Source: Spirochaetota bacterium
GTDB taxonomy: Bacteria > Spirochaetota > UBA4802 > UB4802
Length of the DNA stretch: 64,000 nucleotides
Assembly (NCBI GenBank): GCA_026414805.1
Contig: JAOAIH010000003.1
Location: 26,314-90,313, forward strand
Direction of reading: 5' to 3'
Shown: piece after piece, positions 1 through 64,000 of the stretch
Numbering within the stretch: the stretch's first letter is position 1
Layout of the letters: the number at the start of each line of letters is the position of its first letter
The notes under the pieces: model-generated
Seen by the model: only the letters and a program-made list of their open reading frames with translations
Database searches by the model: none
Told to the model about the DNA's origin: nothing
Made by a program: the position numbers and the translations under genes

Positions 1-249
1 CATATTTTATAGCACGATTATTCAATCTTTTATTATACAAACAATTATAAAAACAATTACATTTATAAGAACATAGTGCTGGTTTATATTAATTTTTAAA
101 AAGCCTATAATCATTACTTCATAGATTTATGCGATAGTTACTGATGAATTATTTATATATTATTAAAATTTGCTGGATTTTTTATTGCTATTTTTGTAAT
201 ATTGTATAAAATATATTTAATATCTTAACAAATCCTGGGAGGTATTTGC

Positions 250-492
250 ATGGGTTTAATAACCGATAAGATCAGAGAAAATGCTGAAAAATGCAAATCA
301 TGCGCATTTCTTAAAATAAGAAATGCAGAAATTGATAAAAACAGTGTTCTTTACGATGAGGCCATGTTGACATTAGAAGGTGTTTACAGGGCCAGCTGTA
401 CCATGTGCCCCTTTGAAAAGGACTTTGAAAAGGTTTATGGTATGAAACCTTATGAATATTTCCCAATGAGGGTAGCAAAAAAGGAAGCATAA
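250..492 (+). CDS. Small hypothetical protein with two CxxC motifs (possible metal-binding)
   Basis: 80-aa ORF with a strong RBS (GGAGGT) before the ATG; motifs CKSC and CTMC. Confidence 0.7.
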   Translation: MGLITDKIRENAEKCKSCAFLKIRNAEIDKNSVLYDEAMLTLEGVYRASCTMCPFEKDFEKVYGMKPYEYFPMRVAKKEA

Positions 493-511
493 TAATTGTA
501 CTATAAACACA

Positions 512-1201
512 ATGGCTTTAAATAGATGTGTAGTTTTGCTCAGCGGTGGATTAGATTCCGCAACTGCTGCTGCAGTTGCTAAGAGTAGAGGTTTTTCTCT
601 GTATGCACTTACTTTTATATATGGACAGCGGCATGATATTGAGGTTGAGTATGCAAAAAAAATTGCAAACTTCCTCAATATTGTTAATCATGAAATTGTA
701 GTTTTGCCTGATATTCTCTTTAAGTCTTCTTCATTGGTCAGAGCATCAGGAAAAGAAATTCTGAATAATCAAACTGATAGTATTCCAGCAACTTATGTCC
801 CAGCCAGGAATATTGTCTTTCTTTCAATGGCATTGGCATATGCTGAGACTATTAATGCATCGCACATTTTTATTGGAGTGAATGCTGTTGATTATAGTGG
901 CTATCCTGATTGCAGGCCTCAGTTTATACAAGCCTTTCAAAAAGTGGTTGAAATTGGCACTAAAAGTGGTGTCAATGGGAACCCAATAATAATTGAAACA
1001 CCCCTAATTGGTTTGACTAAAGGCCAAATAATAAAGTTGGGTATTTCATTAGGAATGGATTACTCATTGACAACAAGCTGTTACAATCCAGCAGATAATG
1101 GCAGTCCGTGTGGTGTGTGTGATAGTTGCCGTATACGGCAAAAAGGATTTTTAGACGCAGGCATAAGCGACCCTGCCTCAAAAAGAAACTATGGCAAATA
1201 G
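512..1201 (+). CDS. queC: 7-cyano-7-deazaguanine synthase
   Basis: SGGLDS PP-loop, TYVPARN, YPDCRP, and the C-terminal Zn motif C-x(8)-CGVCDSC. Confidence 0.95.
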   Translation: MALNRCVVLLSGGLDSATAAAVAKSRGFSLYALTFIYGQRHDIEVEYAKKIANFLNIVNHEIVVLPDILFKSSSLVRASGKEILNNQTDSIPATYVPARNIVFLSMALAYAETINASHIFIGVNAVDYSGYPDCRPQFIQAFQKVVEIGTKSGVNGNPIIIETPLIGLTKGQIIKLGISLGMDYSLTTSCYNPADNGSPCGVCDSCRIRQKGFLDAGISDPASKRNYGK

Positions 1202-1916
1202 TAAATTTATCACATTATTACATTATGCAATATTTGATACAGTGTTTCCTTCTTTTTGTGCATACTGTGGGAAGATGATATCTATTAACGATTCCGGTGT
1301 GTGCTATCAATGTTGTAGTAAGCTTGAAAAGATAATTCAAAATTATTCAGGAGAATATATCTTTTCATTGGAAGAATCAATACATGGGAAACGACAATGG
1401 TTCCTGGATAGTGGGGTTTGGTTATTTAAATATGAAGAGCCCATCCCCACACTGATTTATGATATGAAATTTAAGTATAATAAATCTATTGCCAATTTAT
1501 TTGCACAATATTGTATTATGGCAATTAGTTTACAAAAATGGCAGTTTGATTATATAACTTATGTTCCTGTTTCTAATGATCGCTTATGGAAAAGAGGGTT
1601 TAATCAATCAGAACTTATAGCACAACATGTTAGTAAAGCTTGCAATAAAGATGTGTTACCGTTGTTTTATTTAAAAAATGAAAAAGCTGTACAGAAAAAG
1701 TTAAGTAGTAATGAGCGATTTATTAATACTTACAATAAATTTGGTATATACACTGGTTATGATGAAATAAAAAATAAATCATTGCTTATTGTTGATGATG
1801 TGTATACAACCGGAGCTACTATCAACGAATGTGCACGTCTTCTTAAACAGCAAGGTGTAAGAAATGTTTTTGCCTGCATTGTTGCCTATGCCATGTTACG
1901 TGAAATGGTTTGTTAA
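1191..1916 (+). CDS. comF: ComF family protein (double zinc ribbon plus PRTase domain)
   Basis: N-terminal CAYC/CYQC, RGFNQSE, and LIVDDVYTTGAT PRPP-binding loop. Confidence 0.85.
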   Translation: MANSKFITLLHYAIFDTVFPSFCAYCGKMISINDSGVCYQCCSKLEKIIQNYSGEYIFSLEESIHGKRQWFLDSGVWLFKYEEPIPTLIYDMKFKYNKSIANLFAQYCIMAISLQKWQFDYITYVPVSNDRLWKRGFNQSELIAQHVSKACNKDVLPLFYLKNEKAVQKKLSSNERFINTYNKFGIYTGYDEIKNKSLLIVDDVYTTGATINECARLLKQQGVRNVFACIVAYAMLREMVC

Positions 1917-2093
1917 TTGGATATTGTTGATTATAACCTGTAATAATTGTGATCTAGATATATATTTATATAATAGTTGTATTCAAAATGTTGTCACTGT
2001 ACAATGTAAAAAAAATAAATATTGTAATTGTTTATGGTATGAATTATAATTTATGTACAATAGAATGGTAAACTATTACACAAGAGGTGAAAT

Positions 2094-2420
2094 ATGAAAA
2101 TTAAAAAGGATGAAAATTTAGCCATAATTACATTAGATGGAAGGATAGATCAGGAAATGTCAGAGGATCTTGAAAATGCACTGCAAAAACTAATTGATGA
2201 AGGTTATAATAATATTTGCATGGATATGACTGATGTAAAACATATATGTAGTTCTGCTTTAGGTGTTATAGTTGCCTTTAAAAGAAAGATTAAAAATGAG
2301 GGTGATATAAAATTAGTTATAACCAATGAAAATCTGCTTAAGCTTTTTCAAACAACAATGCTTGATAAAGTCTTTGAAATATTTGAATCGCAACGTGAAT
2401 GTTTGAGTGCTTTTGATTGA
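2094..2420 (+). CDS. STAS-domain anti-sigma-factor antagonist
   Basis: 108 aa; LDGRID and DMTDVKHICSSALG, with the phosphorylatable Ser in the usual xSSxLG position. Confidence 0.85.
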   Translation: MKIKKDENLAIITLDGRIDQEMSEDLENALQKLIDEGYNNICMDMTDVKHICSSALGVIVAFKRKIKNEGDIKLVITNENLLKLFQTTMLDKVFEIFESQRECLSAFD

Positions 2421-2438
2421 TAAAGGAATACTACGTGT

Positions 2439-3419
2439 ATGACACCCAGAAAAGATTTGCAATCGATACTGAAACCAATAGAACATTACCTTATAGCTGT
2501 TGATGAGGCCATTAAAAGTAAATTGCATACAGGCATTACGCTTTTAGATGAAAGCAGCATGCATACGTTTAAGAAGAGTGGAAAAAAGATTCGTGCCTCA
2601 ATGATTATTTTATCAAGTGGTTTGAATAATGAAATACCTGATGATATTATTGATATTGCGTGTGCTGCTGAAATTATTCATGCTGCCTCTTTAGTACATG
2701 ACGATATTATTGATAATGCAGATTTACGCAGGGGATTGCCAACTGTAGCGAAGCAATATGGACCAAAGGTTGCGGTACTAGCAGGTGATTATATGTATAC
2801 TAAAGCATTAGAGATTGCTGTTGGTAATAATCGTACGGACCTTTTCCCTATTATGGTTGATGCAACAACAGAAATGGTGAAAGGTGAATTATATCAAATA
2901 CAATATTCTAATATAGATAATATAACTATTGATAATTATTTCCGCATTATTGAGATGAAGACAGCCCGTTTTATGGCTGCCTGTGCAAAGTTGGGTGCAC
3001 GGGTGGCAAAAATGGATGAAAAAAAGTCAGATACATTATACGATTGCGGATTACAGTTAGGATATGCTTTCCAAATAACAGATGATGCGATGGATTATCT
3101 TAACAACTCTGCTCTCACTGGTAAAGATGCTGGTAATGATTTTATAAATGGTAAAATTACTTTACCCTTATTGAGGTTATTACAAATAGCTGAAAAAAAA
3201 GAAAAAGAATTGTTGATGCGATATGCCAAACAACCTGACAAACAAAACTGGCTTTATGTGCTTGAAAAAGCAAATAAGTATAATGTGGTTGAATATTGTA
3301 TACAGGTTGCATCAGAGTATGTACAAAGGGCAGTGGAGTGTCTTTCTGTATTTCCTGATAGCCAATTTAAAAATATAATGTGCGAATTAGCCTTATTCTT
3401 TATTGACAGAAGATATTAA
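2439..3419 (+). CDS. Polyprenyl diphosphate synthase (IspB/HepT-like)
   Basis: GKKIRA, first Asp-rich motif HDDIID..RRG, KTA, second motif QITDD. Confidence 0.9.
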   Translation: MTPRKDLQSILKPIEHYLIAVDEAIKSKLHTGITLLDESSMHTFKKSGKKIRASMIILSSGLNNEIPDDIIDIACAAEIIHAASLVHDDIIDNADLRRGLPTVAKQYGPKVAVLAGDYMYTKALEIAVGNNRTDLFPIMVDATTEMVKGELYQIQYSNIDNITIDNYFRIIEMKTARFMAACAKLGARVAKMDEKKSDTLYDCGLQLGYAFQITDDAMDYLNNSALTGKDAGNDFINGKITLPLLRLLQIAEKKEKELLMRYAKQPDKQNWLYVLEKANKYNVVEYCIQVASEYVQRAVECLSVFPDSQFKNIMCELALFFIDRRY

Positions 3420-3478
3420 TTGATATATTATATTAAATTAGAAATATTAATTTTATTTTTATTTTATAGAGGCCTGAT

Positions 3479-3700
3479 ATGATAACAAAAGAAAAAGAAG
3501 AGGTTTTGCGTTTATACAATGCTGGATTAGAAGCTTACAAAAAGCGAAAATGGGATGAAGCAATAGAGTTTTTTGATAAAGCATTAAAAGTTGATCCTAA
3601 TGATGGTCCATCAAAATTGTATCTGGAAAGATCTAAACAATATAAACTAACACCACCACCAGATGATTGGGATGGTGTATTTACAATGACAACAAAATAG
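3479..3700 (+). CDS. Small standalone TPR protein
   Basis: 73 aa; single TPR (YNAGLEAY...FDKALKVDPNDGPS) followed by a PPPDDWDGVFTMTTK tail. Confidence 0.75.
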   Translation: MITKEKEEVLRLYNAGLEAYKKRKWDEAIEFFDKALKVDPNDGPSKLYLERSKQYKLTPPPDDWDGVFTMTTK

Positions 3701-3811
3701 AAAATAATTTGCAAATTAAGCTTGTATAATAAAATTCATTAATAAAAATTGTTAAAATAATTTTGCCCTGTCAATACAAATGATTAATTTTTCTACAAGA
3801 AGGTATGTGAA

Positions 3812-4234
3812 ATGGCTAAAAAAGTTATTCAGATTAATAAGAATCCAGTATATGAAATTGGAATGATAGCTACTGTGTTTGGTAAGGATACAGAATTTTA
3901 TGGGGACCTCACGTTTGAAAAATCATTACAGATTAATGGTTATTTTGAAGGTGAAATTGCTTCGGGTGATTTTTTGGTTATAGGTGAGAAGGCAACAGTA
4001 AAAGCTAATATTAAAGCAAACACTGTTATCATAAAAGGTACGGTCTATGGCAATATAGAAGCAAAAGATAAAATTGAAATACAAAGCGATGGTAAACTCT
4101 TTGGAAACATACGGACATCAAAACTCATTATTGCTGATGGTGTTGTGTTTGAGGGAAAATGTGAAATGATTAAAACTCCCGTACCTGTGCAGAAGCAAAA
4201 GCAAAACCAGAAAGAGCCAGTTGCTAAAGATTAA
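3812..4234 (+). CDS. Bactofilin (polymer-forming cytoskeletal protein)
   Basis: Beta-helix repeats: FGKDTEFYGDL, IGEKATVKANI, GNIRTSKLIIADGVVFEGKCEM. Confidence 0.9.
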   Translation: MAKKVIQINKNPVYEIGMIATVFGKDTEFYGDLTFEKSLQINGYFEGEIASGDFLVIGEKATVKANIKANTVIIKGTVYGNIEAKDKIEIQSDGKLFGNIRTSKLIIADGVVFEGKCEMIKTPVPVQKQKQNQKEPVAKD

Positions 4235-4262
4235 TGTTTTGTAAAAATACAATAAGGCAATT

Positions 4263-5717
4263 ATGACAAATGATATAGCAAAAAAAATTGGAAATTGTTT
4301 ATACGAAATACCTAAGGATTATAAAAAAGGGATGCGTGTGCCTGCGCGTATCTATGCATCAGAAGAGTTGCTCAGCACCATGGATGCTGCTGTATTTGAG
4401 CAACTTACCAATGTTGCCATGCTTCCTGGTATACAGCGTTATGCGTTATGTATGCCTGATGGCCATTCCGGATATGGTTTTCCAATAGGCGGAGTTGCAG
4501 CAATTGATACTGAGGATGGGGTCATTTCACCAGGAGGAATTGGGTTTGATATTAATTGTGGTGTAAGGTTTTTTATTACAAACTTAACATTCCAGGAGCT
4601 ATCGCCAAAGCTGAATCAGATTATGGATATACTATTTTCCCGAATACCCAGTGGAGTAGGAGGGAAAGGCATAGTATCATTAAACGATAGGCAATTTGAT
4701 GAGGCAATGACCAAAGGTGCACGGTGGGCTATAGAGCATGGTTATGGTATCAGTGATGATTTAAATTTTTGTGAGGAAAATGGCTGTATTGCTAATGCTA
4801 AACCTGAAGCTGTTTCTGGTAAAGCACGTGAGCGCGGAAAAGAACAGATTGGATCCCTTGGTTCGGGGAATCATTATCTAGAGTTTCAGGTTATACGAAG
4901 TAATGATATATTTAACAAAGATATTGCTGATAAATTTGGTATCACAGGTAATGATCAAATAGCGTGCATGATACATTGCGGAAGTAGAGGATTTGGACAT
5001 CAAATAGCAACTGATTATTTGGAACAGTTTATATCAGTTATGAAGCAGAAATACCATATCGATATTCCTGATCGAGAGCTTGCATGTGCGCCATTTTATT
5101 CTAAAGAGGGGCAGTCATATTTTCATGCAATGAATTGTGCAATTAACATTGCTTTTCTTAACCGCCAATTAATATTTCATATCGTGAGGGATACACTAAG
5201 TCAGGTATTTAAAAAATCTCCTGAAGAGTTGGGAATCAAATTGATATATGATGTGTGCCATAACACAGCAAAAATTGAACACTACGAAATTAACGGAAAA
5301 AATAAAAAGTTACTGGTTCATAGAAAAGGTGCAACGAGGGCATTTACTAAAGGAATGCAAGGGATTCCGGAACAATACAGGGAGATAGGGCAACCTGTCT
5401 TAGTTGGTGGAAGTATGCAATCTGCATCATATATTCTGGTTGGTGGTACTAATGCAAAAGATTCTTTTTACAGCACTGTTCATGGAAGTGGGCGGGTAAT
5501 GTCACGGCAGCAGGCTAAAAAACGCTTCAAAGGAAGGGAGCTTGCTGATCAGATGGAAAAAAGTGGCATTACAATAAGAACACGCTCATTTTCAGGATTG
5601 GCTGAGGAAGCTGGTGCAGCGTATAAGGACATTGATGATGTAATTGAGGCAATTACTCAGGCCCAATTAAGTATTCCTGTTGCACGAATGATTCCAATAG
5701 GTTCTATTAAAGGATGA
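4263..5717 (+). CDS. rtcB: RNA 3'-phosphate/5'-OH ligase RtcB, long archaeal-like form
   Basis: MPDGHSGYGFPIGG, GFDINCG, GSGNHYLE, HCGSRG, HRKGAT, HGSGR, AYKDID. Confidence 0.95.
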   Translation: MTNDIAKKIGNCLYEIPKDYKKGMRVPARIYASEELLSTMDAAVFEQLTNVAMLPGIQRYALCMPDGHSGYGFPIGGVAAIDTEDGVISPGGIGFDINCGVRFFITNLTFQELSPKLNQIMDILFSRIPSGVGGKGIVSLNDRQFDEAMTKGARWAIEHGYGISDDLNFCEENGCIANAKPEAVSGKARERGKEQIGSLGSGNHYLEFQVIRSNDIFNKDIADKFGITGNDQIACMIHCGSRGFGHQIATDYLEQFISVMKQKYHIDIPDRELACAPFYSKEGQSYFHAMNCAINIAFLNRQLIFHIVRDTLSQVFKKSPEELGIKLIYDVCHNTAKIEHYEINGKNKKLLVHRKGATRAFTKGMQGIPEQYREIGQPVLVGGSMQSASYILVGGTNAKDSFYSTVHGSGRVMSRQQAKKRFKGRELADQMEKSGITIRTRSFSGLAEEAGAAYKDIDDVIEAITQAQLSIPVARMIPIGSIKG

Positions 5718-6163
5718 GTAGCGATAGTCAAGAGTATTTTGAATTTGTTGAAGATATTACATTAGCGGATATAGCAATCCACTGTAAAGCCAAAACAGTT
5801 GAAAGGATATTTGCTCTGAATGCTGAAGCGCTATTGCATGTATGTCTTGAGAACCCATCAAAATTAAAACAAAATGAGCCATACCATGTTTCAGTAAAAC
5901 ATACGTACCTTGATCTTTTGCTGGTTAAATTTATAAACGAATTGATATTTATTAAAGATACTAGTGGGTTGCTGCTTTATCCTGAAACTGTAAAGGTAAC
6001 AAATACTGGTGATGGTATTACATGTGAGGTTGATTGTATTGGTGATTATATAATAAATGGGTATGATATTAATGTTGATCCCAAAGCAGCAACAATGCAT
6101 AAAGCAAAATGTGAAAAAATAAATAATGATGAATGGGAATCATTTATAGTGATAGATGTATAA
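5714..6163 (+). CDS. Archease
   Basis: 149 aa; N-terminal TLAD, C-terminal KAATMH...IVIDV; ATGA overlap with the rtcB stop. Confidence 0.85.
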   Translation: MSSDSQEYFEFVEDITLADIAIHCKAKTVERIFALNAEALLHVCLENPSKLKQNEPYHVSVKHTYLDLLLVKFINELIFIKDTSGLLLYPETVKVTNTGDGITCEVDCIGDYIINGYDINVDPKAATMHKAKCEKINNDEWESFIVIDV

Positions 6164-6193
6164 TAACTTTGATTAATGTTAAGTGGGGTAAAA

Positions 6194-7081
6194 ATGGCAA
6201 TAATCATTGATGGCAAAGCGATAGCCAATGAAATTAAAGAAGAGATTAAGCAAGAAGTAGTAAAGTTAGAAAGTCAACACGGTAAAAAGCCAACCCTAGC
6301 TGTGATATTGGTGGGAAATAATCCTGCTTCACAAGTATATGTACGAATGAAAAAGAAATCATCTGAGGAAGTGGGAATCAACTCTTTGCAAATACTTTTG
6401 GATGAAAACACCACTCAAGAAGAATTGCTGACATTAATTAGTAAACTAAACAGTGATACCACTGTGAATGGTATCCTGGTCCAGTTGCCGTTGCCAGAAC
6501 ATATAAATGAAAATGAAATTATTAATGCAATTGATCCAATAAAGGATGTTGATGGTTTTCATCCGGTGAATGTGGGCAAACTTGTAATAGGCCAACAGGA
6601 TTGTTTTATTCCCTGTACTCCTTACGGATGTCAGGAACTAATTATACGGACTATCCCAGAAATTAAAGGAAAACATGTAGTTGTTGTTGGACGCAGCAAT
6701 ATAGTTGGAAAGCCGCTGGCCAATTTAATGATGCAAAAAGACAGCAGAGCAAACTGTATTGTAACAATATGTCATACCGCAACACAAGATATAGGATTTT
6801 ATACTAAACAGGCGGATATTCTTGTTGTAGCTGTTGGTAAAGCAAACATAATTACCAAAGATATGGTAAAAGAAGGTGCAGTAGTTATTGATGTTGGTAT
6901 AAACAGAATAGATGACCCTGATAATCCGGGAAAAACAAAATTAGTTGGTGATGTAAAATTTGATGAAGTGAGTGAAGTAGCGTATGCTATAACTCCTGTT
7001 CCTGGTGGAGTAGGGCCAATGACAATAGCTATGTTGTTAAAAAATACAGTTAAAGCGTTTAAATTGCAAAACAATATATAA
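6194..7081 (+). CDS. folD: Methylenetetrahydrofolate dehydrogenase/cyclohydrolase
   Basis: IIDGK, YVRMK, KDVDGFH, PCTP, GRSNIVGKP, TPVPGGVGPMT; start moved from 6176 to the ATG at 6194. Confidence 0.97.
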   Translation: MAIIIDGKAIANEIKEEIKQEVVKLESQHGKKPTLAVILVGNNPASQVYVRMKKKSSEEVGINSLQILLDENTTQEELLTLISKLNSDTTVNGILVQLPLPEHINENEIINAIDPIKDVDGFHPVNVGKLVIGQQDCFIPCTPYGCQELIIRTIPEIKGKHVVVVGRSNIVGKPLANLMMQKDSRANCIVTICHTATQDIGFYTKQADILVVAVGKANIITKDMVKEGAVVIDVGINRIDDPDNPGKTKLVGDVKFDEVSEVAYAITPVPGGVGPMTIAMLLKNTVKAFKLQNNI

Positions 7082-7084
7082 ATA

Positions 7085-7113
7085 AAAAAACCCCGCAATG
7101 AGCGGGGTTTTTT
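7085..7113. terminator. Bidirectional intrinsic terminator between folD and qrcD-like gene
   Basis: AAAAAA CCCCGC AATGA GCGGGG TTTTTT between convergent genes. Confidence 0.85.
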
Positions 7114-7130
7114 AACTAATGTGTTTTTAA

Positions 7131-8363
7131 TTAGTGAGCTACCTTTTCATGTTTTTCAGGGAATAGTGGTATATATTTAGCAAACCACATATAGATAAGA
7201 ATCATGCATGCTATTGAACCTAAAAATATAAACCACTCCTGAATTGTTGGATTATATCCAAAGAAATCTTGCCATGGGAAATTTGGAACAGAAAATCCAT
7301 GAAGTAGAACATCTACTTTTAACATAACTATCGCTAAAACTCCACTTATCAAACCTGTAATAAAATATTTCTCGTTTTCACGCAATTTTTTTACATTAAG
7401 TATAACAATTGCCGCAAGTGAAGCCAGCAATTCCACTGCTACTACCCACCATCCATAATATCCACCCATCAGATCAACAAATTTCCTATCAAAAAGTGGA
7501 ACAAAGTGTGTTGCTAGTGTATAAAGATCATATACTCTGAAAAGGAAGTAAGCAATAAATGTTACACCAGCAATTTGTGCCAATGTCATATAAGATTCTT
7601 TGGGAACAAGTTCTTTCTTCATGACCCAGCTTGCAACTTTTGGTGCTAACATCATCAAGCATGGGCCACCAGCTATTGCAGCTACTATCGCCAAATAGAA
7701 ATAATGATGTCTAAACCAATAAGGTTTGGCATATAAAACGCCCCACATTCCTCCACCAAGAGAACCCTGATGGAAAAATGAAAGGAATGTACCGATAGCA
7801 GCAAATATCCACATTAGTTTGTGTAGGTAATGGGCGGTATAATGTACAACCGGGTATCTATCAAGATATTTGTTGCTTAATATAATGGGAAACAACTCAA
7901 TGCACAAAACTATGAAATAAAATGTTAAACACCACACTACTTCAGTGAGCATTGATTGTGGCATTGTATGTGGGCCCCAGTTGGGATACGCATAACCAAA
8001 CCATGCTCTGAGTGGTTGGCCGATATCAAACACAAGTAGGATAAAAGTAAATAGGTAACACATGAAACCAATAAGGACAGTGGAATTTATTAATGGCTGT
8101 AACTTATCAACCCTGAAAATATAAAGCATAAATCCAGTAAAAAATGCTCCACCGCCGAGTGCAACAAAGCCTAAGTCACCAATAATCCATAAGCCCATGG
8201 CAAATCGATTATTCATATCGGTGTATCCTAAGCCCCAGAATAAGATCTGAATACCAAAGATTACAAAAAGGGCTACCAGTGCAAAGAGCACATACAGAGA
8301 AATCTGTATATTCCTTGAGTAGCTATTCCATTCATTTTTCAAAAATTCAATTACTTTGCTCAC
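7131..8363 (-). CDS. NrfD/PsrC-family integral membrane subunit, QrcD-like
   Basis: About 10 TM segments, DLGFVALGGGAF, DIGQPLR, HQGSLGG; last gene of a cytochrome c/Mo-family/FeS operon. Confidence 0.8.
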   Translation of the reverse strand: MSKVIEFLKNEWNSYSRNIQISLYVLFALVALFVIFGIQILFWGLGYTDMNNRFAMGLWIIGDLGFVALGGGAFFTGFMLYIFRVDKLQPLINSTVLIGFMCYLFTFILLVFDIGQPLRAWFGYAYPNWGPHTMPQSMLTEVVWCLTFYFIVLCIELFPIILSNKYLDRYPVVHYTAHYLHKLMWIFAAIGTFLSFFHQGSLGGGMWGVLYAKPYWFRHHYFYLAIVAAIAGGPCLMMLAPKVASWVMKKELVPKESYMTLAQIAGVTFIAYFLFRVYDLYTLATHFVPLFDRKFVDLMGGYYGWWVVAVELLASLAAIVILNVKKLRENEKYFITGLISGVLAIVMLKVDVLLHGFSVPNFPWQDFFGYNPTIQEWFIFLGSIACMILIYMWFAKYIPLFPEKHEKVAH

Positions 8364-8385
8364 GGTTTACTCTCCTTCTACTTTT

Positions 8386-9216
8386 TTAGGAGTTTTTAAA
8401 TCCAGATATTTTATCACGAAGCCATTGCTGGCTTGTTAAATAATAAACTTTTGGATTTGGATATTCTTTGATTTTGATCCTTTTTTCATATTCAGACGGA
8501 TCTTTTGTTTTGAGTTCATCAATAGAATGCACAAGCCTAACAGCTCGGGGATCCTTCTGTACTTTTGGCTCATATACTGGCGAAGTAGGGTCATTAAGGT
8601 CGCCAAAAATTATAGCATTTGTTGGGCATGCACTGGCACATGCCGGGGTATATGTAACAGCATTGATATCAGTTATTCCTTTTGCAATAGCCTTATCACG
8701 TTCACGTTTCCAGATGTGTGAGCAAAATGTACATTTAACCATGGTACCGCGGGAAGCAATAGATACGTCAGGATTGAGGGATTCTTTAAAAGAACCTTCG
8801 TAGCGTGGTTTCCACCAGTGGAACACACGCGCTTCATACGGGCATGCTACCTGGCAGTACCTACAGCCTATGCATCGTGACCATATCTGGCTAACGACAC
8901 CATCATCGCCAACATCGGTAGCAACTACCGGGCATACAGTAACACATGGTGGATGCGGATGTTTTGGATCATTTCCTGAGCACTGCTGACACATCTTTGG
9001 TATATACGCAACTTTTACATCAGGGTACTGTGCCTTTGGATCCTTATCGTTTGTTACTTCTATCAGATCAAGAAAAGTGACTCTTTTTGGCACATCAGAA
9101 TCATCTTTAAAAATTGGAAGATTGTTTTCCTGAGAGCAGGCAATGTTACATGCTCCGCATCCAGTACATTTATCTAAATCTATAACCATTCCCCATCTTC
9201 TTGTCATTGTGGCCAT
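8386..9216 (-). CDS. 4Fe-4S dicluster protein, QrcC-like
   Basis: WGMVIDLDKCTGCGACNIAC, CQQC, CVTVCP, CIGCRYCQVACP, KCTFC, CASACP. Confidence 0.85.
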   Translation of the reverse strand: MATMTRRWGMVIDLDKCTGCGACNIACSQENNLPIFKDDSDVPKRVTFLDLIEVTNDKDPKAQYPDVKVAYIPKMCQQCSGNDPKHPHPPCVTVCPVVATDVGDDGVVSQIWSRCIGCRYCQVACPYEARVFHWWKPRYEGSFKESLNPDVSIASRGTMVKCTFCSHIWKRERDKAIAKGITDINAVTYTPACASACPTNAIIFGDLNDPTSPVYEPKVQKDPRAVRLVHSIDELKTKDPSEYEKRIKIKEYPNPKVYYLTSQQWLRDKISGFKNS

Positions 9217-9229
9217 AATTGTTCACCTC

Positions 9230-11197
9230 TTAACTCAGTTTTACTCGTGTTAACCACCAGTCAGAATAACCACTTAGTGGGTCTAATGCATCTGACATTA
9301 TGGGTTTTGGGTTAACACCTTTTTGGCTACCATATTCAGTCAGTTCTTCATGACCTAAACCAATAGGCACCGCAACCGTATCATAGGCAACCCGTTTTGT
9401 TAGATGTACTCTAACTGTTTCAAGTTCACCACGGGAAGATTCAATATCAATTTTGGAGCCTTCGGAAATCCCTTCTTTTGATGCTGTAACTGGATTCATC
9501 CATACCCAGCTTGTGTCGCCTTTTAAGATGGTATCTGGTAATCCTTTTAATACATAAGGAAGCGCCAGACCATTCCCTTCGCCAATTGTTGGTATTTCAA
9601 AAGGTACCATTGATATGGAGTAAGAACCCGAAGCTTGTAGTAATTTTTCCAATTCTTCAAGTTTTGCAGTTATGATATCTACAGGAATTTCCAAATTAGC
9701 AACATTTTTAGCCTGAAAGCTAACAACTTTGATAGTATCAAGATAACTATTCCATGGGAATTGAGCTGATATATTAGGTACATTTTTGGCAATTGCAAGT
9801 AGTGAATCTCCTGCATGTTTTGCTTCAAATTTGGCTGATACCGCTTGCCCATTGTATGGGATTTCAAGTGAAGTGAGTGTAGGAAAGACATAGTCAGCAT
9901 ATAATGCAGTATCATTAAGTAAAGAAGTGAACAACACTACAGTTGAAGCTTTTTTTAGTTTATCAGAAAGACGCTGCCCATAAACACTTGAATAAACCGG
10001 ATTGGCATTGTTTATCAGTACTATATCACAAGTCATATCGCTTGCAATATATTCATCAAGACCTTTGGTCTTTTTTGCAATAGCGGGTTTTGGAGGTGTT
10101 GTAAATGTAACAACCTTAACACTGTTGCCTAAACTACCAATCATACTGTTAATGGTTTGTATTATGGCAAATTCAGCAACTGAAGATGATACAACCTTTC
10201 CACCTTTACCTGCTACTGCAACCGGCCTGCGTGCATGTACTAAAGCTTTTGCAACAGACTCAATTGTTTCAAGTGATGCACCAGTAAGTTCGGATACCTT
10301 TTCGGGGGTGAATTTATTTATTAAAAGTTCAGTAAATCTTCCAAAATTTGTAGCCCCCGATCGCTTGCCATTCTTGAGCAAGTAATGTGCAACACCCATA
10401 GCAAAAATTGCTTCACTACCTGGTTTTACTGCAACCCACTGATCAGCCAATGAAGCAGTACGTGTTGCTATTGAATCAACCTGTATAAATTTAACATTCT
10501 TTTGTTTCCAGATATTTAATACACTATGCATTCTACCAGGATTACCCCAACCTTCAAAAAGGCGGGCACCAAAACTTACTACGCAATCAGCATTTTCAAA
10601 ATCATAGTCGATAGCTCCTTCAGTTTTCTGGGTTGCTACTGAACAGGCATTACTCAGAGCCCAATATCCAGCTTCCTGGTATACATGAGGACTTCCTGCA
10701 AATAGTACTATTCGCTCATTTAGCATTGATGTGGCGTCAGGGAATGCTGGGTTTATTGCAACAATCTGGTCTTGCTTCTTGTTATTAATGGCATCATTTA
10801 TTTTCTTTGAGATATCTGCTATAGCAGTTTCCCAGGAAACCGGCTCAAAATCAATTTTTCCTTTTTTACCGGTTCGTTTTAATGGAGTTTTAACACGTTC
10901 TGGATGGTAAAGAACCTGTAATAGAAGCTGTCCTGCAGCACACCCTTGATTAGATGTTTCAATTTTAACTGCCCTGTTTCCAATCATCCTGACATTTACA
11001 GTACATTTGTTGGGGCATTGGTCACAGATACTTGCTAAATATTTCTCTTCACCTTTAGGAGGGCGATACTGGTCTTGGGTCCATTCCACAAGCCATTGAA
11101 GGCCCATCCATGGACCAGGTGAAATAAGAGTACCAACACCAGTACCTACAACCGCGCCGCCTATCATTGTTAAAAAATCTTTTCGTTCGAGTTTCAT
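9230..11197 (-). CDS. Molybdopterin oxidoreductase family subunit, QrcB-like
   Basis: Tat-like ERKDFL, CDQCPNKC...C cluster motif, YHPERVKTPLKR, SWETA, molydop-binding C-terminal domain. Confidence 0.8.
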   Translation of the reverse strand: MKLERKDFLTMIGGAVVGTGVGTLISPGPWMGLQWLVEWTQDQYRPPKGEEKYLASICDQCPNKCTVNVRMIGNRAVKIETSNQGCAAGQLLLQVLYHPERVKTPLKRTGKKGKIDFEPVSWETAIADISKKINDAINNKKQDQIVAINPAFPDATSMLNERIVLFAGSPHVYQEAGYWALSNACSVATQKTEGAIDYDFENADCVVSFGARLFEGWGNPGRMHSVLNIWKQKNVKFIQVDSIATRTASLADQWVAVKPGSEAIFAMGVAHYLLKNGKRSGATNFGRFTELLINKFTPEKVSELTGASLETIESVAKALVHARRPVAVAGKGGKVVSSSVAEFAIIQTINSMIGSLGNSVKVVTFTTPPKPAIAKKTKGLDEYIASDMTCDIVLINNANPVYSSVYGQRLSDKLKKASTVVLFTSLLNDTALYADYVFPTLTSLEIPYNGQAVSAKFEAKHAGDSLLAIAKNVPNISAQFPWNSYLDTIKVVSFQAKNVANLEIPVDIITAKLEELEKLLQASGSYSISMVPFEIPTIGEGNGLALPYVLKGLPDTILKGDTSWVWMNPVTASKEGISEGSKIDIESSRGELETVRVHLTKRVAYDTVAVPIGLGHEELTEYGSQKGVNPKPIMSDALDPLSGYSDWWLTRVKLS

Positions 11198-11248
11198 GGA
11201 TGTAATAACTCCTTGCTTGAATTTCGATTCAATATAAAAAAAGAATGA

Positions 11249-11767
11249 TCAATCATGACATACTGCACACGCATTGCTGATTTTTAATGCAGTGTGACAG
11301 TCCATACATACTCCCATGGCCATTTTACCCTTGATTTTTTCGGTAGTTGTTGAATTGCCCTTATCACCGTGACAAGAAACACAATATGCCTTCTTTTCAT
11401 TTTTCATCACTGCTATGTGACTAAAATACACCAGGTCGGGCTGCTGGGCAAAAGATTCCCAGGGTTTGTCATTATCTCCAAAGCCTGAAAAAAATACTTG
11501 TGTATTGACTTTGCTTGGATCATGACATTGCTTACACACAGCAACTGTGGGAATGCCATTGAATCTTCCATTGCTATCATAACTGTGGCATGTCTCACAG
11601 TCAGAAGCTCCATATTTAGTTGTATGGGTACGATGGTTGAATGGAAGAAGTTTTTTTGCCTGTACATTCATTGCATAGTCACAGGCCTGTTGAAAAACAA
11701 TAAAAGAGATGTATGCAAATATAACAAAAGGTAAGAAAAAAAGTAAAAAAGAACGTGTCCCTTTCAC
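11249..11767 (-). CDS. Membrane-anchored pentaheme cytochrome c, QrcA-like
   Basis: N-terminal TM and five CxxCH motifs (CETCH, CKQCH, CVSCH, CMDCH, CAVCH); AGGAG RBS before a GTG start. Confidence 0.85.
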   Translation of the reverse strand: MKGTRSFLLFFLPFVIFAYISFIVFQQACDYAMNVQAKKLLPFNHRTHTTKYGASDCETCHSYDSNGRFNGIPTVAVCKQCHDPSKVNTQVFFSGFGDNDKPWESFAQQPDLVYFSHIAVMKNEKKAYCVSCHGDKGNSTTTEKIKGKMAMGVCMDCHTALKISNACAVCHD

Positions 11768-11819
11768 AGACGTGCTCCTTAATCTTTATTGTAATGTAGA
11801 TACTTGTGAAAACACTTTA

Positions 11820-11848
11820 AAAAGCGTGGATTTATAATAAATCCGCCA
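11820..11848 (-). terminator. Probable terminator after metH
   Basis: GGATTTAT-A-ATAAATCC core at 11829-11845, with a T-run downstream on the minus strand. Confidence 0.45.
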
Positions 11849-11911
11849 TAATAACCTATGCGAATTCTTGTATATACAATCTTTATGTCAACAAAATTTA
11901 TAAAAAAATAT

Positions 11912-14329
11912 TTATTTAGAATTTCCTACAATCTCCTTTGCCACAGCAACTGCTTCTACAGCATCTTTCCCATAAAATGCGCCGATACTATCAGCATATT
12001 CTTTTGTGACAACAGCGCCACCAACCATTAGTTTACAGGGCAATTTTTGTGTTTTTATCTCTTTGGCAATGATACCCATATTGGGCATAGTTGTGGTTAG
12101 CAGTGAACTCAAACATACAACATCTGGTTTGTATTCATTGATTTTTTCAATGACTATCTCATTAGGTACATCTTTGCCAAGGTCAATCACATTAAACCCG
12201 TGATTTTCGAGCATCATTGCAACAATATTTTTACCAATATCGTGTATATCACCTTTAACCGTACAGATAATTATAGTTCCAAGCGATGATTCCTTCTTCT
12301 GCATCATAAGAGGCTTCAGAATAGTAAAGCCTTTCTTCATGGTATCGGCTGAAGCAATCATCTGTGGGAGGAAATATTCACCTTTGCTGTATAATTCACC
12401 TACTTTTTCAAGTGCAGCTATCAATGCATCATTCATTATTGTATCAGGGCTGTACTGGGTAAGTGCTTCTTTTACTGCTAGTTCTATATCATCAATATTT
12501 CCTTCTACAACAAGTGCAAAAATCCTTTCAAGTATGTTTACAACGTTAGCTTGCTGTTGGGTGTTTTGCTGAGCAGTGCCAAAGTATGCAATATAGTGTG
12601 ATGCATTCTTATCTCTTCCTTCAAGAAAATCCAGTGCAAGCATTTCTTCAGTGGAAAAAGGTTTTGTAATATTGGTATCGATAGCTACGGGATTCACTAT
12701 GGCAGCATACAATCCCCTTTGCAGCGCTAATTTTAAAAATGCATTGTTGATAAATTTTCTCTGTGGTAATCCAAAAGATATATTGCTTAATCCAATACTT
12801 GTTTTAATCCCCATTTGGGCAAAGTGTTCAATAACTTTTAAGGTTTCTATGGCTGCACCGCTTTCTGCGCTTTCGGCCAAAATAAGCGGGTCAATAAAAA
12901 TTCGTGACAGGGCAATACCATTTTGTTGCAGTGCATCAATGAGTTTTTCGCCAATCGCAATACGTTTTTTTGCATCTTTGTGAATCCCGCTTTCATCTAA
13001 GCACATTGCTATAACAAAGCCGCCAAATTTCTTTAACAGTGGCAACATTGCCTCAAAGCTTTGTTTCTTAGCACTGATGGAATTAATAATTGGTATACCG
13101 GGGTATTGCCACAGTGCAGCTTGGGTCACCGCAGGGTTATCTGAGTCTATCATAAGAGGAATGGTCACGGTATTGGTCAGTACATTTACTGCTTTTTTCA
13201 TCAGAGCAACTTCATCAATGCCGGGAACACCAACATTAATATCTAAGCAATGGGCACCTTCCTCCTGCTGCTTTTTGGATTCATTTCGTAAAAATGTAAA
13301 TGTATTTTCTTTCAATTCAGTAGCAAACTGTTTACGAGCTGTTGGATTTAAACGTTCACCAATGATGAGTAATCCATTATGGGTGGTTGTATTAATATTG
13401 GTATATCTGCTGGTGATATAATAGTAGCTTTTTTTATTATTAATTTTTATAAGAATGTTTTTCACAGAAGTTGATAGTGCCTGAATATGCTGGGGCGTAG
13501 TGCCACAGCAACCACCTATAATTGAAAAGCCCATTTTAGCAAATTCAGCTGAAAGCTGAGCAAAGCGTTTGGGTGAAAGGCTATACACCGCTTTTCCATC
13601 AATTAACTCAGGCAGCCCGGCATTAGCCCATACTGAAAGGGGAACACCAAGTTCATGTAGCTGGGCGATAGCTCCTTTGAAAAGCTCAAGGAGACCATCA
13701 GGTCCCATGCTGCAATTAGCCCCCACCACATCTGCACCCATCTGTGACAGTGTGGCCAGCGCTGTAATGATATCAGTGCCGGTGACCGTTTTACCATTTG
13801 ACTCAAACGTCATGCTGCAGATAACAGGAATATCCGTCACATCCTTTGCAGCAAGAAGTGCAAGGCGTGCTTCCTGTAAATCTGTCATTGTTTCAATAGC
13901 AATACAGTCAACACCACCTGCTACAAGGCCAGTAATCTGGCGTTTGAATGCACTGTATACGGTTTCAGCCGGTGTCAAGCCCATTGGTTCCACAAGAGTT
14001 CCTGTTGGGCCAACTGATCCTGCAACAAATGCCTTGTCCCCAGCAACTTCTTTTGCAATTTTTGCTGCAGCTTTGTTAATCTCTTCGCATTGGCTGTCTA
14101 AACCTGCTTCGTGCAATTTTAACGCATTTCCACCAAATGTATTGGTTTCAATTATATCAGCACCGGCTTCAATATACTTTTTATGTATCAATGCTATTAC
14201 ATCTGGGCGTTCAAGGTTAAGTAATTCAAGGTTACCCTTGTATTCGGGCAATGCATTAAACAACATAGTGCCCATCGCACCATCCATAACAAGTGGATAG
14301 GGCTTCAATAAGCGTTTTTGAAAGTTCAC
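11912..14329 (-). CDS. metH: Cobalamin-dependent methionine synthase lacking the C-terminal reactivation domain
   Basis: DGAMGT, TNTFG, GANC, GGCCGT, IGERLN, SNISFGLP, KGDIHDIGKNIV; the GTG at 14329 follows an AAAGGA RBS, whereas the ORF-track start at 14386 lies inside a terminator. Confidence 0.9.
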   Translation of the reverse strand: MNFQKRLLKPYPLVMDGAMGTMLFNALPEYKGNLELLNLERPDVIALIHKKYIEAGADIIETNTFGGNALKLHEAGLDSQCEEINKAAAKIAKEVAGDKAFVAGSVGPTGTLVEPMGLTPAETVYSAFKRQITGLVAGGVDCIAIETMTDLQEARLALLAAKDVTDIPVICSMTFESNGKTVTGTDIITALATLSQMGADVVGANCSMGPDGLLELFKGAIAQLHELGVPLSVWANAGLPELIDGKAVYSLSPKRFAQLSAEFAKMGFSIIGGCCGTTPQHIQALSTSVKNILIKINNKKSYYYITSRYTNINTTTHNGLLIIGERLNPTARKQFATELKENTFTFLRNESKKQQEEGAHCLDINVGVPGIDEVALMKKAVNVLTNTVTIPLMIDSDNPAVTQAALWQYPGIPIINSISAKKQSFEAMLPLLKKFGGFVIAMCLDESGIHKDAKKRIAIGEKLIDALQQNGIALSRIFIDPLILAESAESGAAIETLKVIEHFAQMGIKTSIGLSNISFGLPQRKFINNAFLKLALQRGLYAAIVNPVAIDTNITKPFSTEEMLALDFLEGRDKNASHYIAYFGTAQQNTQQQANVVNILERIFALVVEGNIDDIELAVKEALTQYSPDTIMNDALIAALEKVGELYSKGEYFLPQMIASADTMKKGFTILKPLMMQKKESSLGTIIICTVKGDIHDIGKNIVAMMLENHGFNVIDLGKDVPNEIVIEKINEYKPDVVCLSSLLTTTMPNMGIIAKEIKTQKLPCKLMVGGAVVTKEYADSIGAFYGKDAVEAVAVAKEIVGNSK

Positions 14330-14364
14330 TGCTATGTACCATCCTTTAGGTATATATGGGTTGT

Positions 14365-14395
14365 AAAAAATAACCCCTTGCTTCAAGGGGTTATT
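14365..14395 (-). terminator. Intrinsic terminator between plsC and metH
   Basis: AATAACCCCTTG-CTT-CAAGGGGTTATT 12-bp stem followed by TTTTTT on the minus strand. Confidence 0.75.
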
Positions 14396-14446
14396 AATAT
14401 GAACTATCGCACAATAAAAAAATAAAACAAAATTTACAACACATTT

Positions 14447-15187
14447 TTATGAAGTAAGCTTACTCTGAATTACTGATCTGACTTTTTCCATAAGTTCTTC
14501 TTTGTTTTCCTGAGAATAGCCGGTAACATCAATTGGAGGGTGAATTATGAGGTCGATAGTACCCGGGCGAATGGCCATGCTCCCTTTTGGAAGTATAGCC
14601 CGCGAGCCTATACCAGTGATAGGCAGAATTGGAACACGTGATTCTATGGCAATGACAAACCCCCCTTTTTTGAAAGGAAGAAGCTTGCCGTCGGGGCTAC
14701 GAGTGCCTTCAGGGAAAAATACCACAGACGCACCATTGCGTATTTTTTCGCCAGCAGCTTTGAGGCTTTCGCGCGCCTGCTGTGAATCACCACGATCTAT
14801 ATAGATGTGTCCCATACGTTCACATCCCAAACCAAAGATGGGAATTTTTCGCAACTCCATTTTCATAACCCAGCGCAGTTGTAGCGGTATATAGCCAATA
14901 GCAGCCCACACATCATAGTGACTTTGATGGTTCATCATTACAATGTAGGGTTGCCCTTTTTGTATATACTCCTTATTGTGGACGCGCACACGTACTCCTG
15001 AAAGGAAAAGATTAAGGCGCGACCAGAATACACCAATATAATGAATAGTATTACCTGTTGGGTCAAAGAATGAAAGTAGTATAGTGATAATACCCAAAAT
15101 GGTGGTATCTGCAATAACCAAAAGGTAAAACACTGGTCTGTAAATAAAGAATAATATTTCAATCAAGGCATTTATAGCTTTATTCAT
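14447..15187 (-). CDS. plsC: 1-acyl-sn-glycerol-3-phosphate acyltransferase
   Basis: NHQSHYD, FFPEGTRS, FKKGGF. Confidence 0.9.
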   Translation of the reverse strand: MNKAINALIEILFFIYRPVFYLLVIADTTILGIITILLSFFDPTGNTIHYIGVFWSRLNLFLSGVRVRVHNKEYIQKGQPYIVMMNHQSHYDVWAAIGYIPLQLRWVMKMELRKIPIFGLGCERMGHIYIDRGDSQQARESLKAAGEKIRNGASVVFFPEGTRSPDGKLLPFKKGGFVIAIESRVPILPITGIGSRAILPKGSMAIRPGTIDLIIHPPIDVTGYSQENKEELMEKVRSVIQSKLTS

Positions 15188-15216
15188 TATCTACAACCTC
15201 CTCAGAAATTTAAAAC

Positions 15217-16707
15217 TTATAAAGAAATTTCTGGCCGTCTATTAAACCATGGTTTTGCTTTTTCCAGTTGTGCTGCTAATCTAAGCAACAAGTCCTCTCT
15301 ACCAAATGCTGCCATGAACTGTACACCGTATGGCAATCCATCAGGCCCCCAGTGCAGAGGCACTGACATTGCTGGAATACCCGTTAAATTTGCAAGTTGC
15401 GTGAATGGAACCTGTGACAGGCTCTGCACTGCAAGCTGGTCAACAATACCTGATGCCTTTAATACTCCTCCAAGGCCTAAAATGTTCATAATCTTGGATG
15501 CAAAAAGTTCAATTGGTTTAGGAGCAAGTGATCCAACAGGTGCAGGGGGCTGTGCCGTTGTTGGTGTCATGTACACATCGTACTTTAAAAAGAATTGACC
15601 CATTGCACGTGCTGCTATGTTCCATTGGCGCAGTGCCATTACAAAATCACCAGCGCTATACGTTCTTCCTAATAGGCCTAATGTCCAGGTTATTACTTCT
15701 ACATCGCTTAATTTTGGTTTACGTTTTAATTTTATTCCAATGGTTTCTATATCTGCTGCAACTTCGCCAAAGTAGAGCATAAGGTAGCTTTTTGCAAGTG
15801 CCAAGCCATCAATGTTGGGTTTATCAATTTCAACGTGATGCCCAAGCGTTTCGCAAAGCTTTGCAGCTTCTAATGCAGCATTTTTACATTCAGGGTGGAC
15901 TTTGGTACCTATTGGCGATTCAGTTGAAATTGCTATTTTAAGTTTTCCCGGTGATTTTTGTATTTCCCGGGTATAGGGCATTTTTGGCCTTTCAATGACA
16001 TACGGTGCACCGGGGTCAGAGCCTTGCAGAATATCAAGGATTGCAGCACTATCACGCACCGAACGGGTAAGCACATGTTCAACCGCAGCCCCCTGCCAAA
16101 CCTGGCCATATTCAGGGCCTGCTGGTACACGCCCTCTAGATGGTTTAAGGCCAAACAATCCACAGTATGCCGATGGTATGCGTATGGAACCGCCACCATC
16201 TCCGCCGCCTGCAATTGGCACCATACCGCTTGCAACAGCAGCAGCAGAACCACCGCTTGATCCACCCGGTGTCAAAGCTGTATTCCATGGATTGCGTGTG
16301 GCCCCAAAGATCTGAGGCTCAGTATAAGCAACCAGCCCAAATTCAGGTGTATTCGTTTTGCCTAAGATGGCAAGCCCAGCTTTTTTGTAGCGTGCTGCCA
16401 CCTCACTGTCAAAGTCGGGGATATAGTTCATATATGCTCTGCACCCACTTGTCATTCTTACACCCTTGAGTGTTGTTAACAAATCCTTAACCAAAAAAGG
16501 CACACCATAGAATGGTCCCTTTGGCAAATCTTTGATGATTGCATCCACATTATCATATAGAGGCGTAATTACTGCATTGATAGAAGGATTAATTTTTTCA
16601 ATGCGCTGAATAGCCTCTGTGATCACTTCTTTGGGTAATACTTTCTTCTTTTTTATGAGTTCTGCTAAACCAGTAGCATCATATCTATCGTATTCTTTGA
16701 ATGTCAT
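15217..16707 (-). CDS. Amidase signature family protein
   Basis: GVPFLVKDL, GKTNTPEFG, GGSSGGSAAAVA, DGGGSIRIP. Confidence 0.9.
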   Translation of the reverse strand: MTFKEYDRYDATGLAELIKKKKVLPKEVITEAIQRIEKINPSINAVITPLYDNVDAIIKDLPKGPFYGVPFLVKDLLTTLKGVRMTSGCRAYMNYIPDFDSEVAARYKKAGLAILGKTNTPEFGLVAYTEPQIFGATRNPWNTALTPGGSSGGSAAAVASGMVPIAGGGDGGGSIRIPSAYCGLFGLKPSRGRVPAGPEYGQVWQGAAVEHVLTRSVRDSAAILDILQGSDPGAPYVIERPKMPYTREIQKSPGKLKIAISTESPIGTKVHPECKNAALEAAKLCETLGHHVEIDKPNIDGLALAKSYLMLYFGEVAADIETIGIKLKRKPKLSDVEVITWTLGLLGRTYSAGDFVMALRQWNIAARAMGQFFLKYDVYMTPTTAQPPAPVGSLAPKPIELFASKIMNILGLGGVLKASGIVDQLAVQSLSQVPFTQLANLTGIPAMSVPLHWGPDGLPYGVQFMAAFGREDLLLRLAAQLEKAKPWFNRRPEISL

Positions 16708-16900
16708 TAACTACCTCCAATTATTGGATAACCATCCAATGTATAATAAAAAAATAATGAAATTCTAAAATTTCATTTTGTTATTACCAATGGTAAACAA
16801 AATAAATGATGTTGTCAATAAGTAATTTAAAGTAAAAAATGAAAATTAACTATTATTTAAATTTAGAGATGCATTATGATCAACTTTTCAAAATCATATA

Positions 16901-16929
16901 TTGACATTAAAAATTAAATGTGGTATATT
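16901..16929 (+). promoter_or_regulatory. Sigma-70-type promoter for def-fmt
   Basis: TTGACA-N17-TATATT with an extended TG, 35 nt upstream of the def start. Confidence 0.65.
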
Positions 16930-16963
16930 ATTACAATTATTATACTAAACATGTGAGATAGTT

Positions 16964-17479
16964 ATGGTAACAGGCACACAGCATACATTAGTCTATTATG
17001 GTAATCAGACCTTGCGGACGCCAGCTCAAGAAGTGAATCAAATAACCCAGATGGTTCGCGATCTTGTTGATGAGATGTTTGATATAATGCATAGGGAGCA
17101 GGGCATTGGATTAGCTGCGCCTCAAATTGATGTACCATTACAGCTTATAGTAATTGATATACGTTCAAGTAAAGGGCCGATGATGGCACTTGTCAATCCC
17201 AGGATAACATCATTTTCAGATGAAAAAGATGGTTATGAAGAAGGCTGCCTTTCACTCCCTGGTATTACTGCAGAGGTTATACGCCCTGTTTCAATTCAGG
17301 TTGAAGGTATTGCAATTAACGAAAAGCCAGTTAAGTTTGAAGCTACAGGTCTTCTGGCACGTGTACTGCAGCATGAGATAGACCACTTAAACGGAAAACT
17401 ATTTATAGATTATTTAGAGGATTATAAACGTAAAGAATTAAGTTGGCAGTTGAAAAAGATAAAAAAACTTAACAGGTAA
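16964..17479 (+). CDS. def: Peptide deformylase
   Basis: GIGLAAPQ, EGCLS, QHEIDHLNG. Confidence 0.97.
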   Translation: MVTGTQHTLVYYGNQTLRTPAQEVNQITQMVRDLVDEMFDIMHREQGIGLAAPQIDVPLQLIVIDIRSSKGPMMALVNPRITSFSDEKDGYEEGCLSLPGITAEVIRPVSIQVEGIAINEKPVKFEATGLLARVLQHEIDHLNGKLFIDYLEDYKRKELSWQLKKIKKLNR

Positions 17480-17481
17480 TA

Positions 17482-18414
17482 ATGAAAATTGGCTTTTTTG
17501 GAACTCCTGAAATAGCTGCGTTTTGTTTTGAGCATCTTATAAAGTATTATGAGATAGCATTTGCTGTTACATCGCCTGATAAACCAAAAGGCCGTGGAAA
17601 ACACATGACACCACCTCCCGTAAAAGAAAAAGCAATTGCTCATGGCATACCGTGTTTTCAGCCTGTGACATTAAAAGATGAAACACTCAGAGAAACATTA
17701 TTGCAGTTTAATTGTGAGATATTTGTTGTGGTTGCATACGGAAAGCTTATTCCGCAATCAATCTTTTCTATTCCACCGCATGGTACAATAAATCTACATC
17801 CATCGCTATTACCAAAATATCGTGGTGCAGCACCAGTTGAGTGGGCACTGTATAACGGTGAACAGCAGACAGGGGTAACGGTGCAGCTTATTAACCAAGA
17901 GCTTGATGCTGGCGACATTGTGCTTCAATCACCAGTAACTATCGCCCCCGATGATACTGCGCAGGATGTGTACGATAAAATTTTGCCGATTGGGGTTGAT
18001 TTGCTCATAAAAGCTATCAATGGGTTGCATGATGGTACAATTACGCCAGTGCCTCAGGATCATTCACAGGCTACTTACTGTGGTAAAATTACCAGTGAAA
18101 CAGCACATATTAACTGGAATATGTCAGCAAGGTCTATTCATAACCTTGTGCGTGCATTTAATCCCAAACCGGTTGCATGGACAACATTTCGCGGCAAAAT
18201 TATTAAAATATGGAAAACGGCAGTTGGCGATAGCTCATATAATTATCCCACTGCACAGCCGGGTACTTTGATACATCAGGCAAAGCGACTATTTGTATGC
18301 ACTGGCGATGGAACTTTGGAGGTGCTCATTTTGCAGCCTGAGACAAAAAAGCCGATGGATGCAGCTGCGTTTTTAAATGGCTATCGATTACAGGAGAAGG
18401 ATGCATTTATTTAA
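17482..18414 (+). CDS. fmt: Methionyl-tRNA formyltransferase
   Basis: [34 protein letters not shown]. Confidence 0.97.
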
Positions 18415-18419
18415 AACGT

Positions 18420-18767
18420 ATGGGTGACAGGCCAAAAAAATTTAAACCTAAAGATCACCATTTTGCCGATTCTGTTTTTTCTGACATGGAAACTCACATA
18501 AAGCGTGAAAAACAAAAAGCACGTCAGTTGCGACATTCATCATGGTGGAAAAACAAGATAGCTACAGGCATATGTTATTATTGTGGAAGGAAATTTAAGC
18601 CATCAGAACTTACGATGGATCATGTAATACCATTGTCACGTGGTGGACATTCAGAAAAAATAAATATAGTAGCCTGCTGTAAAGAATGTAACACAAAGAA
18701 AAAATCACTGCTGCCTGTTGAATGGGAAGAATATATTCAAAATTTAAAAAAAATTGGTTTGCCGTAA
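18420..18767 (+). CDS. Small HNH endonuclease
   Basis: CYYC...[12 protein letters not shown]...[10 protein letters not shown]. Confidence 0.9.
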
Positions 18768-18871
18768 AATTGTTATTGCTCTTTTTGCAATAGTCTCCTA
18801 CAATAATGCAAAAATTAATTAAATTAAATAGCATAAATAGTAAAAATAACATCTTTTGAGTAAAAATAATT

Positions 18872-21301
18872 ATGGAAAATAATGGCACTGAGAAGATCAG
18901 GAAGGGCGAGATTTTAATCTTACAGGGAGAAGAACCTCGATTTATATATTATTTGCAAAGTGGTACAGTTGAAATTTTATCTGCACCTGCCGAATATGAG
19001 GGACTTGACAGTAAGATTGTTGTTGATAAAAGTAAGCGTGTTGGAATAATAAATGAAAAAAATGTTATTGCTGGATTAAGCCTTTTATTTACAGAACCAT
19101 ATAAAAAGACAATACGGGCTATAGAAGACTGTGTGGTAAAAAAGTATCCTTTGCGTGAAGGTGGTTTTAGGCAGATAGTTATTGATGATCCATCATTTGC
19201 TGCGTTGTTACTCACTCATGTATTAAAAAGACTGGAATTGTCATTAAATGATGTAAAGAAATATACATTGTTGTATCAAAATCTGTGCAGGGTGAATGAT
19301 AACTTTTCCCTTGTTGCAGGCGAAGTTTCAGATAATTTGCCTGACAATTTGTCGCAAAGGGCAGGTGATTTGTACAGAATTTACACGCAAAATGGCGGTG
19401 ATTTCCCATCACGAATAGATGCAAAGTTTATTGTCCAGGATAACTCCAATCTGCTTAAAAAAAAATATATGTTTCCCGGATTGCCAGTTGAAAGCCTTAT
19501 TGATATTAAGCAATGTAATTTTTTAAAGAAAATAGTTGGGTTGGATAATCAATTGCTTATACCCATATTCAAAAGTGATCCCAATATACCAATTTACATA
19601 TTCAATTGTGCCTCAGAGAATCTTGTAAAACTTTTAGACAGGATTGAGTCCGTTCACACAGAAATTGATGCTGAGCTAGAATACCTTTTTGGAGATAATG
19701 GTTTTATTGCATATTTAATTGATAAACAAACCATAAAAACATGGGTAGCTTCGGGCAGGGTAAGTGATGATTTTCTCAAAGGGTTTGTATCAATTGCCAA
19801 TAAAATACATGAATACTACAGAGAGCTATCTGGTGAGTTGCTATCTGAAAAATACAGCAGCTTCAAAAAGCTGAGTAATTTTATACAGACAATCAAAGAA
19901 CAGCCAAAAGTTGCTGAAGAGATACAAAGACCATCTCGAATCCCTCAGAATCTAAGTCAGATGTATAAGAATTCTATTTATCAGATATTTGAATTTGGAT
20001 TAATAGAAAAAGAAAATCAGAAAAACCTGTTGAAATTATTATCAGATTTTAAAAAGATGAAAGACCCTCTTTCGTCAGAGCCTGATGCGCGCAAACTCAG
20101 AAGGCAAATCGCACGGTTTTATTATGACATATATGCTAAGGTTTTTGTCCGCAGCCAATCAGAGAAAGTTGTCCCGCAACCAGTTAAGCTCATGCTGCGG
20201 TTTGGTTTTTTAGATGAAACCATGATTGAGCAGGAACAATTGGCTGAATTACACGAAATCTCTATGCGCAGGATTGAGCAAACTGATATACCAATATTAT
20301 ATGAAGAGGAATTTTTAACTAAAATTTTTAATGGAGAAGAAAATCCAAGTATTAATGAAATGGGATTATCATACGAAGCTTATCTGCGTGAAGAGCAAAA
20401 GCATATTAAAGGCAGCAATGCAAAGGATGAAGGAGATAATGTACAAAAAGTAATTTATGAAATAAACCACAGAATAGCTACTGCTTCTTCAGTATGTTCG
20501 GGTTCAACAGCCACATCATTTCCAATTCTTACATCCATGAATATGCGTGGTAGCATATCACATTACTATATATCCAAAAAGAAATTGGAATCAATTGTTA
20601 ATACATTACGGGATATTGATTATTCGGTTTTCTATCGTGAAACAGCAGTAATGATAGGTAACACCAAAGAACTTATTAAGGAAGAAGTGGTGCCGTATTT
20701 CATTCTGTTGCCAACGTTTGGTACAAAAACTATGCTATGGCAGGAACTTGATGGAACTAACCGCAGAACAAGAGGCAGAATTGTTGTTCCAATATTATTC
20801 ATGGGTGATATGATGCCTACCATGGCTCATACTTTTGCCACATTTAGATGGGAGCTTAATCGTACTATTATGGGAGGAATGTGGGCTGACCCAATAGAGG
20901 GAGGATTAACGGGAGCATATTTTGATTATATTAATACCTTTAAAAAGAATCCAAAACTTTCGCTAGAAGCAAAACAGAAAGTAATAGAGCGTTTCAAAAG
21001 CATCCGAAATAACCGTGATAGATTTGCCGATGATTACATACAGTGGGTTCTTTATGAAAAAGATGGCATTATGAAATTAAATAATGTTGTCCGTGATATG
21101 TTCTATAGGCATATCCCATTTAAAAAAGAGCTTCGTGACAGGCTAGAGAATATGCCTGCCTATACAGAAATAGCCAACAGGTTTAGAAATGTATTTACTC
21201 GCGAAGTTGGCAATTACGAAAGAAAATTTAAAAAGTACCAGCGTGAAGATGGCACGTTACCTGAGGCTTTGCAGAAGTTTATGGAGTTTTTGTATAAGTA
21301 A
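18872..21301 (+). CDS. Large cyclic-nucleotide-binding-domain protein with an uncharacterised C-terminal region
   Basis: N-terminal cNMP-like fold (KGEILILQGEEPRFIYYLQSGTVEI...TIRAIEDC); 809 aa. Confidence 0.7.
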   Translation: MENNGTEKIRKGEILILQGEEPRFIYYLQSGTVEILSAPAEYEGLDSKIVVDKSKRVGIINEKNVIAGLSLLFTEPYKKTIRAIEDCVVKKYPLREGGFRQIVIDDPSFAALLLTHVLKRLELSLNDVKKYTLLYQNLCRVNDNFSLVAGEVSDNLPDNLSQRAGDLYRIYTQNGGDFPSRIDAKFIVQDNSNLLKKKYMFPGLPVESLIDIKQCNFLKKIVGLDNQLLIPIFKSDPNIPIYIFNCASENLVKLLDRIESVHTEIDAELEYLFGDNGFIAYLIDKQTIKTWVASGRVSDDFLKGFVSIANKIHEYYRELSGELLSEKYSSFKKLSNFIQTIKEQPKVAEEIQRPSRIPQNLSQMYKNSIYQIFEFGLIEKENQKNLLKLLSDFKKMKDPLSSEPDARKLRRQIARFYYDIYAKVFVRSQSEKVVPQPVKLMLRFGFLDETMIEQEQLAELHEISMRRIEQTDIPILYEEEFLTKIFNGEENPSINEMGLSYEAYLREEQKHIKGSNAKDEGDNVQKVIYEINHRIATASSVCSGSTATSFPILTSMNMRGSISHYYISKKKLESIVNTLRDIDYSVFYRETAVMIGNTKELIKEEVVPYFILLPTFGTKTMLWQELDGTNRRTRGRIVVPILFMGDMMPTMAHTFATFRWELNRTIMGGMWADPIEGGLTGAYFDYINTFKKNPKLSLEAKQKVIERFKSIRNNRDRFADDYIQWVLYEKDGIMKLNNVVRDMFYRHIPFKKELRDRLENMPAYTEIANRFRNVFTREVGNYERKFKKYQREDGTLPEALQKFMEFLYK

Positions 21302-21306
21302 CAGTT

Positions 21307-22122
21307 ATGAACTCTCACCGAATAACAGGAATAATCAGGCATTATACACGTAAAGCACGTGACCAGATTTACAATGCTGGGCTTGCAATATTTAAGGCAG
21401 CAGGCATTGAGCAATATCTAGATGATATTGGTGCATGTGTTGATGAGTTGATTAAAAATGCTGTCAAAGCAAATTATAAACACCTTTTAATTGTTGAAGC
21501 TCTCCAACGGCAGTTCCAATTGCAATATAAGGATAAAACTCAAACTCAGGTGCAGGAATATATAAAAGATATTCTCAAGGACAAAATACAGTTTGACACT
21601 TTGGCATCAATTGTTTTGAAAAAACAAAACATTGCTCAAAAGGTTCGAGAAGCATTAAATCAGGAAGGAGCTTTCCTAATAATTAAAAATAAAGCCTACA
21701 GTGAAAATAGACAACTTAACAAAGAGGAATTAGAAACAATAAATAAACTAAAACTTTTTGTAACTTTGCAACAGCAATTAAAGCAGTACAATATCCGTAT
21801 AATATTGAAGATTGAATTGCGTGATAATTATATTTATATTGAAATAACCAATACTGCTCCAATTCTTTCACATGATTTACAGAGGATTTATACAAAACGT
21901 GAAGAATACCGTAAGTACAGGGAAGAAGGAAGAGAATATGAATTTTTTATTAATAATATTGATACAAGCGATTCTGGATTTGGGTTAGGGTATGCAAAGA
22001 TTGACAGCTATTTATATAATCTTGGCATTGACCCGGATAAAGCTGTTACTGTCATTTCTATCAATAATACAACAGCTATGCTTGCAATTCCTGTTGAAGT
22101 TTTAAGAAATAAGCAACATTAA
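21307..22122 (+). CDS. GHKL/HATPase-like protein (RsbW-like kinase with insertion)
   Basis: N-box-like DELIKNAVKAN and G-box-like SGFGLG, separated by a long helical insert. Confidence 0.55.
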   Translation: MNSHRITGIIRHYTRKARDQIYNAGLAIFKAAGIEQYLDDIGACVDELIKNAVKANYKHLLIVEALQRQFQLQYKDKTQTQVQEYIKDILKDKIQFDTLASIVLKKQNIAQKVREALNQEGAFLIIKNKAYSENRQLNKEELETINKLKLFVTLQQQLKQYNIRIILKIELRDNYIYIEITNTAPILSHDLQRIYTKREEYRKYREEGREYEFFINNIDTSDSGFGLGYAKIDSYLYNLGIDPDKAVTVISINNTTAMLAIPVEVLRNKQH

Positions 22123-22256
22123 AGTATATAATAAATATAGTTGTTTGTGGCAGTGATTTAGAGCTGTATGAACGTGTTGCAAATTATGTTTAATATTATA
22201 TTAACGTTTTGGTATACTTAAAGCAAGTTTTGCATAATAATATCTATGTTTAGAGG

Positions 22257-22907
22257 ATGAACATGCAACAATTTACAGGTATTATATTATTTTTATGCAT
22301 GATAACTGCGTGTGCATCAGCTGATGAAAGGATATCAAATAATAATAAAAATATAAGTGGGGATAGCTCTATAAAACAGCAAACAGTTAATAGTGATTAC
22401 GCTGTACCCGAATATCAGTACACAACGCAGGAAGGCATTAAACTCAATGCAACATATAACACAAAACTCAATGACTTGGGTGCAGAGATAAAAAAAATTG
22501 AACCATTGATGCCAAGGAATAGAACATTTGGCTTTTACTATGATAATAAAACAAAAGAAAAAAATAAATTGTATTTAGGATTTGACTGTGATGTGCAGGG
22601 CGCTATTACTGGTGCTGATTCATACCCTATGCGTGCATGGAATATAATTTTTAAAAACTTAAATCCTGTTTTAACAAAGTCTCGCATACTTCATCAGATA
22701 TTACAGGACCAGGATGTTAAAGGCCTTGTTATAAGTTTTTACTGGTTATACGAAGGATCTGAAGGAATTATTATCTGGTTGGAAAAAAAAGATATTGAGC
22801 AATATATGCAGAACAAAATAATTTACCCTGAACTTATTGCACGAAGCACTACCACAAGGCCTGATGGTAAAATAATCAATTTGGTATTATTTCAGAAAGC
22901 ACCTTGA
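22257..22907 (+). CDS. Putative lipoprotein, unknown function
   Basis: Hydrophobic signal ending ITA-C; 3' end overlaps convergent hisC by 32 bp. Confidence 0.65.
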   Translation: MNMQQFTGIILFLCMITACASADERISNNNKNISGDSSIKQQTVNSDYAVPEYQYTTQEGIKLNATYNTKLNDLGAEIKKIEPLMPRNRTFGFYYDNKTKEKNKLYLGFDCDVQGAITGADSYPMRAWNIIFKNLNPVLTKSRILHQILQDQDVKGLVISFYWLYEGSEGIIIWLEKKDIEQYMQNKIIYPELIARSTTTRPDGKIINLVLFQKAP

Positions 22908-23928
22908 TAAGTTTTTTAATTTCCATCATAGTCCCAACAGTAATGCGGATATATTCCGACTGAATAGGACCTGGGAAATAGCGTACCAATATCTTTTTTT
23001 CCTTAAGCTTTTCATACAGAGTGCTGGCATCGATGTTAGGATGCCGTGTGAACACAAAGTTGGCTTTTGAAGGAACATTTACAAAACCTAATGATTCTAA
23101 TGATTCTTCTAAATATTCCTTATTATTGCGTACCATAGATATATTATATTTAAATCCCTTGTCATCAAGTAATGCTGCATATGCACCCGCCTGCGCAATC
23201 CTATCAACATTGTATGAATCTTTAAGCTTTATTAAACCGTGGATGATATCTTTATGAGCTATCGCCAACCCTACCCGTAAACCTGCAAGGGAATATGATT
23301 TTGAAAATGAGCGGGTTATTATTATGTTATCGTATTCTTTGATAAGTGGCAGAGCAGTTTCATTATAAAAGTCAACATATGCTTCGTCAACAACCAGCAA
23401 ACCTTTGAATTTGCTGCAAAACTTTTTAATCTGGTCAATGGGAACACCTTTGCCTGTAGGATTGTTGGGGTTGGCTATAATAACCAGATTGTATTTCTTT
23501 TTTAAGAATTCATCAAAAGGAATATCAAAATTTGTATCTAGAGTAATTTTATCGTATGCAATTCCATTTGCTTCGGCCATTGTGTAATAAAGCGCATACG
23601 AAGGGTAGGGGAATGCTGCAAGGCCATCAGGTTCAATGAATCCTCTGAAAAGAAGAGTAAATATTTCATCAGAGCCATTAGCAACAAATACATTATCGGC
23701 TGCTATTGCATTTTTTTTTGCAAACAGCTCACGTACCATCTGAGCATTTGGATTTGGGTAACGCCTGAGATCACCGTTACATGCTTTCTGCAAAGCATCA
23801 AGCACAGCTTGTGATGGAGGGAACGGATTTTCATTAGTATTGAGTTTAATATATTCATTCAGATTATCAGGCTGCTCGCCAGGTATATATTCGGTCATTG
23901 TCTGCAAGCGTTTATTCCAGTATTTCAT
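22876..23928 (-). CDS. hisC: Histidinol-phosphate aminotransferase
   Basis: KLNTNENP, NGSDE, NPNNPTG, DEAY, RSFSKSYSLAGLRVG. Confidence 0.95.
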   Translation of the reverse strand: MKYWNKRLQTMTEYIPGEQPDNLNEYIKLNTNENPFPPSQAVLDALQKACNGDLRRYPNPNAQMVRELFAKKNAIAADNVFVANGSDEIFTLLFRGFIEPDGLAAFPYPSYALYYTMAEANGIAYDKITLDTNFDIPFDEFLKKKYNLVIIANPNNPTGKGVPIDQIKKFCSKFKGLLVVDEAYVDFYNETALPLIKEYDNIIITRSFSKSYSLAGLRVGLAIAHKDIIHGLIKLKDSYNVDRIAQAGAYAALLDDKGFKYNISMVRNNKEYLEESLESLGFVNVPSKANFVFTRHPNIDASTLYEKLKEKKILVRYFPGPIQSEYIRITVGTMMEIKKLIKVLSEIIPN

Positions 23929-23931
23929 CGG

Positions 23932-24846
23932 TTACTCCTTTCTGTGTGCAATGCCAATCAGATTGTTTATGTCACTGATAGAATGCTGTTGTAAATATTC
24001 TTTAAGCTTTTTTAAAATAATTGCTGATGTGTCAGGATTAACCAAGTTTGCGGTGCCTATCTGTATAGCTTTTGCTCCGGCCATTAAAAATTCTAATGCA
24101 TCCTCCAAAGTAAATATACCACCAATGCCAATGACTGGTATATCAACACGTTGAACAATCTGATATACCATTCTAAGAGCAATAGGTTTAATAGCGGGAC
24201 CACTTAATCCAGCAAATGTATTTGCAAAATATGGCTTGCCTGTTGTAGTATCTATCTTCATCCCCACAAAGGTATTAACTGCTGAAACAGCATCTGCACC
24301 AATATCTTTTGCTGCTTTGGCAAATTGTGTAATGTCAGTAACATTAGGGGATAGTTTTACAATTAATATTCCGCGTGTTACTGTGCGTACTTTTTCAAGC
24401 AAATGCGAGAATATCGATATATCCTGACCAAATGCAATACCACCTTCTTTGACATTGGGGCAGGATACATTTAGCTCTATTGCAGCAATGCCATCTGTAT
24501 GTGATAGTATTTTTGCAAGTTCTACATTTTCATCAATTGAATGACCGGCAATATTAGGAATAACAGTTGCATTGGCTTTGAGTAAATATGGTAGTTTGTG
24601 CGATAGGAATGCTTCTATTCCAACATTTTCTAATCCAATGGAGTTAAGCATTCCAGATGGTGTTTCTGCAATACGTGGCCCGGGATTACCAGCACGTGGT
24701 TTCAGTGATAACCCTTTTGTGAAAATTGCACCTAATGCTCCGATATCAACAAATTGTGAAAGCTCCTGGCCATAGCCAGCGGTACCGGATGCAACAGTGA
24801 TGGGATTTTTTAAATGTAATGTGCCAATTGATACAGAAAGATTCAC
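23932..24846 (-). CDS. pyrD: Dihydroorotate dehydrogenase, family 1B catalytic subunit
   Basis: ASGTAG, NSIGLEN, ELNVSCPNV, KLSPN, GLSGPAIKP. Confidence 0.95.
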   Translation of the reverse strand: MNLSVSIGTLHLKNPITVASGTAGYGQELSQFVDIGALGAIFTKGLSLKPRAGNPGPRIAETPSGMLNSIGLENVGIEAFLSHKLPYLLKANATVIPNIAGHSIDENVELAKILSHTDGIAAIELNVSCPNVKEGGIAFGQDISIFSHLLEKVRTVTRGILIVKLSPNVTDITQFAKAAKDIGADAVSAVNTFVGMKIDTTTGKPYFANTFAGLSGPAIKPIALRMVYQIVQRVDIPVIGIGGIFTLEDALEFLMAGAKAIQIGTANLVNPDTSAIILKKLKEYLQQHSISDINNLIGIAHRKE

Positions 24847-24974
24847 GGTTGTTCCCGCTTAATATTTATAAAATGCAATTGTGAAGTATAATTTTAGCTC
24901 AAATGAGTCAAGAAAATAAAATTTTGATAGAAAATTTTATTGAAAAAGGTATCTGTTAAAAAATAGTTGCAACT

Positions 24975-25655
24975 ATGATATACATTGCATTTGACATTGA
25001 TGGGACTTTGTATGATTGTTCTCCTGTTGTTGGAAAGGCGTTTGAGCAGGGCATAGATGAATTTTTACTGCAATATCCTCAGTGTAACCTTCACAAACCA
25101 ACAACTGATGCCATAATGAAGCTTGTTGGTATTCCAGTTGATGAAATTTTTGCTACACTCTTTCCAACCCTTTCACAAGAGCTATCGCAAAAACTTAATG
25201 ATTATTGTACTGCTAAACTTTCAAATCTTGTTTTGGAAAAGAAAGGAACCATTTTGCCTGGAGTTGTTGAAACAATACCGGTTTTGTACAGTAAGGGATA
25301 TGGCCTTTTAACAGCATCAAATGGCAGAAAAGAATATGTTGAGGCTGTGCTTAAAGCCTATGGATTATCGCATTACTTTACAACTATTATGGCACTTGAG
25401 GATAACAATCTGATTGACAAAACACAATTATTAGGATATTACAAAAAAACATTACCACACTACAAAATGTTGATCATGGTTGGCGACAGAGCAAATGATA
25501 TGCTGGCAGCAGCGAACAACAATATTCCATTTATTGCCTGTGCCTTTGGTCACAATGATAAAGAAATTTCTCATTGTAGGTGGATTGCATACACCTTTTA
25601 TGAAATCCCAGGTATTGTCGATACTATAGTAAAAGAAGTATTAAAAAAGAAGTAG
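24975..25655 (+). CDS. HAD-superfamily hydrolase
   Basis: FDIDGTL, ASNG, MVGDRAND. Confidence 0.9.
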   Translation: MIYIAFDIDGTLYDCSPVVGKAFEQGIDEFLLQYPQCNLHKPTTDAIMKLVGIPVDEIFATLFPTLSQELSQKLNDYCTAKLSNLVLEKKGTILPGVVETIPVLYSKGYGLLTASNGRKEYVEAVLKAYGLSHYFTTIMALEDNNLIDKTQLLGYYKKTLPHYKMLIMVGDRANDMLAAANNNIPFIACAFGHNDKEISHCRWIAYTFYEIPGIVDTIVKEVLKKK

Positions 25656-25696
25656 TAATAGTAAAATAGAAACAATTGAATACTTTGGAGGATACG

Positions 25697-26149
25697 ATGT
25701 ATTTAGAAACTACCACCTGTATTTCTTTACAACATCTTGAGTTGTTGCAATTCTATTCTCAAAAATGCAATATACCTATTAGGACATTAATATCGTCGCT
25801 TATTAATTATGCTGTGAATTCTGAAAAATGTCAGATCCAGAGATTTAAAAGGCTGTCTTACAGAAAGAGGAATAATGAATGGGTGAGGTTTCATCTATAT
25901 TTATTTGAAGATGAGTATGAGTTTTTTATGGATGTTAAGAAGATCTGGAAGATGTCTTTGGCAAAAATTATAGAATATTGTATTGATAACGTTTTTTTTG
26001 ATGTGATAGCTTTGCTTTTGAAAGAAGATGATACCGATAACTATCGATATAGAAATTATACTTTTGGATTTTTTAAAGAAGAAGGAGTATTTTGTTGCCA
26101 TTTTTATTGGGGATTACACCCGGATTTAATACGAAAAGCCCTCACCTGA
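25697..26149 (+). CDS. Hypothetical protein, paralog of 53755..54246
   Basis: GGAGG RBS before the ATG at 25697; shared blocks ETTTCxSL, SYRKRN, DVKKxWKMSLA, DTDNY, CCxFYWG. Confidence 0.75.
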   Translation: MYLETTTCISLQHLELLQFYSQKCNIPIRTLISSLINYAVNSEKCQIQRFKRLSYRKRNNEWVRFHLYLFEDEYEFFMDVKKIWKMSLAKIIEYCIDNVFFDVIALLLKEDDTDNYRYRNYTFGFFKEEGVFCCHFYWGLHPDLIRKALT

Positions 26150-26220
26150 TAAAAATACAATTGACTATATTGGTATTCGGAACATAAACTGTCTTTACTA
26201 TACATTGCGATTGCTGAGGT

Positions 26221-28752
26221 TTGTATATGCATGATATTATATTTGCTCTCAACATATTTATGCTTCCTCCGTTAATTACTCTGATTACTAGCGTGATAGT
26301 TGCAAGCATAGCAGTATTTAAGGGTAAGCGTAAAAAAGAGAATATACTATTTGCATTATTTTGTTTATGGTATGCACTACTCACACCAAATTTTTTGGGT
26401 CATTTTGTTATTAAAGATGTCAATTTTATTTTAAAAATGGAACGGACTATCCATACATTGTACGTTTTTATCCCTTTTATTGGGGTATTATTTTATCATA
26501 CTTCCTTAAATATTAAACGACCGTATCTTGAAATTATAACGTTTGCAATAAGTACTGTATTTGCATTTTTAGTTCATACTCCTTATTATATTACTGATCT
26601 TTTAACCTACCCATGGGGGCATATTGCAAAAGGAGGTATCGTTTTTCAGATCTTTGGGGTATATGCATTTTCAGTACTTATATACGGTATAGTTATAAGC
26701 GTTATTAAATTACGGCAGGAAAGAAATGAGTTAGTTCGTTTAAAGATTAAATATATTATTTTAGCATTAAATTTAATAGGCATTTTTACTGTTTTCAATG
26801 TACCAGCCATGCTTGGGTATAATTTTTATCCACTTAGCAATTTGATGTTTATTCCTCTTATATTTTTAGGATATGGTGTCCTCAGATATAGATTGATGGA
26901 TATTCGGAGTGTATTACATATTACTTTTATTTGGTTTTGTATTTCATCTGTTATTCTTATACCAAATATAATAATTTATAATATAATATACCCTTTCTTC
27001 AAAACATTTGATAAATCGGTGCTGTTTTTTTTATTAATAATATGGTTTGCAGTTAACTATTTTTATTTTATTAAAGTTCAACCCCTTATAGACCAGATTT
27101 TTAATCGAAGAAAATATAATCTAAAAAAGGTTGAGTCGCAATTTATTAACGATATTGCATTATTAAAAGATCTGCATCTTTTATTGAATGAACTATCGTA
27201 TATATTAAAACGTACATTGCTAATTAGAAACGTTGAAATTTTTATTAAAGCTGAAGATAAGGAAAATGAATTGTACAACCTCAATGGCGATACCATTATA
27301 CTGGATAAACAAATCCAGGATTATTTTACTAAAAATCCTGGTGTGATTGAAAAAAAATTAATTGAGAATAAACAACAACATGAACAAGTTGCAAAAATGT
27401 TGTTGCCGCTTTTTGAACAATTATCTGCAGAATATATTATACCACTGGAACATAATGAATTTATAGGTATTATTGCTTTGTCTGAACGCTCAAATTTAAA
27501 GGCATTATCCAATAATGAAATTGAATTTTTACAAAATATTAAATCAGCTTCTTCCATAGCAATTGCTAACTCTCTTATGTATCATAGCTTGAACAACTTA
27601 AAAAATAACTTAGAAGCATTGGTAATGCAAAGAACCGAGCAACTCCAGAAAAAAAATGAGCAGATGGAATTTGAACTAAAATTGGCAAAGACAGTGCAAA
27701 AAACACTTTTGCCATCTGTACTTCCTGCTAATAATCAATTATATGCAGCGGTATATTTCAGGCCATATATGGAAGTAAGTGGTGATTTTTTCTTGCTGGA
27801 ACAAATAGATGAATCTCATTACATGATTGGAGTTGTTGATGTTTCTGGTCATGGAATTCCATCTGCACTACTTACTTCAATGATTAAAACTGAGATTGAA
27901 AATCTTTCAAGATTATACAGATCAACTTCTGTTATTTGCTCACAATTGAATAAAAAGCTCACCCCAATATTGCAGGAAAGTGGATTTTATTTTACACTTT
28001 TTCTGGGTATCATTGATTTTGTCAATATGGAGTTATTGTATACCAATTGTGGCCATACTGATATTTATGTAATAACTTCAAATGACACAGTATATCCTTT
28101 ATCAACTGATTCCGTGTTTATTGGGGCTGATGAGCATATTCATTATCCAGAATGCTTATTTGAACTTAATACTAAAGACCGCATTGTTCTGTATACTGAC
28201 GGGATTACGGAGGCAAAAGCTAAAAGTGGCCACCTGTATGGAAATGAGCGTTTTACAAACATTCTTGTCGCATCGCATGATTTTGCACCTCAGGATCAAA
28301 TTGATATAGTTATTAAAGATCTTGAAAATTTCATTCAATCCGAGGAAGGTACAATTCGCGATGATGTAACGTTTTGTATTATTGAAATAGGTGAACCGAT
28401 TACTGTTGAAAAATATCTTAAAAAGGCTATAACACTGTATAAAAAGAAAAATTATAATGAAGCCCTGTCCATTTTGAATTCAATAACAACAGTACCGCTA
28501 TCTGCTTCCTATAATTATTTGAAAGCAAAACTGTTAATGAAAAATAAGCATTATGAGGAAGCAAAAAAGGCAATACTTTTGGCTCTGAAAGATAAACCCG
28601 ATCATAAAGAATTTAATTATCTTTATGGACAGATATGCTTTGCATTGAAAGATTATCAGGCTGCACTGGATACCTTTGCTGATTTATCAATGATGCAGCC
28701 CTATAAGAAGAGCAAAGAGTTTATAGAAATAATTCAAAAGAAAGGACAATAA
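26221..28752 (+). CDS. Membrane sensor with 7TM, GAF-like, SpoIIE/PP2C phosphatase and TPR domains
   Basis: Hydrophobic N-terminal third; VSGDFF, DVSGHG, LYTDGITEA, DDVT; C-terminal TPR-like helices. Confidence 0.85.
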   Translation: MYMHDIIFALNIFMLPPLITLITSVIVASIAVFKGKRKKENILFALFCLWYALLTPNFLGHFVIKDVNFILKMERTIHTLYVFIPFIGVLFYHTSLNIKRPYLEIITFAISTVFAFLVHTPYYITDLLTYPWGHIAKGGIVFQIFGVYAFSVLIYGIVISVIKLRQERNELVRLKIKYIILALNLIGIFTVFNVPAMLGYNFYPLSNLMFIPLIFLGYGVLRYRLMDIRSVLHITFIWFCISSVILIPNIIIYNIIYPFFKTFDKSVLFFLLIIWFAVNYFYFIKVQPLIDQIFNRRKYNLKKVESQFINDIALLKDLHLLLNELSYILKRTLLIRNVEIFIKAEDKENELYNLNGDTIILDKQIQDYFTKNPGVIEKKLIENKQQHEQVAKMLLPLFEQLSAEYIIPLEHNEFIGIIALSERSNLKALSNNEIEFLQNIKSASSIAIANSLMYHSLNNLKNNLEALVMQRTEQLQKKNEQMEFELKLAKTVQKTLLPSVLPANNQLYAAVYFRPYMEVSGDFFLLEQIDESHYMIGVVDVSGHGIPSALLTSMIKTEIENLSRLYRSTSVICSQLNKKLTPILQESGFYFTLFLGIIDFVNMELLYTNCGHTDIYVITSNDTVYPLSTDSVFIGADEHIHYPECLFELNTKDRIVLYTDGITEAKAKSGHLYGNERFTNILVASHDFAPQDQIDIVIKDLENFIQSEEGTIRDDVTFCIIEIGEPITVEKYLKKAITLYKKKNYNEALSILNSITTVPLSASYNYLKAKLLMKNKHYEEAKKAILLALKDKPDHKEFNYLYGQICFALKDYQAALDTFADLSMMQPYKKSKEFIEIIQKKGQ

Positions 28753-28803
28753 CTCAATATTACTACAGTAGGGGGGAAAATACTTTTCACTGATGTATAA
28801 CCA

Positions 28804-30051
28804 TTACACAATCAAATTTTCCCCTACTAATTTTGTAAACGATTCAATTGTTACATTCATTCCATAACCTGTACATATTGTAGATAGTTGAAGATGACAA
28901 TTTTCACAGGCAGTAATAACCATTTCTGCTCCTGATTTTTCAATTTGCTCTTTCTTTGGTTTGCCACTTTTGATTCTGAATTCCTCATTATCAAGGGCAA
29001 CCAGTCCACCACCTCCTCCACAGCACCAATTATATTCGCGTGTTGGGTTCATCTCGCGGTAATCTTTTGCTAGCATCTTCACTATTTCACGAGGTTGATC
29101 GTATATTCCACCATTGCGTCCTAACTGACATGGATCATGCCATGTCACTGGTTTGCTGATTACATCTTCTTTTACTTTTATTTTGCCCTCTTTTATATAA
29201 CGGTAAATTACTTCCACAATGCTTGAAACTTTAAATGGCAATGGTCCCATTAAAAACTTAGGTATTCTGTATGCGGTGCCACATTCAACAATAACTATCT
29301 CCTTAACTCCTAATTCCTTTGCTTCATTGATAACTCTATTGGCAATAAAATTTGCTTTTTCACTGTCACCTACAAAAAAACCAAAGTTAACTGCTTCAAA
29401 GTAGCTTAATGTCCAGTCCTCTTTGGCAGCATTAAATATTGCAGCAGGATACACAATTGAGTGGGCACCTGAAAGCCCTACATAAAGAATATTTGCACCT
29501 TTCTTTTCCATTGGAATAAGGCCTTCGCTAATTGGTGCTTTAATCAGTTTTTGCACTTCTTTTTCAAGGTCTTTGATAACACTCTTGTAACCCTCCTTGA
29601 ACATATCAACGCTTTTACCTTTTTCTACAGCACCATCTGCAAGCATAACCAACTCTTCAGGTGCATTGCCATAGGCTACCAACAATTCTTTTGCAATTCC
29701 TAAGATATATGGCATGTCAATACCAAATGGGCAGAATACTGTACAGCGCCTGCAACCAGTACATGAAAATGCAGCTTCTTTAAGCTCTTCCATAAGGTTT
29801 TCATCAAATTCTTTTGCATCACCCCACCAGGGCAAAAATTTTCCAGTAGGTCTGAAGTATTTTCTGAATACCTTTCGTACTACTTCAGCCCTCCCTACAG
29901 GGGAATATTCTTTTTTAGGAATGCCCTGATATACGTGGCATGTATCATAACATAGGCCGCAGCGAGTGCAGAGATCTAAATAATACAACATGGGCCTGTT
30001 CAACTTCTTTTCAATAACCTGTGTAAGTTCTTGTACTTTTTCCTTATCCAT
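28804..30051 (-). CDS. HdrD/DsrK/HmcF-family Fe-S protein (two 4Fe-4S plus CCG domain)
   Basis: CTRCGLCYDTC, CTGCRRCTVFCP, ECGTAY, HDPCQLGR, CCGGGGG, TACENC. Confidence 0.85.
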   Translation of the reverse strand: MDKEKVQELTQVIEKKLNRPMLYYLDLCTRCGLCYDTCHVYQGIPKKEYSPVGRAEVVRKVFRKYFRPTGKFLPWWGDAKEFDENLMEELKEAAFSCTGCRRCTVFCPFGIDMPYILGIAKELLVAYGNAPEELVMLADGAVEKGKSVDMFKEGYKSVIKDLEKEVQKLIKAPISEGLIPMEKKGANILYVGLSGAHSIVYPAAIFNAAKEDWTLSYFEAVNFGFFVGDSEKANFIANRVINEAKELGVKEIVIVECGTAYRIPKFLMGPLPFKVSSIVEVIYRYIKEGKIKVKEDVISKPVTWHDPCQLGRNGGIYDQPREIVKMLAKDYREMNPTREYNWCCGGGGGLVALDNEEFRIKSGKPKKEQIEKSGAEMVITACENCHLQLSTICTGYGMNVTIESFTKLVGENLIV

Positions 30052-30053
30052 GG

Positions 30054-30776
30054 CTACTTCCTTTTACGATAATGTGCTAGAAATGTAAATACCGAATGTA
30101 CCATTTTGCTGAATGGAAACATCATGAGGAAAATATTTGCAAAAAGTACATGAAGAACCAAAATAGTAAAGTGCGATAGCTCTGTAATCTTGTACGATAG
30201 CTCCGGTTTCAGCATTATCATGCTTTGCAGCCATTGCCGGTAATCGTTCACATCAACCTTAAGTACTGCACCCCAATCGCTATATCGTTCAGCCAGATGA
30301 AGTATTGATCCAAACAATATACAGAAGAAAAGTACGAGCAGTATCACGAAATCTTCAGGAATAGAGATTTCACGATAAGGAGTTCCAAACCTCCTGAAAA
30401 GAAAATATAATGTTGTAATCATAAGAACTATGCCGACAACACCGCCCCCTAAAAATATTTTATGTGGAATTATTTGAATAAAGGCAAAGTCACCTATAAG
30501 TTCCAGATGCCCTAAAAATAATAACAAAAAGAAAAAATGAAATAGTATTATAACAAACCAAAATGATTTTTGCTTATTATAAGCGTTAGGAACTATGAGT
30601 GCTTCGTATAATAATCCAAATACCTTTGAACCTTTTTTAGGAAAAATAGCTCCTGTACCAGGGGGCGCAGGAGCTTTGAATATAACATACAGTTTATATA
30701 AAAGCCCTAAAATCAAGGTTGCAAAGGCAATATATACCATCGGCACTAAAATAAAATATGATATATAGCCCAGCAT
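30054..30776 (-). CDS. NarI/DsrM/HdrE-family diheme-b membrane subunit
   Basis: About 5 TM segments; conserved His in LFHFF..GHL and LHVLF..FPFSKMVH. Confidence 0.8.
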   Translation of the reverse strand: MLGYISYFILVPMVYIAFATLILGLLYKLYVIFKAPAPPGTGAIFPKKGSKVFGLLYEALIVPNAYNKQKSFWFVIILFHFFFLLLFLGHLELIGDFAFIQIIPHKIFLGGGVVGIVLMITTLYFLFRRFGTPYREISIPEDFVILLVLFFCILFGSILHLAERYSDWGAVLKVDVNDYRQWLQSMIMLKPELSYKITELSHFTILVLHVLFANIFLMMFPFSKMVHSVFTFLAHYRKRK

Positions 30777-30799
30777 TGTTTACCTCTTTTAGATGTTAT

Positions 30800-31039
30800 T
30801 TATTTAAGCTTTTTAATATAGAACTTTGTTACGTTGCCATCCTTAACTGTATCAAGAATTTCATTTCCACTTGTTTTGGCCCATGCAGGAAAGTCAGCCA
30901 GTGCTCCAGGGTCAGTAGTTTCTGCCATAAGAATTTGGCCTACCTGCATTTTTTTAATTTGCTGTGAAACTTTAACAACTGGTAAAGGGCATGCCAACCC
31001 TTTTAAATCCATTGTTACATCTGGTTTAATGTCGCTCAT
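30800..31039 (-). CDS. tusA: TusA-family sulfur carrier
   Basis: DLKGLACPLP (CPxP), TTDPGALADFPAWA. Confidence 0.9.
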   Translation of the reverse strand: MSDIKPDVTMDLKGLACPLPVVKVSQQIKKMQVGQILMAETTDPGALADFPAWAKTSGNEILDTVKDGNVTKFYIKKLK

Positions 31040-31144
31040 TGCTACACTCCTTAATTTAAAAAAATATTAATATTCCATTATCATATATTATTTTAAATTA
31101 TATATTGCACACGTGTGAAATACAAGAAGAAAACCACAAATAAA

Positions 31145-31702
31145 TTATATGAATAACTGAATCTTACTGTCTGAAGCTTCCTGTAAAAATGTTGCAACAC
31201 CAACTGATTTAATATCAGGATAGTCAATCATCTCCTCCATTTTAAGGCCCATCAAATCCATTGACATTTCGCATACATAAATTTTTACACCCAGTTCTGC
31301 AGCAAGTGCTATCATCCCATCAAGGTTCTGAATATTCTTTTTTTTCATTATATGTTTCATCATTGCTGTTCCCAAACCACCCATATTCATTTTTGAAAGT
31401 TTTACCCGTGAAGCACCTTTTGGGAGCATAAAGCTGAACATTTTGCCAAAGAAGTTTTTCCCTTTACCTTTTTTCTTCTTATCTCGTAATGCAGGTGTTG
31501 CCCAGAACGTGAAAAACATAACAGCTTCCATGCCCATTGCAACAGACCCTGTTGCAATAATAAATGCGGCTAAAAGTTTGTCTAAATCACCACTGAAAAC
31601 AACCATTGCAATCTTATCTTTTCGACCATCTTGAATCTCTTTGATCTGGTTCTGAATGGATTCTAGCATTTTAATAACAGGTTTACTTTTTACAATAACC
31701 AT
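31145..31702 (-). CDS. DsrE2-like (DsrE/DrsH family) sulfurtransferase
   Basis: VFSGDLDK, FFTFW, YVCEMSMDLMG, VGVATFL. Confidence 0.85.
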   Translation of the reverse strand: MVIVKSKPVIKMLESIQNQIKEIQDGRKDKIAMVVFSGDLDKLLAAFIIATGSVAMGMEAVMFFTFWATPALRDKKKKGKGKNFFGKMFSFMLPKGASRVKLSKMNMGGLGTAMMKHIMKKKNIQNLDGMIALAAELGVKIYVCEMSMDLMGLKMEEMIDYPDIKSVGVATFLQEASDSKIQLFI

Positions 31703-32040
31703 GGTGGCACCCTCATGTATAAAATTATATATCTATTAAAGAATATAATAAATTAATACAACACTAAAACTATTATATACCACTTTCAAAAAATAATTAC
31801 AATAAAATAGAATATTTGTTAAAATAATAAACTATTTGAATTGTTAAGTCAAACTATTTATATATTTTTTTTATTAATAATCCCCCATAGAAATTTTTTT
31901 ATATTCAATATGTATTGTGAGCATGACTGGTGGAGGACCGATAAAGTATAACTTCTTTAACAAAATATATAAACAAAAAAATAGTATATGCAATAATAAA
32001 AAAATGTTAAAAAATATATAAAAAATTTAAAAAAAATAAA

Positions 32041-32070
32041 TTGACAGGCTATAATAGAAATAAATATAAT
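32041..32070 (+). promoter_or_regulatory. Sigma-70-type promoter for the psrABC operon
   Basis: TTGACA-N18-TATAAT, 60 nt upstream of the start codon. Confidence 0.65.
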
Positions 32071-32129
32071 TCTAAAATAGTAAAATTATAAATGTAGATG
32101 TAATACTATCTTCTGCAGGAGAATGTGTA

Positions 32130-34334
32130 ATGTTAGGAAAAATTAGTAGAAGAGAATTTATTAAGATAGCAGGGGCTGGGGTTGGCACTCTGGCGGTTGG
32201 CGGAGGCCTTTATAAATTAGTACAAGATGTAATTACGGATAAAAATGCCAATGGACCAGTAGTAAAAACACCTACATATTGTGAAATGTGTACCTACCAG
32301 TGCGCAGGATGGGTTTATAAAAAAGGTGACATGCCATGGAAAATAGTAGGCAATGAGCTTGATGAGCATTGTTATGGCAGAATGTGCACAAAAGGGTTAT
32401 CAGGTCTTGGTGCTTATTTAGATCCCAACAGGCTAAGAACACCTCTAATTAGGAAGAAAGAAAGAGGAAAACAGGTTTTCAAAGAAGCAACATGGGATGA
32501 AGCTTTTACCTATATTGCTGATAAAATGGAATACTTAAAGCAAAAGTACGGTCCTGAGAGCGTTGCATTGTTCAGTCATGGTTCTGGTGGTCATTGGTTT
32601 AAAATGCTTTTAAAAGCTTATGGTACAAATAGTTTTGCTGCTCCATCCTATGCCAACTGTCGTGGTCCTCGCGAAGAAGGATATGTGCTTACGTATGGTG
32701 AACCAATTGATACCCCTGAGCGCACAGATATGAAAAACACGAAATGCTTGGTTCTTATTGGTTCACACATTGGTGAAAATACTCATAGCCAGCAGGTCAT
32801 TGAATTTTCTCAGGCAGTGGCCAATGGAGCAAGTATCATTGTAGTTGATCCACGGTTTTCAGTTGCAGCTAGTAAGGCAAAATACTGGTTACCAATTAAA
32901 CCAGGTACTGATATTGCACTATTATTGGCGTGGATACATGTATTGATCTATGATGAATTATTTGATAAGCAATATGTATACAATAATACTTCTGGATTTG
33001 AGCAATTAAAGCAATCGGTAAAAAATACCACACCTGAATGGGCGTACCCTATTACATCAATTCAGCCTGAATTGATACGTGAAACAGCAAAAGAAATGGC
33101 AAAATACTCCCCTGCAACGATTGTTCATCCGGGAAGGCATAATGTATGGTATGGTGATGATACGCAAAGAGTAAGAGCAGGAGCAATATTGAATGCTCTA
33201 CTTGGTAGTTGGGGCAGGAAAGGCGGATTTTTCTATCCAGAAAAAGTAGATTTGCCTGAATATCCAACTCCTCCGTTCCCTCATCCTAAGAAATCATTTA
33301 AAGATGCTGTGAATAATAAATATGAACTGGCTAATTTGATTGTTTCATCAGGTATTTGTGATGCAACCATTCATAATGTGATGAATGGGAGCTCATTTTA
33401 TGAAGGTTGGTTCATATATGGTTCAAATCTATTGAAAGCCCTACCACAACAGGAAAAAACCATTAAAGCATTGCAGGATCTTGAATTGGTTGTAGTTGTG
33501 GATATTTTACCAACAGAAATAACTGGTTGGGCAGATGTTGTACTTCCTGATACTACGTATTTAGAGCGATATGATGACATAAGAACCTCACAGGGCAGAA
33601 CACCTCAAATAGCTTTGCGTATGCCTGCATTTAATCCAAGGTATAATTCAAAGCCAGCATGGTGGATTGCCAAAAACCTTGCCGAAAAGATGGGTCTGGG
33701 GGATTATTTCCCGTGGAAAACAATTGAAGAGTATCTTGATTATAAATTAAAAGCTGTTGGAACCTCACTTGATGAAATGAAACAGGTTGGCGTTAAAAAT
33801 TTCGATCGACAAACACCACTGTATATAACAGGTGCACAATTACCACGATTAGATACCCCCAGTGGTAAAATTGAATTGTATTCATCAACATTGGCAAGTT
33901 ATGGATTTGACCCAATTCCCGTTTATACAAAACATGAAGAGCCACCTAAAGGATATTACAGGTTACTGTATGGACGTTCTCCTTTCCACTCATTTGCACG
34001 GACTATAAATAATCCTGTTCTAACGCAATTGCAGGATGAAAATACAGTATGGGTACATCCTACTGTTGCTTTGGATTGGAATTTGAAGAATGATCAGTAT
34101 GTAAGATTGGAAAATCAGGATGGTGTTGTAAGTAATAAGATTAGGGTTAAGGTAACAGAAAGGATACGACCTGATTGTGTGTACATGGTTCATGGATTTG
34201 GGAGTAAGCAGAAGCAGTTGAAGCGTGCGTATAAAAAAGGTGCTGATGACCAGCAACTCATAACAAAAGTAAGTGTTGATCCTATTATGGGTGGTCAGGC
34301 AATGCATGGTAATTTTGTTACCTTTAAAGTTTAG
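32130..34334 (+). CDS. Polysulfide/thiosulfate reductase catalytic subunit (PsrA/PhsA-like)
   Basis: Tat motif SRREFIK, CEMCTYQC...C, probable Mo-ligand Cys in ANCRGPR, DLPxTxYLERYD-type MGD motif. Confidence 0.85.
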   Translation: MLGKISRREFIKIAGAGVGTLAVGGGLYKLVQDVITDKNANGPVVKTPTYCEMCTYQCAGWVYKKGDMPWKIVGNELDEHCYGRMCTKGLSGLGAYLDPNRLRTPLIRKKERGKQVFKEATWDEAFTYIADKMEYLKQKYGPESVALFSHGSGGHWFKMLLKAYGTNSFAAPSYANCRGPREEGYVLTYGEPIDTPERTDMKNTKCLVLIGSHIGENTHSQQVIEFSQAVANGASIIVVDPRFSVAASKAKYWLPIKPGTDIALLLAWIHVLIYDELFDKQYVYNNTSGFEQLKQSVKNTTPEWAYPITSIQPELIRETAKEMAKYSPATIVHPGRHNVWYGDDTQRVRAGAILNALLGSWGRKGGFFYPEKVDLPEYPTPPFPHPKKSFKDAVNNKYELANLIVSSGICDATIHNVMNGSSFYEGWFIYGSNLLKALPQQEKTIKALQDLELVVVVDILPTEITGWADVVLPDTTYLERYDDIRTSQGRTPQIALRMPAFNPRYNSKPAWWIAKNLAEKMGLGDYFPWKTIEEYLDYKLKAVGTSLDEMKQVGVKNFDRQTPLYITGAQLPRLDTPSGKIELYSSTLASYGFDPIPVYTKHEEPPKGYYRLLYGRSPFHSFARTINNPVLTQLQDENTVWVHPTVALDWNLKNDQYVRLENQDGVVSNKIRVKVTERIRPDCVYMVHGFGSKQKQLKRAYKKGADDQQLITKVSVDPIMGGQAMHGNFVTFKV

Positions 34335-34377
34335 TGTAATTACGAAAGCACATATCAAATGATGTAAAGAGGTCAAC

Positions 34378-34929
34378 ATGGCAAATAAGACTAAAAAGTA
34401 TGTAATGGTTATAGATACGCGTTTATGTGTTGGTTGTGGAGCATGTGTAGCAGCATGTAAAATGGAAAATCAGGTTCCTGAAGGCTTGCATAGGGATTGG
34501 ATTGTGGAACAGGTAACTGGAACTTATCCTAATCTTTCTATGGAAATTCGTTCAGAACGTTGTAATCACTGTTCCAATGCTCCATGTATTACTTCATGTC
34601 CAACAGGTGCAAGTCATCGTAAAGAAGGAACAAATATTGTTGTAGTAACAGCTAATAAATGCACTGGTTGCAAAGCATGTATGGCTTCATGCCCATACAA
34701 TGCTCGCTTTGTAATGCCAGATGGGTATGTAAGTAAATGTACTTTCTGTGAACATAGATTAGAAGAGGGTTTAGAACCCGCTTGTGCTTCAGCGTGTCCA
34801 ACACATGCCATTACGTTTGGCAATTTGAATGACACAATGAACAAGGTTTCAAAATTATTAAAAACCAGAAAGTATAAAACCATTATTCCCGAGGCCGGGA
34901 CTGATCCAAATATATTCTATTTATTATAA
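34378..34929 (+). CDS. PsrB/PhsB/NrfC-like 4Fe-4S subunit
   Basis: CVGCGACVAAC, CNHC..PCITSCP, CTGCKACMASCPY, KCTFC..PACASACP. Confidence 0.9.
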   Translation: MANKTKKYVMVIDTRLCVGCGACVAACKMENQVPEGLHRDWIVEQVTGTYPNLSMEIRSERCNHCSNAPCITSCPTGASHRKEGTNIVVVTANKCTGCKACMASCPYNARFVMPDGYVSKCTFCEHRLEEGLEPACASACPTHAITFGNLNDTMNKVSKLLKTRKYKTIIPEAGTDPNIFYLL

Positions 34930-34954
34930 CAAATAATGAAATTAAAAGAATAGC

Positions 34955-35947
34955 ATGAGGTTGCTTATGAATGAAATAGTACTAACAACAAAAAAAGCGA
35001 TTGAGGCAGGCCATTCAATGAGTATTTGGAAATGGGAAGTGCCAATGTATCTTTTCCTTGGTGGCCTCACAGCAGGAATTCTCCTTATTGCTGCTTTTAT
35101 GATTTTGAAAGATAAACCAAAGAAATATCCATTTTCAACTAATAAATTAATTTTGCTGGCACCAATTATTTTAAGTGTTGGTATGTTATTTCTTTTCTTA
35201 GATCTTGACCATAAGTTGTATGTATGGCGATTTTATACTGCATTCCGAATCACATCGGTTATGTCATGGGGTGCATGGATATTGATGCTTGTATATCCTT
35301 TAAGTATTGGGTTAATATTGGCAACTGTCAAGAAAGGTTATGCTGAGTATTACGATAGATTTAATAAATGGCTGAAGAATTCCAAATACAATAAACTATC
35401 GCCAATTATTGATAAATTAATTGTCCTTGCTGAAAAGTACAAAAAGCCTCTGGCTATAGCAACAATACCAGTAGGTATTTTACTTGGTATATATACAGGA
35501 ATTTTATTAAGTGCGTTTTCAGCACGGCCATTCTGGAATTCAGAACTTCTTGGATTTTTATTTTTAGTTTCGGGATTATCTACTGGAGCTGCACTGGTTA
35601 TTTTACTAGCAAAAGATCATGAGGAAAGGAAATTCATCACAAAACTTGATATTGGGTTTATTGCAGTAGAGGCAATATTACTTGTACTGTATATTTTTGG
35701 TATGCTGTCTTCGTCTTTACAGCATATTGATGCAATAAAGTTAATTTTGGGTGGCGAATTGACGCCTATATTTTGGTCTTTTGTGTTTGTTATAGGAATG
35801 CTGATTCCTTTAACACTTGAGCTTCTTGAACTGAAAGGTAAGCCTATACCTTCATCCATTGCTGCATCATTGGTGCTTGCTGGTGGGTTGGCTTTACGAT
35901 TTATTTTTGTTGCAGCTGGCCAGATTACAAACTGGCTACCATATTAA
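34955..35947 (+). CDS. PsrC/NrfD membrane anchor
   Basis: WEVPMYLFLGGL, LDL, SVMSWGAW, YTGILL..RPFWN, SGLSTG. Confidence 0.9.
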   Translation: MRLLMNEIVLTTKKAIEAGHSMSIWKWEVPMYLFLGGLTAGILLIAAFMILKDKPKKYPFSTNKLILLAPIILSVGMLFLFLDLDHKLYVWRFYTAFRITSVMSWGAWILMLVYPLSIGLILATVKKGYAEYYDRFNKWLKNSKYNKLSPIIDKLIVLAEKYKKPLAIATIPVGILLGIYTGILLSAFSARPFWNSELLGFLFLVSGLSTGAALVILLAKDHEERKFITKLDIGFIAVEAILLVLYIFGMLSSSLQHIDAIKLILGGELTPIFWSFVFVIGMLIPLTLELLELKGKPIPSSIAASLVLAGGLALRFIFVAAGQITNWLPY

Positions 35948-35978
35948 ATTATTTATGATTTTAAGGGGGAATTATTGT

Positions 35979-36491
35979 ATGGAAAAGAAACCTTATGCAT
36001 CACCGTACATCGCTGGAGTAGGGTTGGGTTTAGTGTTATTAGCAGCCTTTTTCTTTACAGGCCATGGCCTAGGAGCTTCAGGTGCAATTACTCGGACTAT
36101 AGTTGCTGTTGAAAAAGTTATTTCCCAGGAACATGTTGATGCTAATCCATATCATGCTGAGTATGGTGGTGGCAATACAAATCCGCTCAATAATTGGCTG
36201 GTATTTCAGTTATTGGGTGTAATAGTTGGTGGTATGCTTTCTGGAATTCTTGCAGGAAGATTTAGAAAAGAAATTAACCATGGCCCGCAAATTACGCCTA
36301 AACAGAGATGGGTATATGCAGTAATTGGTGGCGCTCTTTTTGGTTTTGGTGCAAAATTTGCACGAGGATGTACCAGTGGCTTTATTTTAACTGGTGGGGC
36401 TGGTATGGCGCTTGGCGCATGGGTAGGCATGATGGTGATGTTTGCAGTTGCATATATTACTGCATATTTTGTTAGAAAACTTTGGATATAA
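35979..36491 (+). CDS. YeeE/YedE-family sulfur transporter half
   Basis: PYIAGVGLG, GLGASG, FARGCTSG; start moved to the ATG at 35979 after AAGGGGG. Confidence 0.8.
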   Translation: MEKKPYASPYIAGVGLGLVLLAAFFFTGHGLGASGAITRTIVAVEKVISQEHVDANPYHAEYGGGNTNPLNNWLVFQLLGVIVGGMLSGILAGRFRKEINHGPQITPKQRWVYAVIGGALFGFGAKFARGCTSGFILTGGAGMALGAWVGMMVMFAVAYITAYFVRKLWI

Positions 36492-36502
36492 GAGGTGGTT
36501 AT

Positions 36503-37108
36503 ATGTTTGCACCATTATCAGTATATTTTAACTGGAGCAATGGTATAGATTTACTAGTATCTTTTATCATCGGTATTGGGTTTGGTTTTGCATTGGAACA
36601 GGGTGGATTTGGTAATTCAAGGAAGCTGGCAATGCAGTTTTATTTTAGGGATTTGACAGTATTAAAAGTCATGTTTTCTGCTATGGTTACAGCAATGGCA
36701 GGAATAGTGTTTTTTACTGCATTTGGTTGGCTTGATACCAATAGTATGTTCGTTCCTCAAACATATATCTGGGCCCAGATATTAGGCTGTGCCATAATGG
36801 GTGTGGGTTTTGCTATTGGTGGCTATTGCCCGGGAACTAGTTTTGTTGGTCTTTCCACTCTTAAGATAGATGCGCTTTTCTTTATTATTGGTCTTTTTAT
36901 AGGTGTGTTTATTTTTGGTGAACTATTCCCCATTTTAGAAGAATTGTACCATGGCAAATATAGTGGGAATATGGGAAGAATAACTCTGTATGAATTTTTA
37001 GGTGTACGGCCTGGTGTTATTGCCGCAATAATTTTAATCATGGCTATTGGCGCCTTTTGGGGGGCCGAAAAGCTTGAAGAAAAATTTGGTAACCAGATTA
37101 TACAGTAA
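36503..37108 (+). CDS. YeeE/YedE-family sulfur transporter half
   Basis: GFGFALEQGGF, FRDLTVLKVMF, GGYCPGT; start moved to the ATG at 36503 after GAGGTG. Confidence 0.85.
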   Translation: MFAPLSVYFNWSNGIDLLVSFIIGIGFGFALEQGGFGNSRKLAMQFYFRDLTVLKVMFSAMVTAMAGIVFFTAFGWLDTNSMFVPQTYIWAQILGCAIMGVGFAIGGYCPGTSFVGLSTLKIDALFFIIGLFIGVFIFGELFPILEELYHGKYSGNMGRITLYEFLGVRPGVIAAIILIMAIGAFWGAEKLEEKFGNQIIQ

Positions 37109-37120
37109 GGAGTGTACTTT

Positions 37121-37747
37121 ATGAAACTGGAAAACAAGCAAATAGCTGTCTATACGGCTATTATTTTGGCGATAATTATGCTTTTTTTACCTGGCCAGGA
37201 CCCTACCAAGGTACATATTGATTTACAGGCTATGGCCCAGATGATAGGGAATAAGGAAGACCATGTTACGCCAGGTGAATTATCACAGTGGATAATAGCA
37301 GGCAATAATGACTTTCAACTGATAGATATACGAACTAAAGAAGAATATGAAAAAGGGCATATTGAAGGAGCGATAAACATCCCGCTTCAAAATCTATTAA
37401 ATAGAAATGTAATAATGGATGAGCTCAATCATGATAAAAAGATTGTGCTCTATTCCAATGGAAGCTCACATGCATCTCAGGCATGGGTAGTATTAAAGGG
37501 GTTAGGCTTTGACTGTTATATCCTTGAAGGCGGATATAATGGCTGGAATGCTGTTGTACTTAATCCTACAGCTGGGTCAAATGCAACTGATGATGAAGTG
37601 TTGCTGTATGCTAAACAGAAAGCTGTTGCAGACTATTTTGGCGGAAGCAGTATTCAGCAGCAAAAACCAGCTGCAAGCGCAGCACCTGCTCCTGTAGTAC
37701 CACAAAAACCTCAAGGTGGCAAAAAGAAGAAAATGCAGGGATGTTAA
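37121..37747 (+). CDS. Membrane-anchored rhodanese-like protein with a C-terminal Cys tail
   Basis: N-terminal TM, LIDIR..EY..GHIEGAINIP, LEGGYNGW; active-site loop reads YSNGSS; ends KKKKMQGC. Confidence 0.8.
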   Translation: MKLENKQIAVYTAIILAIIMLFLPGQDPTKVHIDLQAMAQMIGNKEDHVTPGELSQWIIAGNNDFQLIDIRTKEEYEKGHIEGAINIPLQNLLNRNVIMDELNHDKKIVLYSNGSSHASQAWVVLKGLGFDCYILEGGYNGWNAVVLNPTAGSNATDDEVLLYAKQKAVADYFGGSSIQQQKPAASAAPAPVVPQKPQGGKKKKMQGC

Positions 37748-37776
37748 TAAACTAAATACTATAGTGAATGTATTAT

Positions 37777-37803
37777 AAAAGGGCTGCATCAATCAGCCCT
37801 TTT
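37777..37803 (+). terminator. Intrinsic terminator of the psr operon
   Basis: AAAAGGGCTG-CATCAAT-CAGCCCTTTT followed by further T residues. Confidence 0.8.
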
Positions 37804-37885
37804 GTTTTTATAATGTTGTTGCATAATTACAATTATTGTTATATACCATTGTAAAGATCAAAAATTAGATAAGAGTTGTTAGTAT

Positions 37886-38065
37886 ATGGTAAGTGATAAT
37901 TATACAACCACAGGTGAGGAAAGAATTTTTAAAAACCAAAAGGAAGCCCTTTTTGCCCTACAGATGTACATGAACCGCTTTATATGGATATCTACAAATG
38001 AGATAGTTTCTGGTGTAAGCTCATGCTACTATAATGACTTAAAAAGTGATAAGAAGAATCAATAA
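37886..38065 (+). CDS. Possible 59-aa small protein (below the ORF-track cutoff)
   Basis: ATG 37886 to TAA 38065: MVSDNYTTTGEERIFKNQKEALFALQMYMNRFIWISTNEIVSGVSSCYYNDLKSDKKNQ; only a weak AAGAG RBS. Confidence 0.3.
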   Translation: MVSDNYTTTGEERIFKNQKEALFALQMYMNRFIWISTNEIVSGVSSCYYNDLKSDKKNQ

Positions 38066-38105
38066 TGTATTAATCCATATCAATGTTAGTATAATTGTTT
38101 TTTTA

Positions 38106-39374
38106 TTAGTTACAAGAAATAGATCCTGGTTGCTGGCAATCTGAACATTCAATCGTAACAAAAGTATCACCTCCTTCAACAATACTGCCAAGCCAGTCTA
38201 CAAACCTAACACCATTTACTGTGAGAGTATACACTTCATTAGTCATGAGTATAGTATGGACATCACCGGGTGCAATATAGTAGCTGTAATTTTTTGGATT
38301 GTGAGTAATATTTGAGTATGTAGTTTCTAATATATCGAGCATGTTTGTATGCCACTGACACCATACACTATCGACAGGATTATACCAGTTTTTATAATCA
38401 TCACCAGGATTTTCTATATTTAACATAACATTATAGAAGAAAACCTGATTTTCATCCCATGCGGCTGTATATTGAGCAAAGCGATAGTTACTGTAAAAAT
38501 TTGCAATTGTTGAATAAAGATCTGCAATTGTTAAATTGTCGATATTGTACCCACTGAATTGATTAAAAGATCCAATATCAGGTAATGATGCTCCCCATAG
38601 AGTATCAATATTCTGTTTGAATTCATCAGTGATTACACCATTGCCTGCATCACCCAACAGGTGCACTTGGGAATCCTGAAATTCTTCTGCAATATAGGGT
38701 AAATTAAAAATTGCCCCATACGAACCTGCACTTATCCCGGTTACAAAAATGACATCAGGGTCAGGATTTTTAAAATGATTTCTTAACCATTCTAATACTA
38801 GTTGAAAGTTAACATGGCCACGGTGGCGTATTGTTGCACTTGGTGAGCCATCTTTAGTATACTCTGTATCCTGTTTTCCCCAGTGTAGATCACCAGTACA
38901 ATAAGGTATATACACAAAATTCCAGTCTTTAAAAGGATTTTCTGCATTGGTAAAATCGAATATGCCACTGTAGCCCATTGACTTTGCCTGTCCATTGCTA
39001 ATTAAATCAAGGATATTAGCATCGTCATAGTACATAAGTTCTTCTGAATAAGTGGGTTTTGCTACGCAGTTGTTGTAGTGCCAGCAAGCACCACCACCTT
39101 GGAAATATATAACAAGTTTATTAACAGTACCGTAACGTACAAAAAATAAAAATTTAGAGTTTGCTGCTGCAGGATGATTTGAGCAGGATGGTGATAAGTT
39201 ATTATATACAAATTGTGAATACACGCCATCGTCAGCTGTTTCCCAATCAATCTGCTGCCAGTAATTTATCAAAGTATCTGAATTACTATCAGAACCTGAC
39301 TCCCCACAATGTATGAGGAAAACAATAGTGCTGAATATAACAAGTACAAGCATATGCTTATATTTCATGAGCAA
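38106..39374 (-). CDS. Pectinacetylesterase/Notum-family lipoprotein
   Basis: Lipobox LIH-C, FQGGGACW, YIPYCTGDLHWG, nucleophile GISAG, C-terminal H in PGDVHT. Confidence 0.8.
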   Translation of the reverse strand: MLMKYKHMLVLVIFSTIVFLIHCGESGSDSNSDTLINYWQQIDWETADDGVYSQFVYNNLSPSCSNHPAAANSKFLFFVRYGTVNKLVIYFQGGGACWHYNNCVAKPTYSEELMYYDDANILDLISNGQAKSMGYSGIFDFTNAENPFKDWNFVYIPYCTGDLHWGKQDTEYTKDGSPSATIRHRGHVNFQLVLEWLRNHFKNPDPDVIFVTGISAGSYGAIFNLPYIAEEFQDSQVHLLGDAGNGVITDEFKQNIDTLWGASLPDIGSFNQFSGYNIDNLTIADLYSTIANFYSNYRFAQYTAAWDENQVFFYNVMLNIENPGDDYKNWYNPVDSVWCQWHTNMLDILETTYSNITHNPKNYSYYIAPGDVHTILMTNEVYTLTVNGVRFVDWLGSIVEGGDTFVTIECSDCQQPGSISCN

Positions 39375-39522
39375 ACCTCCGATATATATTTCTTGTTTTT
39401 AAAGTATAAAAAAAATAATAAAAAGGCAATCAAAGCTTGCTGTAAAAGCCAGAATTACTAAGCCATTGAAGGTAAATACATTTTATGGGATATTTTCATT
39501 TTGTTCAGTTATTTGAATACGT

Positions 39523-39553
39523 AAAAAAGGCAGGAATATTTCCTGCCTTTTTT
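39523..39553 (-). terminator. Intrinsic terminator after the DUF2892-like gene
   Basis: AAAAAAGGCAGGAA-TAT-TTCCTGCCTTTTTT perfect stem. Confidence 0.85.
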
Positions 39554-39577
39554 AAAGAACATATATAGATGTAAATG

Positions 39578-39805
39578 TTATTCAACTTCCGAAGCACATG
39601 ATTCCTTGCAGGTGCTTATCTTTAAAAGGTCGTATGCCCAGCAATAACCACTGTATGCAGAGTATAATACAGCCAATCCCAGAGCTAAAAGAATAATAGT
39701 TCCTATAGCACCCGGTTTTAATATAATTATATTAAGTAAAAATGAAACCCCAATTAAAACTCTGATATACCTGTCAGCTGGACCAACATTCTTTTTCATA
39801 TTCAT
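39578..39805 (-). CDS. DUF2892/YgaP-like small membrane protein
   Basis: MKKNVGPADRYIR, two TM segments, GYCWAY..KISTC. Confidence 0.8.
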   Translation of the reverse strand: MNMKKNVGPADRYIRVLIGVSFLLNIIILKPGAIGTIILLALGLAVLYSAYSGYCWAYDLLKISTCKESCASEVE

Positions 39806-39891
39806 ATATCACCTCTGTATAGCAAAATTATAATATAAGGAATTATCTCAAAGTAAATGTTTTTACAGAATAAAAATATGGCAAGTATTTT

Positions 39892-40812
39892 TTATAATTT
39901 ATTGTTTAAATTTTCTTGTAACATCGATGGAACACAGCCATTGCAGGTAAAGGGATGGCGCAGTGTAATATTAATGTCATAAGAACTTTTAAATGCCTCT
40001 GATTCATGGTCACGTAATCTAATTAGTACTTTATCAGAACCCTCCTGGAAGAAGAATATACGTGATTCCACATTGGTTGTTGGATCTTTTCTAATGCCGC
40101 ACACATTGATAAAGAGTATATTTCCAAATTCAGGGGCTATGCGGCTGTTTTGTCTAAGCCATGCTGGCATATGAATATGCCCGCTTACCCATATATCTAC
40201 ATGATATTTTTTTAAAACTTTCTCAAAACGCCATGAATCCAATATCATGTGTTTTTTTGAAAAAGATCCAAGCAATTTACTGTTTTGTAATGGAGCGTGG
40301 GTTATGGTAATAATAATTTTATCTTGATTGGATATCACAATATTTTTCCACCAGTTAAATGTTTCGTTGGAAAGGTATGTGGGTGGTCTTCCCCGTTCAT
40401 TTGACATAAATATAAAAAGGACATTCCCAAAACTAACAGTGTATTTCAATGGTTTCCCTATATATTTTTGATATCCTGACATGTTTTTCCATTCATGGTT
40501 ACCTGCAATTTCATACCAGTATTGAATATTTGCAAGTTTTCTAACTTCAAGAAACCATTCAAAATCTTCATCAGAAGTTTTATGCTGTACAATATCTCCT
40601 GCTATAATGGCTATCATGGGGTATGGATGTATATTTTTCAAATCTTCAATTGCTCTTTTATAGTGCCATCTGTCTGCTTTATGTACGGGCTGTATATCAG
40701 AATGTACCCAGATAGAATATGTTGGAACGCCGGGAATATGGTGTTTACAACATGCCGGTAATGTAAATGTGAAAAATAATAAGAGAATTATAATGGTATG
40801 GTATTTTTTCAT
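39892..40812 (-). CDS. Metallophosphoesterase (calcineurin-like), probable lipoprotein
   Basis: SDIQ, AGD, GNHE, THAP, SGHIH; signal ending LPA-C. Confidence 0.85.
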   Translation of the reverse strand: MKKYHTIIILLLFFTFTLPACCKHHIPGVPTYSIWVHSDIQPVHKADRWHYKRAIEDLKNIHPYPMIAIIAGDIVQHKTSDEDFEWFLEVRKLANIQYWYEIAGNHEWKNMSGYQKYIGKPLKYTVSFGNVLFIFMSNERGRPPTYLSNETFNWWKNIVISNQDKIIITITHAPLQNSKLLGSFSKKHMILDSWRFEKVLKKYHVDIWVSGHIHMPAWLRQNSRIAPEFGNILFINVCGIRKDPTTNVESRIFFFQEGSDKVLIRLRDHESEAFKSSYDINITLRHPFTCNGCVPSMLQENLNNKL

Positions 40813-40933
40813 TGGATTTTTACTATGAGCTATCGCACAAAACCTTTATTGATTTTGAAAAAAATATTGCAACAAATACAATATTGTATCATAATAAACA
40901 TTAAATCAAGTTAATTTTGAAAGCAAGAGAGTT

Positions 40934-42163
40934 ATGGATAAAGATAATATCACAATAGATACTTCCCGGTTTCAGGAGATATCAATATCATATTTAAAAA
41001 AATTGAGCGGCGATAAATTGCTTACTTTTGATGTTCTTGATCAAAATGGCAATACAGTTTTTTCTGCAGGTCAGGCACTGGATGATGAAGTGCTAAAAAA
41101 GAAGTCCGAAGAAGGTGTAAAGTTTTTTATTCCACGAGTTACTGAAACTATTGGTGTATATGATCGTGAAATTATCGACATGAAGAAACTGAAGGCTATT
41201 GCAGATGATACTGCTACCATGTATGTTGACATTCGAAAGACTGGAAGGATGTCGTATGAGCAATTTTTACAGTCACACAACCAGCTGGCAGCTGTAGTTG
41301 ATAGCCTGAGAGCTGAAGATAAAACAGGTGGGGTATTGTCGCTTCTAAAAGAGATTAAAGAATTTGATTTTATCACCTATACGCATTCAGTTAATGTTGG
41401 TATTTTGGCTATGATTTTGGTATATAAGGAGTTGTCAACAGGCGATAAGGTTAAATTGGCAGCTTTGGCCGGATACCTTCACGATATTGGCAAATTGAGA
41501 GTTGATCAGTCAATAATCCAAAAACCCGGTTTGTTGTCATATGATGAATTTAAAAAAGTTCTTGAGCATACTCGTGAAGGGTACAGAATACTTGACAGTG
41601 TAACAGACTCCTCGGGGCGTAAAGTTGTTCCCAATATTATAAAATACGTTGCATTGTTTCATCACCGTAAGTTGCAAAGCCCAGGCTATCCATTCCGTGA
41701 TGATGAAAAGGACAAAACGCGGGAGACTCAGTACAATGAACTGCCTGATCTTGCACGAATCATGGGCATTTGCGATATGTATGATGCACTAACGAGCGCT
41801 ACCCCGTTTAGAATGCCTATGTCAGTGGAAAAGGCGTTGCGCTATATTCTCAACCTTTCTAATTATCTCTATTCTACTGATGATGTGCACCGTTTTATTA
41901 AAGTTTTGGGATTATCGCTTAACAAGGGTAATCCTTTTTTGCGTGTAGGTGATTTTATAATGCTTGAATCTGAAAAAGTTAGCCTGGATACACGAAAAAA
42001 GATAAGGGTATATGAGATAGCGCGTATTGAAGACATATCACGTGTTAATTTTATGAATCCTAAAGTGATGATCTTTTATGATGTGGTGAAGAATAAAAAG
42101 CTTAATAATATAACTGTAGATCTGCGATATGAGACCAGCCGTAGAATCTGTGCGTGTGTTTGA
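40934..42163 (+). CDS. HD-GYP-type cyclic-dinucleotide phosphodiesterase
   Basis: THSVNV, LHDIGK, HH...PGYP, CDMYDALTS; the usual RPY motif reads TPF. Confidence 0.8.
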   Translation: MDKDNITIDTSRFQEISISYLKKLSGDKLLTFDVLDQNGNTVFSAGQALDDEVLKKKSEEGVKFFIPRVTETIGVYDREIIDMKKLKAIADDTATMYVDIRKTGRMSYEQFLQSHNQLAAVVDSLRAEDKTGGVLSLLKEIKEFDFITYTHSVNVGILAMILVYKELSTGDKVKLAALAGYLHDIGKLRVDQSIIQKPGLLSYDEFKKVLEHTREGYRILDSVTDSSGRKVVPNIIKYVALFHHRKLQSPGYPFRDDEKDKTRETQYNELPDLARIMGICDMYDALTSATPFRMPMSVEKALRYILNLSNYLYSTDDVHRFIKVLGLSLNKGNPFLRVGDFIMLESEKVSLDTRKKIRVYEIARIEDISRVNFMNPKVMIFYDVVKNKKLNNITVDLRYETSRRICACV

Positions 42164-42214
42164 AAGCACACGTATTCGCGAAATGTTGTTGCGACAGCTC
42201 AAATAGGTGACACT

Positions 42215-42583
42215 ATGAATCCAATATTACTTGTGTTTGATAATGATAGGTTTGCTCAGTTCCTGCAGTTTGTACTCACTACTGCGGGTTTTTCAATTGA
42301 ACGCTGCAATGACCCTTTAGCACTGTTTGAAAAGGTAAAAGAAACAAATCCTCGGCTTATAGTAATGGATATCTTTTTAAAGCATATAGACGGCCTTTAT
42401 TTGCTGGAACGTTTGTATGCTGTCAAGGAATATGCACAAATTCCAGTCCTTATTGTATCTTCCCGCAATGAGCCTCTTGCTGTTTTTGATGCACTTGAAC
42501 GCGGTGCTGCCGATTATTTAGCTGCTCCCATAAACGAAGACATGCTGATTGAAAAAGTTAAAAAATTATTGAAAGTGGGCTGA
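42215..42583 (+). CDS. Single-domain response regulator (atypical)
   Basis: LIVMDI..IDG, VSS, GAADYL; the conserved KP reads AP. Confidence 0.8.
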   Translation: MNPILLVFDNDRFAQFLQFVLTTAGFSIERCNDPLALFEKVKETNPRLIVMDIFLKHIDGLYLLERLYAVKEYAQIPVLIVSSRNEPLAVFDALERGAADYLAAPINEDMLIEKVKKLLKVG

Positions 42584-42751
42584 TACAACACTGTTGTAGT
42601 ATAGTGATTGCATCCGACAAATATTATAGTTGTACATGAGCAGAATATTCTCACAAATTGTGCTGTGGCTTGAAAGAGGCCATTAATGATAACATTAATG
42701 AAAATTAAGAAACAGTTGAGTATACCATTTCATTATCTGAGGTGTTTAATT

Positions 42752-43783
42752 ATGAAGAAATTATTTATTTTGCTAATAATTCTTTTTTCAGGATGTTCCT
42801 CATTTACTAGCCAGTATCAGCAAAATAAATCTCAATATAATAATATTCAGTCAGGTGAAACTACCGTCAATGTCTATCAGATTGCAGACAGTCTTGAATT
42901 CAACGAAGTGTGGGCATATCTCATGAAAGGCGAAGAAGACAGAATGATGGGTAGTGAACCAATCACTGACCTTTGTTATTTCAGTGCAAAAGTAAGTGGT
43001 AGGGGCCAGATAATTGGTGATTATGCGCCACCGTCAATTACATTTAATAAAAAAATACGGCATCATATCGTAATAGCAGTTATTGATAATTTTGCACTGT
43101 TGCATTTTATACTTAATCCTGATTTACCGGTGCGTAAAAATTTTATTCAAGATGTATGCAGAATAGCTTCAAAATTTGATGGAGTGCAAATTGATTTTGA
43201 ATCAGTTGCCTCTTCAGATGCTGCCTGGTTCTTCAGTTTTTTAACTGAACTGCGAGCTGCCCTTGATAAAAGCAAAATGCTATCTGTGGCACTACCTGCG
43301 CGAAGAACGCGAATAGCCGATGCGTATGACTACCCTTCAATTGCTGCTATTGTTGATAGGGTTATTGTTATGGCATATGACCAGCACTGGTCAGGAAGCA
43401 CCCCGGGACCAGTTGCAAGCCTGTCATGGTGTAGGGAAGTTGCTGATTTTGCAAAAAGTTTTATTCCAAAAGAAAAGCTAATTATGGGCTTGCCATTATA
43501 TGGCCGATCATGGCAGGACAAAAATTTTAACAAGTCGGTTCATTATAGGCATGTTGAGGAGATGATAAAAACATCAAATATACAACCAAAATATGATCCC
43601 GAAAATGGTGCCTATTTTGAATATGAAGAAACAGTAAAGGTTAGAGTATATTATACGGATCAACGAGCAATTTATGATCGCCTTAAACTTTATTCATCGA
43701 TGGCTGTTGAAAATGTTGCATTCTGGCGAATAGGTCAGGGGCCAAGCGGTATGTGGCAGGGTATAAGTGCCAAAAGCCTGTAA
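42752..43783 (+). CDS. Glycoside hydrolase family 18 lipoprotein
   Basis: Lipobox FSG-C, DGVQIDFE, VMAYD, MGLPLYG, VAFWRIG; start moved to the ATG at 42752 after GAGGTG. Confidence 0.85.
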   Translation: MKKLFILLIILFSGCSSFTSQYQQNKSQYNNIQSGETTVNVYQIADSLEFNEVWAYLMKGEEDRMMGSEPITDLCYFSAKVSGRGQIIGDYAPPSITFNKKIRHHIVIAVIDNFALLHFILNPDLPVRKNFIQDVCRIASKFDGVQIDFESVASSDAAWFFSFLTELRAALDKSKMLSVALPARRTRIADAYDYPSIAAIVDRVIVMAYDQHWSGSTPGPVASLSWCREVADFAKSFIPKEKLIMGLPLYGRSWQDKNFNKSVHYRHVEEMIKTSNIQPKYDPENGAYFEYEETVKVRVYYTDQRAIYDRLKLYSSMAVENVAFWRIGQGPSGMWQGISAKSL

Positions 43784-43798
43784 ATGTACACATAAAAG

Positions 43799-44341
43799 AT
43801 GAAAAAATTACAATATGAAGACTTAAAACTCAAACGCCCCAATTTGCAACAGTTATTTAGATTGCCACGATTCCCTGTAGTAACTGTCCTTGAAAATATT
43901 CGTAGTTTGTATAATGTTGGTTCTATGTTCAGAAGTGCCGATGCAGCACGCATAGCATATATGTATTTATGTGGATATACACCACATCCTCCACGAAAAG
44001 AAATTGAAAAGACTGCTCTTGGCAGCACCGAAAGCGTCCCATGGGAGCATTCAATAAAACCTGTGTCAGTTATTACAATGTTGAAAAATCAAGGCTTTGT
44101 CATTGCAGCACTTGAACATACTACAACCAGCATTTCATATTTTGAATATGCATATAATTATCCTCTATGTATAGTTGTTGGTAATGAGGTTGATGGCATC
44201 AGCAGTGAAATTCTTTCATTATGTGATGTTGCTCTTGAAATTCCAATGTTTGGGATTAAGCACTCTCTCAATGTAGCGGTTGCGTATGGTATTGTTGTGC
44301 ATCATGCAGTTATGGTATATCAATCACGATATATGAAATAA
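43799..44341 (+). CDS. TrmH/SpoU-family RNA methyltransferase
   Basis: NIRSLYNVGSMFR, GNEVDGI, SLNVAVA. Confidence 0.9.
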   Translation: MKKLQYEDLKLKRPNLQQLFRLPRFPVVTVLENIRSLYNVGSMFRSADAARIAYMYLCGYTPHPPRKEIEKTALGSTESVPWEHSIKPVSVITMLKNQGFVIAALEHTTTSISYFEYAYNYPLCIVVGNEVDGISSEILSLCDVALEIPMFGIKHSLNVAVAYGIVVHHAVMVYQSRYMK

Positions 44342-44343
44342 TT

Positions 44344-45507
44344 ATGAATAGAGTAATCTTAAAAAAAGGCAAAGAAAAATCAGTACTTCAAAAGCATCCA
44401 TGGATTTTTTCTGGGGCGATAGCTCATGCAGAAGCCCTTGATGGTAAGGTAGCTTGTGTGTGTGCATCAGATGGAACAGTGCTTGCGTGGGGATACTATA
44501 ACAGCCGCTGTGACATAGCTGTACGAATATTGAGCTTTGAAAGTACAATGCCGGATAATGATCTTATTATAAAAAGAATCACACAAGCACTTGTTGCACG
44601 AAAAATTGCTGGAATACCACAATGTACAAATGCCTATCGCATTATTCACTCAGAAGGTGATTTTTTGCCAGGACTTATAGTTGATTGGTATAATGGACAC
44701 TGTGTAATGCAGATTTTGACGTTGGGGATGGATCAATTAAAAGGAGCTATCGCCCAAATACTTATAGATATGCTAAAGCCAGTAAGTATTTATGAACGCA
44801 GTGACCATGAGGGAAGAAAAATTGAAGGTTTGCATACTGTTAATCAGCAGGTGTACGGTGTAACGCCTGAATTGATTGAAATAAATGAAAATGGAATGAG
44901 ATTTTATGTTGATGTACGGCGTGGACAGAAAACAGGATTTTTTTGTGATCAGCGTGATAACAGGAAAATTGTAAAAGTGTTAGCAGAGGCAAAAGATGTG
45001 TTAAATTTGTTCTCATATTCAGGAGGTTTTTCAGTTGCAGCTCTGTCAGGAGGTGCAGGGCATGCAGTATCAATTGATAGCTCTCAGGATGCTCTTGATT
45101 TAGCAGTAACAAACTGTACATTAAATGAATTGCATGCTAGGCACACAGTTGTAAAAGCAAATGTATTTGATTATATCAATGAACAGAATATTTCACAAAA
45201 TTTTATAATATGTGATCCGCCCGCTCTTGCAAAAAATAAAGCAGGAGTAAAAAATGCCTTGCGTGGCTACAAAGAGCTAAACCTTAAAATAATTAAGAAG
45301 GCTCCACATAATTCATTGTTGCTTACCTGTTCTTGTTCAAGGTTTATTGATAGCAAGCTTTTTCAGCAAGTAGTATTTGGTGCAGCAATGGATGCAGGTC
45401 GTGATGTACAAATACTTTCTAAATTTTCACAGCCTGCAGATCATCCGGTGTCACTATATTGTCCCGAAACAGAGTATTTAAAAGCTTTGCTGTTATATAT
45501 ACATTAG
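44344..45507 (+). CDS. rlmI: RlmI-like rRNA m5C methyltransferase
   Basis: PUA domain HPWIF, SEGDFLPGLIVD, GQKTGFFCDQR, FSYSGGF, DPP, TCSCS. Confidence 0.85.
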   Translation: MNRVILKKGKEKSVLQKHPWIFSGAIAHAEALDGKVACVCASDGTVLAWGYYNSRCDIAVRILSFESTMPDNDLIIKRITQALVARKIAGIPQCTNAYRIIHSEGDFLPGLIVDWYNGHCVMQILTLGMDQLKGAIAQILIDMLKPVSIYERSDHEGRKIEGLHTVNQQVYGVTPELIEINENGMRFYVDVRRGQKTGFFCDQRDNRKIVKVLAEAKDVLNLFSYSGGFSVAALSGGAGHAVSIDSSQDALDLAVTNCTLNELHARHTVVKANVFDYINEQNISQNFIICDPPALAKNKAGVKNALRGYKELNLKIIKKAPHNSLLLTCSCSRFIDSKLFQQVVFGAAMDAGRDVQILSKFSQPADHPVSLYCPETEYLKALLLYIH

Positions 45508-45718
45508 AAATAATATTTAATATTCTTAAAAAGAGTAAATTTCTACAAGAGTTGTTTATGCACTCTTCGGTGGACAATAATAAATAAAGGAAAGTTTAAT
45601 AGAGTGTTTGCTCTACATTTAGATTATATTTAATCTTTCAAATGTGATCTCTTCAAGAAGATTTGGTTCATAGCAATTAAAATCTTTTTAAAAAAATCAT
45701 TATTGTTAACAAAATATA

Positions 45719-45747
45719 TTGACAGAGCGATAATATACTACTATAAT
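45719..45747 (+). promoter_or_regulatory. Consensus sigma-70 promoter for nifU-nifS
   Basis: TTGACA-N17-TATAAT, exact consensus. Confidence 0.8.
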
Positions 45748-45844
45748 GGTAGTAATTACTGCATATTTGTGCTTTGAAAAATGAATTGATTTTTGGAGGT
45801 TGTGGCAATTGTAGTAATTTTAAAAGCACTGAAGGAGATTTTTT

Positions 45845-46687
45845 ATGTGGGAATATACAGAAAAGGTAAAGGAATTATATAAAAATCCAAAGAATGTTGG
45901 CGAAATACCTGATGCTGATGTTGTTGTTGAGGTTGGCAGCATTGTGTGTGGTGATGCTCTTACGCTTTACCTTAAGCTTGATGGTGACAAAATTGTTGAT
46001 GCAAAGTTCAAAACATTTGGATGTGGAAGTGCAATTGCCTCCTCATCGGCATTGACCGAGATGATTAAAGGGAAGACTGTTGATGAAGCTGCAAAGATTA
46101 CCAATAAAGATATAGTTGAATTTTTGGGTGGACTCCCCGACCAGAAGATGCACTGTTCGGTAATGGGGCAGGAGGCACTTGAAAAAGCCATAAAGAAAAT
46201 CAAGGGCCAAAAAATAGAAGATGAACACGAAGATGAAGGTGCCATTGTGTGTCAGTGTTTTGGTGTTTCGGAAAATTTAATACGCCGTGTTATTAATGAA
46301 AATAATCTTACCACTGTTGAAGAAGTGACCAATTATACAAAAGCAGGTGGTGCGTGTGGTTCGTGCATTCCAAAAATAGAAGATATTATAAAAGAAGAGC
46401 TAGACAAAGTAAAAGAAAAACCCCGTGTAGATATTAATATAAAACCAATGTCTAATTTAAAGAGGATGCAGCTTGTAGAAGAAACAATACAGAATGTCAT
46501 TCGCCCGGTACTTTTGCGTGATGGTGGTGATATTGAACTTATTGATATTGATGGAAAGAAAGTATACGTAGCATTACGTGGTCACTGTGCACACTGTGTT
46601 ATTTCTGATGTTACCATGAAAAACCTTGTACTGGAAAAATTGCGTGAGTATGTAGAAAACGATATTGAAGTAATAGAGGTGAAATAA
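45845..46687 (+). CDS. nifU: Fe-S cluster scaffold NifU (three-domain)
   Basis: GSIVCGD, FGCGSAIAS, HCSVM, CQCFG...GACGSC, GHCAHC. Confidence 0.92.
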   Translation: MWEYTEKVKELYKNPKNVGEIPDADVVVEVGSIVCGDALTLYLKLDGDKIVDAKFKTFGCGSAIASSSALTEMIKGKTVDEAAKITNKDIVEFLGGLPDQKMHCSVMGQEALEKAIKKIKGQKIEDEHEDEGAIVCQCFGVSENLIRRVINENNLTTVEEVTNYTKAGGACGSCIPKIEDIIKEELDKVKEKPRVDINIKPMSNLKRMQLVEETIQNVIRPVLLRDGGDIELIDIDGKKVYVALRGHCAHCVISDVTMKNLVLEKLREYVENDIEVIEVK

Positions 46688-47898
46688 TGCAAAATAGCAT
46701 AATATATCTTGATAACAATGCAACAACAATGGTGGCACCAGAGGTTATGGAAGCCATGATGCCATTTTTTATGGAACGATATGGCAATCCATCAAGTATG
46801 CATGATTTTGGTGGTGATGTTGCACATGATGTAGAGCGTGCTCGCCATAGTGTAGCACGGATGCTTGGCGCTGATTATGATTATGAGATAGTTTTTACCA
46901 GTGGTGCCACTGAAAGCGATAACATGGCAATACTGGGGACATTGCAGTATTACCGTGATAAAAAACATATAGTAACAACAAAAGTGGAACATCCTGCGGT
47001 GCTTAATCTATGCCGCCAGCTTGAACGTGAAGGATATTCTGTTACCTATGTTCCTGTTGACAGGGAAGGTAATCTGGATCTTGATTTTTTATTTGATGCA
47101 GTGACAAATGATACGGCAATAGTTTCGGTGATGTATGCTAATAATGAAACAGGTGTTATATTCCCTGTTGAAGAGATTGGTGCATTTTGCAAAAAGCGTG
47201 GTGTGCCATTTCATGTTGATGCAGTGCAGGCAATTGGGAAAATACCGGTTGATGTAAATAAAATTCAATGCGACTTGCTTGCAATTTCCGGTCATAAGTT
47301 TCATGCACCAAAGGGGATTGGTGTATTGTATGTGCGAAGAGGCACACGAATGAGACCGTTATTATACGGTGGACATCAAGAAAAAGCCAGAAGGCCTGGC
47401 ACGCATAATGTACCAGGGATAATTGGAATAGGGAAAGCCTCTGAGCTTGTCATAGAGCATCTTGCTAAACCTGAAGAAGTAGCTCGTGTAAAAAAACTAC
47501 GTGACCGTCTTGAAAATGGATTGCTGTCTCAATGTTCAAATGCTCATCTTAATGGAAACAAGGTTAAAAGGGTAGATAATACTACTAATATAGGATTTGA
47601 ATATATTGAAGGTGAGGCAATTCTACTGTATCTTAATGAAAAGGGGATAGCAGCATCATCTGGTTCGGCATGTTCTTCGGGTTCACTGGAGCCTTCACAT
47701 GTCCTTAGGGCAATGGGAGTGCCGTTTACATCAGCACATGGTTCAATTCGCTTTAGTTTAAGCCGTTACACCACTGAAGAAGAAATTGATTATACGTTGC
47801 AGGTGATGCCAGAGGTAGTAAATAGATTGCTTGAAATTTCGCCATACTGGGATGCAAAAAATAAAAAAGGCAAACCCATTACTGAGCTTGCCCGCTAA
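46687..47898 (+). CDS. nifS: Cysteine desulfurase NifS
   Basis: YLDNNATT, ANNETG, HVDAVQ, SGHKFH, SSGSACSS. Confidence 0.93.
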   Translation: MQNSIIYLDNNATTMVAPEVMEAMMPFFMERYGNPSSMHDFGGDVAHDVERARHSVARMLGADYDYEIVFTSGATESDNMAILGTLQYYRDKKHIVTTKVEHPAVLNLCRQLEREGYSVTYVPVDREGNLDLDFLFDAVTNDTAIVSVMYANNETGVIFPVEEIGAFCKKRGVPFHVDAVQAIGKIPVDVNKIQCDLLAISGHKFHAPKGIGVLYVRRGTRMRPLLYGGHQEKARRPGTHNVPGIIGIGKASELVIEHLAKPEEVARVKKLRDRLENGLLSQCSNAHLNGNKVKRVDNTTNIGFEYIEGEAILLYLNEKGIAASSGSACSSGSLEPSHVLRAMGVPFTSAHGSIRFSLSRYTTEEEIDYTLQVMPEVVNRLLEISPYWDAKNKKGKPITELAR

Positions 47899-47918
47899 TT
47901 GTTATGTAAAAAAATGAT

Positions 47919-48755
47919 CTATCGTGCAACTTCATTAATTAAACGCCCTAATTCCTGGTCATGGGTTAACATTGCTTTTTGATTGGCTTCATAGCTTCGC
48001 TGTACTTCAATCATGTCAACCATCTCGCGGACAACATTTACATTTGATTTCTCAAGGAATCCCTGTACAACCTTGTATTCTTCAGCTGGTAACGCAGGAC
48101 CAGAGTATTCCGTTTCACGGTATAACGATTCGCCTTCTTTCTTCAATTCGCGGATGTTTTCAAAATCAACTATCTTAAGTTTGTCAATTACCACTGGTTG
48201 TTCCCAGTTATTTTGCGTCATACCAACTAAGTCAGTTGGTTCCAATGAAAGTGCGGCGTTGACAAGGATTTCGCCACGTTCGTTAATTATGAAATTGTTC
48301 TTCTGCAGCTTGATTATACCATTTTCACCAAGTACCGGAAGGCCATTATGCGTTACCAGAATACCATCTTTATTAAGTGTAAATGCGCCATTACGTGTAT
48401 ACCGTTCACCACGCTCTGTCATCACGGCAAAGAAACCTTTCCCATCAAGAGCTACATCAAAGGGATTTTCGGTTCGCATCAATGAGCCCTGTTCATATAC
48501 TGTATATACTTCGTTTACTTCAACCCCTGTGCCTAATTTGCCAACAAATGGCATTGTGTCATAAGAACCTGCAGGTGTAATTCCTAAACCGTCATCGTTG
48601 AGCCTTCGGATAATCATATCCGGAAAAGCTTTAAACAGGGTTAAATCTTTTTTGTATGCAGTTTTATCAACATTAGCTAAATTATTGGCAATAACATCTA
48701 ACCGTGCTTCTTGTGCTATCATGCCACTTGCGCCGGTATACAATCCTCGTACCAT
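47919..48755 (-). CDS. Flagellar basal-body rod protein (FlgF/FlgG/FlhO family)
   Basis: IANNLANV, YTRNGAF, LEKSNVNVVREMVDMI..QRSYEAN. Confidence 0.88.
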   Translation of the reverse strand: MVRGLYTGASGMIAQEARLDVIANNLANVDKTAYKKDLTLFKAFPDMIIRRLNDDGLGITPAGSYDTMPFVGKLGTGVEVNEVYTVYEQGSLMRTENPFDVALDGKGFFAVMTERGERYTRNGAFTLNKDGILVTHNGLPVLGENGIIKLQKNNFIINERGEILVNAALSLEPTDLVGMTQNNWEQPVVIDKLKIVDFENIRELKKEGESLYRETEYSGPALPAEEYKVVQGFLEKSNVNVVREMVDMIEVQRSYEANQKAMLTHDQELGRLINEVAR

Positions 48756-50023
48756 TATGGTTTTCCTCCTTTTACTCTTTGTATATCGGCACCTAAGCTC
48801 TGTAACTTTTGCTCAAAATTTTCATATCCTCTATCGGTATGGTATATGCGTCGTATTTCGGTTTTACCTTTTGCAGCTAGTGCAGCAAGTACAAGCGAAG
48901 CTCCAGCACGCAGGTCGGACATAAGAACAGGTGCAGCTTGCAATTGTCTTCCTCCTTTTACAATGGCAACATTTCCTTCTACTTCGATGTCGGCGCCCAT
49001 TCGGCGTAATTCGCCTACGTGGGTGTACCTATTTTCAAAAATTGTCTCAACAACTACGCTTAATCCGGGTAATGTACACATAAGTGACATTATTGGTGCC
49101 TGAAGGTCGGTTGGGAAACCAGGATATGGCAGTGTCCTGATCATGCTGCCCTTTAAATTTTTGGAAGGTTCTATTGTAACGGAGCTATCGCTGCCTGAAA
49201 TAACAAAACCCATTTCTGATAGTACATTGATACAAGCCTGAAAGTGTTCGGGAATTACATTATTGATAGTCACATTGCCACGTGTTATGGCTCCTGCAAT
49301 TAAAAATGTTCCCGCTTCAATACGGTCAGGTATGATGGAATAAGTTACTGGTTTAAGCTTTTTTACACCTTTAATGATTATGCGCTCGGTTCCAATGCCT
49401 TCAATCTTTGCACCCATTTTTATAAGAAAATTGCCAAGGTCAACAACATCGGGCTCCATTGCACAATTTTCAAGTATTGTCTCACCATCAGCAAGTACAG
49501 CAGCCATCATAATGTTAGCTGTAGCGCCAACCGAGACCTTGCGCATAATAAAACGATTGCCCTTTAATTTTTGTGCCCGTGCTTTGATATAGCCATGTTC
49601 AATGGTGATGGTGCTGCCCAGTGCTTCAAAGCCTGAAAGATGAATGTCAACTGGACGTTCACCAATAGCGCAACCACCAGGAAGTGAAACATCGGCTTCG
49701 CCGCAGCGAGCCAGAAGCGGTCCCATTACATAAATGGAAGCGCGCATTGTCTTCACAAGGTCATACGGTACTTCTGCATTCTTTAATGAATTGACATGAA
49801 TCTTTAATGTATTTTTTTCAGTATCAAATTCATATTCAGCACCAAGGCATTCAATTACCTTAAGGATAGTCTGAATATCCTTTAGGTTTGGGATATTGTG
49901 CAATACTGTTGTGCCCTCGGCAAGCAAACTTGCTACAATAATAGGGAGTGCTGCATTTTTGGCACCGGAGATAGTTACTGAGCCATTTAGCCTTTTACCG
50001 CCTTTAATTATATACGTATCCAC
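48755..50023 (-). CDS. murA: UDP-N-acetylglucosamine 1-carboxyvinyltransferase
   Basis: GAKNAALP, MRAS, LPGGCAIG.RP, DRIEAGT, PGFPTDLQ, DLRAGA. Confidence 0.97.
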   Translation of the reverse strand: MDTYIIKGGKRLNGSVTISGAKNAALPIIVASLLAEGTTVLHNIPNLKDIQTILKVIECLGAEYEFDTEKNTLKIHVNSLKNAEVPYDLVKTMRASIYVMGPLLARCGEADVSLPGGCAIGERPVDIHLSGFEALGSTITIEHGYIKARAQKLKGNRFIMRKVSVGATANIMMAAVLADGETILENCAMEPDVVDLGNFLIKMGAKIEGIGTERIIIKGVKKLKPVTYSIIPDRIEAGTFLIAGAITRGNVTINNVIPEHFQACINVLSEMGFVISGSDSSVTIEPSKNLKGSMIRTLPYPGFPTDLQAPIMSLMCTLPGLSVVVETIFENRYTHVGELRRMGADIEVEGNVAIVKGGRQLQAAPVLMSDLRAGASLVLAALAAKGKTEIRRIYHTDRGYENFEQKLQSLGADIQRVKGGKP

Positions 50024-50138
50024 AGTTTTTCCTCACATAATGATTGATTTAATTGTGAGCAGTAGTAATAATGATGTAAATTGTCAATTCAATTAAATGA
50101 TTTTATTACATACTTTTCCAAGGTATTAATGAAAGCTC

Positions 50139-51521
50139 ATGGGGAAAAAATATAATATATCGCTTCATATATTCAGGAGAGATCTGAGATTAGAAGATAA
50201 CACAGCCCTGATACGTGCGTTAGAATTGTCAAACCAGGTTATCCCCTGTTTTATTTTGGATGAGAGACAAATCTACAATAACCCTTATAGGGGAGATTTT
50301 GCAATACAGTTTATGGTACAATCTTTGAAGGAATTAAACGATGATCTCAATAAAAAGGGGAGCAGGTTGTATCTGTTTAAAGGTATTGCAGAAAACGTTG
50401 TAGAAATGTTGCTACAAGAACAGAAAATCGATGCTGTATTTTTCAACCGTGACTATACTCCATTCAGTACTATGCGAGATGGAAAAATAAAAGAGATATG
50501 CGCAAAGTATGCTGTGGATTGTAACATTTATGCTGATGCACTGATGAATGAACCTGAAATGGTAGTCAAGCTAGATGGCATGCCATATATCATTTTTACT
50601 CAATACCTTAAAAAAGCCAGAATGTTTCAGGTTAATCAGCCCCATAAAAATAAATATAGTAATTATTATAATGCAAAAATAACACTAGAAAAGCATCATG
50701 ATATTTTAAATACAATTATTGTTAATAAAAATCCACATACATTTTTAAAAGGTGGTAAGAAGGAAGCATTACAGCTATTATCAAAAATTGCTGATTTACA
50801 AAATTATAGTGAAACACGAAATTTCCCTGCTTTACAGGGAACAAGTTTATTATCCGCGCATATTAAGTTTGGGACTGTTTCAATACGCCAGGTATATCAT
50901 GCAGCAAATAAATTTTTACGACAACCAGATTCATTTATTACTGAATTGTACTGGCATGATTTCTTTACATCAATTGCGTATCACTTCCCTCATGTATTTG
51001 GTGGAGCATTTCATAAAAAATACAATGCCCTGCAATGGTCAAATGATAAAGAAAAGTTTGAGCTATGGGCACATGGACTTACAGGATTCCCAATTGTTGA
51101 TGCAGGTATGCGACAGCTCAACACAACAGGCTTTATGCATAACAGGGTACGCATGATTGCAGCAAGCTTTTTGGTAAAGGACCTGCATATTGACTGGCGG
51201 TGGGGCGAGCAATATTTTGCAACAAAACTTATCGATTATGATCCTTGTATTAATAATGGAAATTGGCAATGGGCTGCATCAACAGGGTGTGATGCACAGC
51301 CTTTTTTTAGAATTTTCAATCCATGGCTTCAGCAAAAAAAGTATGATCCTGAATGTAAATATATAAAACGGTGGATTCCGGAATTACAATCACTTCCTGC
51401 AAAAGTTATACATAAATGGTATGAGGCAGATATTAACTGTGATTACCCTAAGCCAGTGGTTGACCATGTTAAGGAAGCTCATATCGCAAAGCGAATGTAT
51501 AGAAAAGTAAATGCAAAGTGA
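50139..51521 (+). CDS. phrB: Deoxyribodipyrimidine photolyase (class I)
   Basis: RRDLRLEDN, TSLLSAHIKFG, TGFPIVDAGMRQL, MHNRVRM, NNGNWQW, RIFNP. Confidence 0.92.
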   Translation: MGKKYNISLHIFRRDLRLEDNTALIRALELSNQVIPCFILDERQIYNNPYRGDFAIQFMVQSLKELNDDLNKKGSRLYLFKGIAENVVEMLLQEQKIDAVFFNRDYTPFSTMRDGKIKEICAKYAVDCNIYADALMNEPEMVVKLDGMPYIIFTQYLKKARMFQVNQPHKNKYSNYYNAKITLEKHHDILNTIIVNKNPHTFLKGGKKEALQLLSKIADLQNYSETRNFPALQGTSLLSAHIKFGTVSIRQVYHAANKFLRQPDSFITELYWHDFFTSIAYHFPHVFGGAFHKKYNALQWSNDKEKFELWAHGLTGFPIVDAGMRQLNTTGFMHNRVRMIAASFLVKDLHIDWRWGEQYFATKLIDYDPCINNGNWQWAASTGCDAQPFFRIFNPWLQQKKYDPECKYIKRWIPELQSLPAKVIHKWYEADINCDYPKPVVDHVKEAHIAKRMYRKVNAK

Positions 51522-51728
51522 TAGCCAGTATATTTTAAATATATATTTTGATTATTTTTTGTATAAAAAGCTATTGGGACAAAACATGATATATATCCGT
51601 TACAAAACATACACTATAATCAGTGAAATAGTTCAATTTAGATACCTATTGTATTGCCAAAATTATTTATTTTGCATAATTTGAAAAAAAATACTTGCAA
51701 TATTTTGGGAAGATGGTTAGTGTAGTAA

Positions 51729-51754
51729 AAAATGAGTGATAACTCACTCATTTT
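51729..51754. promoter_or_regulatory. Perfect palindrome, candidate operator upstream of ald
   Basis: AAAATGAGTGA-TAAC-TCACTCATTTT just downstream of a TTGCAA-N17-TAGTGT promoter-like sequence (51695-51723). Confidence 0.55.
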
Positions 51755-51864
51755 AAATAAATATGAAAATATTAGTATATGTCGTTTAACCATAGTTGGA
51801 TAAGTACATGGTGAAGAGTAGAAATAATTTGAAATATTTGTACATTATATCTTAAGGGGGTATT

Positions 51865-52971
51865 ATGAAAATTGGTGTGCCAAAAGAAATAAAAGTTAAA
51901 GAAAACAGAGTAGCTCTGACACCATCTGGGGTTAATGCTCTGGTAGCTCATGGTCATTCCGTATTTGTAGAATCCCATGCAGGTGAAGGTTCTGGTTTTA
52001 CGGATGAGGAATATATCAAAGCGGGTGCAAAGATCATTAAAGATGCAAATGATGTGTGGGCTGAAGCTGATATGATAATAAAGGTGAAAGAGCCATTAGG
52101 ACCAGAATTTGATAGAATGAAAGAAGGGCAAATAATCTTTACATATCTTCATCTGGCCGCAGATGAGGCATTGACGGTTGAATTATTGAATAAAAAAATT
52201 ATTGGTGTTGCATACGAAACAATACAATTAGATGATGGTAGTCTTCCTCTTTTAGCGCCTATGAGTGAGGTTGCAGGCAGGCTTTCAATACAGATGGGCT
52301 GTATGTGTCTTGAGGCAAAAAATGGTGGTGCAGGTATATTGCTTTCCGGGGTTGCAGGTGTTCCACCAGCAAAAGTTACTATAATAGGTGCAGGGATTGC
52401 CGGGACCAATGCGTGCCATTTAGCTGTGGGAGTTGGTGCTGAAGTTGCTATCCTTGATATCAATGCACAGCGTTTGAGGTATATGCAGGATATTTTTAAG
52501 GGAAGAGTAATAACTGTAATGTCAAACAAAGCAAATATTTGGGATTTTGTAACAAAGGCAGATCTGGTAATAGGTTCAGTGCTGATACCTGGCGCCAAAG
52601 CTCCAAAATTAATTACACGTGATATGCTTAAAGCTATGAGAAAAGGTTCTGCATTTGTTGATATAGCAATTGATCAAGGAGGATGTGCTGAAACAAGCAA
52701 ACCTACAACACATGACGATCCTATTTACATTGAAGAAGGGGTGGTCCATTACTGTGTTGCTAATATGCCAGGTGCGGTTCCACGAACTTCAACGTATGCA
52801 TTAACTAATGTAACGCTATCGTATATCATTGAACTTGCTGATAAAGGACTTGAGAAAGCTATGCGTGAGAACAAGGCACTCCATAAGGGCCTCAATGTGT
52901 ATAAGGGAAAACTCACATACGACCATGTTGCTGAAGCATTTAATATGCCATATGAGAAAATTGAATTTTAA
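51865..52971 (+). CDS. ald: Alanine dehydrogenase
   Basis: [39 protein letters not shown]. Confidence 0.96.
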
Positions 52972-52976
52972 TTGTA

Positions 52977-53546
52977 TTAAATCTTTGATAATAAACTCGT
53001 TGCTAAATTTTTTGCTTGCTCTTTTGTAAGTTGTATTGTTGCCGTACCTCCACCCGGATGTGGCAGTGTCAATAAAATATTTCCTCCTATCACCTCGATT
53101 GTAAACTGCCCATCCGGCATCTTTACTTTTGGCGATAGCCAGTCATCCGCATTGAATTCTGCAATTTGTATAAGCACACCAAATGCATGTTTTGGATGAA
53201 TAAAAATCTCTTTCCATACACCACCTGGATATTCGTTGTACCCAAAGTAAGGGATACCCATTTCCTCTAATTTTGCTATGGCTTTTTTTAAATCATACGT
53301 TTGTAATGTTATATGATGTACACCGCTTCCACGTGATTGCATAAATCCATCTAAAAAGCTTCCTTTGTCAGTTGGTGATATCAGCTCAATACGGCTCATA
53401 TCTCCTAATGAAAATATCTGCCAGTAAAACTTTGTTCTATCATCCTTTGCCCCCACACCCGCGATGGCACCAAGTCTTTCAAAAAAGTTTTTAGCTTTCT
53501 CAAAATCTGGAACTGCAATTGATACATGGTCAATACGGGCAATCAT
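52977..53546 (-). CDS. VOC-family protein (methylmalonyl-CoA epimerase-like) with a C-terminal extension
   Basis: IDHVSIAV, IELISP, GVHHITL, FIHPK...GVLIQI. Confidence 0.75.
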   Translation of the reverse strand: MIARIDHVSIAVPDFEKAKNFFERLGAIAGVGAKDDRTKFYWQIFSLGDMSRIELISPTDKGSFLDGFMQSRGSGVHHITLQTYDLKKAIAKLEEMGIPYFGYNEYPGGVWKEIFIHPKHAFGVLIQIAEFNADDWLSPKVKMPDGQFTIEVIGGNILLTLPHPGGGTATIQLTKEQAKNLATSLLSKI

Positions 53547-53754
53547 AACACACCTCGTTATTATTATTTTTACGATGATAATGAGGTATATAGTAAAAAT
53601 TTCAAATTATTTTTTAAATCGATAGCTTGGAATTAATGTTTTAATATAAAAAAAAGTTGAAAAATACAAACGTGATATTGAATATTAGTAGAATACATAA
53701 AGTTTTGTGTTGGTAAAAACAATAATTCAAATTGTAAGACTTTGGAGGGAAATT

Positions 53755-54246
53755 ATGCATTTTGAAACAACCACCTGTGTTTCATTAAAGAATATTGCTT
53801 TATTGGATGTATATGCAAAAAAACTTAATATGCCCCTGAGATCATTGATAGTGTATTTGTTAATGTTTGCTGCCAAAAATGAAAGGAAAAAAGCAATAGC
53901 ATTTAAACGAATATCTTACCGAAAACGGAATACAGAGCAGCCTTGGCGTAGATTACATCTTGTGCTTTATCAATCTGAATATGAGTTTATACTTGATGTA
54001 AAGAAGTTATGGAAGATGTCGTTGGCGCTTTGCATTGAGTTTTGCATTGAAAATGTTTTGTTTGAATTTATTGATTACTATATTGAGTGTACAAAAAGAA
54101 AAGATACCGATAACTATCTTAATTATTACCAGAATAGATCCTATACTTTTGATTTTTACCAAGAAAAAGGCATACATTGCTGCAAATTTTATTGGGGACC
54201 GCCACCACAATTGCTAAACAGCAAATTAACATTAGAATTAGCTTAA
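53755..54246 (+). CDS. Hypothetical protein, paralog of 25697..26149
   Basis: GGAGG RBS before the ATG at 53755; same conserved blocks as its paralog. Confidence 0.75.
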   Translation: MHFETTTCVSLKNIALLDVYAKKLNMPLRSLIVYLLMFAAKNERKKAIAFKRISYRKRNTEQPWRRLHLVLYQSEYEFILDVKKLWKMSLALCIEFCIENVLFEFIDYYIECTKRKDTDNYLNYYQNRSYTFDFYQEKGIHCCKFYWGPPPQLLNSKLTLELA

Positions 54247-54385
54247 TATCATATACAAAATTTACTTACTTTTAGATGGCGTGTTAACTAATCTTAAAAC
54301 ATAAATGTTTGACATTTATAACATATATCACTACATCAGTAACGAGCTTTTATCTATAACAATGATTTGATACGATATAGTTTAT

Positions 54386-55993
54386 GTGCTTGCAAAAAAT
54401 AGTTATACACACGAGGAATCTATGAATGAAATAATATCATTTCTTTCAAATCCCAAATCGTACAATCATTCTGTTGATACGGTTAATGTTGTACAGACAC
54501 ATATTTCGTATGTGTTTATTGCAAAGCCGTACGTTTACAAGCTAAAGAAGCCTGTAGATTTTGGCTTTTTAAATTTTGTGTCATTTGAAGATAGGAAATT
54601 TTATACATTTGAAGAATACAGACTCAATTCTCGTATCAGCCCTGAAATATATCTTGGCGTAGTTGCGATTGTCAAAGATGGCGATTCACTCAGGTTGGTG
54701 GAGGAAGGTAACTTTGATGAACGCAGCGTTGTTGCATATTGCGTCAAGATGAAATATATTGATGATATATATTCGCTGAAACATATAATCAGGCACAAGC
54801 TCGATACCAATTTGCTATCGCTCATAGCCCAAAAGATTTACGCTTTTCATAAAAGTGCGGATAATACAGAAGGCTTACAGGGCTTTGGCGGCATCAAAGA
54901 GATAAGCAAAAACTCACTGGAAAATTTTGACCAGATTGAAAAATATATAGGGGCGATAGTTACTGCGGATGATTATGACTTCATGCGAAACTGGACCGAG
55001 AATTTCATAACACAGCACACAGCGGTATTTGAAAACCGCAACGCTGGGGGGTTTGTGCGCGATTGTCACGGTGACCTCCACTGTGAACATATTTACTATA
55101 AAGATGGTGCAATAATCATTCTTGACTGCATTGAATTCAATAAGCGATTTAGATATATAGATACAATTTCGGATATTGCATTTCTACTCATGGATTTAGA
55201 TATCAACGGAAAAAAAGAAGAATCAAATCGACTGTGCGCACAGTACATTCAGCTTTCAGGAGATTATGATGGTGTGCTGCTTTTGCCCTTTTACAAGGCA
55301 TATCGTGCAATGGTACGGGCAAAAATAAATAGCTTTCAATCAGACAATGAAGGAATAACTCAAAAAGAAAGAGATGGTTTTGTGCAAAAGGCTTCGCAAT
55401 ATTTTCAGCTTGCAAAGCAATATATGCAACAGCGTAGTAATGGTATTGTTTATACAGTATTTGGCAACATTGGTAGCGGTAAAAGCACTATAGCCATGGA
55501 ATTGGCTGCACTTACAGGAGGTGTAGTTATTAATTCTGATGCGGTGCGAAAGAAATTAGCTGGCCTTGATATTTTTGATAATGCAAAAGCAAAAGTTGGA
55601 GAAGGTATTTACAATCCAGAAATGACTGAACGAGTTTATTTAACAATGAAACAAAAAGCCTTGGCGATAGCTCAGAAAGGAAACCCCGTGATCCTTGATG
55701 GTACTTTTTACAGTAAAAAGCTGCGAAATGATTTTTATCAGTTTTTCCAGGATAAGGGGATTGCTATGCATTTTATTTTTGCAGATTGCTCCCAAGATGA
55801 ACTTATAAGAAGAATTGAGAAAAGGCAAAAGGATGCATCAATTTCAGATGCAACTGTAGAAACATTTATGCAGTTAAAGGATAGGTTTGAAAATCCTGAT
55901 GAAGATGAACCAGAAGTTTATAAAATTAATACAGAAACAGGTATAGATGATATATATCATCAATTGAAGAATCTCTTTTTTATAGAAAATTGA
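54386..55993 (+). CDS. Bifunctional aminoglycoside-phosphotransferase-like/AAA_33 P-loop kinase protein
   Basis: QTHIS, KLKKPVDFGFL, RDCHGDLH, DCIEFN; second domain GNIGSGKST, SDAVRK, ILDGTF. Confidence 0.85.
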   Translation: MLAKNSYTHEESMNEIISFLSNPKSYNHSVDTVNVVQTHISYVFIAKPYVYKLKKPVDFGFLNFVSFEDRKFYTFEEYRLNSRISPEIYLGVVAIVKDGDSLRLVEEGNFDERSVVAYCVKMKYIDDIYSLKHIIRHKLDTNLLSLIAQKIYAFHKSADNTEGLQGFGGIKEISKNSLENFDQIEKYIGAIVTADDYDFMRNWTENFITQHTAVFENRNAGGFVRDCHGDLHCEHIYYKDGAIIILDCIEFNKRFRYIDTISDIAFLLMDLDINGKKEESNRLCAQYIQLSGDYDGVLLLPFYKAYRAMVRAKINSFQSDNEGITQKERDGFVQKASQYFQLAKQYMQQRSNGIVYTVFGNIGSGKSTIAMELAALTGGVVINSDAVRKKLAGLDIFDNAKAKVGEGIYNPEMTERVYLTMKQKALAIAQKGNPVILDGTFYSKKLRNDFYQFFQDKGIAMHFIFADCSQDELIRRIEKRQKDASISDATVETFMQLKDRFENPDEDEPEVYKINTETGIDDIYHQLKNLFFIEN

Positions 55994-55996
55994 TGA

Positions 55997-56624
55997 GTAA
56001 TATGGGTTTGATTGTTAATGTTATATTAATATTTCATTGTTACATGTTGATACTACAAATTTTGACAAGTTAAATACTTTATTAAAAGAAGTAAAACTTG
56101 GTCAAACTAATATTATTATAGACAATTGGGGTGAACAAAACGAGTTAGTTCCGCAATACTATATGTTGCTTTAATTATTTTATAAAGAAAGCATTCATGA
56201 ATTTCTCATCCATTACGAAATGCGTTTTGGGTTATTATGATCATTAAAAGAATTAAAGGAATTTGACCAAATATATAGCCGAATTATAAGATTCTTTGAA
56301 ATATTTTTCTGATAAAAAGCTTACATATATCTATTGGAATAATATAATAATAAAAAAATTTCAGATACTGGTACTTTCATTATACAAAAAATACAGGAAT
56401 ATCGCATGAATTTGTAAATGATGATGAGATATATTCAAATGAGAAATTCTTGAACAAATATATTGATTTAATGATACAGCACTATCCTGCCAATAAATAT
56501 GGTTATGCTAATAAAAAATTTATGTATTGTAGAAATTAAGAAATATGATAAAATTCTAGAATATTATTTTAAGGCATATGAAATTGATAGGGAAGATCTT
56601 TTAGAGTTTTCAATATTGGATTGA
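55997..56624 (+). pseudogene. Probable decayed gene, possibly TPR-containing
   Basis: About 790-bp gap with no ORF of 60 aa or more; short protein-like fragments in shifting frames, including KYDKILEYYFKAYEIDRED (56529-56624). Confidence 0.35.
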
Positions 56625-56782
56625 TAGTTCGACAATAATAATTATTAATTAATCATAATGTAAAGACAATTTTTTAAAAAAATTATTACAATCGGTGGAA
56701 ATAAATATTATATTAACAAAGTATAAGTGTAGTATTGAAGTATTTAGCAAACAAAGTTAGTGGTGATGATATTGTTTAATAA

Positions 56783-57943
56783 TTAGTTAATTGGAATATA
56801 TAAAATTTCTCCTGGGTGAATAAAATCTGGTTGGGTGATATTGTTAATCGTAATAATAGTTGTTGGACTTGCTCTGTAGCGCTTTGCAATTTTTGATAAG
56901 GTTTCCCCTGATTTCACTTTATGTGTCTTAATAGATGTAAATTTGAGTGTGTAAATTTGGTCTTTATATTCTTCTATTTTTTCCTTACTGCCTTTTGGCA
57001 AAAGAAGAATATAATTTCGCTCTTTAGGTGGGGTTATTTCTCTTTTGAGTTGAGGATTGTATAGCTTTATAACTTCAGAAGGTATATTGCATTTTTCCGT
57101 GAGTAGATTGATTCTTACAGGGTAGCGCAACTGCACCATTTCAATTTCATACTCAATATCAGGTTTCAGTAAATCCTGTTCTATTGAAAACAGTTCAGGA
57201 TATTTGTAAATAAGCACTAACGCTGCATAACGGTATACATATTCAGCTGTTTCTTTTCGTAGCACTCCTGCTTCAATGAGGTCATAAAAGTGGTGATAGC
57301 CATTTGCTCTCATTGTACGGGATAGATATCCACAGCCGCCATTATATGCAAGAAGAGCAAGTTCCCATGAGTTGAATGTGTTATATAAATGGTTAAGATG
57401 TCGTAGTGCGGCATTTGTTGATTTTACTATATCACGGCGTTCATCAACAAATTCATTAATTTGCAAACCCAGAACCTTTGCTGTAGAAGGCACAAATTGC
57501 CATATTCCCACTGCATTACTTTTAGAGACAGCATAGGGATTAAATGCACTTTCAAGCAATGGAAGTAATGCTATATCTTCAGGGATGCCATCATATTGTT
57601 GCATTTGTTCCTTAATTAAAGGCATATAAAGGTGGGAACGTTTTATGGCATTTATAGTATATTCCCTCCCTTTAGTAAGATAGATGTATAAAAACTTTCT
57701 TACATCGGGAATCCTGCAAATAGACAAATCACTAATAGCAGCGAATAAATCTTTTCCCTCTAATTTTGGTAAAAATATGCTGTCGTTATCTGGGTTGTAG
57801 TTGATTGCATTCAGCAATCCTTCTTCAGAATAGGAAGGATCTGAATACAGTTCTAGCAAATTTTTACAGAAAAGTTTTGTGTCGACCAACCCAATAACTA
57901 TGATGAAAAGTAGTAAATATGAAATATAATGTAATTTTTTCAT
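56783..57943 (-). CDS. MltD-like lytic transglycosylase with LysM
   Basis: LPLLES, AVGIWQF, AYNGG, ETAEYV, HKVKSGETLSKIA..N...IHPGE. Confidence 0.9.
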   Translation of the reverse strand: MKKLHYISYLLLFIIVIGLVDTKLFCKNLLELYSDPSYSEEGLLNAINYNPDNDSIFLPKLEGKDLFAAISDLSICRIPDVRKFLYIYLTKGREYTINAIKRSHLYMPLIKEQMQQYDGIPEDIALLPLLESAFNPYAVSKSNAVGIWQFVPSTAKVLGLQINEFVDERRDIVKSTNAALRHLNHLYNTFNSWELALLAYNGGCGYLSRTMRANGYHHFYDLIEAGVLRKETAEYVYRYAALVLIYKYPELFSIEQDLLKPDIEYEIEMVQLRYPVRINLLTEKCNIPSEVIKLYNPQLKREITPPKERNYILLLPKGSKEKIEEYKDQIYTLKFTSIKTHKVKSGETLSKIAKRYRASPTTIITINNITQPDFIHPGEILYIPIN

Positions 57944-58239
57944 CCGCTATATTAGTTTTATTTTGAAAAAATATTATATGCAAAATAGTATGAACATAAT
58001 ATAAAAAATAGTAAATAATATGAATCGTATACAATCATAGCAATCATAGAAGAGGATGTCAAAAAAAATTGCACAACCAAAGAGGTTATGTGTTTATATT
58101 ATAAATGGATTTTTATTCATTCTGTTGTATTTTAGAATACTGAAATTTATATATATTTTAATAAACAATAAATAAAAAGTGATGGACATTATTCAATGAA
58201 ATAATTATATTTAGCAGAACAGTATAAATTAGTAGAAGG

Positions 58240-58815
58240 TTGAACTGTATGGACCAGCTGATTGAGAATATTGGTAAAAAGATACAATATTTCCGCAAAA
58301 AAAATGATATTACGTTAAAAGAATTAGCTGAAAAGATACATGCAACACCAAGCCTTATTAGCCAGATAGAGCATGGCAAGGCAAATCCTTCGCTGGCAAC
58401 ATTAAAAGCAATTGCAGATGTATTCAATGTGCCCATTGGTTTATTTTTTGAAAATGATGTAAAAAGAACAGCTCCTTCTCCAGTTATACGTAAAAATACC
58501 CATAGGCGCCTGCTTACTGATGGAAATGTTTCATACACGTTATTGAATCCAGATTCTAATGAGATGGAGGTCATCTTAATTGATTTCCCGCCTGGTGCAT
58601 CAACAGGCGAGGAACATTATCACCATGATGGATATGAAGTGGGATACATAATCAAAGGTGAATTGACTGTAACACTTGAAGATAATGAGTATGTATTACA
58701 GCAAGGGGACAGCATTTCGTTTAAAAGCCTCAGGCCTCATAAGATTAAAAATCATACTTCGCAGTCAACTTTAGCACTCTGGGTAAACTTGGTTCCATGG
58801 ATTTTTGTTAAATGA
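58240..58815 (+). CDS. XRE-family HTH plus cupin transcriptional regulator
   Basis: TLKELA...SQIEHGKANPSL; cupin HHDGYEVGYII...GDSISF...PH. Confidence 0.9.
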   Translation: MNCMDQLIENIGKKIQYFRKKNDITLKELAEKIHATPSLISQIEHGKANPSLATLKAIADVFNVPIGLFFENDVKRTAPSPVIRKNTHRRLLTDGNVSYTLLNPDSNEMEVILIDFPPGASTGEEHYHHDGYEVGYIIKGELTVTLEDNEYVLQQGDSISFKSLRPHKIKNHTSQSTLALWVNLVPWIFVK

Positions 58816-58816
58816 A

Positions 58817-59980
58817 ATGAATAATAATGTTATGACTACTAACACTAACATAAACACCAATACTAACACAAACGCCAGTTCAGATAATCAGGCTGCTATA
58901 TATACAAGAACAAAATTAAAGCTATCGATTGTGCATATGACACTGGAACTGGTACTATTAGGCATTGGTGCCTTTACCATTTCTGAGCCATTATACCAGT
59001 TACTATCGCCGCTAATACAAAATGAATATCTATTACTTTTAGCATTTTTTACTGGCTTTGGTGCGTTATTATCAGTTTTTCTTTTTCCTCTTGAATTTTA
59101 TCAAAGTTATATTGTGGAACATAAATTTGGGCTTTCAAATCAGACGATTACTAGTTGGTTCATCGAGGAATTAAAATCATTGCTTGTTTCAGCAATAATT
59201 GGTCTTCCACTTGTGTTATTGTTTTACTATTTCATTAAAGCAACACCTCTTTGGTGGTTATATTTTGCTATTGTAGTTTTTGTAGTTGCCATAATGCTGG
59301 CAAAAATTGCTCCAGTTATAATTTTCCCGCTATTTTATAAATTCACACCTATTGATAATGAAGAATTAAAAAACACATTAACTCAATTAATGAACAAACA
59401 TGGATTACGTGTTTCTGGGATTTTTGTGTTTAATATGAGTAAGGATACCAAAAAAGCAAATGCAGCATTCACAGGGTTGGGTAAAACTCGAAGAATAATA
59501 TTAAGCGATACAATGCTAAATGAATTTAGCTTAAGCGAAATAAAAACAGTATTTGCACATGAACTTGGACATTATGTGCATAAACATATAGTTAAGAATA
59601 TAATGTTAAGTGGAATCATAATTATTGTTTTATTTTATGTATGTTCGTATTTGTATGAAATAACATTGCACAGTGCTGGTTATTCACACAGATATGATAT
59701 ACAGGCCATGCCAATACTTGCTTTTTATCTTTCTGTTTTAAGCTTATTGCTTATGCCGCTCCTCAATACCCTTTCGCGGTATTATGAAAAACAGGCAGAC
59801 AAATATGCACTCAAAATAACTGATGATCCTGAATCGTTTATTTCAACAATGGAAAAGCTTGCTGCCATGAATCTTTCGCAAAAGGAGCAACATCCAGTGA
59901 TAGAATTCTTCCTTTATAGCCATCCAACAATTGCCAAACGGATTGCATTAGCAAAGAACTACAGGTTGATCTCTGCGTGA
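58817..59980 (+). CDS. M48-family (Ste24-like) membrane metalloprotease
   Basis: ANAAFTGLG, AHELGH, SRYYEKQAD, HP; exact start uncertain (ORF track gives a TTG at 58805). Confidence 0.9.
   Translation: MNNNVMTTNTNINTNTNTNASSDNQAAIYTRTKLKLSIVHMTLELVLLGIGAFTISEPLYQLLSPLIQNEYLLLLAFFTGFGALLSVFLFPLEFYQSYIVEHKFGLSNQTITSWFIEELKSLLVSAIIGLPLVLLFYYFIKATPLWWLYFAIVVFVVAIMLAKIAPVIIFPLFYKFTPIDNEELKNTLTQLMNKHGLRVSGIFVFNMSKDTKKANAAFTGLGKTRRIILSDTMLNEFSLSEIKTVFAHELGHYVHKHIVKNIMLSGIIIIVLFYVCSYLYEITLHSAGYSHRYDIQAMPILAFYLSVLSLLLMPLLNTLSRYYEKQADKYALKITDDPESFISTMEKLAAMNLSQKEQHPVIEFFLYSHPTIAKRIALAKNYRLISA
58838..58873 (+). repeat. Degenerate hexamer tandem repeat encoding (T/I)N x6
   Basis: ACTAAC ACTAAC ATAAAC ACCAAT ACTAAC ACAAAC. 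Confidence 0.7.
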
Positions 59981-60979
59981 TTGTATTGTTCCAATGATAT
60001 ATGCGTGTTCGCCGTGTTGAGTAAGGATCTTTATAAGTGTCTCGGCTTCATTTTGTGCTACAACACACATCATGCCTACACCCATATTAAATGTTGTGAA
60101 CATTTCCTTTTCTTCAATTTTTCCTTCACGTTGTAGTATTTGAAATATTGGTGGAACAGGAAATGATTTTTTTTCAATATATGCAGCAGTATTGTGTGGC
60201 AATATACGGGGGATATTCTCGTAGAAACCCCCGCCAGTAATATGAACCAGCCCCTTAATAGTAACTGTCTCCAATGCTTTTAAAATTGGTTTTACGTAAA
60301 TTCGTGTTGGTTCTAGCAAAACTTCGCCTAATGGTTTGGGGAGGTCATCAAATTTTGTTGTGATGGTATATTTTTTTATATCAAAAAGTAATTTGCGTAC
60401 AAGAGAATAGCCATTGGAATGAATCCCGGATGAAGCGACGCCTATAATCACGTCGCCAGGTTGAATTGTGCTCCCATTGATGATACGCTGCTTGTCAACC
60501 ACACCAACGCTAAAACCCGCTATATCGTAATCGTCTGGTTGCATAACGTTAGGGTGTTCAGCAGTTTCGCCACCTATGAGGGCACAATCTGCCATTTTGC
60601 AGCCTGTGGCAATGCCAGTAATTACATCAACAAGCACATCTTCGTGAAGCTTGCCACATGCCAAGTAATCCAGGAAAAATAATGGTTTTGCACCTGTAAC
60701 TACAATATCATTTACACACATTGCAACGGCATCAATGCCAATGGTTGTATGTATGTTCATCATTTGCGCAATTTTTAATTTTGTTCCAACTCCATCGGTA
60801 CTGGATACCAGTACTGGTTCATTATATTGTTTAAATGTGGCATCAAACAGCGCTGCAAATCCACCAATATCAGTTAAAACTTCTTTTGTAAAAGTATCCT
60901 TTACTATTGTGCTTATTCTTTTTACAAACCTGTTGCCACCTTCAACATCAACCCCTGAATCTTTATATGTTATACCCAT
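59948..60979 (-). CDS. purM: Phosphoribosylformylglycinamidine cyclo-ligase
   Basis: YKDSGVD, DGVGTK, GGETAEHP, SSGIHSNGYSL, HITGGG, FNMG. Confidence 0.97.
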   Translation of the reverse strand: MGITYKDSGVDVEGGNRFVKRISTIVKDTFTKEVLTDIGGFAALFDATFKQYNEPVLVSSTDGVGTKLKIAQMMNIHTTIGIDAVAMCVNDIVVTGAKPLFFLDYLACGKLHEDVLVDVITGIATGCKMADCALIGGETAEHPNVMQPDDYDIAGFSVGVVDKQRIINGSTIQPGDVIIGVASSGIHSNGYSLVRKLLFDIKKYTITTKFDDLPKPLGEVLLEPTRIYVKPILKALETVTIKGLVHITGGGFYENIPRILPHNTAAYIEKKSFPVPPIFQILQREGKIEEKEMFTTFNMGVGMMCVVAQNEAETLIKILTQHGEHAYIIGTIQSRRDQPVVLC

Positions 60980-61288
60980 AATGACCTCTTTATGCTTTAA
61001 TGAAAAATATTGAATGGTTAATTATGATTGGTGAATTCTAAATGGTAAATCATCATTTTTAATGATTATTAAAAAAAATTGCCATATTTGGTATTTTACC
61101 TCTTGCATGATAATTGAAGAATAAATATTGCTAAAATCAGTTAAGGCAATTTGTCAATAAAGAAAAATTATAAAACATACAGATAGTTATTAAAAATGTT
61201 TTTTAAGGAAAAAAGCCAAATTATACATAATTTTATATATAATTTATTGCTTGCAATTAAATCATAGATATTATCATATTGTAATATA

Positions 61289-61320
61289 ATGTGACACAAT
61301 ATTTAATTGCTGAGTCACAT
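61289..61320. promoter_or_regulatory. Inverted repeat upstream of the acyl-CoA synthetase
   Basis: ATGTGAC-N18-GTCACAT directly after a TATAAT. Confidence 0.35.
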
Positions 61321-61416
61321 AAAATTGAAATAAGTTATGTGGGGATAAAGAGTATGTAGTAAACTATACTCCTATGACCCAATAACGTATATAATTGCAA
61401 TAGGGGGAGGTTTTGT

Positions 61417-63123
61417 ATGAAAGATGCTAAAAAAGATCAGTTATGTTTGGAAAGATATAAAGAATTGCTTCCAAATCTTGCAGATTATGTTGCCTTATAT
61501 GCCAAAAAAAAGCCAAAGGAGATAGCTATTATTGAACATAATACTGGCGAAAAGGTAACCTGGAAGCAATTTAATACATCAGTGTCGGCCTTTGCTGCAA
61601 AGCTACTTTCAATTGGATTGAAAAAAGGCGATATAGTGGCAACCAGCCTGCCTTTGCTAAAAGAACACATCTATTTGATGTATGCATGTTACCGTATTGG
61701 CGTTATTGTGGCTCCACTGGATTTGAGGCTTAAAACAAAAGAAATTCAATACTGCTTGGATAGAATGAAGCCCAAGGCTTATTTTTTCCTTGGCAAAACT
61801 CCTGTTGCAGATTTCAGACCAATGATATCAGAAGTAATGAAATCATCTCCATATGTACAGTACTGGGTTCAGTTTCAAAAAGAACCAGAATTTATTATGG
61901 ATGGGGCTGTTGGCATTACTGAATTTGTAAAAGATATTAAAAAGGTATTTATAAAGAGTTTGTTGACGGGAAGCGTTAAGAAAGCCCGCAAAAAAGTAGA
62001 TAAACGCGATGCATGTTTAATAATTTTTACAACAGGTTCTACAGGTTCGCCCAAACCTGCATTGCTGTGTCATGAAGGTATACTTGTACAGAACATTGGT
62101 TTGGCTGTTGGGTTTGAATTGCAGGAAAGTGATAGATTCCTGGTTAACCTACCACCTTCACATGTTGGATGTACTACTGAACAGTTAGCCACTACTATTT
62201 ATGGGGGAGGTACTTCGGTAATTTTGCATATTTTTGATCCTAAATTAAGCCTTGAAGCTATACAGGCTCACAAGGTTACTTGCATTGGACAGATCCCAGC
62301 CTTGTTTAACATGGAATGGCTGTTGCCAAATTATAAGGATTATGATTTATCAAGTTTGCGATTTGCTATCTATGGCGGACAGGCAGTTTCAAGGGAATTC
62401 CTTGTAAAAATGAAGTCTATGGCACCGCGGATTGGTACAGGCTTGGGTCTAACGGAAACTTCAGGATTCTGTACATACACTGATGTAAATGCTGATGTTG
62501 ATGAGATAGCTCAGGGAATTGGTTATGATATGCCGCTGTGTCCAATTAGCATACGAGAACCCATGAATGCTGATGGTTCTGCAGGAAGAGAAAAAGCAAA
62601 AGGCGAGATTGGTGAGATTTGTTTCAGTGGGCCGCAGATTTTTTTGGGCTATCTTAACGACCCTGAAAACACCAGAAAGACGATCTCAAAAGAAGGCATA
62701 TGCTATACCGGCGATTTAGGATACTATGATGAAAAAGGATTACATTTTGCAGGCAGGTCAAAGCTTGTTATTAAACCCAAAGGCTATCAGGTATATCCTG
62801 ACGACGTTGAGCACCATATTAGTGAAAAGCTGAAAGGCAAAGTGAATATGGTTGCTGTTGTAGGTGCCGAGCATGATATATATTCTGAAGCTATTATTGC
62901 ATTTGTTGAACCTCTGCAGGGTGTGGAAGTAACACCTGAAGATGTGATGAAGGCATGTGAAGATATATCAGCATATTCAAGACCTTCACACGTTGAAATT
63001 GTCAAACCAGGGCAGTTTCCTCTGAACAGGGTTGCAAAGACTGACTATGTATTATTAAAAGAAGAAGCAAAAAAGATAGTAGAAAGATTGCGCAGTGAAG
63101 GAAAATGGGATAAAGCAAAATAG
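61417..63123 (+). CDS. Acyl-CoA synthetase (AMP-forming, class I adenylate-forming enzyme)
   Basis: IFTTGSTGSPK, GLGLTET, YTGDLG, GRSK..IKPKGYQVYP. Confidence 0.9.
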   Translation: MKDAKKDQLCLERYKELLPNLADYVALYAKKKPKEIAIIEHNTGEKVTWKQFNTSVSAFAAKLLSIGLKKGDIVATSLPLLKEHIYLMYACYRIGVIVAPLDLRLKTKEIQYCLDRMKPKAYFFLGKTPVADFRPMISEVMKSSPYVQYWVQFQKEPEFIMDGAVGITEFVKDIKKVFIKSLLTGSVKKARKKVDKRDACLIIFTTGSTGSPKPALLCHEGILVQNIGLAVGFELQESDRFLVNLPPSHVGCTTEQLATTIYGGGTSVILHIFDPKLSLEAIQAHKVTCIGQIPALFNMEWLLPNYKDYDLSSLRFAIYGGQAVSREFLVKMKSMAPRIGTGLGLTETSGFCTYTDVNADVDEIAQGIGYDMPLCPISIREPMNADGSAGREKAKGEIGEICFSGPQIFLGYLNDPENTRKTISKEGICYTGDLGYYDEKGLHFAGRSKLVIKPKGYQVYPDDVEHHISEKLKGKVNMVAVVGAEHDIYSEAIIAFVEPLQGVEVTPEDVMKACEDISAYSRPSHVEIVKPGQFPLNRVAKTDYVLLKEEAKKIVERLRSEGKWDKAK

Positions 63124-63188
63124 TAATAATTAGTTTGGGATTTTGTAAATGAGCATTTTATTGTAGTTAGAATGTTGCATTTAGCTAC

Positions 63189-63338
63189 AGGGACTGTCTA
63201 GAAAATGCTTACATGATAAATTTTGTAAAGATTTAATTTGGTATTGTGCTCGTTGTAATACAAAGTGTTAAATATTTGGCACACTTACCTAAGTAGGCAT
63301 ACCATAATTTATTTGGAAACCACTTTTTAGACAGCCCT
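63189..63338. mobile_element. MITE-like element or IS remnant bounded by imperfect inverted repeats
   Basis: AGGGACTGTCTAGAAAATG ... CACTTTTTAGACAGCCCT, about 150 bp, no coding capacity. Confidence 0.4.
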
Positions 63339-63453
63339 TTTTTAATCCTTTTTTTAATTTTCCCAAGAAAAACGGTTGCAAAATATTTTTAAATATATAC
63401 TATATTATTACAACTGAACTTTTTTAAAATCTTTACACGGGTTATAATGTATT

Positions 63454-63993
63454 ATGGAACGTGCTGATATATGGTATTGTACGGATAATGACAAAGGCAA
63501 AGAAATCTTTGCTGCATTAAAGATATTGGGATTAAATATAACGCTTATTGAAAGCAGAAACTTTTCCTCGTGCAACATTGTTCCTTCACGGATAAATATA
63601 TTCATAATAGATCTAATTAATAGTGATATTCCAGAAATTTTGGCAATGATCCGAAAGGATGAGCGAATCCATAAATTTTTAAAATATCTTGTGTTATATA
63701 AAAAACAAATTCGCAAAGCTTCTCATCTTGCCTCAGATTTAATGCATCTTGAAATTTTATCACGTCCATTGCAAAAACGTGAATTTTCATTATTATTGGA
63801 AAAATCAATTATTGTAGAACGCTATAAAGAAATGCTACATATGTTTTCACATGAGGCTACAGAAAGAATGGAAACTTATTCCAATTTACTTGATATCAAT
63901 AGAAAAGAATCTTTTTTTGATGAAAAAGAAAAGAATATTTTTGAAAAAACTTCTTATTTTATGAATAAAATTAAAACGCAACTCCAATATTGA
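63454..63993 (+). CDS. Hypothetical protein with a degenerate receiver-like N-terminus
   Basis: NIFIIDL and ILSRPL (xxKP-like) followed by a helical region; family inferred. Confidence 0.5.
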   Translation: MERADIWYCTDNDKGKEIFAALKILGLNITLIESRNFSSCNIVPSRINIFIIDLINSDIPEILAMIRKDERIHKFLKYLVLYKKQIRKASHLASDLMHLEILSRPLQKREFSLLLEKSIIVERYKEMLHMFSHEATERMETYSNLLDINRKESFFDEKEKNIFEKTSYFMNKIKTQLQY

Positions 63994-64000
63994 GACCCAA

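Follow-up and report, generated by a model that had tools for sequence, protein, structure and literature searches.

A predicted Qrc-type cytochrome c3:menaquinone oxidoreductase operon in an order of Spirochaetota

Introduction

QrcABCD of Nitratidesulfovibrio vulgaris (DVU0695-0692) is a type I cytochrome c3:menaquinone oxidoreductase, electrogenic with H+/e- = 1. Calisto and Pereira (2021) detected QrcD in 35 Deltaproteobacteria and nowhere else, and Manteigas et al. (2026) likewise assigned the complex to sulfate-reducing Desulfobacterota. In N. vulgaris, the QrcD residues D70, Y110, S138 and Y150 and the QrcC residue Y113 belong to the quinone site or the proton path and are essential, while QrcD R358 and E413 are non-essential; QrcB is reported to be without a redox cofactor (PMC13059093).

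Alternative complex III (ACIII; ActABCDEF; PDB 6f0k, 6btm, 6lod, 8k9e) resembles the operon described below in having a pentahaem membrane-anchored cytochrome together with cofactor-less MopB-like, FeS and NrfD-fold modules. However, its ActB is a MopB-like and FeS fusion of ~1000 aa, it has a second NrfD-like subunit (ActF) as well as ActD and a monohaem ActE, and it oxidises quinol. Hyd-2 (HybOABC), present in E. coli and in Qrc-less relatives within the order studied here, also connects periplasmic H2 to menaquinone and has subunits, HybA and HybB, that are homologous to QrcC and QrcD, but the hydrogenase docks directly on HybAB, there is no c3, A or B subunit, and HybB lies outside the Qrc clade. 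PsrABC, PhsABC and ArrAB (PDB 2vpw, 6cz7) share with the operon the fold and FS0 motif of B and the architecture of the BC(D) module, but they contain the Mo-ligand Cys and have no cytochrome subunit.

Here we analyzed an operon in a stretch of 64,000 nucleotides (hereafter the window) from the genome of a spirochaete. A literature search on Qrc and Spirochaetota found no paper linking the two. The only sequencing run listed with the stretch is a 2014 hot-springs metagenome DNA run, and the host is an uncultured hot-spring spirochaete.

Results

The preliminary description had placed a QrcABCD-like four-gene operon at positions 7131-11767. We found there, at exactly these coordinates and on the minus strand, four co-directional ORFs that form one operon in the order A-B-C-D. 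The features are as follows:

11249-11767, minus strand, qrcA-like gene: 172 aa, membrane-anchored pentahaem cytochrome c
9230-11197, minus strand, qrcB-like gene: 655 aa, Tat-type MopB-fold protein, predicted to be without Mo cofactor
8386-9216, minus strand, qrcC-like gene: 276 aa, four-cluster FeS protein
7131-8363, minus strand, qrcD-like gene: 410 aa, NrfD-fold membrane subunit, predicted to bind quinone
11864-11891, minus strand, promoter-like site TTGACA-16-AAGAAT: 10/12 consensus matches, within the 144 nt that separate metH from gene A
7085-7113, minus strand, strong intrinsic terminator: 12-bp stem with 6 GC pairs and a T-run

The intergenic gaps A/B, B/C and C/D measure 51, 13 and 22 nt, respectively. 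The promoter-like site is a consensus match only, of a kind not commoner in the region than in shuffled sequence. The terminator lies between the stop codon of the qrcD-like gene and the convergent folD; the flanking genes folD and metH are unrelated to the operon. B and C are unfused and there is a single NrfD-like subunit. The same gene order was seen in all 20 spirochaete loci examined, and both this order and the presence of one 10-helix NrfD-type subunit are shared with N. vulgaris QrcABCD.

For all four subunits, the Qrc family was the best match in NCBIfam, well ahead of Phs, DsrO, HybB and HmcC, yet each score fell below the curated equivalog cut-off. Subunit A scored 92.6 bits on QrcA (cut-off 180), B scored 305.8 bits on QrcB (cut-off 440), C scored 270.8 bits on QrcC (cut-off 400; next DsrO, 124.8), and D scored 324.6 bits on QrcD (E 1e-96; cut-off 570; HybB 98, HmcC 74). 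At the ~29%-identity tier, to which the proteins of Desulfobacterales loci belong, the five that were sampled scored 525-570 bits on QrcB. Identity to the Desulfobacterales subunits is ~30% for B and ~35% for D. B also matched the Pfam families Molybdopterin and Molydop_binding, and no Pfam match, PF03916 included, was obtained for D. In phmmer searches the scores of all subunits descended from the spirochaete clade through Desulfobacterales Qrc to Act, Hmc and Psr. The claim of a QrcABCD-like operon is borne out by the ORFs, by the motifs described below and by Qrc being the best family for each subunit.

Subunit A contains five CxxCH motifs, and a hydrophobic helix at its N-terminus would serve as the membrane anchor. 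In an alignment, its five haem motifs and the FNH and QPD..F.H motifs were shared with both Desulfobacterales QrcA and spirochaete ActA, and its phmmer score against canonical QrcA was no higher than that against one ActA. Unlike Desulfobacterales QrcA, the spirochaete A lacks an insertion of ~20 aa between haems 3 and 4 and a long N-terminal extension.

We compared the phylogenetic placement of the subunits with Qrc, Act and Psr, as the preliminary description had proposed, using trees whose supports are SH-aLRT values from quick searches. In the D tree, the spirochaete clade (support 100) was sister to the clade of sampled Desulfobacterota QrcD (98-99), and their joint node had a support of 99 under both LG+G4 and LG+C20; HybB, HmcC and ActC all fell outside the Qrc clade. 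The C tree placed the spirochaete clade as sister to Desulfobacterales QrcC with a support of 81, and the B tree recovered the sister relation to canonical QrcB with a support of only 20. ActB, ActC, ActF, HmcC, HybB and Psr were placed outside the grouping of spirochaete and canonical Qrc, so that the operon groups with Qrc and not with ActABC or Psr. The named close homologues of the operon are all from Spirochaetota, and no member of the spirochaete Qrc clade was found outside the window's order, where Qrc is present in most of the sampled genomes across six of the seven families. The operon appears to represent a spirochaete sister clade of Qrc that has not been discussed before and that is not nested within the Desulfobacterota complex. 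Other sub-threshold QrcD-like lineages exist besides the spirochaete clade.

These trees bear on the possibility that the operon is a reduced alternative complex III, that is, ActABC without ActDEF. Several features would fit such an origin: A is short like ActA and lacks the haem 3-4 insertion, one ActA scores 66 bits, ActB2 adjoins the Qrc clade in the C tree, and ACIII is known in other Spirochaetota families. Indeed, PF11821 (ActD) was found in 27 of 151 Spirochaetota genomes, and real ACIII operons occur there; a search for ACIII with the TIGR04519 seed, a model of only 45 positions run at too strict an E-value limit, gave no matches. However, neither this genome nor the sampled members of the order yielded an ActD (PF11821) match, B and C are separate proteins accompanied by one NrfD-like subunit, and long branches with full support set ActB1, ActC and ActF apart from the spirochaete clade. 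The B-family profile scored 56-89 bits on ActB, in contrast to 272-316 bits on PsrA and ArrA. We consider a reduced ACIII extremely unlikely, as it is already contradicted by the trees inferred from these sequences.

Subunit C contains 16 cysteines in four ferredoxin-type groups. These cysteines and the Tyr of a CxxC-x-Y-C motif (Y120 in the window) were invariant in 60/60 sequences, and 16 invariant Cys are common to Desulfobacterota and spirochaete QrcC. The Tyr, which we infer to be the equivalent of QrcC Y113, was invariant in 20/20 spirochaete orthologues. In D, residues D63, Y103, S137 and Y149 correspond to D70, Y110, S138 and Y150 of N. vulgaris QrcD, the numbering being transferred through Desulfobacterota sequences that agreed, at a single offset, with 21 of the 22 conserved positions in the literature. 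All four were invariant in the same number of spirochaete orthologues (20/20) and are, like the Tyr read as Y113, shared with Desulfobacterota Qrc. QrcD E413, R87, S234 and T286 are not conserved in the spirochaete D, and R358 is replaced by Lys.

An AlphaFold model of D (pLDDT 87.7) superposed on ActC of alternative complex III with a TM of 0.74-0.80 and on PsrC with a target-normalised TM of 0.72, and a D-family profile matched ActC (6f0k_C, E 7e-13). Judged by its modelled fold, D would belong to the NrfD/PsrC superfamily.

The N-terminus of B carries the variant Tat motif ERKDFL that had been noted before, followed by C58-x2-C61-x3-C65...C86. The retention of this CxxCxxxC..C motif had also been pointed out; the motif is present, but it is not distinctive, since it is kept in all 21 aligned QrcB of the above-cut-off type (5 of the 21 were scored, all above cut-off). 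The spirochaete B falls short of Desulfobacterota QrcB by ~80-100 aa, and its Tat pair is often RK. Whether B is catalytic had been left open, and an in silico alignment of the Mo-ligand position now suggests that it is very probably not. Where the window's PsrA has its Mo-ligand Cys, every QrcB-type sequence, the canonical QrcB aligned here included, shows a gap of 2 residues, and the residues beside this gap differ among B orthologues (W, C, A, N, K, H or R), leaving no conserved residue at the position. A MopB-fold B without Mo ligand is a feature common to Desulfobacterota Qrc and the spirochaete operon. All four FS0 cysteines are intact in the window's B, and they were found complete in only 64 of 96 spirochaete orthologues, the motif being broken in at least 21 of the 96. 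B is also the least conserved subunit, with a mean pairwise identity of 50% vs. 72% for C and 63% for D. The incomplete FS0 in many orthologues suggests that FS0 is dispensable within the clade, and B is the subunit that evolves fastest.

Could B instead be a working Mo/W-bisPGD enzyme, and the operon a Psr-, Phs- or Arr-like periplasmic reductase that acquired a cytochrome subunit? A model of B (pLDDT 87.4) had ArrA and PsrA as its nearest structures, with ActB only in 41st place, the N-terminal half of B scored 168 bits on PhsA, and the window's B keeps a full MopB fold along with its four FS0 cysteines. Moreover, Mo-cofactor enzymes are encoded elsewhere in the genome. Nevertheless, the gap at the ligand Cys with its variable neighbours, the incompleteness of FS0 among orthologues and the low conservation of B all argue against this possibility, as does the fact that canonical QrcB shares these features and reportedly holds no redox cofactor (PMC13059093). 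We therefore regard a catalytic B as very unlikely. The PsrABC encoded in the window (32130-35947) is a separate copy and clearly of the catalytic type.

The preliminary description had called for a periplasmic donor system, and a search of the genome found a [NiFe] hydrogenase without a membrane subunit together with a class III tetrahaem cytochrome c3, a pairing that also partners Desulfobacterota Qrc. Contig C153 carries genes for c3, a maturation protease and the hydrogenase small and large subunits, whereas genes for cytochrome b or HybAB are absent. The hydrogenase, a Tat/lipoprotein type with a lipobox in its small subunit, belongs to the uptake-type group 1 (NF033181, 685 bits, above cut-off); the c3 likewise has a lipobox and matches PF02085 above cut-off. 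In contrast to the Desulfobacterota system, the spirochaete c3 and hydrogenase are predicted lipoproteins, and in one family of the order hyn-c3 and qrc make up one cluster. In five genomes of this family (f6), the genes for c3, protease, hydrogenase small and large subunits and qrcA-B-C-D lie together on the same strand. Flags of an internal TGA raised the possibility of selenocysteine in the hydrogenase; this was rejected, as the TGA precedes the start codon and the active site reads DPCIAC. The genome also encodes a heterodimeric [FeFe] hydrogenase with a Tat/lipobox leader, as well as cytoplasmic [FeFe] and group-4-type hydrogenases. A Tat-type formate dehydrogenase was not found in the genome.

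We compared the occurrence of Qrc with that of the Hyn-type hydrogenase in 78 genomes of the order: they occurred together in 55, Qrc alone in 5, Hyn alone in 2 and neither in 16. Most of the five Qrc-only and two Hyn-only genomes are 84-97% complete. Five of the 16 genomes with neither had only a second, ~40%-identical hydrogenase; in the three of these that were examined, it was encoded in a hybOABC operon of the Hyd-2 type, which includes an FeS/NrfD quinone module of its own.

The genome (95.6% complete) gave no dsrA match above noise and no aprA match. Unlike the cytochrome-rich sulfate reducers that host Desulfobacterota Qrc, the host here is a spirochaete with only 8 multihaem ORFs, and the operon's proposed setting outside the sulfate-reducing Desulfobacterota is upheld. 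Two futalosine-pathway MqnA/MqnD-family genes are present in the genome and would provide for the supply of quinone. A DsrMK-like module accompanies PsrABC in the window, and NrfAH is encoded on another contig. Onward electron flow to the Psr and DsrMK-like modules, as had been suggested, is plausible; NrfAH is an equally good quinol sink.

Discussion

We propose, with a probability of roughly 0.8, that the product of the operon is a cytochrome c3:menaquinone oxidoreductase of the Qrc type, belonging to a spirochaete sister clade. Most likely, the complex passes electrons from periplasmic H2 oxidation into the menaquinone pool. From gene content, homology, phylogeny, residue conservation, synteny and co-occurrence we infer the electron-transfer steps, their direction and the proton coupling. 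H2 would be oxidised in the periplasm by the Tat-exported, lipid-anchored [NiFe] hydrogenase, which has no membrane or quinone subunit of its own, with the heterodimeric [FeFe] hydrogenase as a possible extra contributor. Electrons would then move from the hydrogenase to the lipoprotein tetrahaem c3 and on to the pentahaem A. The four FeS clusters of C would carry them further to D, on whose periplasmic side menaquinone would be bound. Two protons may be drawn by D from the cytoplasm via the conserved D/Y/S/Y pathway, and this cytoplasmic proton uptake would make the step electrogenic, a property demonstrated for the enzyme of N. vulgaris. B would serve as a cofactor-poor scaffold whose Tat signal exports B and C. 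The menaquinol may be reoxidised by NrfH-NrfA with nitrite, by PsrABC with polysulfide or thiosulfate, or by the DsrMK-like module, rather than by a sulfate-reduction pathway.

Some observations run against this assignment. All subunit scores are below cut-off, the B tree has a support of 20, and A is no nearer to QrcA than to ActA. In addition, five genomes have Qrc without the hydrogenase and two have the hydrogenase without Qrc.

Alternatively, the same complex may run mostly in reverse, as a menaquinol:cytochrome c oxidoreductase that drains the quinone pool to c3. The electrons would then go either to the periplasmic hydrogenases, which would make H2 at the expense of the pmf as in syntrophy, or to other acceptors in the periplasm or outside the cell. 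Alternative complex III has such a role, and the nearest solved structures of D are those of ActC, a quinol oxidase module. In syntrophic Desulfovibrio, Qrc is reported to be reversible and to be needed for H2/formate production (PMC6303296), and the cytoplasmic [FeFe] and group-4-type hydrogenase genes would fit a fermentative lifestyle. However, H2 formation from menaquinol is a strongly endergonic reaction, the hydrogenase falls into the uptake-type group 1, and Qrc-less relatives employ the uptake-type Hyd-2 instead. With eight multihaem ORFs in the genome, no c3-dependent periplasmic terminal reductase is obvious, and NrfA has its own NrfH. A mainly reverse function seems unlikely to us, and we favor H2-driven menaquinone reduction.

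Such a function would widen the role of Qrc to that of a general energy-conserving step from H2 to menaquinone that is not tied to sulfate respiration. We tentatively suggest, as an idea somewhat short of an even chance, that Qrc is an older general adaptor that joins hydrogenase and cytochrome c3 to the quinone pool, and not an accessory of sulfate respiration, with spirochaete hosts that never had Dsr/Apr. The spirochaete clade would then be a deep sister lineage that serves nitrite or sulfur-compound respiration. If this is true, the c3-hyn-qrcABCD cluster of family f6 may be near the ancestral functional unit, and the Desulfobacterota complex would have been recruited secondarily to sulfate reduction.

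The clade offers a natural comparison set for separating conserved from free positions, including B proteins that lack FS0, and may inform work on the proton pathways of NrfD-type subunits. For the uncultured spirochaetes themselves, the predicted physiology is H2 respiration via a Desulfovibrio-like periplasmic chain, a prediction that could guide cultivation with H2 and nitrite, polysulfide or thiosulfate.

Operon structure and family assignment

Four minus-strand ORFs occupy exactly the interval in which the preliminary description had noted a four-gene operon. The host genome (3.24 Mb, 95.6% complete) contains the window as positions 26314-90313 of its contig C120.

Features of the qrc-like operon and its flanks
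7131-11767, minus strand: qrc-like operon, four ORFs in the order A-B-C-D, intergenic gaps of 51, 13 and 22 nt
A, minus strand: 172 aa, five CxxCH motifs after an N-terminal hydrophobic segment
B, minus strand: 655 aa, Tat-like ERKDFL start, C58xxC61xxxC65...C86, Pfam Molybdopterin and Molydop_binding
C, minus strand: 276 aa, multi-ferredoxin protein
D, minus strand: 410 aa, no match in the Pfam scan
144-nt gap between metH and A: promoter-like site
3′ of D, toward the convergent folD: terminator with a 12-bp stem

Elsewhere in the window, genes for an RtcB RNA ligase (484 aa) and an overlapping archease (149 aa) follow one another at 4263-6163 (+).

The operon had been likened to QrcABCD, and the best NCBIfam model of each subunit is indeed the matching Qrc model, although all four scores lie under the curated cut-offs (QrcA 92.6 against 180 bits, QrcB 305.8 against 440, QrcC 270.8 against 400 and QrcD 324.6 against 570). 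Second-best models were much weaker (PhsA, 168 bits; DsrO, 125; HybB, 98; HmcC, 74). The nearest homologues of B form about 100 clusters at 40-92% identity, all named ones coming from Spirochaetota MAGs, and some spirochaete homologues carry the JGI pipeline annotation "menaquinone reductase". A second tier lies at about 29% identity, and all five of its proteins that were tested exceed the QrcB cut-off; the best 80 loci found with an alignment headed by this tier share 56-69% identity with it and have titles nearly all from Desulfobacterales or Deltaproteobacteria. While six haem motifs are reported for N. vulgaris QrcA, we counted five CxxCH motifs in 11 of 11 Desulfobacterales QrcA examined (loci L025-L099, A upstream of position 6001), so that a pentahaem A is no departure from canonical Qrc.

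Phylogenetic and structural placement

We compared whole operons from 20 spirochaete genomes and 11 Desulfobacterales loci with 29 further Desulfobacterota QrcD, five genuine alternative complex III (Act) operons from other spirochaete families, HmcBC, HybAB from relatives, and the host's own Psr and other Mo enzymes. For every subunit, phmmer ranked the spirochaete clade first, Desulfobacterales Qrc second and Act/Hmc/Psr third. Both D trees united the spirochaete sequences (support 100) and made them sister to the entire Desulfobacterota QrcD clade (98-99), within none of its subgroups. The joint node, which left HybB, HmcC and ActC outside, had an SH-aLRT of 99 under both LG+G4 (86 rows) and LG+C20+F+G4 (49 rows, HybB included). 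The grouping with Qrc rather than Act or Psr, for which the preliminary description had proposed trees of B and D, is well supported for D; the B tree kept ActB1 out with support 100 and recovered the link to canonical QrcB, at a support of just 20. The C tree recovered the sister relation to Desulfobacterales QrcC with support 81, ActB2 being the next neighbour, and A is not long enough to separate the families, the five haem motifs in it aligning equally with QrcA and ActA.

Against solved structures, the D-family profile matched ActC only and the B-family profile matched ArrA (316 bits), PsrA (272) and ActB (56-89); no chain named Qrc was among these matches. The AlphaFold model of D (pLDDT 87.7) likewise matched ActC (TM 0.74-0.80), and that of B (pLDDT 87.4) matched ArrA/PsrA (TM ~0.75). 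The D family is small, with 44 representatives at E<=1e-30 in a representative search. Metagenomic NrfD-type proteins of QrcD-like lineages (P0253, P0275, P0282, P0284, P0285-P0287, P0302 and P0303) take up positions in the D tree between the Qrc pair and Hmc/HybB; for P0253, P0275, P0282 and P0284, the ones that were scanned, the best NCBIfam match is QrcD at a sub-cut-off 200-280 bits.

Conserved residues in D and C

Published work on the N. vulgaris complex identified D70, Y110, S138 and Y150 of QrcD and Y113 of QrcC as essential, and D120, R358 and E413 of QrcD as non-essential (Manteigas et al. 2026, PMC13059093). The N. vulgaris numbering was carried over via Desulfobacterota QrcD sequences matching 21 of 22 published conserved positions (Calisto & Pereira 2021, PMC8076601) at one offset. 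The four essential QrcD residues (D63, Y103, S137 and Y149 in the window) are invariant in 20/20 spirochaete orthologues, as are E142, E157, H182, S196, H199 and S202. Among the non-essential positions, D120 is retained in 19/20, R358 is Lys in 19/20 and E413 is unconserved across the 20. All 60 C sequences compared share the 16 Cys and the Tyr of the CxxC-x-Y-C motif; this Tyr is Y120 in the window and occupies position 113 in four canonical sequences.

The B subunit as a probable scaffold

The alignment check of the Mo ligand that had been proposed for B gave a gap with variable flanks. In phmmer alignments the ligand Cys of ArrA and PsrA lies opposite W or A of the GYWALS segment of B, and in the MAFFT alignment that of the window PsrA falls inside a 2-residue insertion missing from every QrcB-type sequence, with the flanking residues varying between B orthologues. 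The N-terminal four-Cys cluster motif (FS0) is retained in 21/21 aligned QrcB of the above-cut-off type and was found complete in only 64/96 spirochaete B orthologues. B also has the lowest mean pairwise identity (50%, against 60% for A, 63% for D and 72% for C), and its Tat pair switches between RR and RK across the spirochaete clade. Taken together, these sequence features indicate that B is very probably non-catalytic, acting instead as scaffold and carrier for export, the role that is also reported for canonical QrcB.

Candidate electron donors

Among the donors sought in the genome, a periplasmic-type hydrogenase and a cytochrome c3 were found, but a Tat-type formate dehydrogenase was not; the genome's three other Mo enzymes begin right at the FS0 motif. 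On contig C153, a row of four genes encodes a tetrahaem class III cytochrome (PF02085, 46 bits; 8 His), a maturation protease, and the small and large subunits of a [NiFe] hydrogenase (large subunit NF033181, 685 bits, over cut-off), with no cytochrome b or HybAB gene in the cluster. In the small subunit (L015:7385-8389, minus strand) a lipobox, LIQGC, comes after a Tat motif, and the c3 (L015:8908-9312, minus strand) has the lipobox VIIGC; c3 leaders of family f6, in the same order, contain lipoboxes too. Given these lipoprotein-type leaders, the entire donor chain may be membrane-tethered rather than soluble.

Contig C142 encodes a heterodimeric [FeFe] hydrogenase, with a 421-aa large subunit (L013:1462-2727, minus strand; two ferredoxin-type FeS motifs and an H-cluster domain) and a 106-aa Fe_hyd_SSU small subunit (L013:1103-1423, minus strand). 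The large-subunit leader, a Tat-like TRKDFLK (RK) and then the lipobox LLVSC, suggests that this is another periplasmic hydrogenase with a lipid anchor. The small subunit is the one that bears the Tat signal in Desulfovibrio HydAB. A cytoplasmic FdhF-like formate dehydrogenase of 655 aa is encoded on contig C186 (L023:813-11177) beside membrane subunits and a group-4-type [NiFe] hydrogenase, an arrangement resembling formate hydrogenlyase.

Synteny, distribution and co-occurrence

In five f6 genomes, c3, protease, hydrogenase small and large subunits and qrcA-B-C-D form one same-strand cluster. A metH-like gene lies upstream of it in 3/5, and in the window metH adjoins qrcA; this common neighbour implies that the c3-hyn block has either left this site or been inserted into it. 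The window MetH (11912-14386, minus strand; 824 aa) is short, covering positions 6-859 of the 1182-position TIGR02082 and thus lacking the C-terminal reactivation domain; short metH-type genes also lie beside the f6 cluster at L147:143-2572 and L148:129-2351.

Of 401 Spirochaetota genomes sampled, 62 carry a B-like gene, and all 62 belong to the window's order (by family: f1 10/10, f2 8/8, f3 32/40, f4 1/5, f5 0/6, f6 9/9, f7 1/1). Across the 78 genomes of the order present in both searches, which are kin rather than independent and for which we claim no statistics, Qrc occurs together with a hydrogenase like that of C153 (Hyn-type) in 55, Qrc alone in 5, the hydrogenase alone in 2 and neither in 16. 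Five of these 16 have just a second, ~40%-identical hydrogenase, and the three of them examined have a Hyd-2-type hybO-hybA-hybB-hybC operon with its own quinone module (L220:3-4980 in G198, L221:5941-10915 in G188 and L222:5777-10775 in G051). The Qrc and Hyd-2 genomes thus point to two alternative routes from periplasmic H2 to menaquinone in one order.

Physiological setting and significance

In the host genome dsrA gave nothing above noise, aprA and menA were not found, two MqnA/MqnD-family genes are present, and psrC is the one further gene of the NrfD family. Quinol could be oxidised by NrfAH, encoded on contig C1, or, within the window, by PsrABC or the DsrMK-like/DsrE2 module. It is plausible that Qrc loads the quinone pool for Psr and DsrMK, a route with no better support than H2:nitrite respiration via NrfAH.

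The reviews consulted confine Qrc to Deltaproteobacteria/Desulfobacterota (among them PMC8076601, PMC13059093 and PMC6303296), and our literature search for Qrc in Spirochaetota found no linking paper. The qrc-like reading of the operon is supported: Qrc is its closest relative and, judged by sequence, it would work like Qrc, while its scores fall below the curated equivalog thresholds and its host is not a Desulfobacterota sulfate reducer, for which reasons we file it as a sister-clade variant and not as a plain member. Rather than a new type of machine, the spirochaete Qrc is a known complex in a phylum and a physiology that are new to it, an extension that is well supported and has unusually clear synteny.

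Follow-up and report, generated by a model that had tools for sequence, protein, structure and literature searches.

Ten sulfur genes lie in two divergent arms within the 64,000-nucleotide stretch of DNA that we analyzed (the window). Pfam and NCBIfam profiles identified all ten products, the plus and minus arms extending outward from a control region at 31703-32129. The family-level gene calls of an earlier note on this DNA were correct, and the ten genes, the 427-bp divergent region of 19% G+C, the promoter with a 12/12 consensus match and the terminator that it described are all located where it had placed them. The genes within each arm are separated by 2-105 bp, a spacing compatible with two operons. 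The host is a spirochaete, as had been supposed, with the nearest loci coming from metagenome-assembled genomes (MAGs) labelled Leptospira, Leptospiraceae, Leptospirales or Spirochaetota. The sequence of the window occurs in a single DNA run and in 0 RNA runs, and its source is a hot-spring metagenome. NifU and NifS are encoded 8 kb away from the locus, which has the following features:

28804-30051, minus strand: DsrK/HdrD-like cytoplasmic iron-sulfur subunit, 415 aa (PF02754 plus Fer4; two 4Fe-4S motifs, one CCG domain)
30054-30776, minus strand: NarI/DsrM-like membrane cytochrome b, 240 aa, ∼5 TM segments by hydropathy (PF02665)
30800-31039, minus strand: TusA sulfur carrier, 79 aa (PF01206, 72.6 bits), with Cys17 in a CPLP motif
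31145-31702, minus strand: soluble DsrE2B-type protein (PF13686, 164 bits)
31703-32129, no strand: divergent control region between dsrE2 and psrA, 427 bp, 19.2% G+C
31824-31852, minus strand: candidate dsrE2-operon promoter, TTGACT-17-TATTAT, 10/12 match
32041-32070, plus strand: psr operon promoter, TTGACA-18-TATAAT, 12/12 match
32130-34334, plus strand: PsrA/PhsA-type Mo-bisPGD catalytic subunit, 734 aa, Tat signal with twin-arginine SRREFIK motif
34378-34929, plus strand: PsrB four-cluster ferredoxin subunit (PF13247 and other Fer4 families)
34955-35947, plus strand: PsrC, NrfD-type quinol-binding membrane subunit (PF03916, 163 bits), ∼8 TM segments
35979-36491, plus strand: half-size YeeE/YedE (Sulf_transp) protein, PmpA-like (PF04143 positions 177-307 of 310, the C-terminal half)
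36503-37108, plus strand: half-size YeeE/YedE (Sulf_transp) protein, PmpB-like (PF04143 positions 4-150 of 310, the N-terminal half)
37121-37747, plus strand: rhodanese-fold protein with a membrane anchor, catalytic Cys missing (PF00581)
37775-37805, plus strand: psr operon intrinsic terminator, 12-bp stem

Gene products of the two arms

The catalytic subunit of the plus arm falls on the Psr/Phs side, and not with the arsenate or selenate reductases. It matches Thermus thermophilus PsrA (2vpw) over residues 6-732 with 678 bits (E = 1e-202), compared with 127 bits for ArrA, and scores 472 bits against the PhsA profile NF012032, under the cut-off of 694. The two YeeE halves, which correspond to the PmpA/PmpB concept (PMC11582611), have relatives of 170 and 201 aa, respectively, from which ATG 35979 and ATG 36503 are the most likely starts. 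The PmpA-like half has a single Cys, located in GCTSG, and the PmpB-like half has a Cys within GYCPGTS.

The last gene of the plus arm, which most likely starts at 37121 (MKLENKQ), had been read as a rhodanese. A Ser stands in place of the active-site Cys (LYSNGSSHAS), and the catalytic position is Ser or Gly in every family member in alignments of 9 and 28 sequences. The protein therefore cannot act as a classical rhodanese. All members of the same two alignments have one N-terminal TM segment and a basic tail ending in GC, GCS or CG; here the C-terminal arm is Lys-rich and ends in KKKKMQGC. The rhodanese-like domain is probably periplasmic, on the basis of a weak charge bias, and the Lys-rich Gly-Cys arm could bind anionic or zero-valent sulfur and hand it to PsrA or to the YeeE channel. 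We propose that the product of the plus arm is a Psr/Phs-type polysulfide/thiosulfate reductase that faces the periplasm and depends on quinol, with the split PmpAB-like YeeE channel and the membrane-anchored rhodanese-fold protein as two fixed accessories.

In the minus arm, the dsrM-like and dsrK-like genes are only 2 bp apart, and the candidate cofactor ligands of their products are strongly conserved. Residues C28/31/34/38, C97/100/103/107, C257, C308, C343/344 and C382/385 of the DsrK-like protein are kept in 78-80 of 80 homologues, as are H80, H90, H209 and H227 of the DsrM-like protein in 72-73 of 73. The best NCBIfam match of the former is DsrK (NF045796; 265 bits, cut-off 400) and the latter reaches 26 bits against DsrM (cut-off 300), so that the analogy with DsrMK is one of family resemblance only. 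C17 of TusA and C144 of DsrE2 are each invariant in 70/70 homologues. DsrE2 aligns over its full length with two soluble proteins of known crystal structure, 3pnx (E = 7e-30) and 2qs7, and its true start is probably slightly downstream of 31702, given relatives of 179 aa.

This little-studied cassette combines a NarI-type diheme cytochrome b, a CCG iron-sulfur protein of the DsrK/HdrD type and two carriers with a single cysteine each, TusA and the DsrE2B-type protein. As we envisage it, menaquinol would donate electrons that cross the membrane and reduce sulfane sulfur, either bound to a carrier or bridging the two (as a persulfide, a mixed disulfide or a trisulfide), to cytoplasmic sulfide. 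Such an enzyme would be a DsrC-independent counterpart of DsrMK and, with a NarI-like topology, its reaction would be electrogenic. With a potential of ∼ -74 mV, menaquinol is poorly suited to reducing persulfide or S0, and the reductive direction would therefore require favourable concentrations or the proton-motive force.

Distribution of the cassettes

The ten-gene layout is shared by three congeneric loci (L089, L092 and L093), which also retain the psr promoter. The ribosome-binding site is likewise conserved among congeners, and the -35 block of the candidate dsrE2 promoter, GTTTGACT, is kept in those that bear psr. Two further loci (L094 and L095) have the psr cassette at the same site on contigs that end before the dsrE2 arm, and in one MAG the assembly breaks within the intergenic region, giving the separate contigs L090 and L011. 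In the congeners L010, L012 and L013, ∼280 bp take the place of window positions 31680-37938. The missing 6.3-kb segment has its left edge at ∼31680, by the divergent region, and its right edge at ∼37938, beyond the psr terminator. Psr-bearing and psr-less congeners are intermixed in a four-protein tree, where the psr-bearing L092 pairs with the psr-less L012 as its sister at 99% support; these two are 96.9% identical on the dsrE2 side and 83.7% identical on the other side. The ten-gene layout is thus a presence/absence polymorphism at a recombination breakpoint within the genus. The flank of the segment contains two more genes:

38106-39374, minus strand: pectinacetylesterase-like gene (PF03283), another variable insert in the interval from dsrE2 to the ygaP-like gene
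39578-39805, minus strand: YgaP-like TM (DUF2892) protein, a 75-aa Cys-containing membrane protein (PF11127)

The pectinacetylesterase-like gene is present in L010, L012, L013 and L090 and missing in L014, L046 and L092. The YgaP-like protein, found in 12 loci, is 62% identical to the product of a gene that lies ∼0.5 kb upstream of dsrE2 in L001, and among Leptospirales relatives the ancestral gene next upstream of dsrE2 is the ygaP-like one.

Beyond the genus, the two cassettes are found separately. The dsrE2-tusA-dsrM-dsrK cassette occurs in 70 of 79 related genome loci from at least five phyla, 64 of them with the same gene order. Its carriers include MAGs labelled Spirochaetota, Aminicenantes, Thermodesulfobacteriota, Bacillota and Pseudomonadota as well as the cultured Desulfacinum infernum DSM 9756 (Thermodesulfobacteriota), and 378 stretches of species-representative genomes encode a relative. 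Homologues of the plus-arm psr, yeeE and rhodanese-like genes were found at 0/79 dsrK-type loci, which include at least 7 kb of upstream sequence in 46 cases and at least 7 kb of downstream sequence in 45. The six-gene psr cassette stands alone in L004, L006 and L008, and psr cassettes without a dsrE2 arm are also found elsewhere, including in metagenome loci. The idea of a conserved ten-gene unit did not survive this synteny search, as the layout recurs only in close congeners. What had been described as a self-contained island is a pair of separately conserved cassettes that are neighbours in one genus only, and the likeness drawn to YTD (yedE-tusA-dsrE) clusters fails on their defining features.

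Regulator, operator and channel in other genomes

New here is the observation that, in other spirochaetes and in metagenome contigs, the same two genes follow either cassette, one for a FadL-type outer-membrane channel and one for a Cys-rich MerR regulator, and that the same 28-bp operator precedes it. The MerR proteins encoded beside psr in L004 and beside dsrE2-dsrK-FadL in L002 are 72% identical. The palindromic operator, ATAATCTATA-N8-TATAGATTAT, sits directly 3' of the -35 sequence and, depending on the locus, precedes either psrA or dsrE2; with this spacing, 1.55 Mb of sequence contained no further site except one in a short contig. Metagenome loci read psrABC-yeeE-yeeE-rhd-FadL-MerR and dsrE2-tusA-dsrM-dsrK-FadL-MerR, with FadL proteins that are 54-81% identical between the two contexts. 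In the HGW-Spirochaetae-5 MAG, MerR and FadL genes accompany the dsrE2 cassette, and operator-like sites precede the two operons alike (L061 and L007). These sequence patterns suggest that both cassettes belong to one zero-valent-sulfur regulon in other spirochaetes and in metagenome contigs. Neither the window nor the congeners' intergenic regions contain the regulator, the operator or the FadL gene; the best operator score within 31703-32129 is -4.1 bits, compared with 27-39 bits at real sites. Because regulator, operator and channel are common to both arms elsewhere, the functional link that the earlier note drew between them is plausible, and the two arms may plausibly cooperate in zero-valent-sulfur respiration without being obliged to do so.

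A probable composite locus and its alternatives

The locus is probably a composite of two separable sulfur modules, a periplasmic psr reductase set and a membrane reductase with two carriers. The modules are inherited independently and were brought together in a single genus of uncultured Leptospirales-like hot-spring spirochaetes, the psr segment being gained and lost by recombination at the dsrE2 upstream region. Sulfur might be handed over between the arms. In the original reading, the ten genes form one obligatory pathway leading from periplasmic reduction through YeeE import and a rhodanese/TusA/DsrE2 relay to quinol-linked reduction in the cytoplasm. The divergent adjacency of all ten genes in the window and several congeneric assemblies fits this, as do the shared regulator, operator and channel, but it is quite unlikely given that psr is near none of the 79 dsrK-type loci, that psr cassettes also occur without the dsrE2 arm, that close congeners retain the dsrE2 cassette but lack psr at this site, and that the rhodanese-like protein lacks its catalytic Cys and is probably periplasmic. 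Conversely, the adjacency could be meaningless and the minus arm could serve housekeeping sulfur trafficking or reactive-sulfur homeostasis unrelated to Psr respiration, removing excess persulfide or supplying or recycling carrier persulfides for cofactor and tRNA thiolation. The cassette is indeed very widespread and mostly found alone, TusA is a general sulfur hub (PMC11582611), a role in reactive-sulfur detoxification has been proposed for DsrE4-type relatives (PMC11094781), 13 loci, mostly in MAGs labelled Thermodesulfobacteriota, Deltaproteobacteria or Pseudomonadota, have MarR-type regulators upstream, and NifU and NifS are encoded nearby. We consider this unlikely, however, because the same MerR, operator and FadL channel accompany both the cassette and a respiratory Psr operon, and because a diheme cytochrome b anchor points to a connection with the quinone pool and not to simple sulfur transfer.

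It is very unlikely that the minus arm is an ordinary DsrMK acting with DsrC and DsrAB encoded elsewhere, with TusA and DsrE2 only feeding or relieving DsrC. DsrK is its best NCBIfam match, the Desulfurella amilsii operon dsrE-dsrE-dsrK-dsrM-dsrC-dsrL-dsrAB has DsrE-like genes beside dsrMK (PMC6378623), some Spirochaetes MAGs have Dsr genes (PMC8477390), and a pair of DsrC-like and DsrE2-like genes lies beside the same MerR in other contigs. However, both subunits score far under the equivalog cut-offs, and the genes that recur within 5 kb of the cassette across the 79 loci do not include dsrC or dsrAB. The window itself is free of dsrAB, dsrC, sox and shdr, as had been claimed, by Pfam searches of every ORF of at least 120 aa; tblastn with a DsrC-like query returned nothing significant (best match 22 aa, E = 0.028). 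dsrC and dsrAB may be located elsewhere in the genome. The cassette would also be an extra copy in sulfate reducers such as Desulfacinum, which presumably must have a canonical Dsr system. An oxidative minus arm, modelled on the direction of DsrMKJOP in sulfur oxidisers, would oxidise carrier thiols or persulfides and pass the electrons to the quinone pool, with carrier-bound sulfane sulfur derived from sulfide. DsrMK-type complexes do run both ways in nature (PMC10504309), most knowledge of TusA and DsrE2 comes from sulfur oxidisers (PMC11094781) and the sequence is from a hot spring, but this direction is highly improbable for a cassette that shares its regulator with a quinol-consuming reductase, is linked to a downstream oxidising enzyme (rDsr, sHdr or Sox) in none of the loci examined and is also present in strict anaerobes, e.g. 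Desulfacinum.

A further operon in the window bears on the quinone pool:

7131-11767, minus strand: Qrc-like four-gene operon (Pfam; best matches NF041781-NF041784, QrcA-D, all under the equivalog cut-offs)

The Qrc-like menaquinone reductase that it encodes is likely a point at which electrons enter the quinone pool.

Gene content and identity of the plus-arm reductase

ORF listing and profile searches bear out the ten genes that the earlier note had read from the sequence as one self-contained sulfur-respiration and trafficking island. The minus arm (the dsrE2 cassette) and the plus arm (the psr cassette) diverge from a 427-bp region of 19.2% G+C, as described, and the consensus promoter and terminator assigned to the plus arm are both present, the former as a perfect TTGACA-18-TATAAT and the latter with a 12-bp stem.

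Features of the two arms (window positions)
28804-30051, minus strand: DsrK/HdrD-like gene with two 4Fe-4S motifs and a CCG domain (profile search)
30054-30776, minus strand: NarI/DsrM-like cytochrome b gene (profile search)
30800-31039, minus strand: tusA (profile search)
31145-31702, minus strand: DsrE2-family gene, PF13686 (profile search)
32041-32070: consensus promoter
32130-34334, plus strand: psrA (SRREFIK twin-arginine motif)
3' of psrA, plus strand: psrB, NrfD-type psrC, two half-size Sulf_transp (YeeE) genes and a rhodanese-fold gene
37775-37805: plus-arm terminator

Intergenic gaps measure 105, 23 and 2 bp in the minus arm, where the dsrM-like and dsrK-like genes are tightly coupled, and 11-43 bp in the plus arm. 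Judged by the lengths of relatives, the corrected starts of the YeeE halves are most likely 35979 and 36503, and that of the rhodanese-like gene is most likely 37121. Pfam searches of all ORFs of at least 120 aa agree with the earlier statement that dsrAB, dsrC, sox and shdr genes are missing from the window, and a DsrC-like tblastn query found no significant match there (best, 22 aa with E = 0.028). Rfam and tRNA scans of the window returned nothing. Among sequencing runs, the stretch was found in a single DNA run (a hot springs metagenome, 2014) and in no RNA run.

The sulfur reading of the plus arm depends on its catalytic subunit, and the earlier note had named arsenate and selenate reductases as the enzymes with which a grouping would count against it. 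PsrA matches Thermus thermophilus PsrA (2vpw) with 678 bits (E 1e-202, residues 6-732); the next best PDB entry is acetylene hydratase at 176 bits, with ArrA at 127 and DMSO reductases at ∼85. The NCBIfam profiles give the same picture, with PhsA best at 472 and lower scores for Fdh-alpha (255), DmsA/YnfE (235), ArrA (135) and TtrA (35). Because ArrA, at 127 and 135 bits, falls far below Thermus PsrA and PhsA in the respective comparisons, the grouping in question is not found on PDB and NCBIfam scores, and an arsenate or selenate reductase identity was rejected. These scores place the subunit among the sulfur enzymes, with PsrA/PhsA and apart from ArrA, DmsA/Ynf, Ttr and Fdh. It lies below the NCBIfam PhsA equivalog cut-off (472.3 versus 694 bits) and is a member of the family, not a PhsA equivalog.

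Other features point the same way. PsrA carries the Tat signal SRREFIK and an N-terminal C-x2-C-x3-C cluster, and the Cys of its SYANCRGPRE segment, which aligns with that of SVSLCTAPRE in 2vpw, is presumably the Mo ligand. Its gene shares one operon with those for a four-cluster B subunit (PF13247) and an NrfD-type C subunit (PF03916), as is characteristic of Psr and Phs enzymes. The plus arm thus shares with T. thermophilus PsrABC (PDB 2vpw-2vpz) and Salmonella PhsABC a three-subunit architecture of Tat-exported Mo-bisPGD subunit, four-cluster ferredoxin and NrfD-type membrane subunit, but it differs from both in that its operon is fixed with two half-size YeeE genes and a Cys-less rhodanese-fold protein. 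Polysulfide, thiosulfate and S0 are not separable as substrates by sequence (PMC13047784).

Two cassettes rather than one island

A DsrK-like alignment scanned against one genome per prokaryotic species yielded 378 relatives; the best 80, from 79 distinct loci, were taken further. By tblastn with the window's proteins, all four minus-arm genes are present in 70 of these 79 loci, the remainder being cut contigs, and 64 of the 70 keep the order DsrE2-TusA-DsrM-DsrK. The loci come from MAGs labelled Leptospirales or other Spirochaetota (64-93% identity), Aminicenantes, Thermodesulfobacteriota, Bacillota and Pseudomonadota, and from the cultured Desulfacinum infernum DSM 9756 (53% identity). Five loci (L058-L060, L063 and L069, from MAGs labelled Thermodesulfobacteriota, Deltaproteobacteria or Syntrophaceae) have the order DsrE2-DsrM-TusA-DsrK, and a 241-aa MarR-family regulator lies directly upstream of the cassette in 13 loci, mostly from Thermodesulfobacteriota, Deltaproteobacteria or Pseudomonadota MAGs.

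The idea that the ten genes form a transferable, self-contained island does not survive this comparison, and we correct it: each arm stands alone elsewhere. Homologues of psrABC, the YeeE halves or the rhodanese-like gene were found near none of the 79 dsrK-type loci (from the best 80 of 378), at least 7 kb of flank being available upstream in 46 and downstream in 45; an unrelated Mo enzyme of 28% identity occurs in one. Conversely, three loci have the six-gene plus arm alone, two of them from spirochaetes and one from a MAG labelled Pseudomonadota.

Within the genus, the psr cassette is present in some genomes and missing from others. The ten-gene divergent layout recurs in the independent assemblies L089, L092 and L093, which belong to the 90%-identity PsrA cluster. 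L094 and L095 have the psr cassette at the same site, their contigs ending before the dsrE2 arm, and one MAG is broken in the A+T-rich spacer into contigs L090 and L011. Three same-genus hot-spring spirochaetes (L010, L012 and L013; DsrK 91-93% identical) share the window's flanks, with a metallophosphoesterase, a ygaP-like gene and an esterase on one side and a SpoIIE-type phosphatase on the other, but ∼280 bp free of Ns replaces window positions 31680-37938.

In a tree of the four concatenated minus-arm proteins, psr-bearing and psr-less genomes are intermixed, and L092 (with psr) and L012 (without) are sisters with 99% support. The DNA of these two is 96.9% identical through the dsrE2 cassette and 83.7% identical beyond the variable segment. 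The intermixed tree and this drop in identity therefore indicate that the region upstream of dsrE2 is a recombination breakpoint at which the psr segment has been exchanged or lost. We consider it very probable that the locus is composite and polymorphic. It comprises new variants of known systems, and is neither a new category nor a self-contained island.

The YgaP-like TM (DUF2892) protein is encoded at window positions 39578-39805 (minus strand) and has 75 aa and three Cys. In more distant relatives its gene lies ∼0.5 kb upstream of dsrE2, an arrangement kept in 12 Leptospirales loci; in the window, the esterase gene and the psr segment stand between the two. On the other side, the SpoIIE-type PP2C phosphatase gene (26221-28752, plus strand; 843 aa, with a 7TM sensor region and TPR repeats) is convergent with dsrK and shows synteny in Leptospirales relatives, the L001 gene being 40% identical to it.

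A DsrMK-like cassette and a Psr accessory set

The DsrK-like protein has both four-Cys motifs, the five Cys of the CCG domain and an extra conserved Cys257, and the NarI/DsrM-like cytochrome b has four conserved His, enough for two bis-His haems (70-80 homologues each). With these Cys and His ligands, retained in 72-80 of 73-80 homologues, the pair has the architecture of DsrMK. Neither protein reaches the corresponding NCBIfam equivalog level: the DsrK-like protein scores 265 bits against a DsrK cut-off of 400, and the cytochrome scores 26 against a DsrM cut-off of 300, with narI and TmcC scoring as high or higher. Cys17 of TusA and the single Cys144 of DsrE2 are likewise conserved over 70-80 homologues, C144 being invariant. 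DsrE2 contains the PF13686 DrsE_2 domain (164 bits, cut-off 25) with its conserved Cys, and stays below the NCBIfam DsrE2 equivalog cut-off (64.8 versus 210). Its full-length match to the crystallised soluble proteins 3pnx and 2qs7 marks it as a soluble carrier of the DsrE2B type, and for the same reason we rejected the membrane-bound DsrE2A type.

Among known systems, the closest in architecture are DsrMK, the minimal form of DsrMKJOP, which reduces the DsrC trisulfide, and methanogen HdrED. In all of them a NarI-type cytochrome b with four conserved His is joined to a cytoplasmic subunit that contains a CCG domain and two 4Fe-4S motifs. Unlike DsrMK, the minus arm adjoins no dsrC, dsrAB or dsrJOP, in the window or among the recurrent neighbours of related loci, and always has TusA and a DsrE2B-type protein as partners instead. 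Neither dsrC nor dsrAB was found among recurrent neighbours within 5 kb in the 79 loci from the best 80 of 378 relatives. The sulfur or thiosulfate reducer Desulfurella amilsii has a dsr operon with two dsrE-like genes, dsrK, dsrM, dsrC, dsrL and dsrAB, and its authors propose that DsrE Cys residues replace a missing DsrC cysteine (PMC6378623). This operon is like the minus arm in having DsrE-family genes directly beside dsrMK, but it includes dsrC, dsrL and dsrAB, where the minus arm has TusA and none of those. On sequence criteria the minus arm is similar to DsrMK, to HdrED and to the D. amilsii operon, with no dsrC or dsrAB at the locus and with scores below the DsrK and DsrM cut-offs.

Sulfur oxidisers offer a different comparison. 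The rhd-tusA-dsrE2 clusters of organisms such as Allochromatium vinosum and the sHdr-associated TusA/DsrE sets share with the minus arm a CPxP-Cys TusA and a one-Cys DsrE2-family protein. The minus arm is not a cluster of this kind: its TusA-DsrE2 pair is tied to a membrane quinone-linked reductase, with no active rhodanese, rDsr or sHdr, and the MAG lineages include strict anaerobes. The earlier note had also compared the locus with the groupings of sulfur disproportionators, whose YTD cluster is yedE-tusA-dsrE-chp1-chp2 (PMC12998232). That likeness extends to the presence of YedE-family, TusA and DsrE-family genes in one neighbourhood and fails on arrangement: the window's YeeE genes are split, the psr operon that contains them is divergent from tusA and dsrE2, and the locus has a DsrMK-like pair instead of chp1 or chp2. 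The openly searchable full-text literature held no description of a dsrE2-tusA-dsrMK-like cassette, or of a Psr or Phs system accompanied by split YeeE chains and a rhodanese lacking its Cys. Within the Psr/Phs family the plus arm is a new member, with an accessory set that we did not find described.

The two YeeE chains of that set, 170 and 201 aa, cover the C- and N-terminal halves of the family profile (positions 177-307 and 4-150, respectively), and each keeps a motif Cys (GC..G or GYCPG). They are not the single chain of ∼330-350 aa with nine TM helices and three conserved Cys that characterises full-length TsuA/YeeE. Their lengths and profile coverage fit the split form typified by PmpA/PmpB, half-size YeeE proteins proposed to form a PmpAB heterodimer (PMC11582611). 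PmpA and PmpB are shorter (∼130 aa) and, unlike the window's halves, do not lie inside a psr operon. In the thiosulfate-uptake pair TsuA-TsuB (YeeE-YeeD) the partner is the TusA-like YeeD, whereas here it is a rhodanese-fold protein.

That partner, called a rhodanese in the earlier note, is not a classical one. The Cys of the active-site loop (CxxGxR-type) is missing, the loop reading LYSNGSSHAS, and Ser or Gly occupies this position in 28 of 28 aligned members down to ∼32% identity. All full-length members have a single N-terminal membrane helix, and all 28 aligned members have a basic tail ending in GC, GCS or CG; judged by the charge bias around the helix, the domain is slightly more likely to be periplasmic. 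The extreme C-terminal Cys follows a Gly on a flexible arm, which we take to resemble the arms of SoxY (GGCGG) and DsrC (...GCV), of the DsrC/TusE type. Sud, the periplasmic polysulfide-sulfur transferase of Wolinella succinogenes, is likewise a rhodanese-fold accessory of polysulfide reductase, but it needs the rhodanese active-site Cys where the plus-arm protein has Ser or Gly, and the latter differs further in its membrane anchor and poly-lysine arm.

A common regulator and channel in relatives, and a model for the two cassettes

Adjacency is the only link seen between the arms in the window itself. Relatives connect them in another way, through a small MerR-family gene that lies 3' of the psr cassette in L004 and L008 and, as a 72%-identical copy, 3' of the dsrE2 cassette in L002/L049, L048, L051 and L061. 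This protein of ∼160 aa is rich in Cys: an invariant one closes the DNA-binding region, and the C-terminal half adds eight. It is a candidate sulfane-sulfur sensor. A 28-bp palindrome, ATAATCTATA-N8-TATAGATTAT, directly follows a TTGAC -35 element and is a candidate operator. Neither the Cys-rich MerR nor the operator was found described in the openly searchable full-text literature.

Shared elements in relatives (L numbers are relatives' loci or contigs compared with the window)
L004:15793-16284; L002:12751-13236; also L048, L051, L061, L096-L125: MerR gene
L004:9918-9945; L008:9932-9959; L048:8052-8079; L051:4095-4122; L049:8176-8203; L105:5335-5362; and others: operator sites
L002:11335-12519; L080:11355-12647; L097:about 8557-9900: FadL/TodX-type gene
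L109:7124-9984; L121:7183-9916: third MerR-linked operon, with genes for a Pyr_redox_2 flavoprotein, a DUF1641-like, a DsrC-like (PF04358) and a DsrE2-family protein

The operator occurs upstream of psrA in L004, L008 and L107 (0 mismatches) and in L006/L007 (3 mismatches), with an ATATC half-site variant in L097/L099, and upstream of dsrE2 in L048 and L051 (0 mismatches), L049 and L105 (1), L050 (2) and, in a weaker form, L061. Elsewhere in the 1.55 Mb of DNA scanned it was found at that spacing only once, in a short contig. Both cassettes also share a FadL/TodX-type outer-membrane protein, 54-81% identical across the psr and dsrE2 contexts. Metagenome loci found by scanning with the MerR alignment read psrABC-yeeE-yeeE-rhd-FadL-MerR and dsrE2-tusA-dsrM-dsrK-FadL-MerR, and this FadL-type gene directly follows dsrK in 13 of the 79 genome loci (from the best 80 of 378), including that of Desulfacinum. 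The MAG HGW-Spirochaetae-5 contains both cassettes: MerR and FadL adjoin the dsrE2 cassette (L061), the psr cassette is carried by a different contig (L007), and each operon has an operator-like site in front of it (20.9 and 30.8 bits). In these relatives, the two cassettes appear to form one regulon with a common outer-membrane channel, through which hydrophobic S8 or organic polysulfanes may enter.

No MerR or FadL homologue was found in the window, and its best operator score by PWM is 5.4 bits anywhere, versus 27-39 at real sites; the congeners also lack the operator. The repeats in the 427-bp region are low-complexity A+T runs, not the shared operator, and a weak TAGAA...TTCTA symmetry in the psr promoter was rejected as unconvincing. 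A conserved leader block, ATAAAATACTTAAAT, lies between promoter and dsrE2 start in several Leptospirales loci without the MerR operator (L001, L003 and L024), with a variant, ATAAAATATTAAAT, in L010. In a third context, the MerR gene follows an operon encoding the flavoprotein, DUF1641-like, DsrC-like and DsrE2-like proteins, which pairs a DsrE2 relative with a DsrC-like carrier.

Gene content, ligands and the shared regulon are observed, and we infer the substrates, the direction of electron flow and any hand-over of sulfur from the YeeE channel to TusA; beyond family membership, all functional statements are proposals. Quinol-driven sulfur reduction in the periplasm, with electrons passing from PsrC through PsrB to PsrA, is the established mechanism of Psr and Phs enzymes. 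In the plus arm, menaquinol would accordingly be oxidised at PsrC and PsrA would reduce polysulfide, thiosulfate or S0-derived sulfur, while the Lys-rich, terminal-Cys arm of the rhodanese-like protein might supply PsrA or the split YeeE channel with captured sulfur, either anionic or zero-valent. In the minus arm, by analogy with NarI, DsrM and HdrE, quinol would be oxidised near the outer face, with two haems carrying the electrons across to the CCG cluster, the site of reduction to sulfide. The substrate would be a persulfide or a mixed di- or trisulfide linking TusA Cys17 with DsrE2 Cys144. With quinol oxidised near the outer face and sulfide formed at the CCG cluster, sulfur reduction would be electrogenic. 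We are evenly divided on this reductive carrier-persulfide mechanism.

The full model is more tentative, and we regard it as possible but rather unlikely. The dsrE2 cassette would be a DsrC-independent, electrogenic cytoplasmic reductase of carrier-bound zero-valent sulfur, working as a NarGHI-style redox loop with TusA and DsrE2 as a 'split DsrC'. It would be joined with the Psr cassette, in which the Cys-less rhodanese, next to an import channel of PmpAB type, would carry sulfur on a swinging arm, in a two-compartment regulon for S0/polysulfide respiration. The FadL-type outer-membrane channel would feed it hydrophobic sulfur, and the undescribed Cys-rich MerR would switch it on by sensing sulfane sulfur.

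These proposals touch on how energy is conserved in the reduction of elemental sulfur and polysulfide and on how both cross the outer membrane, a transport step whose mechanism was still not known according to a 2026 paper (PMC13510729). One lead is a widespread and apparently undescribed DsrMK-like cassette, always with TusA and DsrE2 as partners, which can be tested because D. infernum DSM 9756, a sulfate reducer in culture, has it. Others are the fixed Psr accessory set of split YeeE channel and Cys-less rhodanese with a terminal-Cys arm, and the connection between the two cassettes through a common regulator, operator and FadL channel.

The window also encodes a NifU-NifS (cysteine desulfurase) pair (45845-47898, plus strand), 8 kb downstream of the psr operon, an ordinary alternative persulfide source for TusA. 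A Qrc-like four-gene operon of this spirochaete (7131-11767, minus strand), 17 kb from the sulfur genes, encodes c3-type cytochrome, Mo-family, Fe-S and membrane subunits. The best NCBIfam matches of its four products are QrcA-D, all below the equivalog cut-offs, and the operon could plausibly feed periplasmic electrons into the quinone pool.

Follow-up and report, generated by a model that had tools for sequence, protein, structure and literature searches.

Four genes for sulfur carriers and a DsrMK-like pair stand together in a spirochaete genome

The stretch of DNA analysed here (the window, 64 kb from a Spirochaetota bacterium) carries on its reverse strand four consecutive genes in the order dsrE2, tusA, a gene for a NarI-like cytochrome b and a gene for a CCG-domain Fe-S protein (below, the CCG protein), separated by gaps of 105, 23 and 2 bp. 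This order, strand and spacing had been read off the letters in the original prediction; they match the ORF coordinates exactly, and Pfam agrees for all four genes. The cassette and its upstream region consist of the following features:

31145..31702, (-): dsrE2, single-Cys DsrE2B-type sulfur-carrier protein; 185 aa; Cys144 in YVCEMS; PF13686
30800..31039, (-): tusA, sulfur-carrier protein; 79 aa; Cys17-Pro-Leu-Pro; PF01206
30054..30776, (-): NarI/DsrM/HdrE-type dihaem cytochrome b, the putative membrane quinone-interacting subunit; 240 aa; about five TM segments; PF02665
28804..30051, (-): CCG protein, DsrK/HmcF/TmcB-superfamily cytoplasmic Fe-S subunit; 415 aa; two [4Fe-4S] motifs, one CCG motif, Cys257 in ECGT
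31703..32129, no strand: AT-rich divergent intergenic region between dsrE2 and psrA, with promoter-like sites on both strands

There is about an even chance that the four genes form one predicted operon for a DsrMK/HdrDE-type enzyme system independent of DsrC. No regulator gene was found in 31703..32129 or adjoining the cassette in this lineage. The sequencing-run search found the cassette sequence in one DNA run, a hot-springs metagenome which is probably the source sample, and in no RNA run; the CCG protein of the window had no exact match in a search of encoding contigs.

The Fe-S subunit keeps one CCG motif and the DsrK-type cysteine

The CCG protein matches the Pfam families CCG (57.6 bits) and Fer4 (47 bits), and contains two CX2CX2CX3C motifs together with one complete CCG motif, C308-X34-CC-X37-C382XXC385. 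HdrD is recognised by two CCG motifs, and the protein does not qualify as such: one motif (308-385) is complete, and the first CCG domain is reduced to Cys257. The eight Fe-S cysteines, the five CCG cysteines and Cys257 are kept in 60-61 of the 61 complete cassettes described below, and only Cys343 stands at 60. Cys257 is the counterpart of the ECG(H) cysteine of DsrK-type proteins, which has been proposed to be catalytic in reduction of the DsrC trisulfide (Barbosa et al. 2024, PMC10861901). Its motif reads [C/V]ECGTA in all 61 cassettes, whereas DsrK, HmcF and TmcB mostly have ECGH, so that Thr replaces His. The correspondence of Cys257 to the proposed catalytic cysteine of DsrK argues for S-S chemistry over plain electron transfer.

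The best NCBIfam match of the protein is the DsrK equivalog NF045796 with 265.2 bits, and the cut-off of 400 is not reached. Other CCG proteins of the cassette family score 235-269 bits against this model, and proteins of the DsrK core clade 413-622 bits. The scores against HmcF (NF045711) and TmcB (NF045724) are 188.2 and 208.6 bits, with cut-offs of 750 and 735, respectively.

The cytochrome b passes the gathering cut-off of Pfam Nitrate_red_gam PF02665 (45.3 against 22.9 bits). Its NCBIfam scores are all under the cut-offs (narI 34, TmcC 29.3 and DsrM 26.2 bits, the last against a cut-off of 300 for NF038037). The pairs His80/His90 and His209/His227, located on TM2 and TM5, have NarI-like spacing, and all four haem histidines are kept in 61 of 61 cassettes.

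Both carrier proteins retain their active cysteines

TusA scores 72.6 bits against PF01206 (gathering cut-off 28.6) and 46.3 bits against the NCBIfam TusA equivalog, for which the cut-off is 78; its PDB relatives are TusA/YhhP-type proteins. The active site is C17-P-L-P, and the Cys-Pro-X-Pro signature (C17, P18, P20) is kept throughout the 61 cassettes. DsrE2 matches Pfam DrsE_2 (PF13686) with 164 bits (cut-off 25) and reaches 64.8 bits with the NCBIfam DsrE2 equivalog NF047629 (cut-off 210). Its nearest solved structure is 3PNX, a 'putative sulfurtransferase DsrE' (7e-30), in which the cysteine is aligned. As this relative was solved as a crystal structure, we take DsrE2 to be soluble, and a role of the protein as a membrane anchor is unlikely for the same reason.

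DsrE2 of the cassette has one cysteine, Cys144, as in the DsrE2B type, while the DsrE2A type has two conserved cysteines (PMC4175335). Of the 61 cassettes, 60 align at the Cys144 column and all of these have the cysteine; the remaining one has a gap. The DsrE2B protein of M. cuprina did not react with any tested sulfur compound and showed no binding to TusA in vitro (PMC4175335), an inertness which counts against a reading with carrier-held sulfane sulfur as the substrate.

The cassette is conserved across three phyla

All four genes lie together in 53 of the 53 related loci with at least 2 kb of sequence upstream of the CCG gene. The 61 complete cassettes occur in two gene orders, and the four-gene linkage holds at CCG-protein identities of 66%, 55% and 49%, in loci from Spirochaetota, Acidobacteriota and Desulfobacterota. 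The association of the four genes is far beyond chance. The carriers are more conserved than the redox subunits, with median identities to the window proteins of 66% and 64% for the two carriers, compared with 43% for the cytochrome b and 54% for the CCG protein.

Homologues are numerous: one search returned 3808 at E <= 1e-10, and a search centred on a Desulfobacterota-type member returned 2978 at E <= 1e-60. Members of the family are plentiful among MAGs that bear the labels Desulfobacterales and Desulfatiglandales, and the names of relatives point to sulfidic settings, e.g., a sulfidic-cave MAG.

In other lineages, small repressors recur beside the cassette: MarR in 14 loci, CsoR-family proteins in 10 and ArsR in 3. 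The CsoR-family neighbour carries x-C-Y-C and is without the Cu-ligand His, a motif that fits thiol-based sensing. That the cassette is induced by sulfane sulfur is a guess, which would fit disposal by reduction.

The neighbourhood in this genome is of a reductive type

Divergently from the cassette lies a block of genes for sulfur metabolism, which can be divided into three parts:

32130..35947, (+): island part 1, PsrABC/PhsABC-like periplasmic molybdoenzyme; PhsA 472 bits, cut-off 694
32130-34334, (+): PsrA-like catalytic subunit with a TAT signal
34378-34929, (+): 4Fe-4S subunit of this enzyme
34955-35947, (+): NrfD-type anchor of this enzyme
35979-36491 and 36482-37108, (+): island part 2, two half-size YeeE/YedE-type sulfur-transport membrane proteins; PF04143
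37112..37747, (+): island part 3, membrane-anchored rhodanese-like protein; PF00581, 81.6 bits

The split YeeE halves match first the C-terminal and then the N-terminal half of PF04143, with weak matches to the TsuA and YedE models. In the rhodanese-like protein the active-site loop has Ser in place of Cys, and the C-terminal residue is Cys. The PsrABC-like part is present in one close relative (L015) and absent from seven (L001, L003, L004, L005, L007, L014 and L017). The idea that the Psr/YeeE/rhodanese block belongs to the conserved unit was rejected, as the block is missing from most close relatives; it is an accessory island of this lineage. In relatives without the island, the position directly upstream of dsrE2, on the same strand, is taken by a gene for a YgaP-like membrane protein, which is a neighbour of the cassette in nine loci. 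Its counterpart in the window, and a further complex given as context only, are as follows:

39578..39805, (-): small membrane protein with YgaP-like TM (DUF2892); 75 aa; cluster representative matches PF11127 at 1e-20
7131..11767, (-): QrcABCD-like menaquinone reductase complex, 17 kb from the cassette; best NCBIfam match Qrc for every subunit
11249-11767, (-): multihaem cytochrome c of this complex
9230-11197, (-): Mo-less molybdopterin-like subunit
8386-9216, (-): Fe-S subunit
7131-8363, (-): membrane subunit

The Qrc scores are all below their cut-offs (QrcA 93 of 180, QrcB 306 of 440, QrcC 271 of 400 and QrcD 325 of 570). By its predicted functions, the local context is reductive, with the PsrABC-like enzyme, the YeeE halves and the rhodanese-like protein next door and the Qrc-like complex nearby.

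A putative menaquinol-linked reductase of carrier-held sulfur

The reading that takes up about half of our confidence is that the cassette encodes a DsrC-independent menaquinol:carrier-sulfane-sulfur oxidoreductase, whose substrate, direction of electron flow and any energy coupling we infer. A more specific version, to which we hold tentatively and with somewhat less confidence, is that of an unrecognised, widespread menaquinone-coupled oxidoreductase whose substrate is the sulfane sulfur on or between TusA and DsrE2. In such an enzyme the NarI-type dihaem cytochrome b would exchange electrons with menaquinone and move them across the membrane, from where they would pass to the two [4Fe-4S] clusters of the cytoplasmic subunit and from these to the one CCG-bound (noncubane-type) cluster of that subunit, next to which Cys257 lies. 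TusA (Cys17) and a trimeric single-Cys DsrE2 (Cys144) would bring the sulfane sulfur, carried either as a persulfide on TusA or in a mixed TusA-S(n)-DsrE2 bridge that takes the role of the DsrC trisulfide. The carrier-held sulfur would then be reduced to H2S and both carrier thiols regenerated. In this genome, the accessory island, with its PsrABC-like reductase, split YeeE-type importer and membrane rhodanese-like protein, may be the source of the sulfur, and the Qrc-like complex, among others, may supply the menaquinol. Cassette, island and Qrc-like complex would together make up a cytoplasmic branch of sulfur respiration or of sulfane-sulfur disposal.

The energetics speak against this direction. 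Persulfide/polysulfide couples lie at about -260 to -270 mV and menaquinol at about -70 mV, which makes the reduction uphill; a protein-bound trisulfide may have another potential. The reductive direction with NarI-type topology would also oppose the membrane potential.

The same complex may run in reverse, which we regard as unlikely but the first alternative to be weighed. The CCG subunit would then oxidise carrier thiols or persulfides (candidate reactions are TusA-SH + HS- -> TusA-SSH, or TusA-SSH + DsrE2-SH -> trisulfide) and pass the electrons via the cytochrome b to menaquinone, feeding respiration or providing activated sulfur for biosynthesis, as has been proposed for the DsrMK(J) of sulfur-oxidising and of cable bacteria. 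This direction is downhill, as thiol/persulfide couples lie well below menaquinone, and the problem of the reductive direction has been discussed (PMC10861901). The DsrMKJ of cable bacteria has been modelled as forming the DsrC trisulfide with quinone reduction, fed by a YeeE -> TusA -> DsrEFH type II route (PMC13293266), and rhd-tusA-dsrE2 sets serve oxidative pathways in sulfur oxidisers (PMC11094781). The sulfidic settings in the relatives' names and the hot-springs metagenome with the sequence agree with oxidation as well. However, the cassette is without DsrAB, sHdr, persulfide dioxygenase or Sox, which would leave a trisulfide product without an outlet, and its neighbours here are of reductive types (Psr-like, Qrc-like). 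The small repressors found elsewhere, if responsive to sulfane sulfur, would also suggest removal and not production.

Proposed independence from DsrC

In the phylogeny of the Fe-S subunit, the cassette-family CCG proteins form their own clade with support of 100/99, outside both bona fide DsrK and the HmcF/TmcB-like proteins. Bona fide DsrK (at least 400 bits) is a separate core clade (100/99) inside a clade of DsrK and DsrK-like proteins (99/99). The sister relation of the cassette family with the HmcF-like clade has support of 80/44, and grouping of the family with core DsrK was not rejected in the AU test (p = 0.17). The cassette family does not nest within DsrK, and its deep order relative to DsrK and the HmcF/TmcB-like proteins is weakly supported. 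A dsrC gene elsewhere in the genome, together with a place of the protein among bona fide DsrK, had been named at the outset as an outcome that would refute the prediction; the tree that was called for placed the CCG protein elsewhere.

No DsrC-like ORF was found in the 64-kb window by inspection of C-termini and by Pfam on small ORFs, which upholds the earlier statement that no DsrC lies nearby; DsrAB is likewise absent from the window. A C-terminal motif search in 835 kb of related loci found no DsrC/TusE-type C-terminus. The broader prediction, of a DsrMK-like pair that works with TusA/DsrE2 and not with DsrC, holds in part: the linkage in 53 of 53 loci, the separate clade and the retained cysteine, proposed to be catalytic, speak for it, but the absence of DsrC is a statement about the window and the 835 kb of flanks only. 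Desulfobacterales and Desulfatiglandales are orders of sulfate reducers that carry DsrC. Because the family occurs in these orders too, the case for independence from DsrC rests on linkage and phylogeny, and not on absence.

The pair might instead be an ordinary DsrMK paralogue (DsrM2K2 type) that serves a Dsr system elsewhere in the genome by reducing its DsrC trisulfide, with TusA and DsrE2 delivering sulfur upstream of DsrC. DsrK is the best NCBIfam match of the CCG protein, MAGs of orders with Dsr-based sulfate reduction are rich in the family, dsrMK paralogues are common in sulfate reducers (PMC6018796), and in Desulfurella amilsii dsrE-like genes lie beside dsrK, dsrM, dsrC, dsrL and dsrAB (PMC6378623). 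Nevertheless, we consider this very improbable, as the score stays far under the DsrK cut-off, the clade is separate from the proteins that pass it, ECGT replaces ECGH in all 61 cassettes, and the linkage is always to TusA and DsrE2, with no DsrC/TusE-type C-terminus in the 835 kb of flanks. Moreover, some carriers of the cassette are Spirochaetota MAGs, a lineage that to our knowledge is not counted among sulfite reducers.

Fold of the Fe-S subunit

The AF2 model of the CCG protein has a pLDDT of 82. Its best fold matches are EtfD of M. smegmatis (9ojn; TM-score 0.67 on the query, 18% identity), HdrB and LutA, and a PDB sequence search with the protein returned EtfD and HdrB only, with no DsrK structure. 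We know of no thiol chemistry in EtfD, and as the top structural match it counts against the reading of carrier-held sulfane sulfur. That the pair is a mere electron-transfer module to or from quinone (EtfD/EMO-like or LutA/GlpC-like), with TusA and DsrE2 serving e.g. cofactor thiolation or complex maturation, draws on these folds and on the CCG-domain enzymes which reduce no disulfides (GlpC, GlcF and LutA are also among the NCBIfam matches), but it is hardly probable given that the cassette offers neither a further redox enzyme nor an ETF as partner, that the proposed catalytic Cys257 is invariant, and that the two carriers retain their active cysteines and vary less than the redox pair.

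Implications of the proposed carrier-sulfur reduction

A full-text literature search, with some key papers of the field outside its reach, found no description of the four-gene cassette. In the current view, DsrMK-type complexes work for DsrC, both when sulfite is respired and when sulfur is oxidised. If the menaquinol:carrier-sulfane-sulfur oxidoreductase proposed above is true, DsrMK has a sister module with its own carriers and members in the thousands, and quinone-linked sulfur chemistry reaches many anaerobes that do not now pass for sulfur respirers. Where a Dsr system is lacking, as may be the case in this hot-spring spirochaete, it would provide a cytoplasmic step of sulfur respiration or of the disposal of sulfane sulfur, perhaps with conservation of energy, and the single-Cys DsrE2 proteins would receive their first function. 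The cassette would also provide a simple two-subunit model for S-S cleavage by one noncubane cluster and one cysteine, and for asking whether this step conserves energy. The assay of sulfide release with menadiol, already published for DsrMKJOP, is directly applicable to the hypothesis.

Comparison with known systems

A close parallel in design is DsrMK of DsrMKJOP, a menadiol:DsrC-trisulfide oxidoreductase (Barbosa et al. 2024, PMC10861901). Both pair a NarI-type dihaem cytochrome b with a cytoplasmic Fe-S subunit that has two [4Fe-4S] motifs, one complete CCG motif and a conserved cysteine left from a lost second CCG motif, and in each the presumed substrate is a small protein that bears cysteine. 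In contrast to DsrMK, the cassette is without DsrJOP, is linked to TusA and DsrE2 and not to DsrC/DsrAB, has ECGT where DsrK has GECGH, belongs to a separate clade (265 versus 400 bits) and occurs also in lineages not known to respire sulfite. Methanosarcina HdrDE, the methanophenazine:CoM-S-S-CoB oxidoreductase, shares with the cassette a membrane cytochrome b with a CCG Fe-S subunit in a redox-loop architecture and, as proposed for the cassette, reduction of a cytoplasmic S-S bond; but HdrD has two CCG motifs and two noncubane clusters where the cassette protein has one, and the cassette's substrate would be protein-bound sulfur and not a cofactor heterodisulfide. HmcEF/TmcBC of Desulfovibrio combine a single-CCG HdrD-like subunit, with its conserved cysteine, and a NarI-like membrane subunit, and are the weak sister group in our tree; they differ in the profile scores (188 for HmcF and 209 for TmcB, against 750 and 735), and the cassette operon has no periplasmic cytochrome c. 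We know of no cytoplasmic substrate of Hmc or Tmc. EtfD/EMO, the ETF:menaquinone oxidoreductase, fuses the membrane and CCG parts and works with EtfAB, whereas the cassette encodes its two subunits as separate proteins, and neither the window nor the recurrent neighbours of the cassette include etfAB.

On the side of the carriers, the rhd-tusA-dsrE2 relay of Allochromatium vinosum and the TusA/DsrE3 sets with sHdr also place tusA beside a gene of the DsrE2 family and have a link to Hdr-type Fe-S proteins, and a rhodanese-like gene lies near the cassette in this genome. These relays, however, feed DsrEFH/DsrC/rDsrAB or the soluble sHdr-LbpA for oxidation, while the sole redox partner in the cassette is the membrane-bound pair, and the cassette DsrE2 is of the single-Cys type, closest to PDB 3PNX and 2QS7. 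The YTD cluster (yeeE-tusA-dsrEFH type II, PMC13293266) likewise brings TusA and a member of the DsrE family together with a YeeE-type importer, in anaerobic bacteria of the sulfur cycle; yet in the YTD model sulfur is passed on to DsrC, and the YeeE genes of the window sit in the accessory island. The possibility that the cassette is itself a YTD cluster was rejected, as the two 'conserved hypothetical' genes of YTD are DsrF-/DsrH-like and not a cytochrome b with a CCG protein (PMC13293266); DsrF-/DsrH-like genes are absent from the cassette cluster, where the cytochrome b and CCG genes come after tusA.

Fused-carrier reductases (the Pcar_0429 type and CstA of S. aureus) also have TusA-/DsrE-like modules dedicated to one disulfide- or persulfide-reducing unit, but they are soluble, flavin- and NAD(P)H-dependent fusions, while the cassette proteins are separate and would form a membrane-bound, quinone-linked Fe-S system. 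Pcar_0429, an FAD disulfide reductase fused to rhodanese, TusA and DsrE domains, has been proposed as an S0 reductase (PMC3543383), and as an analogue it favours the reductive reading of the cassette.

Organization and conservation of the cassette

Four co-directional genes make up the cassette:

31702-31145, minus strand: DsrE2, 185 aa (Pfam DrsE_2, 164 bits)
31039-30800, minus strand: TusA, 79 aa (Pfam TusA, 72.6 bits)
30776-30054, minus strand: NarI-type cytochrome b, 240 aa (Pfam Nitrate_red_gam, 45 bits)
30051-28804, minus strand: Fe-S subunit, 415 aa (Pfam Fer4-type motifs and one CCG domain)

The ORF listing reproduced exactly the gene order and the intergenic gaps of 105, 23 and 2 bp of the original prediction. 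The top NCBIfam model for the Fe-S subunit was DsrK (265 bits against a cut-off of 400), and TmcB and HmcF gave 209 bits (cut-off 735) and 188 bits (cut-off 750), respectively; the membrane protein scored weakly on narI, TmcC and DsrM. By reading the sequences we located Cys17-Pro-Leu-Pro in TusA, Cys144 as the sole cysteine of DsrE2, and the histidine pairs His80/His90 and His209/His227 of the cytochrome b, spaced as in NarI. The Fe-S subunit contains two CX2CX2CX3C motifs and a single complete CCG motif (C308, C343, C344, C382 and C385), while Cys257 is located in a degenerate first CCG domain. Since the nearest solved relatives of DsrE2 are 3PNX ('putative sulfurtransferase DsrE', a crystal structure with six chains) and, second, 2QS7 (DsrE2B type), the protein is taken to be a soluble oligomeric carrier. 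A role as a membrane anchor was considered unlikely, as 3PNX was solved in a six-chain crystal structure.

The same four genes were present in seven Spirochaetota MAG loci (87-93% identity) and were retained in a 4.9-Mb genome (GCA_942493035.1, locus L008; 66%), an Acidobacteriota MAG (67%), metagenome contigs (55-56%) and an Olavius-associated Desulfobacterota-type contig (49%). A metagenome scan added 80 further loci. Wherever a locus extended 2 kb or more upstream of the CCG gene (53 loci), all four genes were present, and every incomplete cassette was cut by a contig end. Across all loci the order was DsrE2-TusA-cytochrome b-Fe-S subunit in 49 cases and DsrE2-cytochrome b-TusA-Fe-S subunit in 11. 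In the 61 complete cassettes no change was seen in the CPxP motif of TusA, in the four haem histidines or in 13 of the 14 conserved Fe-S-subunit cysteines; the exceptions are a Phe at Cys343 in a single cassette and one gap in the DsrE2 cysteine column. The carriers are better conserved than the redox subunits, with median identities to the window proteins of 66% and 64% versus 43% and 54%.

No description of the cassette was found in the full-text literature accessible to search. Identity with the YTD cluster was ruled out, as the hypothetical proteins of that cluster resemble DsrF and DsrH (PMC13293266), where the cassette has a cytochrome b and a CCG protein. Pcar_0429 is a useful analogue: in this proposed S0 reductase a flavoenzyme carries fused domains of the rhodanese, TusA and DsrE types (PMC3543383).

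Phylogenetic position of the Fe-S subunit

Homologues of the Fe-S subunit were collected by searching 1.8 billion cluster representatives exhaustively and without a profile; two trees were built, one quick and one careful, and clade representatives were scored with NCBIfam. Three well-supported groups were obtained: DsrK with DsrK-like proteins (99/99), HmcF/TmcB-like proteins (100/96) and the cassette family (100/99). Within the first group, the proteins above the DsrK cut-off (413-622 bits) form a core clade (100/99), and members of the cassette family reached only 235-269 bits on that model. The family forms a clade of its own that is not nested in DsrK. Its sister relationship to the HmcF-like group is weak (80/44), and a position beside core DsrK was not rejected by an AU test (p = 0.17).

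All cluster cysteines of the cassette family also occur in DsrK and HmcF. Barbosa et al. 2024 (PMC10861901) regard the strictly conserved cysteine of a GECGH motif as the likely catalytic residue in DsrK, HmcF and TmcB. Its equivalent, Cys257, is invariant in the cassette family, and the sequence around it is [C/V]ECGTA in all 61 cassettes instead of GECGH, which provides a simple diagnostic signature of the family. The edge of the family is marked by P0123, a fused protein of 661 aa (locus L094, 8001-9986) with NarI-like and CCG parts and 41% identity, since it carries SESGH, in which Ser replaces the motif Cys and the His is kept, and has no TusA or DsrE2 neighbours. A small multihaem-cytochrome-like gene comes after the fused gene, and [Eubacterium] cellulosolvens has an annotated cluster member.

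DsrC in the window and in related loci

As the original prediction had stated, no DsrC-like gene lies near the cassette: none was found in the 64-kb window by inspection of C-termini and Pfam searches of small ORFs. A motif search detected no DsrC- or TusE-type C-terminus in 835 kb of related loci. However, many MAGs with the labels Desulfobacterales and Desulfatiglandales contain the family, and these sulfate-reducing orders carry DsrC, so the argument for independence from DsrC is built on the genetic linkage, the trees and the changed motif, and not on absence. The proposal of a DsrMK-like pair serving TusA/DsrE2 instead of DsrC is partly supported. The comparative evidence for it is strong, namely strict linkage, a separate clade and the ECGT motif; the absence of DsrC holds for the window and the motif scan only. 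That the pair is a DsrC-serving paralogue, as its occurrence in DsrC-bearing orders would allow, is less likely and seems to us very improbable.

Genomic neighbourhood in this genome

Next to the cassette lies a block of approximately 6 kb (about 31700-37950 by nucleotide comparison), and further genes of interest are found at a distance:

divergent from dsrE2: TAT-signal PsrA/PhsA-like molybdoenzyme, Fe-S subunit and NrfD-type anchor (island)
35979-37108, plus strand: YeeE/YedE-type sulfur transporter (Pfam profile), two overlapping half-size genes (island)
37112-37747, plus strand: membrane-anchored rhodanese-like protein (island)
39578-39805, minus strand: YgaP-like TM (DUF2892) protein with C-terminal cysteines, counterpart of the relatives' upstream neighbour
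7131-11767, minus strand: QrcABCD-like complex (multihaem cytochrome c, molybdopterin-like, Fe-S and membrane subunits)

Of the Pfam profile, the first YeeE gene matches the C-terminal half, the second the N-terminal half. In the rhodanese-like protein the active-site loop is VLYSNGSSHAS, with Ser at the position of the catalytic Cys, and an Ala/Pro/Gln-rich linker leads to a C-terminal KKKKMQGC.

The block is missing in seven close relatives (L001, L003, L004, L005, L007, L014 and L017) and is found in L015, where the nucleotide identity is about 82%, an insertion/deletion polymorphism among close relatives. The island is accessory, since most of the compared close relatives lack it. The YgaP-like protein (71-75 aa) lies directly upstream in most relatives without the island and recurs as upstream neighbour in nine loci (among them L003-L006, L016, L017 and L026); in the window the inserted island, together with a pectinacetylesterase-like gene, has displaced it from this position.

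Each subunit of the QrcABCD-like complex, 17 kb from the cassette, has Qrc as its best NCBIfam match, all below cut-off. Qrc is the menaquinone reductase of sulfate reducers, and such a complex is unexpected in a Leptospira-like spirochaete. Together, the island and this complex suggest menaquinone-based anaerobic sulfur metabolism.

Proposed mechanism and direction

In DsrMKJOP, electrons pass from menadiol through the DsrM haems to the noncubane cluster of DsrK and on to the DsrC trisulfide, with release of sulfide, and DsrMK alone could in principle suffice (PMC10861901). The cassette complex would use the same path, its end acceptor being sulfane sulfur from the two carriers, TusA and DsrE2. 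This sulfur would be present as a persulfide on TusA or in a mixed TusA-S(n)-DsrE2 bridge.

We give this reductive direction an even chance. It is favoured because the cassette lacks an enzyme to process an oxidised product and because the local context in the window is reductive. Regulators in other lineages may point the same way: MarR-type proteins adjoin the cassette in 14 loci, ArsR-type proteins in three, and CsoR-family proteins with x-C-Y-C, in which Tyr replaces the Cu-ligand His, in 10. The latter resemble thiol-based CstR sensors; small repressors, at least one type of them thiol-based in appearance, would be consistent with a cassette induced by sulfane sulfur. Thermodynamics raises the main objection, as menaquinol reduces persulfides only weakly and NarI topology implies an electrogenic step. 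Because of this objection the oxidative direction is a serious rival, although we consider it rather unlikely. An EtfD-like module for electron transfer only is less likely still, and we hold it to be very doubtful; the best match to the Fe-S subunit as modelled by AF2 (pLDDT 82, pTM 0.84) is mycobacterial EtfD, followed by LutA and HdrB.

Other neighbours of the cassette

At least eight loci have a gene for a FadL/TodX outer-membrane channel next to the cassette and in the same orientation. Seven of them have it downstream and one, L019, upstream; it also lies directly downstream in Olavius-type loci:

L008, 11335-12519: FadL/TodX gene
L095, 11306-12553: FadL/TodX gene
L056, L058, L061, L067, L078, L084 and L019: FadL/TodX genes

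Members of this family are channels for hydrophobic compounds, and an uptake of elemental sulfur or organic polysulfanes through them is pure speculation. Other recurrent neighbours are small proteins of the HMA and zinc-ribbon types. One cassette subfamily (L009, L011-L013, L035, L038, L042, L043, L045, L047, L048 and L066) is flanked by an x-C-Y-C CsoR-family regulator, a CopZ-like HMA protein (MSCQHC) and a small zinc-ribbon protein.

Follow-up and report, generated by a model that had tools for sequence, protein, structure and literature searches.

A membrane-anchored rhodanese-like protein with a conserved C-terminal cysteine, a candidate sulfur-carrying arm of split YeeE channels

The last gene of a six-gene psr operon in a 64,000-nucleotide stretch of a Spirochaetota genome (the window) encodes RhdGC, a membrane-anchored protein whose rhodanese domain has lost its catalytic cysteine and whose sole conserved cysteine lies at the very end of a tail predicted to be disordered. 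Since a two-piece sulfur channel always accompanies RhdGC, the protein is probably an arm, so far undescribed, that hands sulfur to the channel and to an enzyme. We consider it fairly probable, though well short of certain, that RhdGC is a tethered persulfide-carrying arm serving both the YeeE1E2 channel and PsrA. Comparative sequence evidence supports the sulfur-carrier interpretation of the terminal cysteine advanced in the original prediction; persulfide formation, contact of the arm with the YeeE cysteines and PsrA, and the direction in which sulfur flows we infer from anatomy, conservation and linkage.

The elements of the gene and its product are as follows.

37121 to 37747, plus strand: RhdGC open reading frame, 208 aa; membrane-anchored Cys-less rhodanese with a C-terminal Cys arm
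37133 to 37183, plus strand: N-terminal signal-anchor helix, residues 5–21 (helix in the AlphaFold2 model; flank charges)
37223 to 37561, plus strand: rhodanese-fold domain, residues 35–147 (pLDDT about 90; Foldseek and HMMER matches)
37445 to 37477, plus strand: degenerate loop VLYSNGSSHAS, residues 109–119, with Ser112 at the catalytic Cys position
37589 to 37636, plus strand: family-specific helix DDEvLxYxxxxAVAxYFGG, residues 157–172 (AlphaFold2 helix; conservation)
37649 to 37741, plus strand: disordered Ala/Pro/Gln linker and polybasic KKKK, residues 177–207 (pLDDT below 50)
37742 to 37744, plus strand: terminal Cys208 codon TGT, followed by TAA TAA, the first stop at 37745–37747

The start was placed at ATG 37121, which has AGGAG 8 nt upstream, and not at GTG 37112, because all homologs begin MKLENKQ; the GTG is unused among them and was rejected. 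Residues 50–144 match the Pfam Rhodanese profile PF00581 with an E-value of 6.3e-23 and 81.6 bits (cut-off 22.2), and a Foldseek search with the domain returned rhodaneses at probability 1.00. The relatives retrieved by Foldseek and HMMER are single-domain rhodaneses, including the Cys-less Alr3790 and Wolinella Sud (1qxn). In both sequence and fold the domain is thus a rhodanese homology domain, and the features of an active rhodanese (a Cys at the start of the loop, the pattern C-x4-5-[RK/ST] and basic loop residues) were not found in it: the original prediction of a serine in place of the catalytic Cys holds, with Ser112 encoded by TCC (37454–37456) within the rhodanese domain, and the loop SNGSSHA contains no Arg or Lys and so is without the basic residues of active rhodaneses. 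All NCBIfam sulfurtransferase models scored far below their cut-offs against RhdGC, and no SoxY, SoxZ or DsrC match was obtained with Pfam and NCBIfam.

The C-terminal sequence reads ...QQQKPAASAAPAPVVPQKPQGGKKKKMQGC, the last residues before the stop being KKKKMQGC, and the tail preceding TAA TAA reads ...PQKPQGGKKKKMQGC. In an AlphaFold2 model built from 35 sequences the 32 residues of this tail (177–208) have pLDDT values below 50 and are predicted to be disordered, and the model gives the tail no docked position. The Ala/Pro/Gln-rich linker ending in Cys that had been described from the reading frame is therefore confirmed, as is its flexibility by prediction, with TGT followed directly by TAA. 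Selenocysteine or read-through at the terminal position was considered and rejected, given the TGT codon and the tandem TAA, and the C-terminus is GC(x) with an ordinary stop in 18/18 related loci.

Homologs were collected by a word-indexed search, which gave 32 relatives, and by a profile search of 1.84 billion representatives, which gave 226 proteins at E <= 1e-30; the search profile contained the GC columns, which slightly biases the ranking toward tail-bearing matches. Very long multi-rhodanese proteins that rank first in this profile search (P0033 and others) have an unrelated architecture, lack the tail and were set aside. Among 140 single-domain family representatives, which are phylogenetically clustered so that counts in this family sample are not independent events, 129 (92%) have a Cys within the last three residues, where about 3% would be expected from Cys frequency. 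At the catalytic position 110 of the representatives have Ser, 19 Gly and 4 Ala, and a Cys stands there in 3. Both G207 and C208 reach at least 90% conservation across the 32 aligned relatives, with the preceding Lys run largely kept, and both are invariant in the 35-sequence alignment A3. The linker contains no conserved column in the alignments other than the Lys run and G207, and its length ranges from 29 to 99 residues (median 62) in 246 tail-bearing members. The tip of these members is EGC (119), ESC (42), GGC (31) or a close variant, and the (E/G)-G-C tip is followed by 0–2 further residues. Selection thus appears to act on the tip only, G207 and C208 being invariant and the linker free. 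Outside the tail, D157, D158 and E159 are invariant and Y163, F173 and G174 at least 90% conserved in the close-subgroup alignment A2; Y163 also reaches at least 90% in alignments A1 and A3.

Ser or Gly in the loop and the (E/G)GC tip co-occur family-wide, the co-conservation that the original prediction had proposed to look for, and the dead rhodanese loop with a terminal Cys is a family trait. The internal Cys in GFDCY, which had been named as the residue that might instead prove reactive, was rejected: it is unconserved even in homologs of 50–57% identity. The terminal Cys is the sole Cys in 77 of the 246 members, so the conserved Cys is not that of GFDCY.

Two kinds of membrane attachment were found. 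A lipoprotein signal with a lipobox is present at the N-terminus of 113/246 members, and such a signal implies export. In the 122 members with a transmembrane (TM-type) anchor the mean charge is +1.7 on the N-terminal flank and -0.3 on the C-terminal flank, and the N-flank is the more positive in 99/122, so these members are probably oriented N-in, C-out. The RhdGC domain and tail are accordingly predicted to face the periplasm; anchor types and flank-charge bias agree on an outside location with a membrane tether, in line with the topology expected of a membrane-tethered arm. A cytoplasmic orientation was rejected on the flank charges and the lipoprotein signals.

The charge of the tail is coupled to the anchor: it is polybasic (KKKKxGC) in 82/98 TM-type members and acidic in 98/113 lipoprotein-type members, where it often ends ...LIVEEGC. 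Such LIVEEGC-type tails are acidic or hydrophobic in the family-wide sample (P0001–P0300, phylogenetically clustered), and most lipoprotein members have a Gly directly after the lipobox Cys. Because the charge of the tail changes sign between the two anchor types, one electrostatic mode of docking is unlikely to serve the whole family. A polybasic stretch outside the membrane is also unusual and counts against the carrier-arm reading.

In the window rhdGC is the last of six genes in the order psrA-psrB-psrC(nrfD)-yeeE1-yeeE2-rhdGC, and it is the one copy of the family in this genome. A search for RNA-seq runs covering the locus returned none. The operon comprises the following features upstream and downstream of rhdGC.

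32041 to 32070, plus strand: sigma-70-type promoter TTGACA-18-TATAAT, 12/12 consensus, 60 nt upstream of psrA
32130 to 34334, plus strand: PsrA-type molybdopterin catalytic subunit with a twin-arginine SRREFIK export signal (Pfam)
34378 to 34929, plus strand: PsrB-type four-cluster Fe-S subunit (Pfam Fer4_11, E 2.8e-24)
34955 to 35947, plus strand: PsrC/NrfD-type quinol-interacting membrane subunit (Pfam NrfD, E 1.6e-47)
35979 to 36491, plus strand: YeeE1, half-size YeeE/PmpA-like protein of the C-terminal-half type, pore Cys in FARGCTSG (Sulf_transp 177–307)
36503 to 37108, plus strand: YeeE2, half-size YeeE/PmpB-like protein of the N-terminal-half type, pore Cys in GGYCPGTS (Sulf_transp 4–150)
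37775 to 37805, plus strand: intrinsic terminator closing the operon, a 12-pair stem followed by a T-run

PsrA carries the Pfam Molybdopterin, Molydop_binding and Fe4S4 domains, with a weak TAT_signal match. It aligns to Thermus thermophilus PsrA (PDB 2vpw–2vpz) at E 1.3e-202, and its best NCBIfam match is PhsA, below the cut-off of that model. A divergent operon encoding DsrE2, TusA, a NarI/DsrM-like and an HdrD/DsrK-like protein adjoins the cassette (28804 to 31702, minus strand). Such DsrE2-TusA-DsrMK-like genes lie beside the cassette in none of 41 other loci, so that the adjacency appears specific to this genome, and a conserved link between the two operons was rejected.

The related loci examined number 41 and are spread over at least six phyla; a split YeeE/PmpAB pair stands beside rhdGC in all of them. 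PsrABC is present in most of them, in two gene orders, and rhdGC closes a psrABC operon in about 35/41. The six genes occur in the order of the window in Spirochaetota, Desulfobacterota, Omnitrophota, Aminicenantes, Bacteroidota and other MAGs. In Bacteroidota the family was matched in 39 of 251 sampled genomes (about 15%); 16 of the 20 regions fetched have the same six genes in the same order, and another, a 3.4-kb contig, contains yeeE1-yeeE2-rhdGC and nothing else. Gammaproteobacteria of the lipoprotein subgroup have the same six genes in the order yeeE1-yeeE2-psrA-psrB-psrC-rhdGC. In four of the 41 loci (L020, L063, L065 and L066), all with ample flanks, Psr is absent and yeeE1-yeeE2-rhdGC is kept. 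Each of these four instead has an added two-domain rhodanese of 295–349 aa.

L063, 9746 to 10702, minus strand: two-domain rhodanese
L066, 9728 to 10618, minus strand: two-domain rhodanese
L065, 9768 to 10655, minus strand: two-domain rhodanese
L020, 11138 to 12187, minus strand: two-domain rhodanese

In L063, L065 and L066 this tandem rhodanese is encoded immediately upstream of yeeE1-yeeE2-rhdGC; in L020 it is located downstream, on the opposite strand. Translation of those from L063 and L066 showed a signal peptide and a catalytic Cys loop of canonical form. The original prediction had placed the arm between PsrA and the YeeE pair; the second partner is found in every one of the 41 loci, and the first is inconstant. 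With four loci lacking Psr and NrfD replaced in another, it is the split YeeE pair, not PsrA, that stays constant, and the sulfur enzyme standing beside the YeeE pair and RhdGC is exchangeable.

The locus in which NrfD is replaced, a distant variant (L003, 6038 to 7384; RhdGC 32% identical), has no NrfD and has a cytochrome b (Ni_hydr_CYTB) fused to YeeE1, a fusion that physically ties the channel to the quinol-oxidising part; a MamS/MamX-like gene and tatA follow its rhodanese. A MerR-family regulator gene is found directly after the cassette in two loci (L001 and L002, each at 8766 to 9233), and a MerR gene has been reported beside the same cluster in Ca. Thermonerobacter (PMC6338057).

YeeE1 and YeeE2 are two half-size Sulf_transp proteins with one conserved pore Cys each, as in a split YeeE. 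The YeeE1 Cys (FARGCTSG) aligns to C293 of Spirochaeta thermophila YeeE (StYeeE), which lies in a positively charged periplasmic indentation at the thiosulfate site, C91 being central; the pore cysteines of StYeeE are disulfide-bonded in crystals (PMC7449682). The assignment of YeeE2 to the N-terminal half rests on Pfam profile coordinates, a phmmer search of YeeE2 against the PDB having given nothing useful, and YeeE2 has an additional C-terminal TM helix. PmpA and PmpB correspond to YeeE halves (PMC11582611), and by this correspondence the Cys in GGYCPGTS of YeeE2 would correspond to the central C91. The split pair YedE1E2 imports zero-valent sulfur without exporting it and depends on the lone Cys in each half (PMC10812762).

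In six related cassettes the codon for the YeeE2 pore Cys is an in-frame TGA, beyond which the frame runs on to the normal C-terminus.

L006, 9729 to 9731: in-frame TGA in YeeE2
L007, 2877 to 2879: in-frame TGA in YeeE2
L008, 9699 to 9701: in-frame TGA in YeeE2
L009, 9729 to 9731: in-frame TGA in YeeE2
L010, 9729 to 9731: in-frame TGA in YeeE2
L017, 9709 to 9711: in-frame TGA in YeeE2

We take this TGA to be a probable selenocysteine (Sec) codon, giving a Cys/Sec pair at a YUPGTS site. A selB gene scoring above its curated cut-off was found in four of the six genomes, the other two being incomplete assemblies. RNAalifold gave no convincing consensus SECIS for the region 3' of the TGA; when the six Sec forms are folded singly, at least five show a 6–7 bp hairpin about 13 nt after it, but the registers are shifted and the z-scores non-significant, which makes this hairpin suggestive only as a Sec-related signal. 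Sec-containing YeeE-family proteins with a GUxSG motif have been described (PMC13188914), and the YUPGTS site lies in the other YeeE half from that motif. Since a Cys/Sec pair marks a redox or nucleophilic residue, it fits a covalent sulfur relay through the pore, and the in-frame TGA at the pore Cys, if read as Sec, argues for covalent chemistry in the channel.

In the mechanism we propose, RhdGC would be tethered to the inner membrane and face the periplasm, its chemistry relocated to the one Cys at the extreme C-terminus; the rhodanese fold is probably a docking or spacer module, because the catalytic Cys and the anion-binding loop are both lost. The terminal thiolate would be loaded with sulfane sulfur, in persulfide or short-polysulfide form, either directly from polysulfide or S8 or from a periplasmic enzyme, and the disordered tail, 30–60 residues long and with a possible reach of about 10 nm or more, would let the arm swing between two co-encoded partners. 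At the split YeeE1/YeeE2 pair sulfur would pass covalently from the arm to the outer Cys of YeeE1 (GCTSG), to the Cys or Sec of YeeE2 and into the cytoplasm, where in this organism the TusA and DsrE2 encoded next door may receive it. At the active-site funnel of the Tat-exported PsrA the arm-bound sulfur would be reduced to sulfide or, with PsrA running in reverse, the arm would be loaded from sulfide. Import is the favoured direction through the channel, because the Psr-less loci have an exported active rhodanese as a likely loader and YedE1E2 works as an importer only. Two further points count against the carrier-arm reading: the TusA and DsrE2 neighbours appear unconserved in other loci, and we know of no established pathway that explains why a reductase and an importer would share one carrier.

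A bolder version of the carrier-arm reading, which we regard as possible but rather doubtful, holds that sulfur crosses the inner membrane wholly protein-bound on single thiols, from the arm Cys-COOH through YeeE1 and the YeeE2 Cys or Sec to TusA/DsrE2; that the Psr/Phs-type molybdoenzymes of the cassette act on the arm persulfide and not on free polysulfide or thiosulfate; and that RhdGC adds a third type of swinging-arm carrier to SoxY and DsrC. On this bolder version an alpha-carboxylate next to a persulfide could mimic thiosulfate at the positive outer mouth of the channel, and the need for a terminal Cys would thereby be explained.

Other roles for the arm have to be weighed against these. 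RhdGC might be a Sud-like helper of PsrA alone, the arm presenting polysulfide sulfur to the molybdenum site and the YeeE pair being an independent operon-mate, as could be expected from the position of rhdGC at the end of the psrABC operon here and in about 35/41 loci and from the detectable relationship of its domain to Sud. However, the four amply flanked loci without PsrABC retain YeeE1-YeeE2-RhdGC, the YeeE pair is never missing, and all six genes stay together despite shuffled order, and we consider this role improbable. Slightly less probable again is that the terminal Cys is a structural or regulatory thiol, acting as a reversible disulfide plug or gate of the YeeE pore or Psr funnel, as a redox sensor or as a metal ligand. 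Mixed disulfides are within reach of a lone Cys at the end of a chain, in StYeeE crystals the pore cysteines are joined by a disulfide (PMC7449682), and the pseudo-rhodanese domain has no obvious catalytic role; but a long sequence-free linker with a conserved tip is the pattern of the SoxY and DsrC carrier arms, in the Psr-less loci the arm is accompanied by an active exported sulfurtransferase that would be a natural loader, and for a metal ligand there is no second Cys or His.

It is very unlikely, in our judgement, that the cassette is a selenium module in which the arm carries selenide or selenopersulfide, the YeeE pair is a YedE-like selenium transporter and the molybdenum enzyme reduces a selenium oxyanion or Se(0). 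YedE-family members have been linked to selenium use (PMC5322559), the NCBIfam models TIGR04112 and NF033796 give weak matches, and several cassettes have Sec in YeeE2. Yet PsrA is very close to the T. thermophilus polysulfide reductase (E 1.3e-202), the YedE selenium-model matches are far below their cut-offs, in some cassette genomes selB was not found above its cut-off, and Sec marks a redox-active site, not a selenium substrate. We give equally little credence to a cytoplasmic domain and tail in the TM-anchored polybasic forms, which would then play the part of YeeD/TsuB at the channel's inner mouth. The KKKK run would fit the positive-inside rule, and in E. coli and S. thermophila YeeE requires YeeD, a cytoplasmic partner with a Cys, as cited in PMC11582611; against this, the N-flank is the more positive in 99/122 TM-type members, nearly half of the family are exported lipoproteins, and both subgroups have the same partners.

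On the evidence above the RhdGC family appears to be a widespread, uncharacterised variant among sulfur-carrier proteins. A tethered carrier arm would bear on the route by which zero-valent sulfur, insoluble or bound to protein, gets to polysulfide and thiosulfate reductases, on what feeds YeeE/PmpAB sulfur channels from outside, and on the role of a sulfurtransferase called unclear in a multi-phylum gene cluster. If it is correct, the annotation 'rhodanese-related sulfurtransferases' would be misleading, because the rhodanese site is dead. The Cys-tipped arm is also a concrete and mutable hypothesis, which one C-to-S change should break, and cultured carriers of the cluster exist, such as Caldithrix abyssi (PMC9324843).

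The gene cluster itself has been described, and placed in sulfur metabolism, as phsABC/psrABC-pmpAB(DUF395 x2)-sulfurtransferase in Ca. Thermonerobacter (PMC6338057) and in Ca. Electryonea, Ca. Lernaella and Caldithrix abyssi (PMC9324843); its gene set and order are the same as those of the operon in the window. In the latter paper the sulfurtransferase is said to have an unclear function, and a PmpA/B-sulfurtransferase fusion is mentioned. Neither paper remarks on the tail, its terminal Cys or the loss of the catalytic Cys, and full-text literature searches returned no description of a Cys-less or terminal-Cys rhodanese associated with Psr. The YeeE1/YeeE2 halves of the window resemble the YeeE-YeeD (TsuA-TsuB) and YedE1E2/PmpAB systems, being of the PmpA and PmpB type with one conserved Cys each. 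YeeE depends on a small Cys-bearing partner protein (PMC11582611). In the YeeE system this partner, YeeD, is cytoplasmic and has a TusA fold, whereas RhdGC has a rhodanese fold, is predicted to face outward and carries its terminal Cys on a tail; no characterised periplasmic partner of a YeeE-family channel was found in a literature search.

Among structures, the best single-domain PDB sequence match is to the Alr3790 type (3ilm, 2kl3), which has a rhodanese fold without the loop Cys. These are structural-genomics proteins of unknown function and, unlike RhdGC, show neither a membrane anchor nor a conserved terminal Cys arm in the alignment. Of characterised systems the nearest are Sud and the SoxY and DsrC arms. 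Sud of Wolinella succinogenes (1qxn; E about 1e-5) is a single periplasmic rhodanese domain that carries polysulfide sulfur for a PsrABC-type partner, and RhdGC shares with it the periplasmic location, as predicted, and the PsrABC link, seen in the operon in most loci. Sud works as a soluble protein and has its sulfur bound to the active-site-loop Cys; RhdGC differs on both counts, being membrane-tethered with a Ser in the loop and with its sole conserved Cys as the last residue of a tail predicted to be disordered. In SoxY (GGCGG-COOH) and in DsrC/TusE (penultimate Cys), a Gly-preceded, sulfur-carrying Cys sits on a flexible C-terminal arm that enters the active sites of partners. RhdGC has neither the immunoglobulin-like fold of SoxY with SoxZ nor the DsrC/TusE fold; its rhodanese fold is unrelated, its linker far longer and its anchor a membrane helix or lipid, and its partners are a YeeE-type channel and Psr, in place of Sox enzymes or DsrAB/DsrMK. 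What it has in common with these carriers is the arm, with a Gly-preceded conserved Cys at or near the C-terminus of a tail predicted to be disordered.
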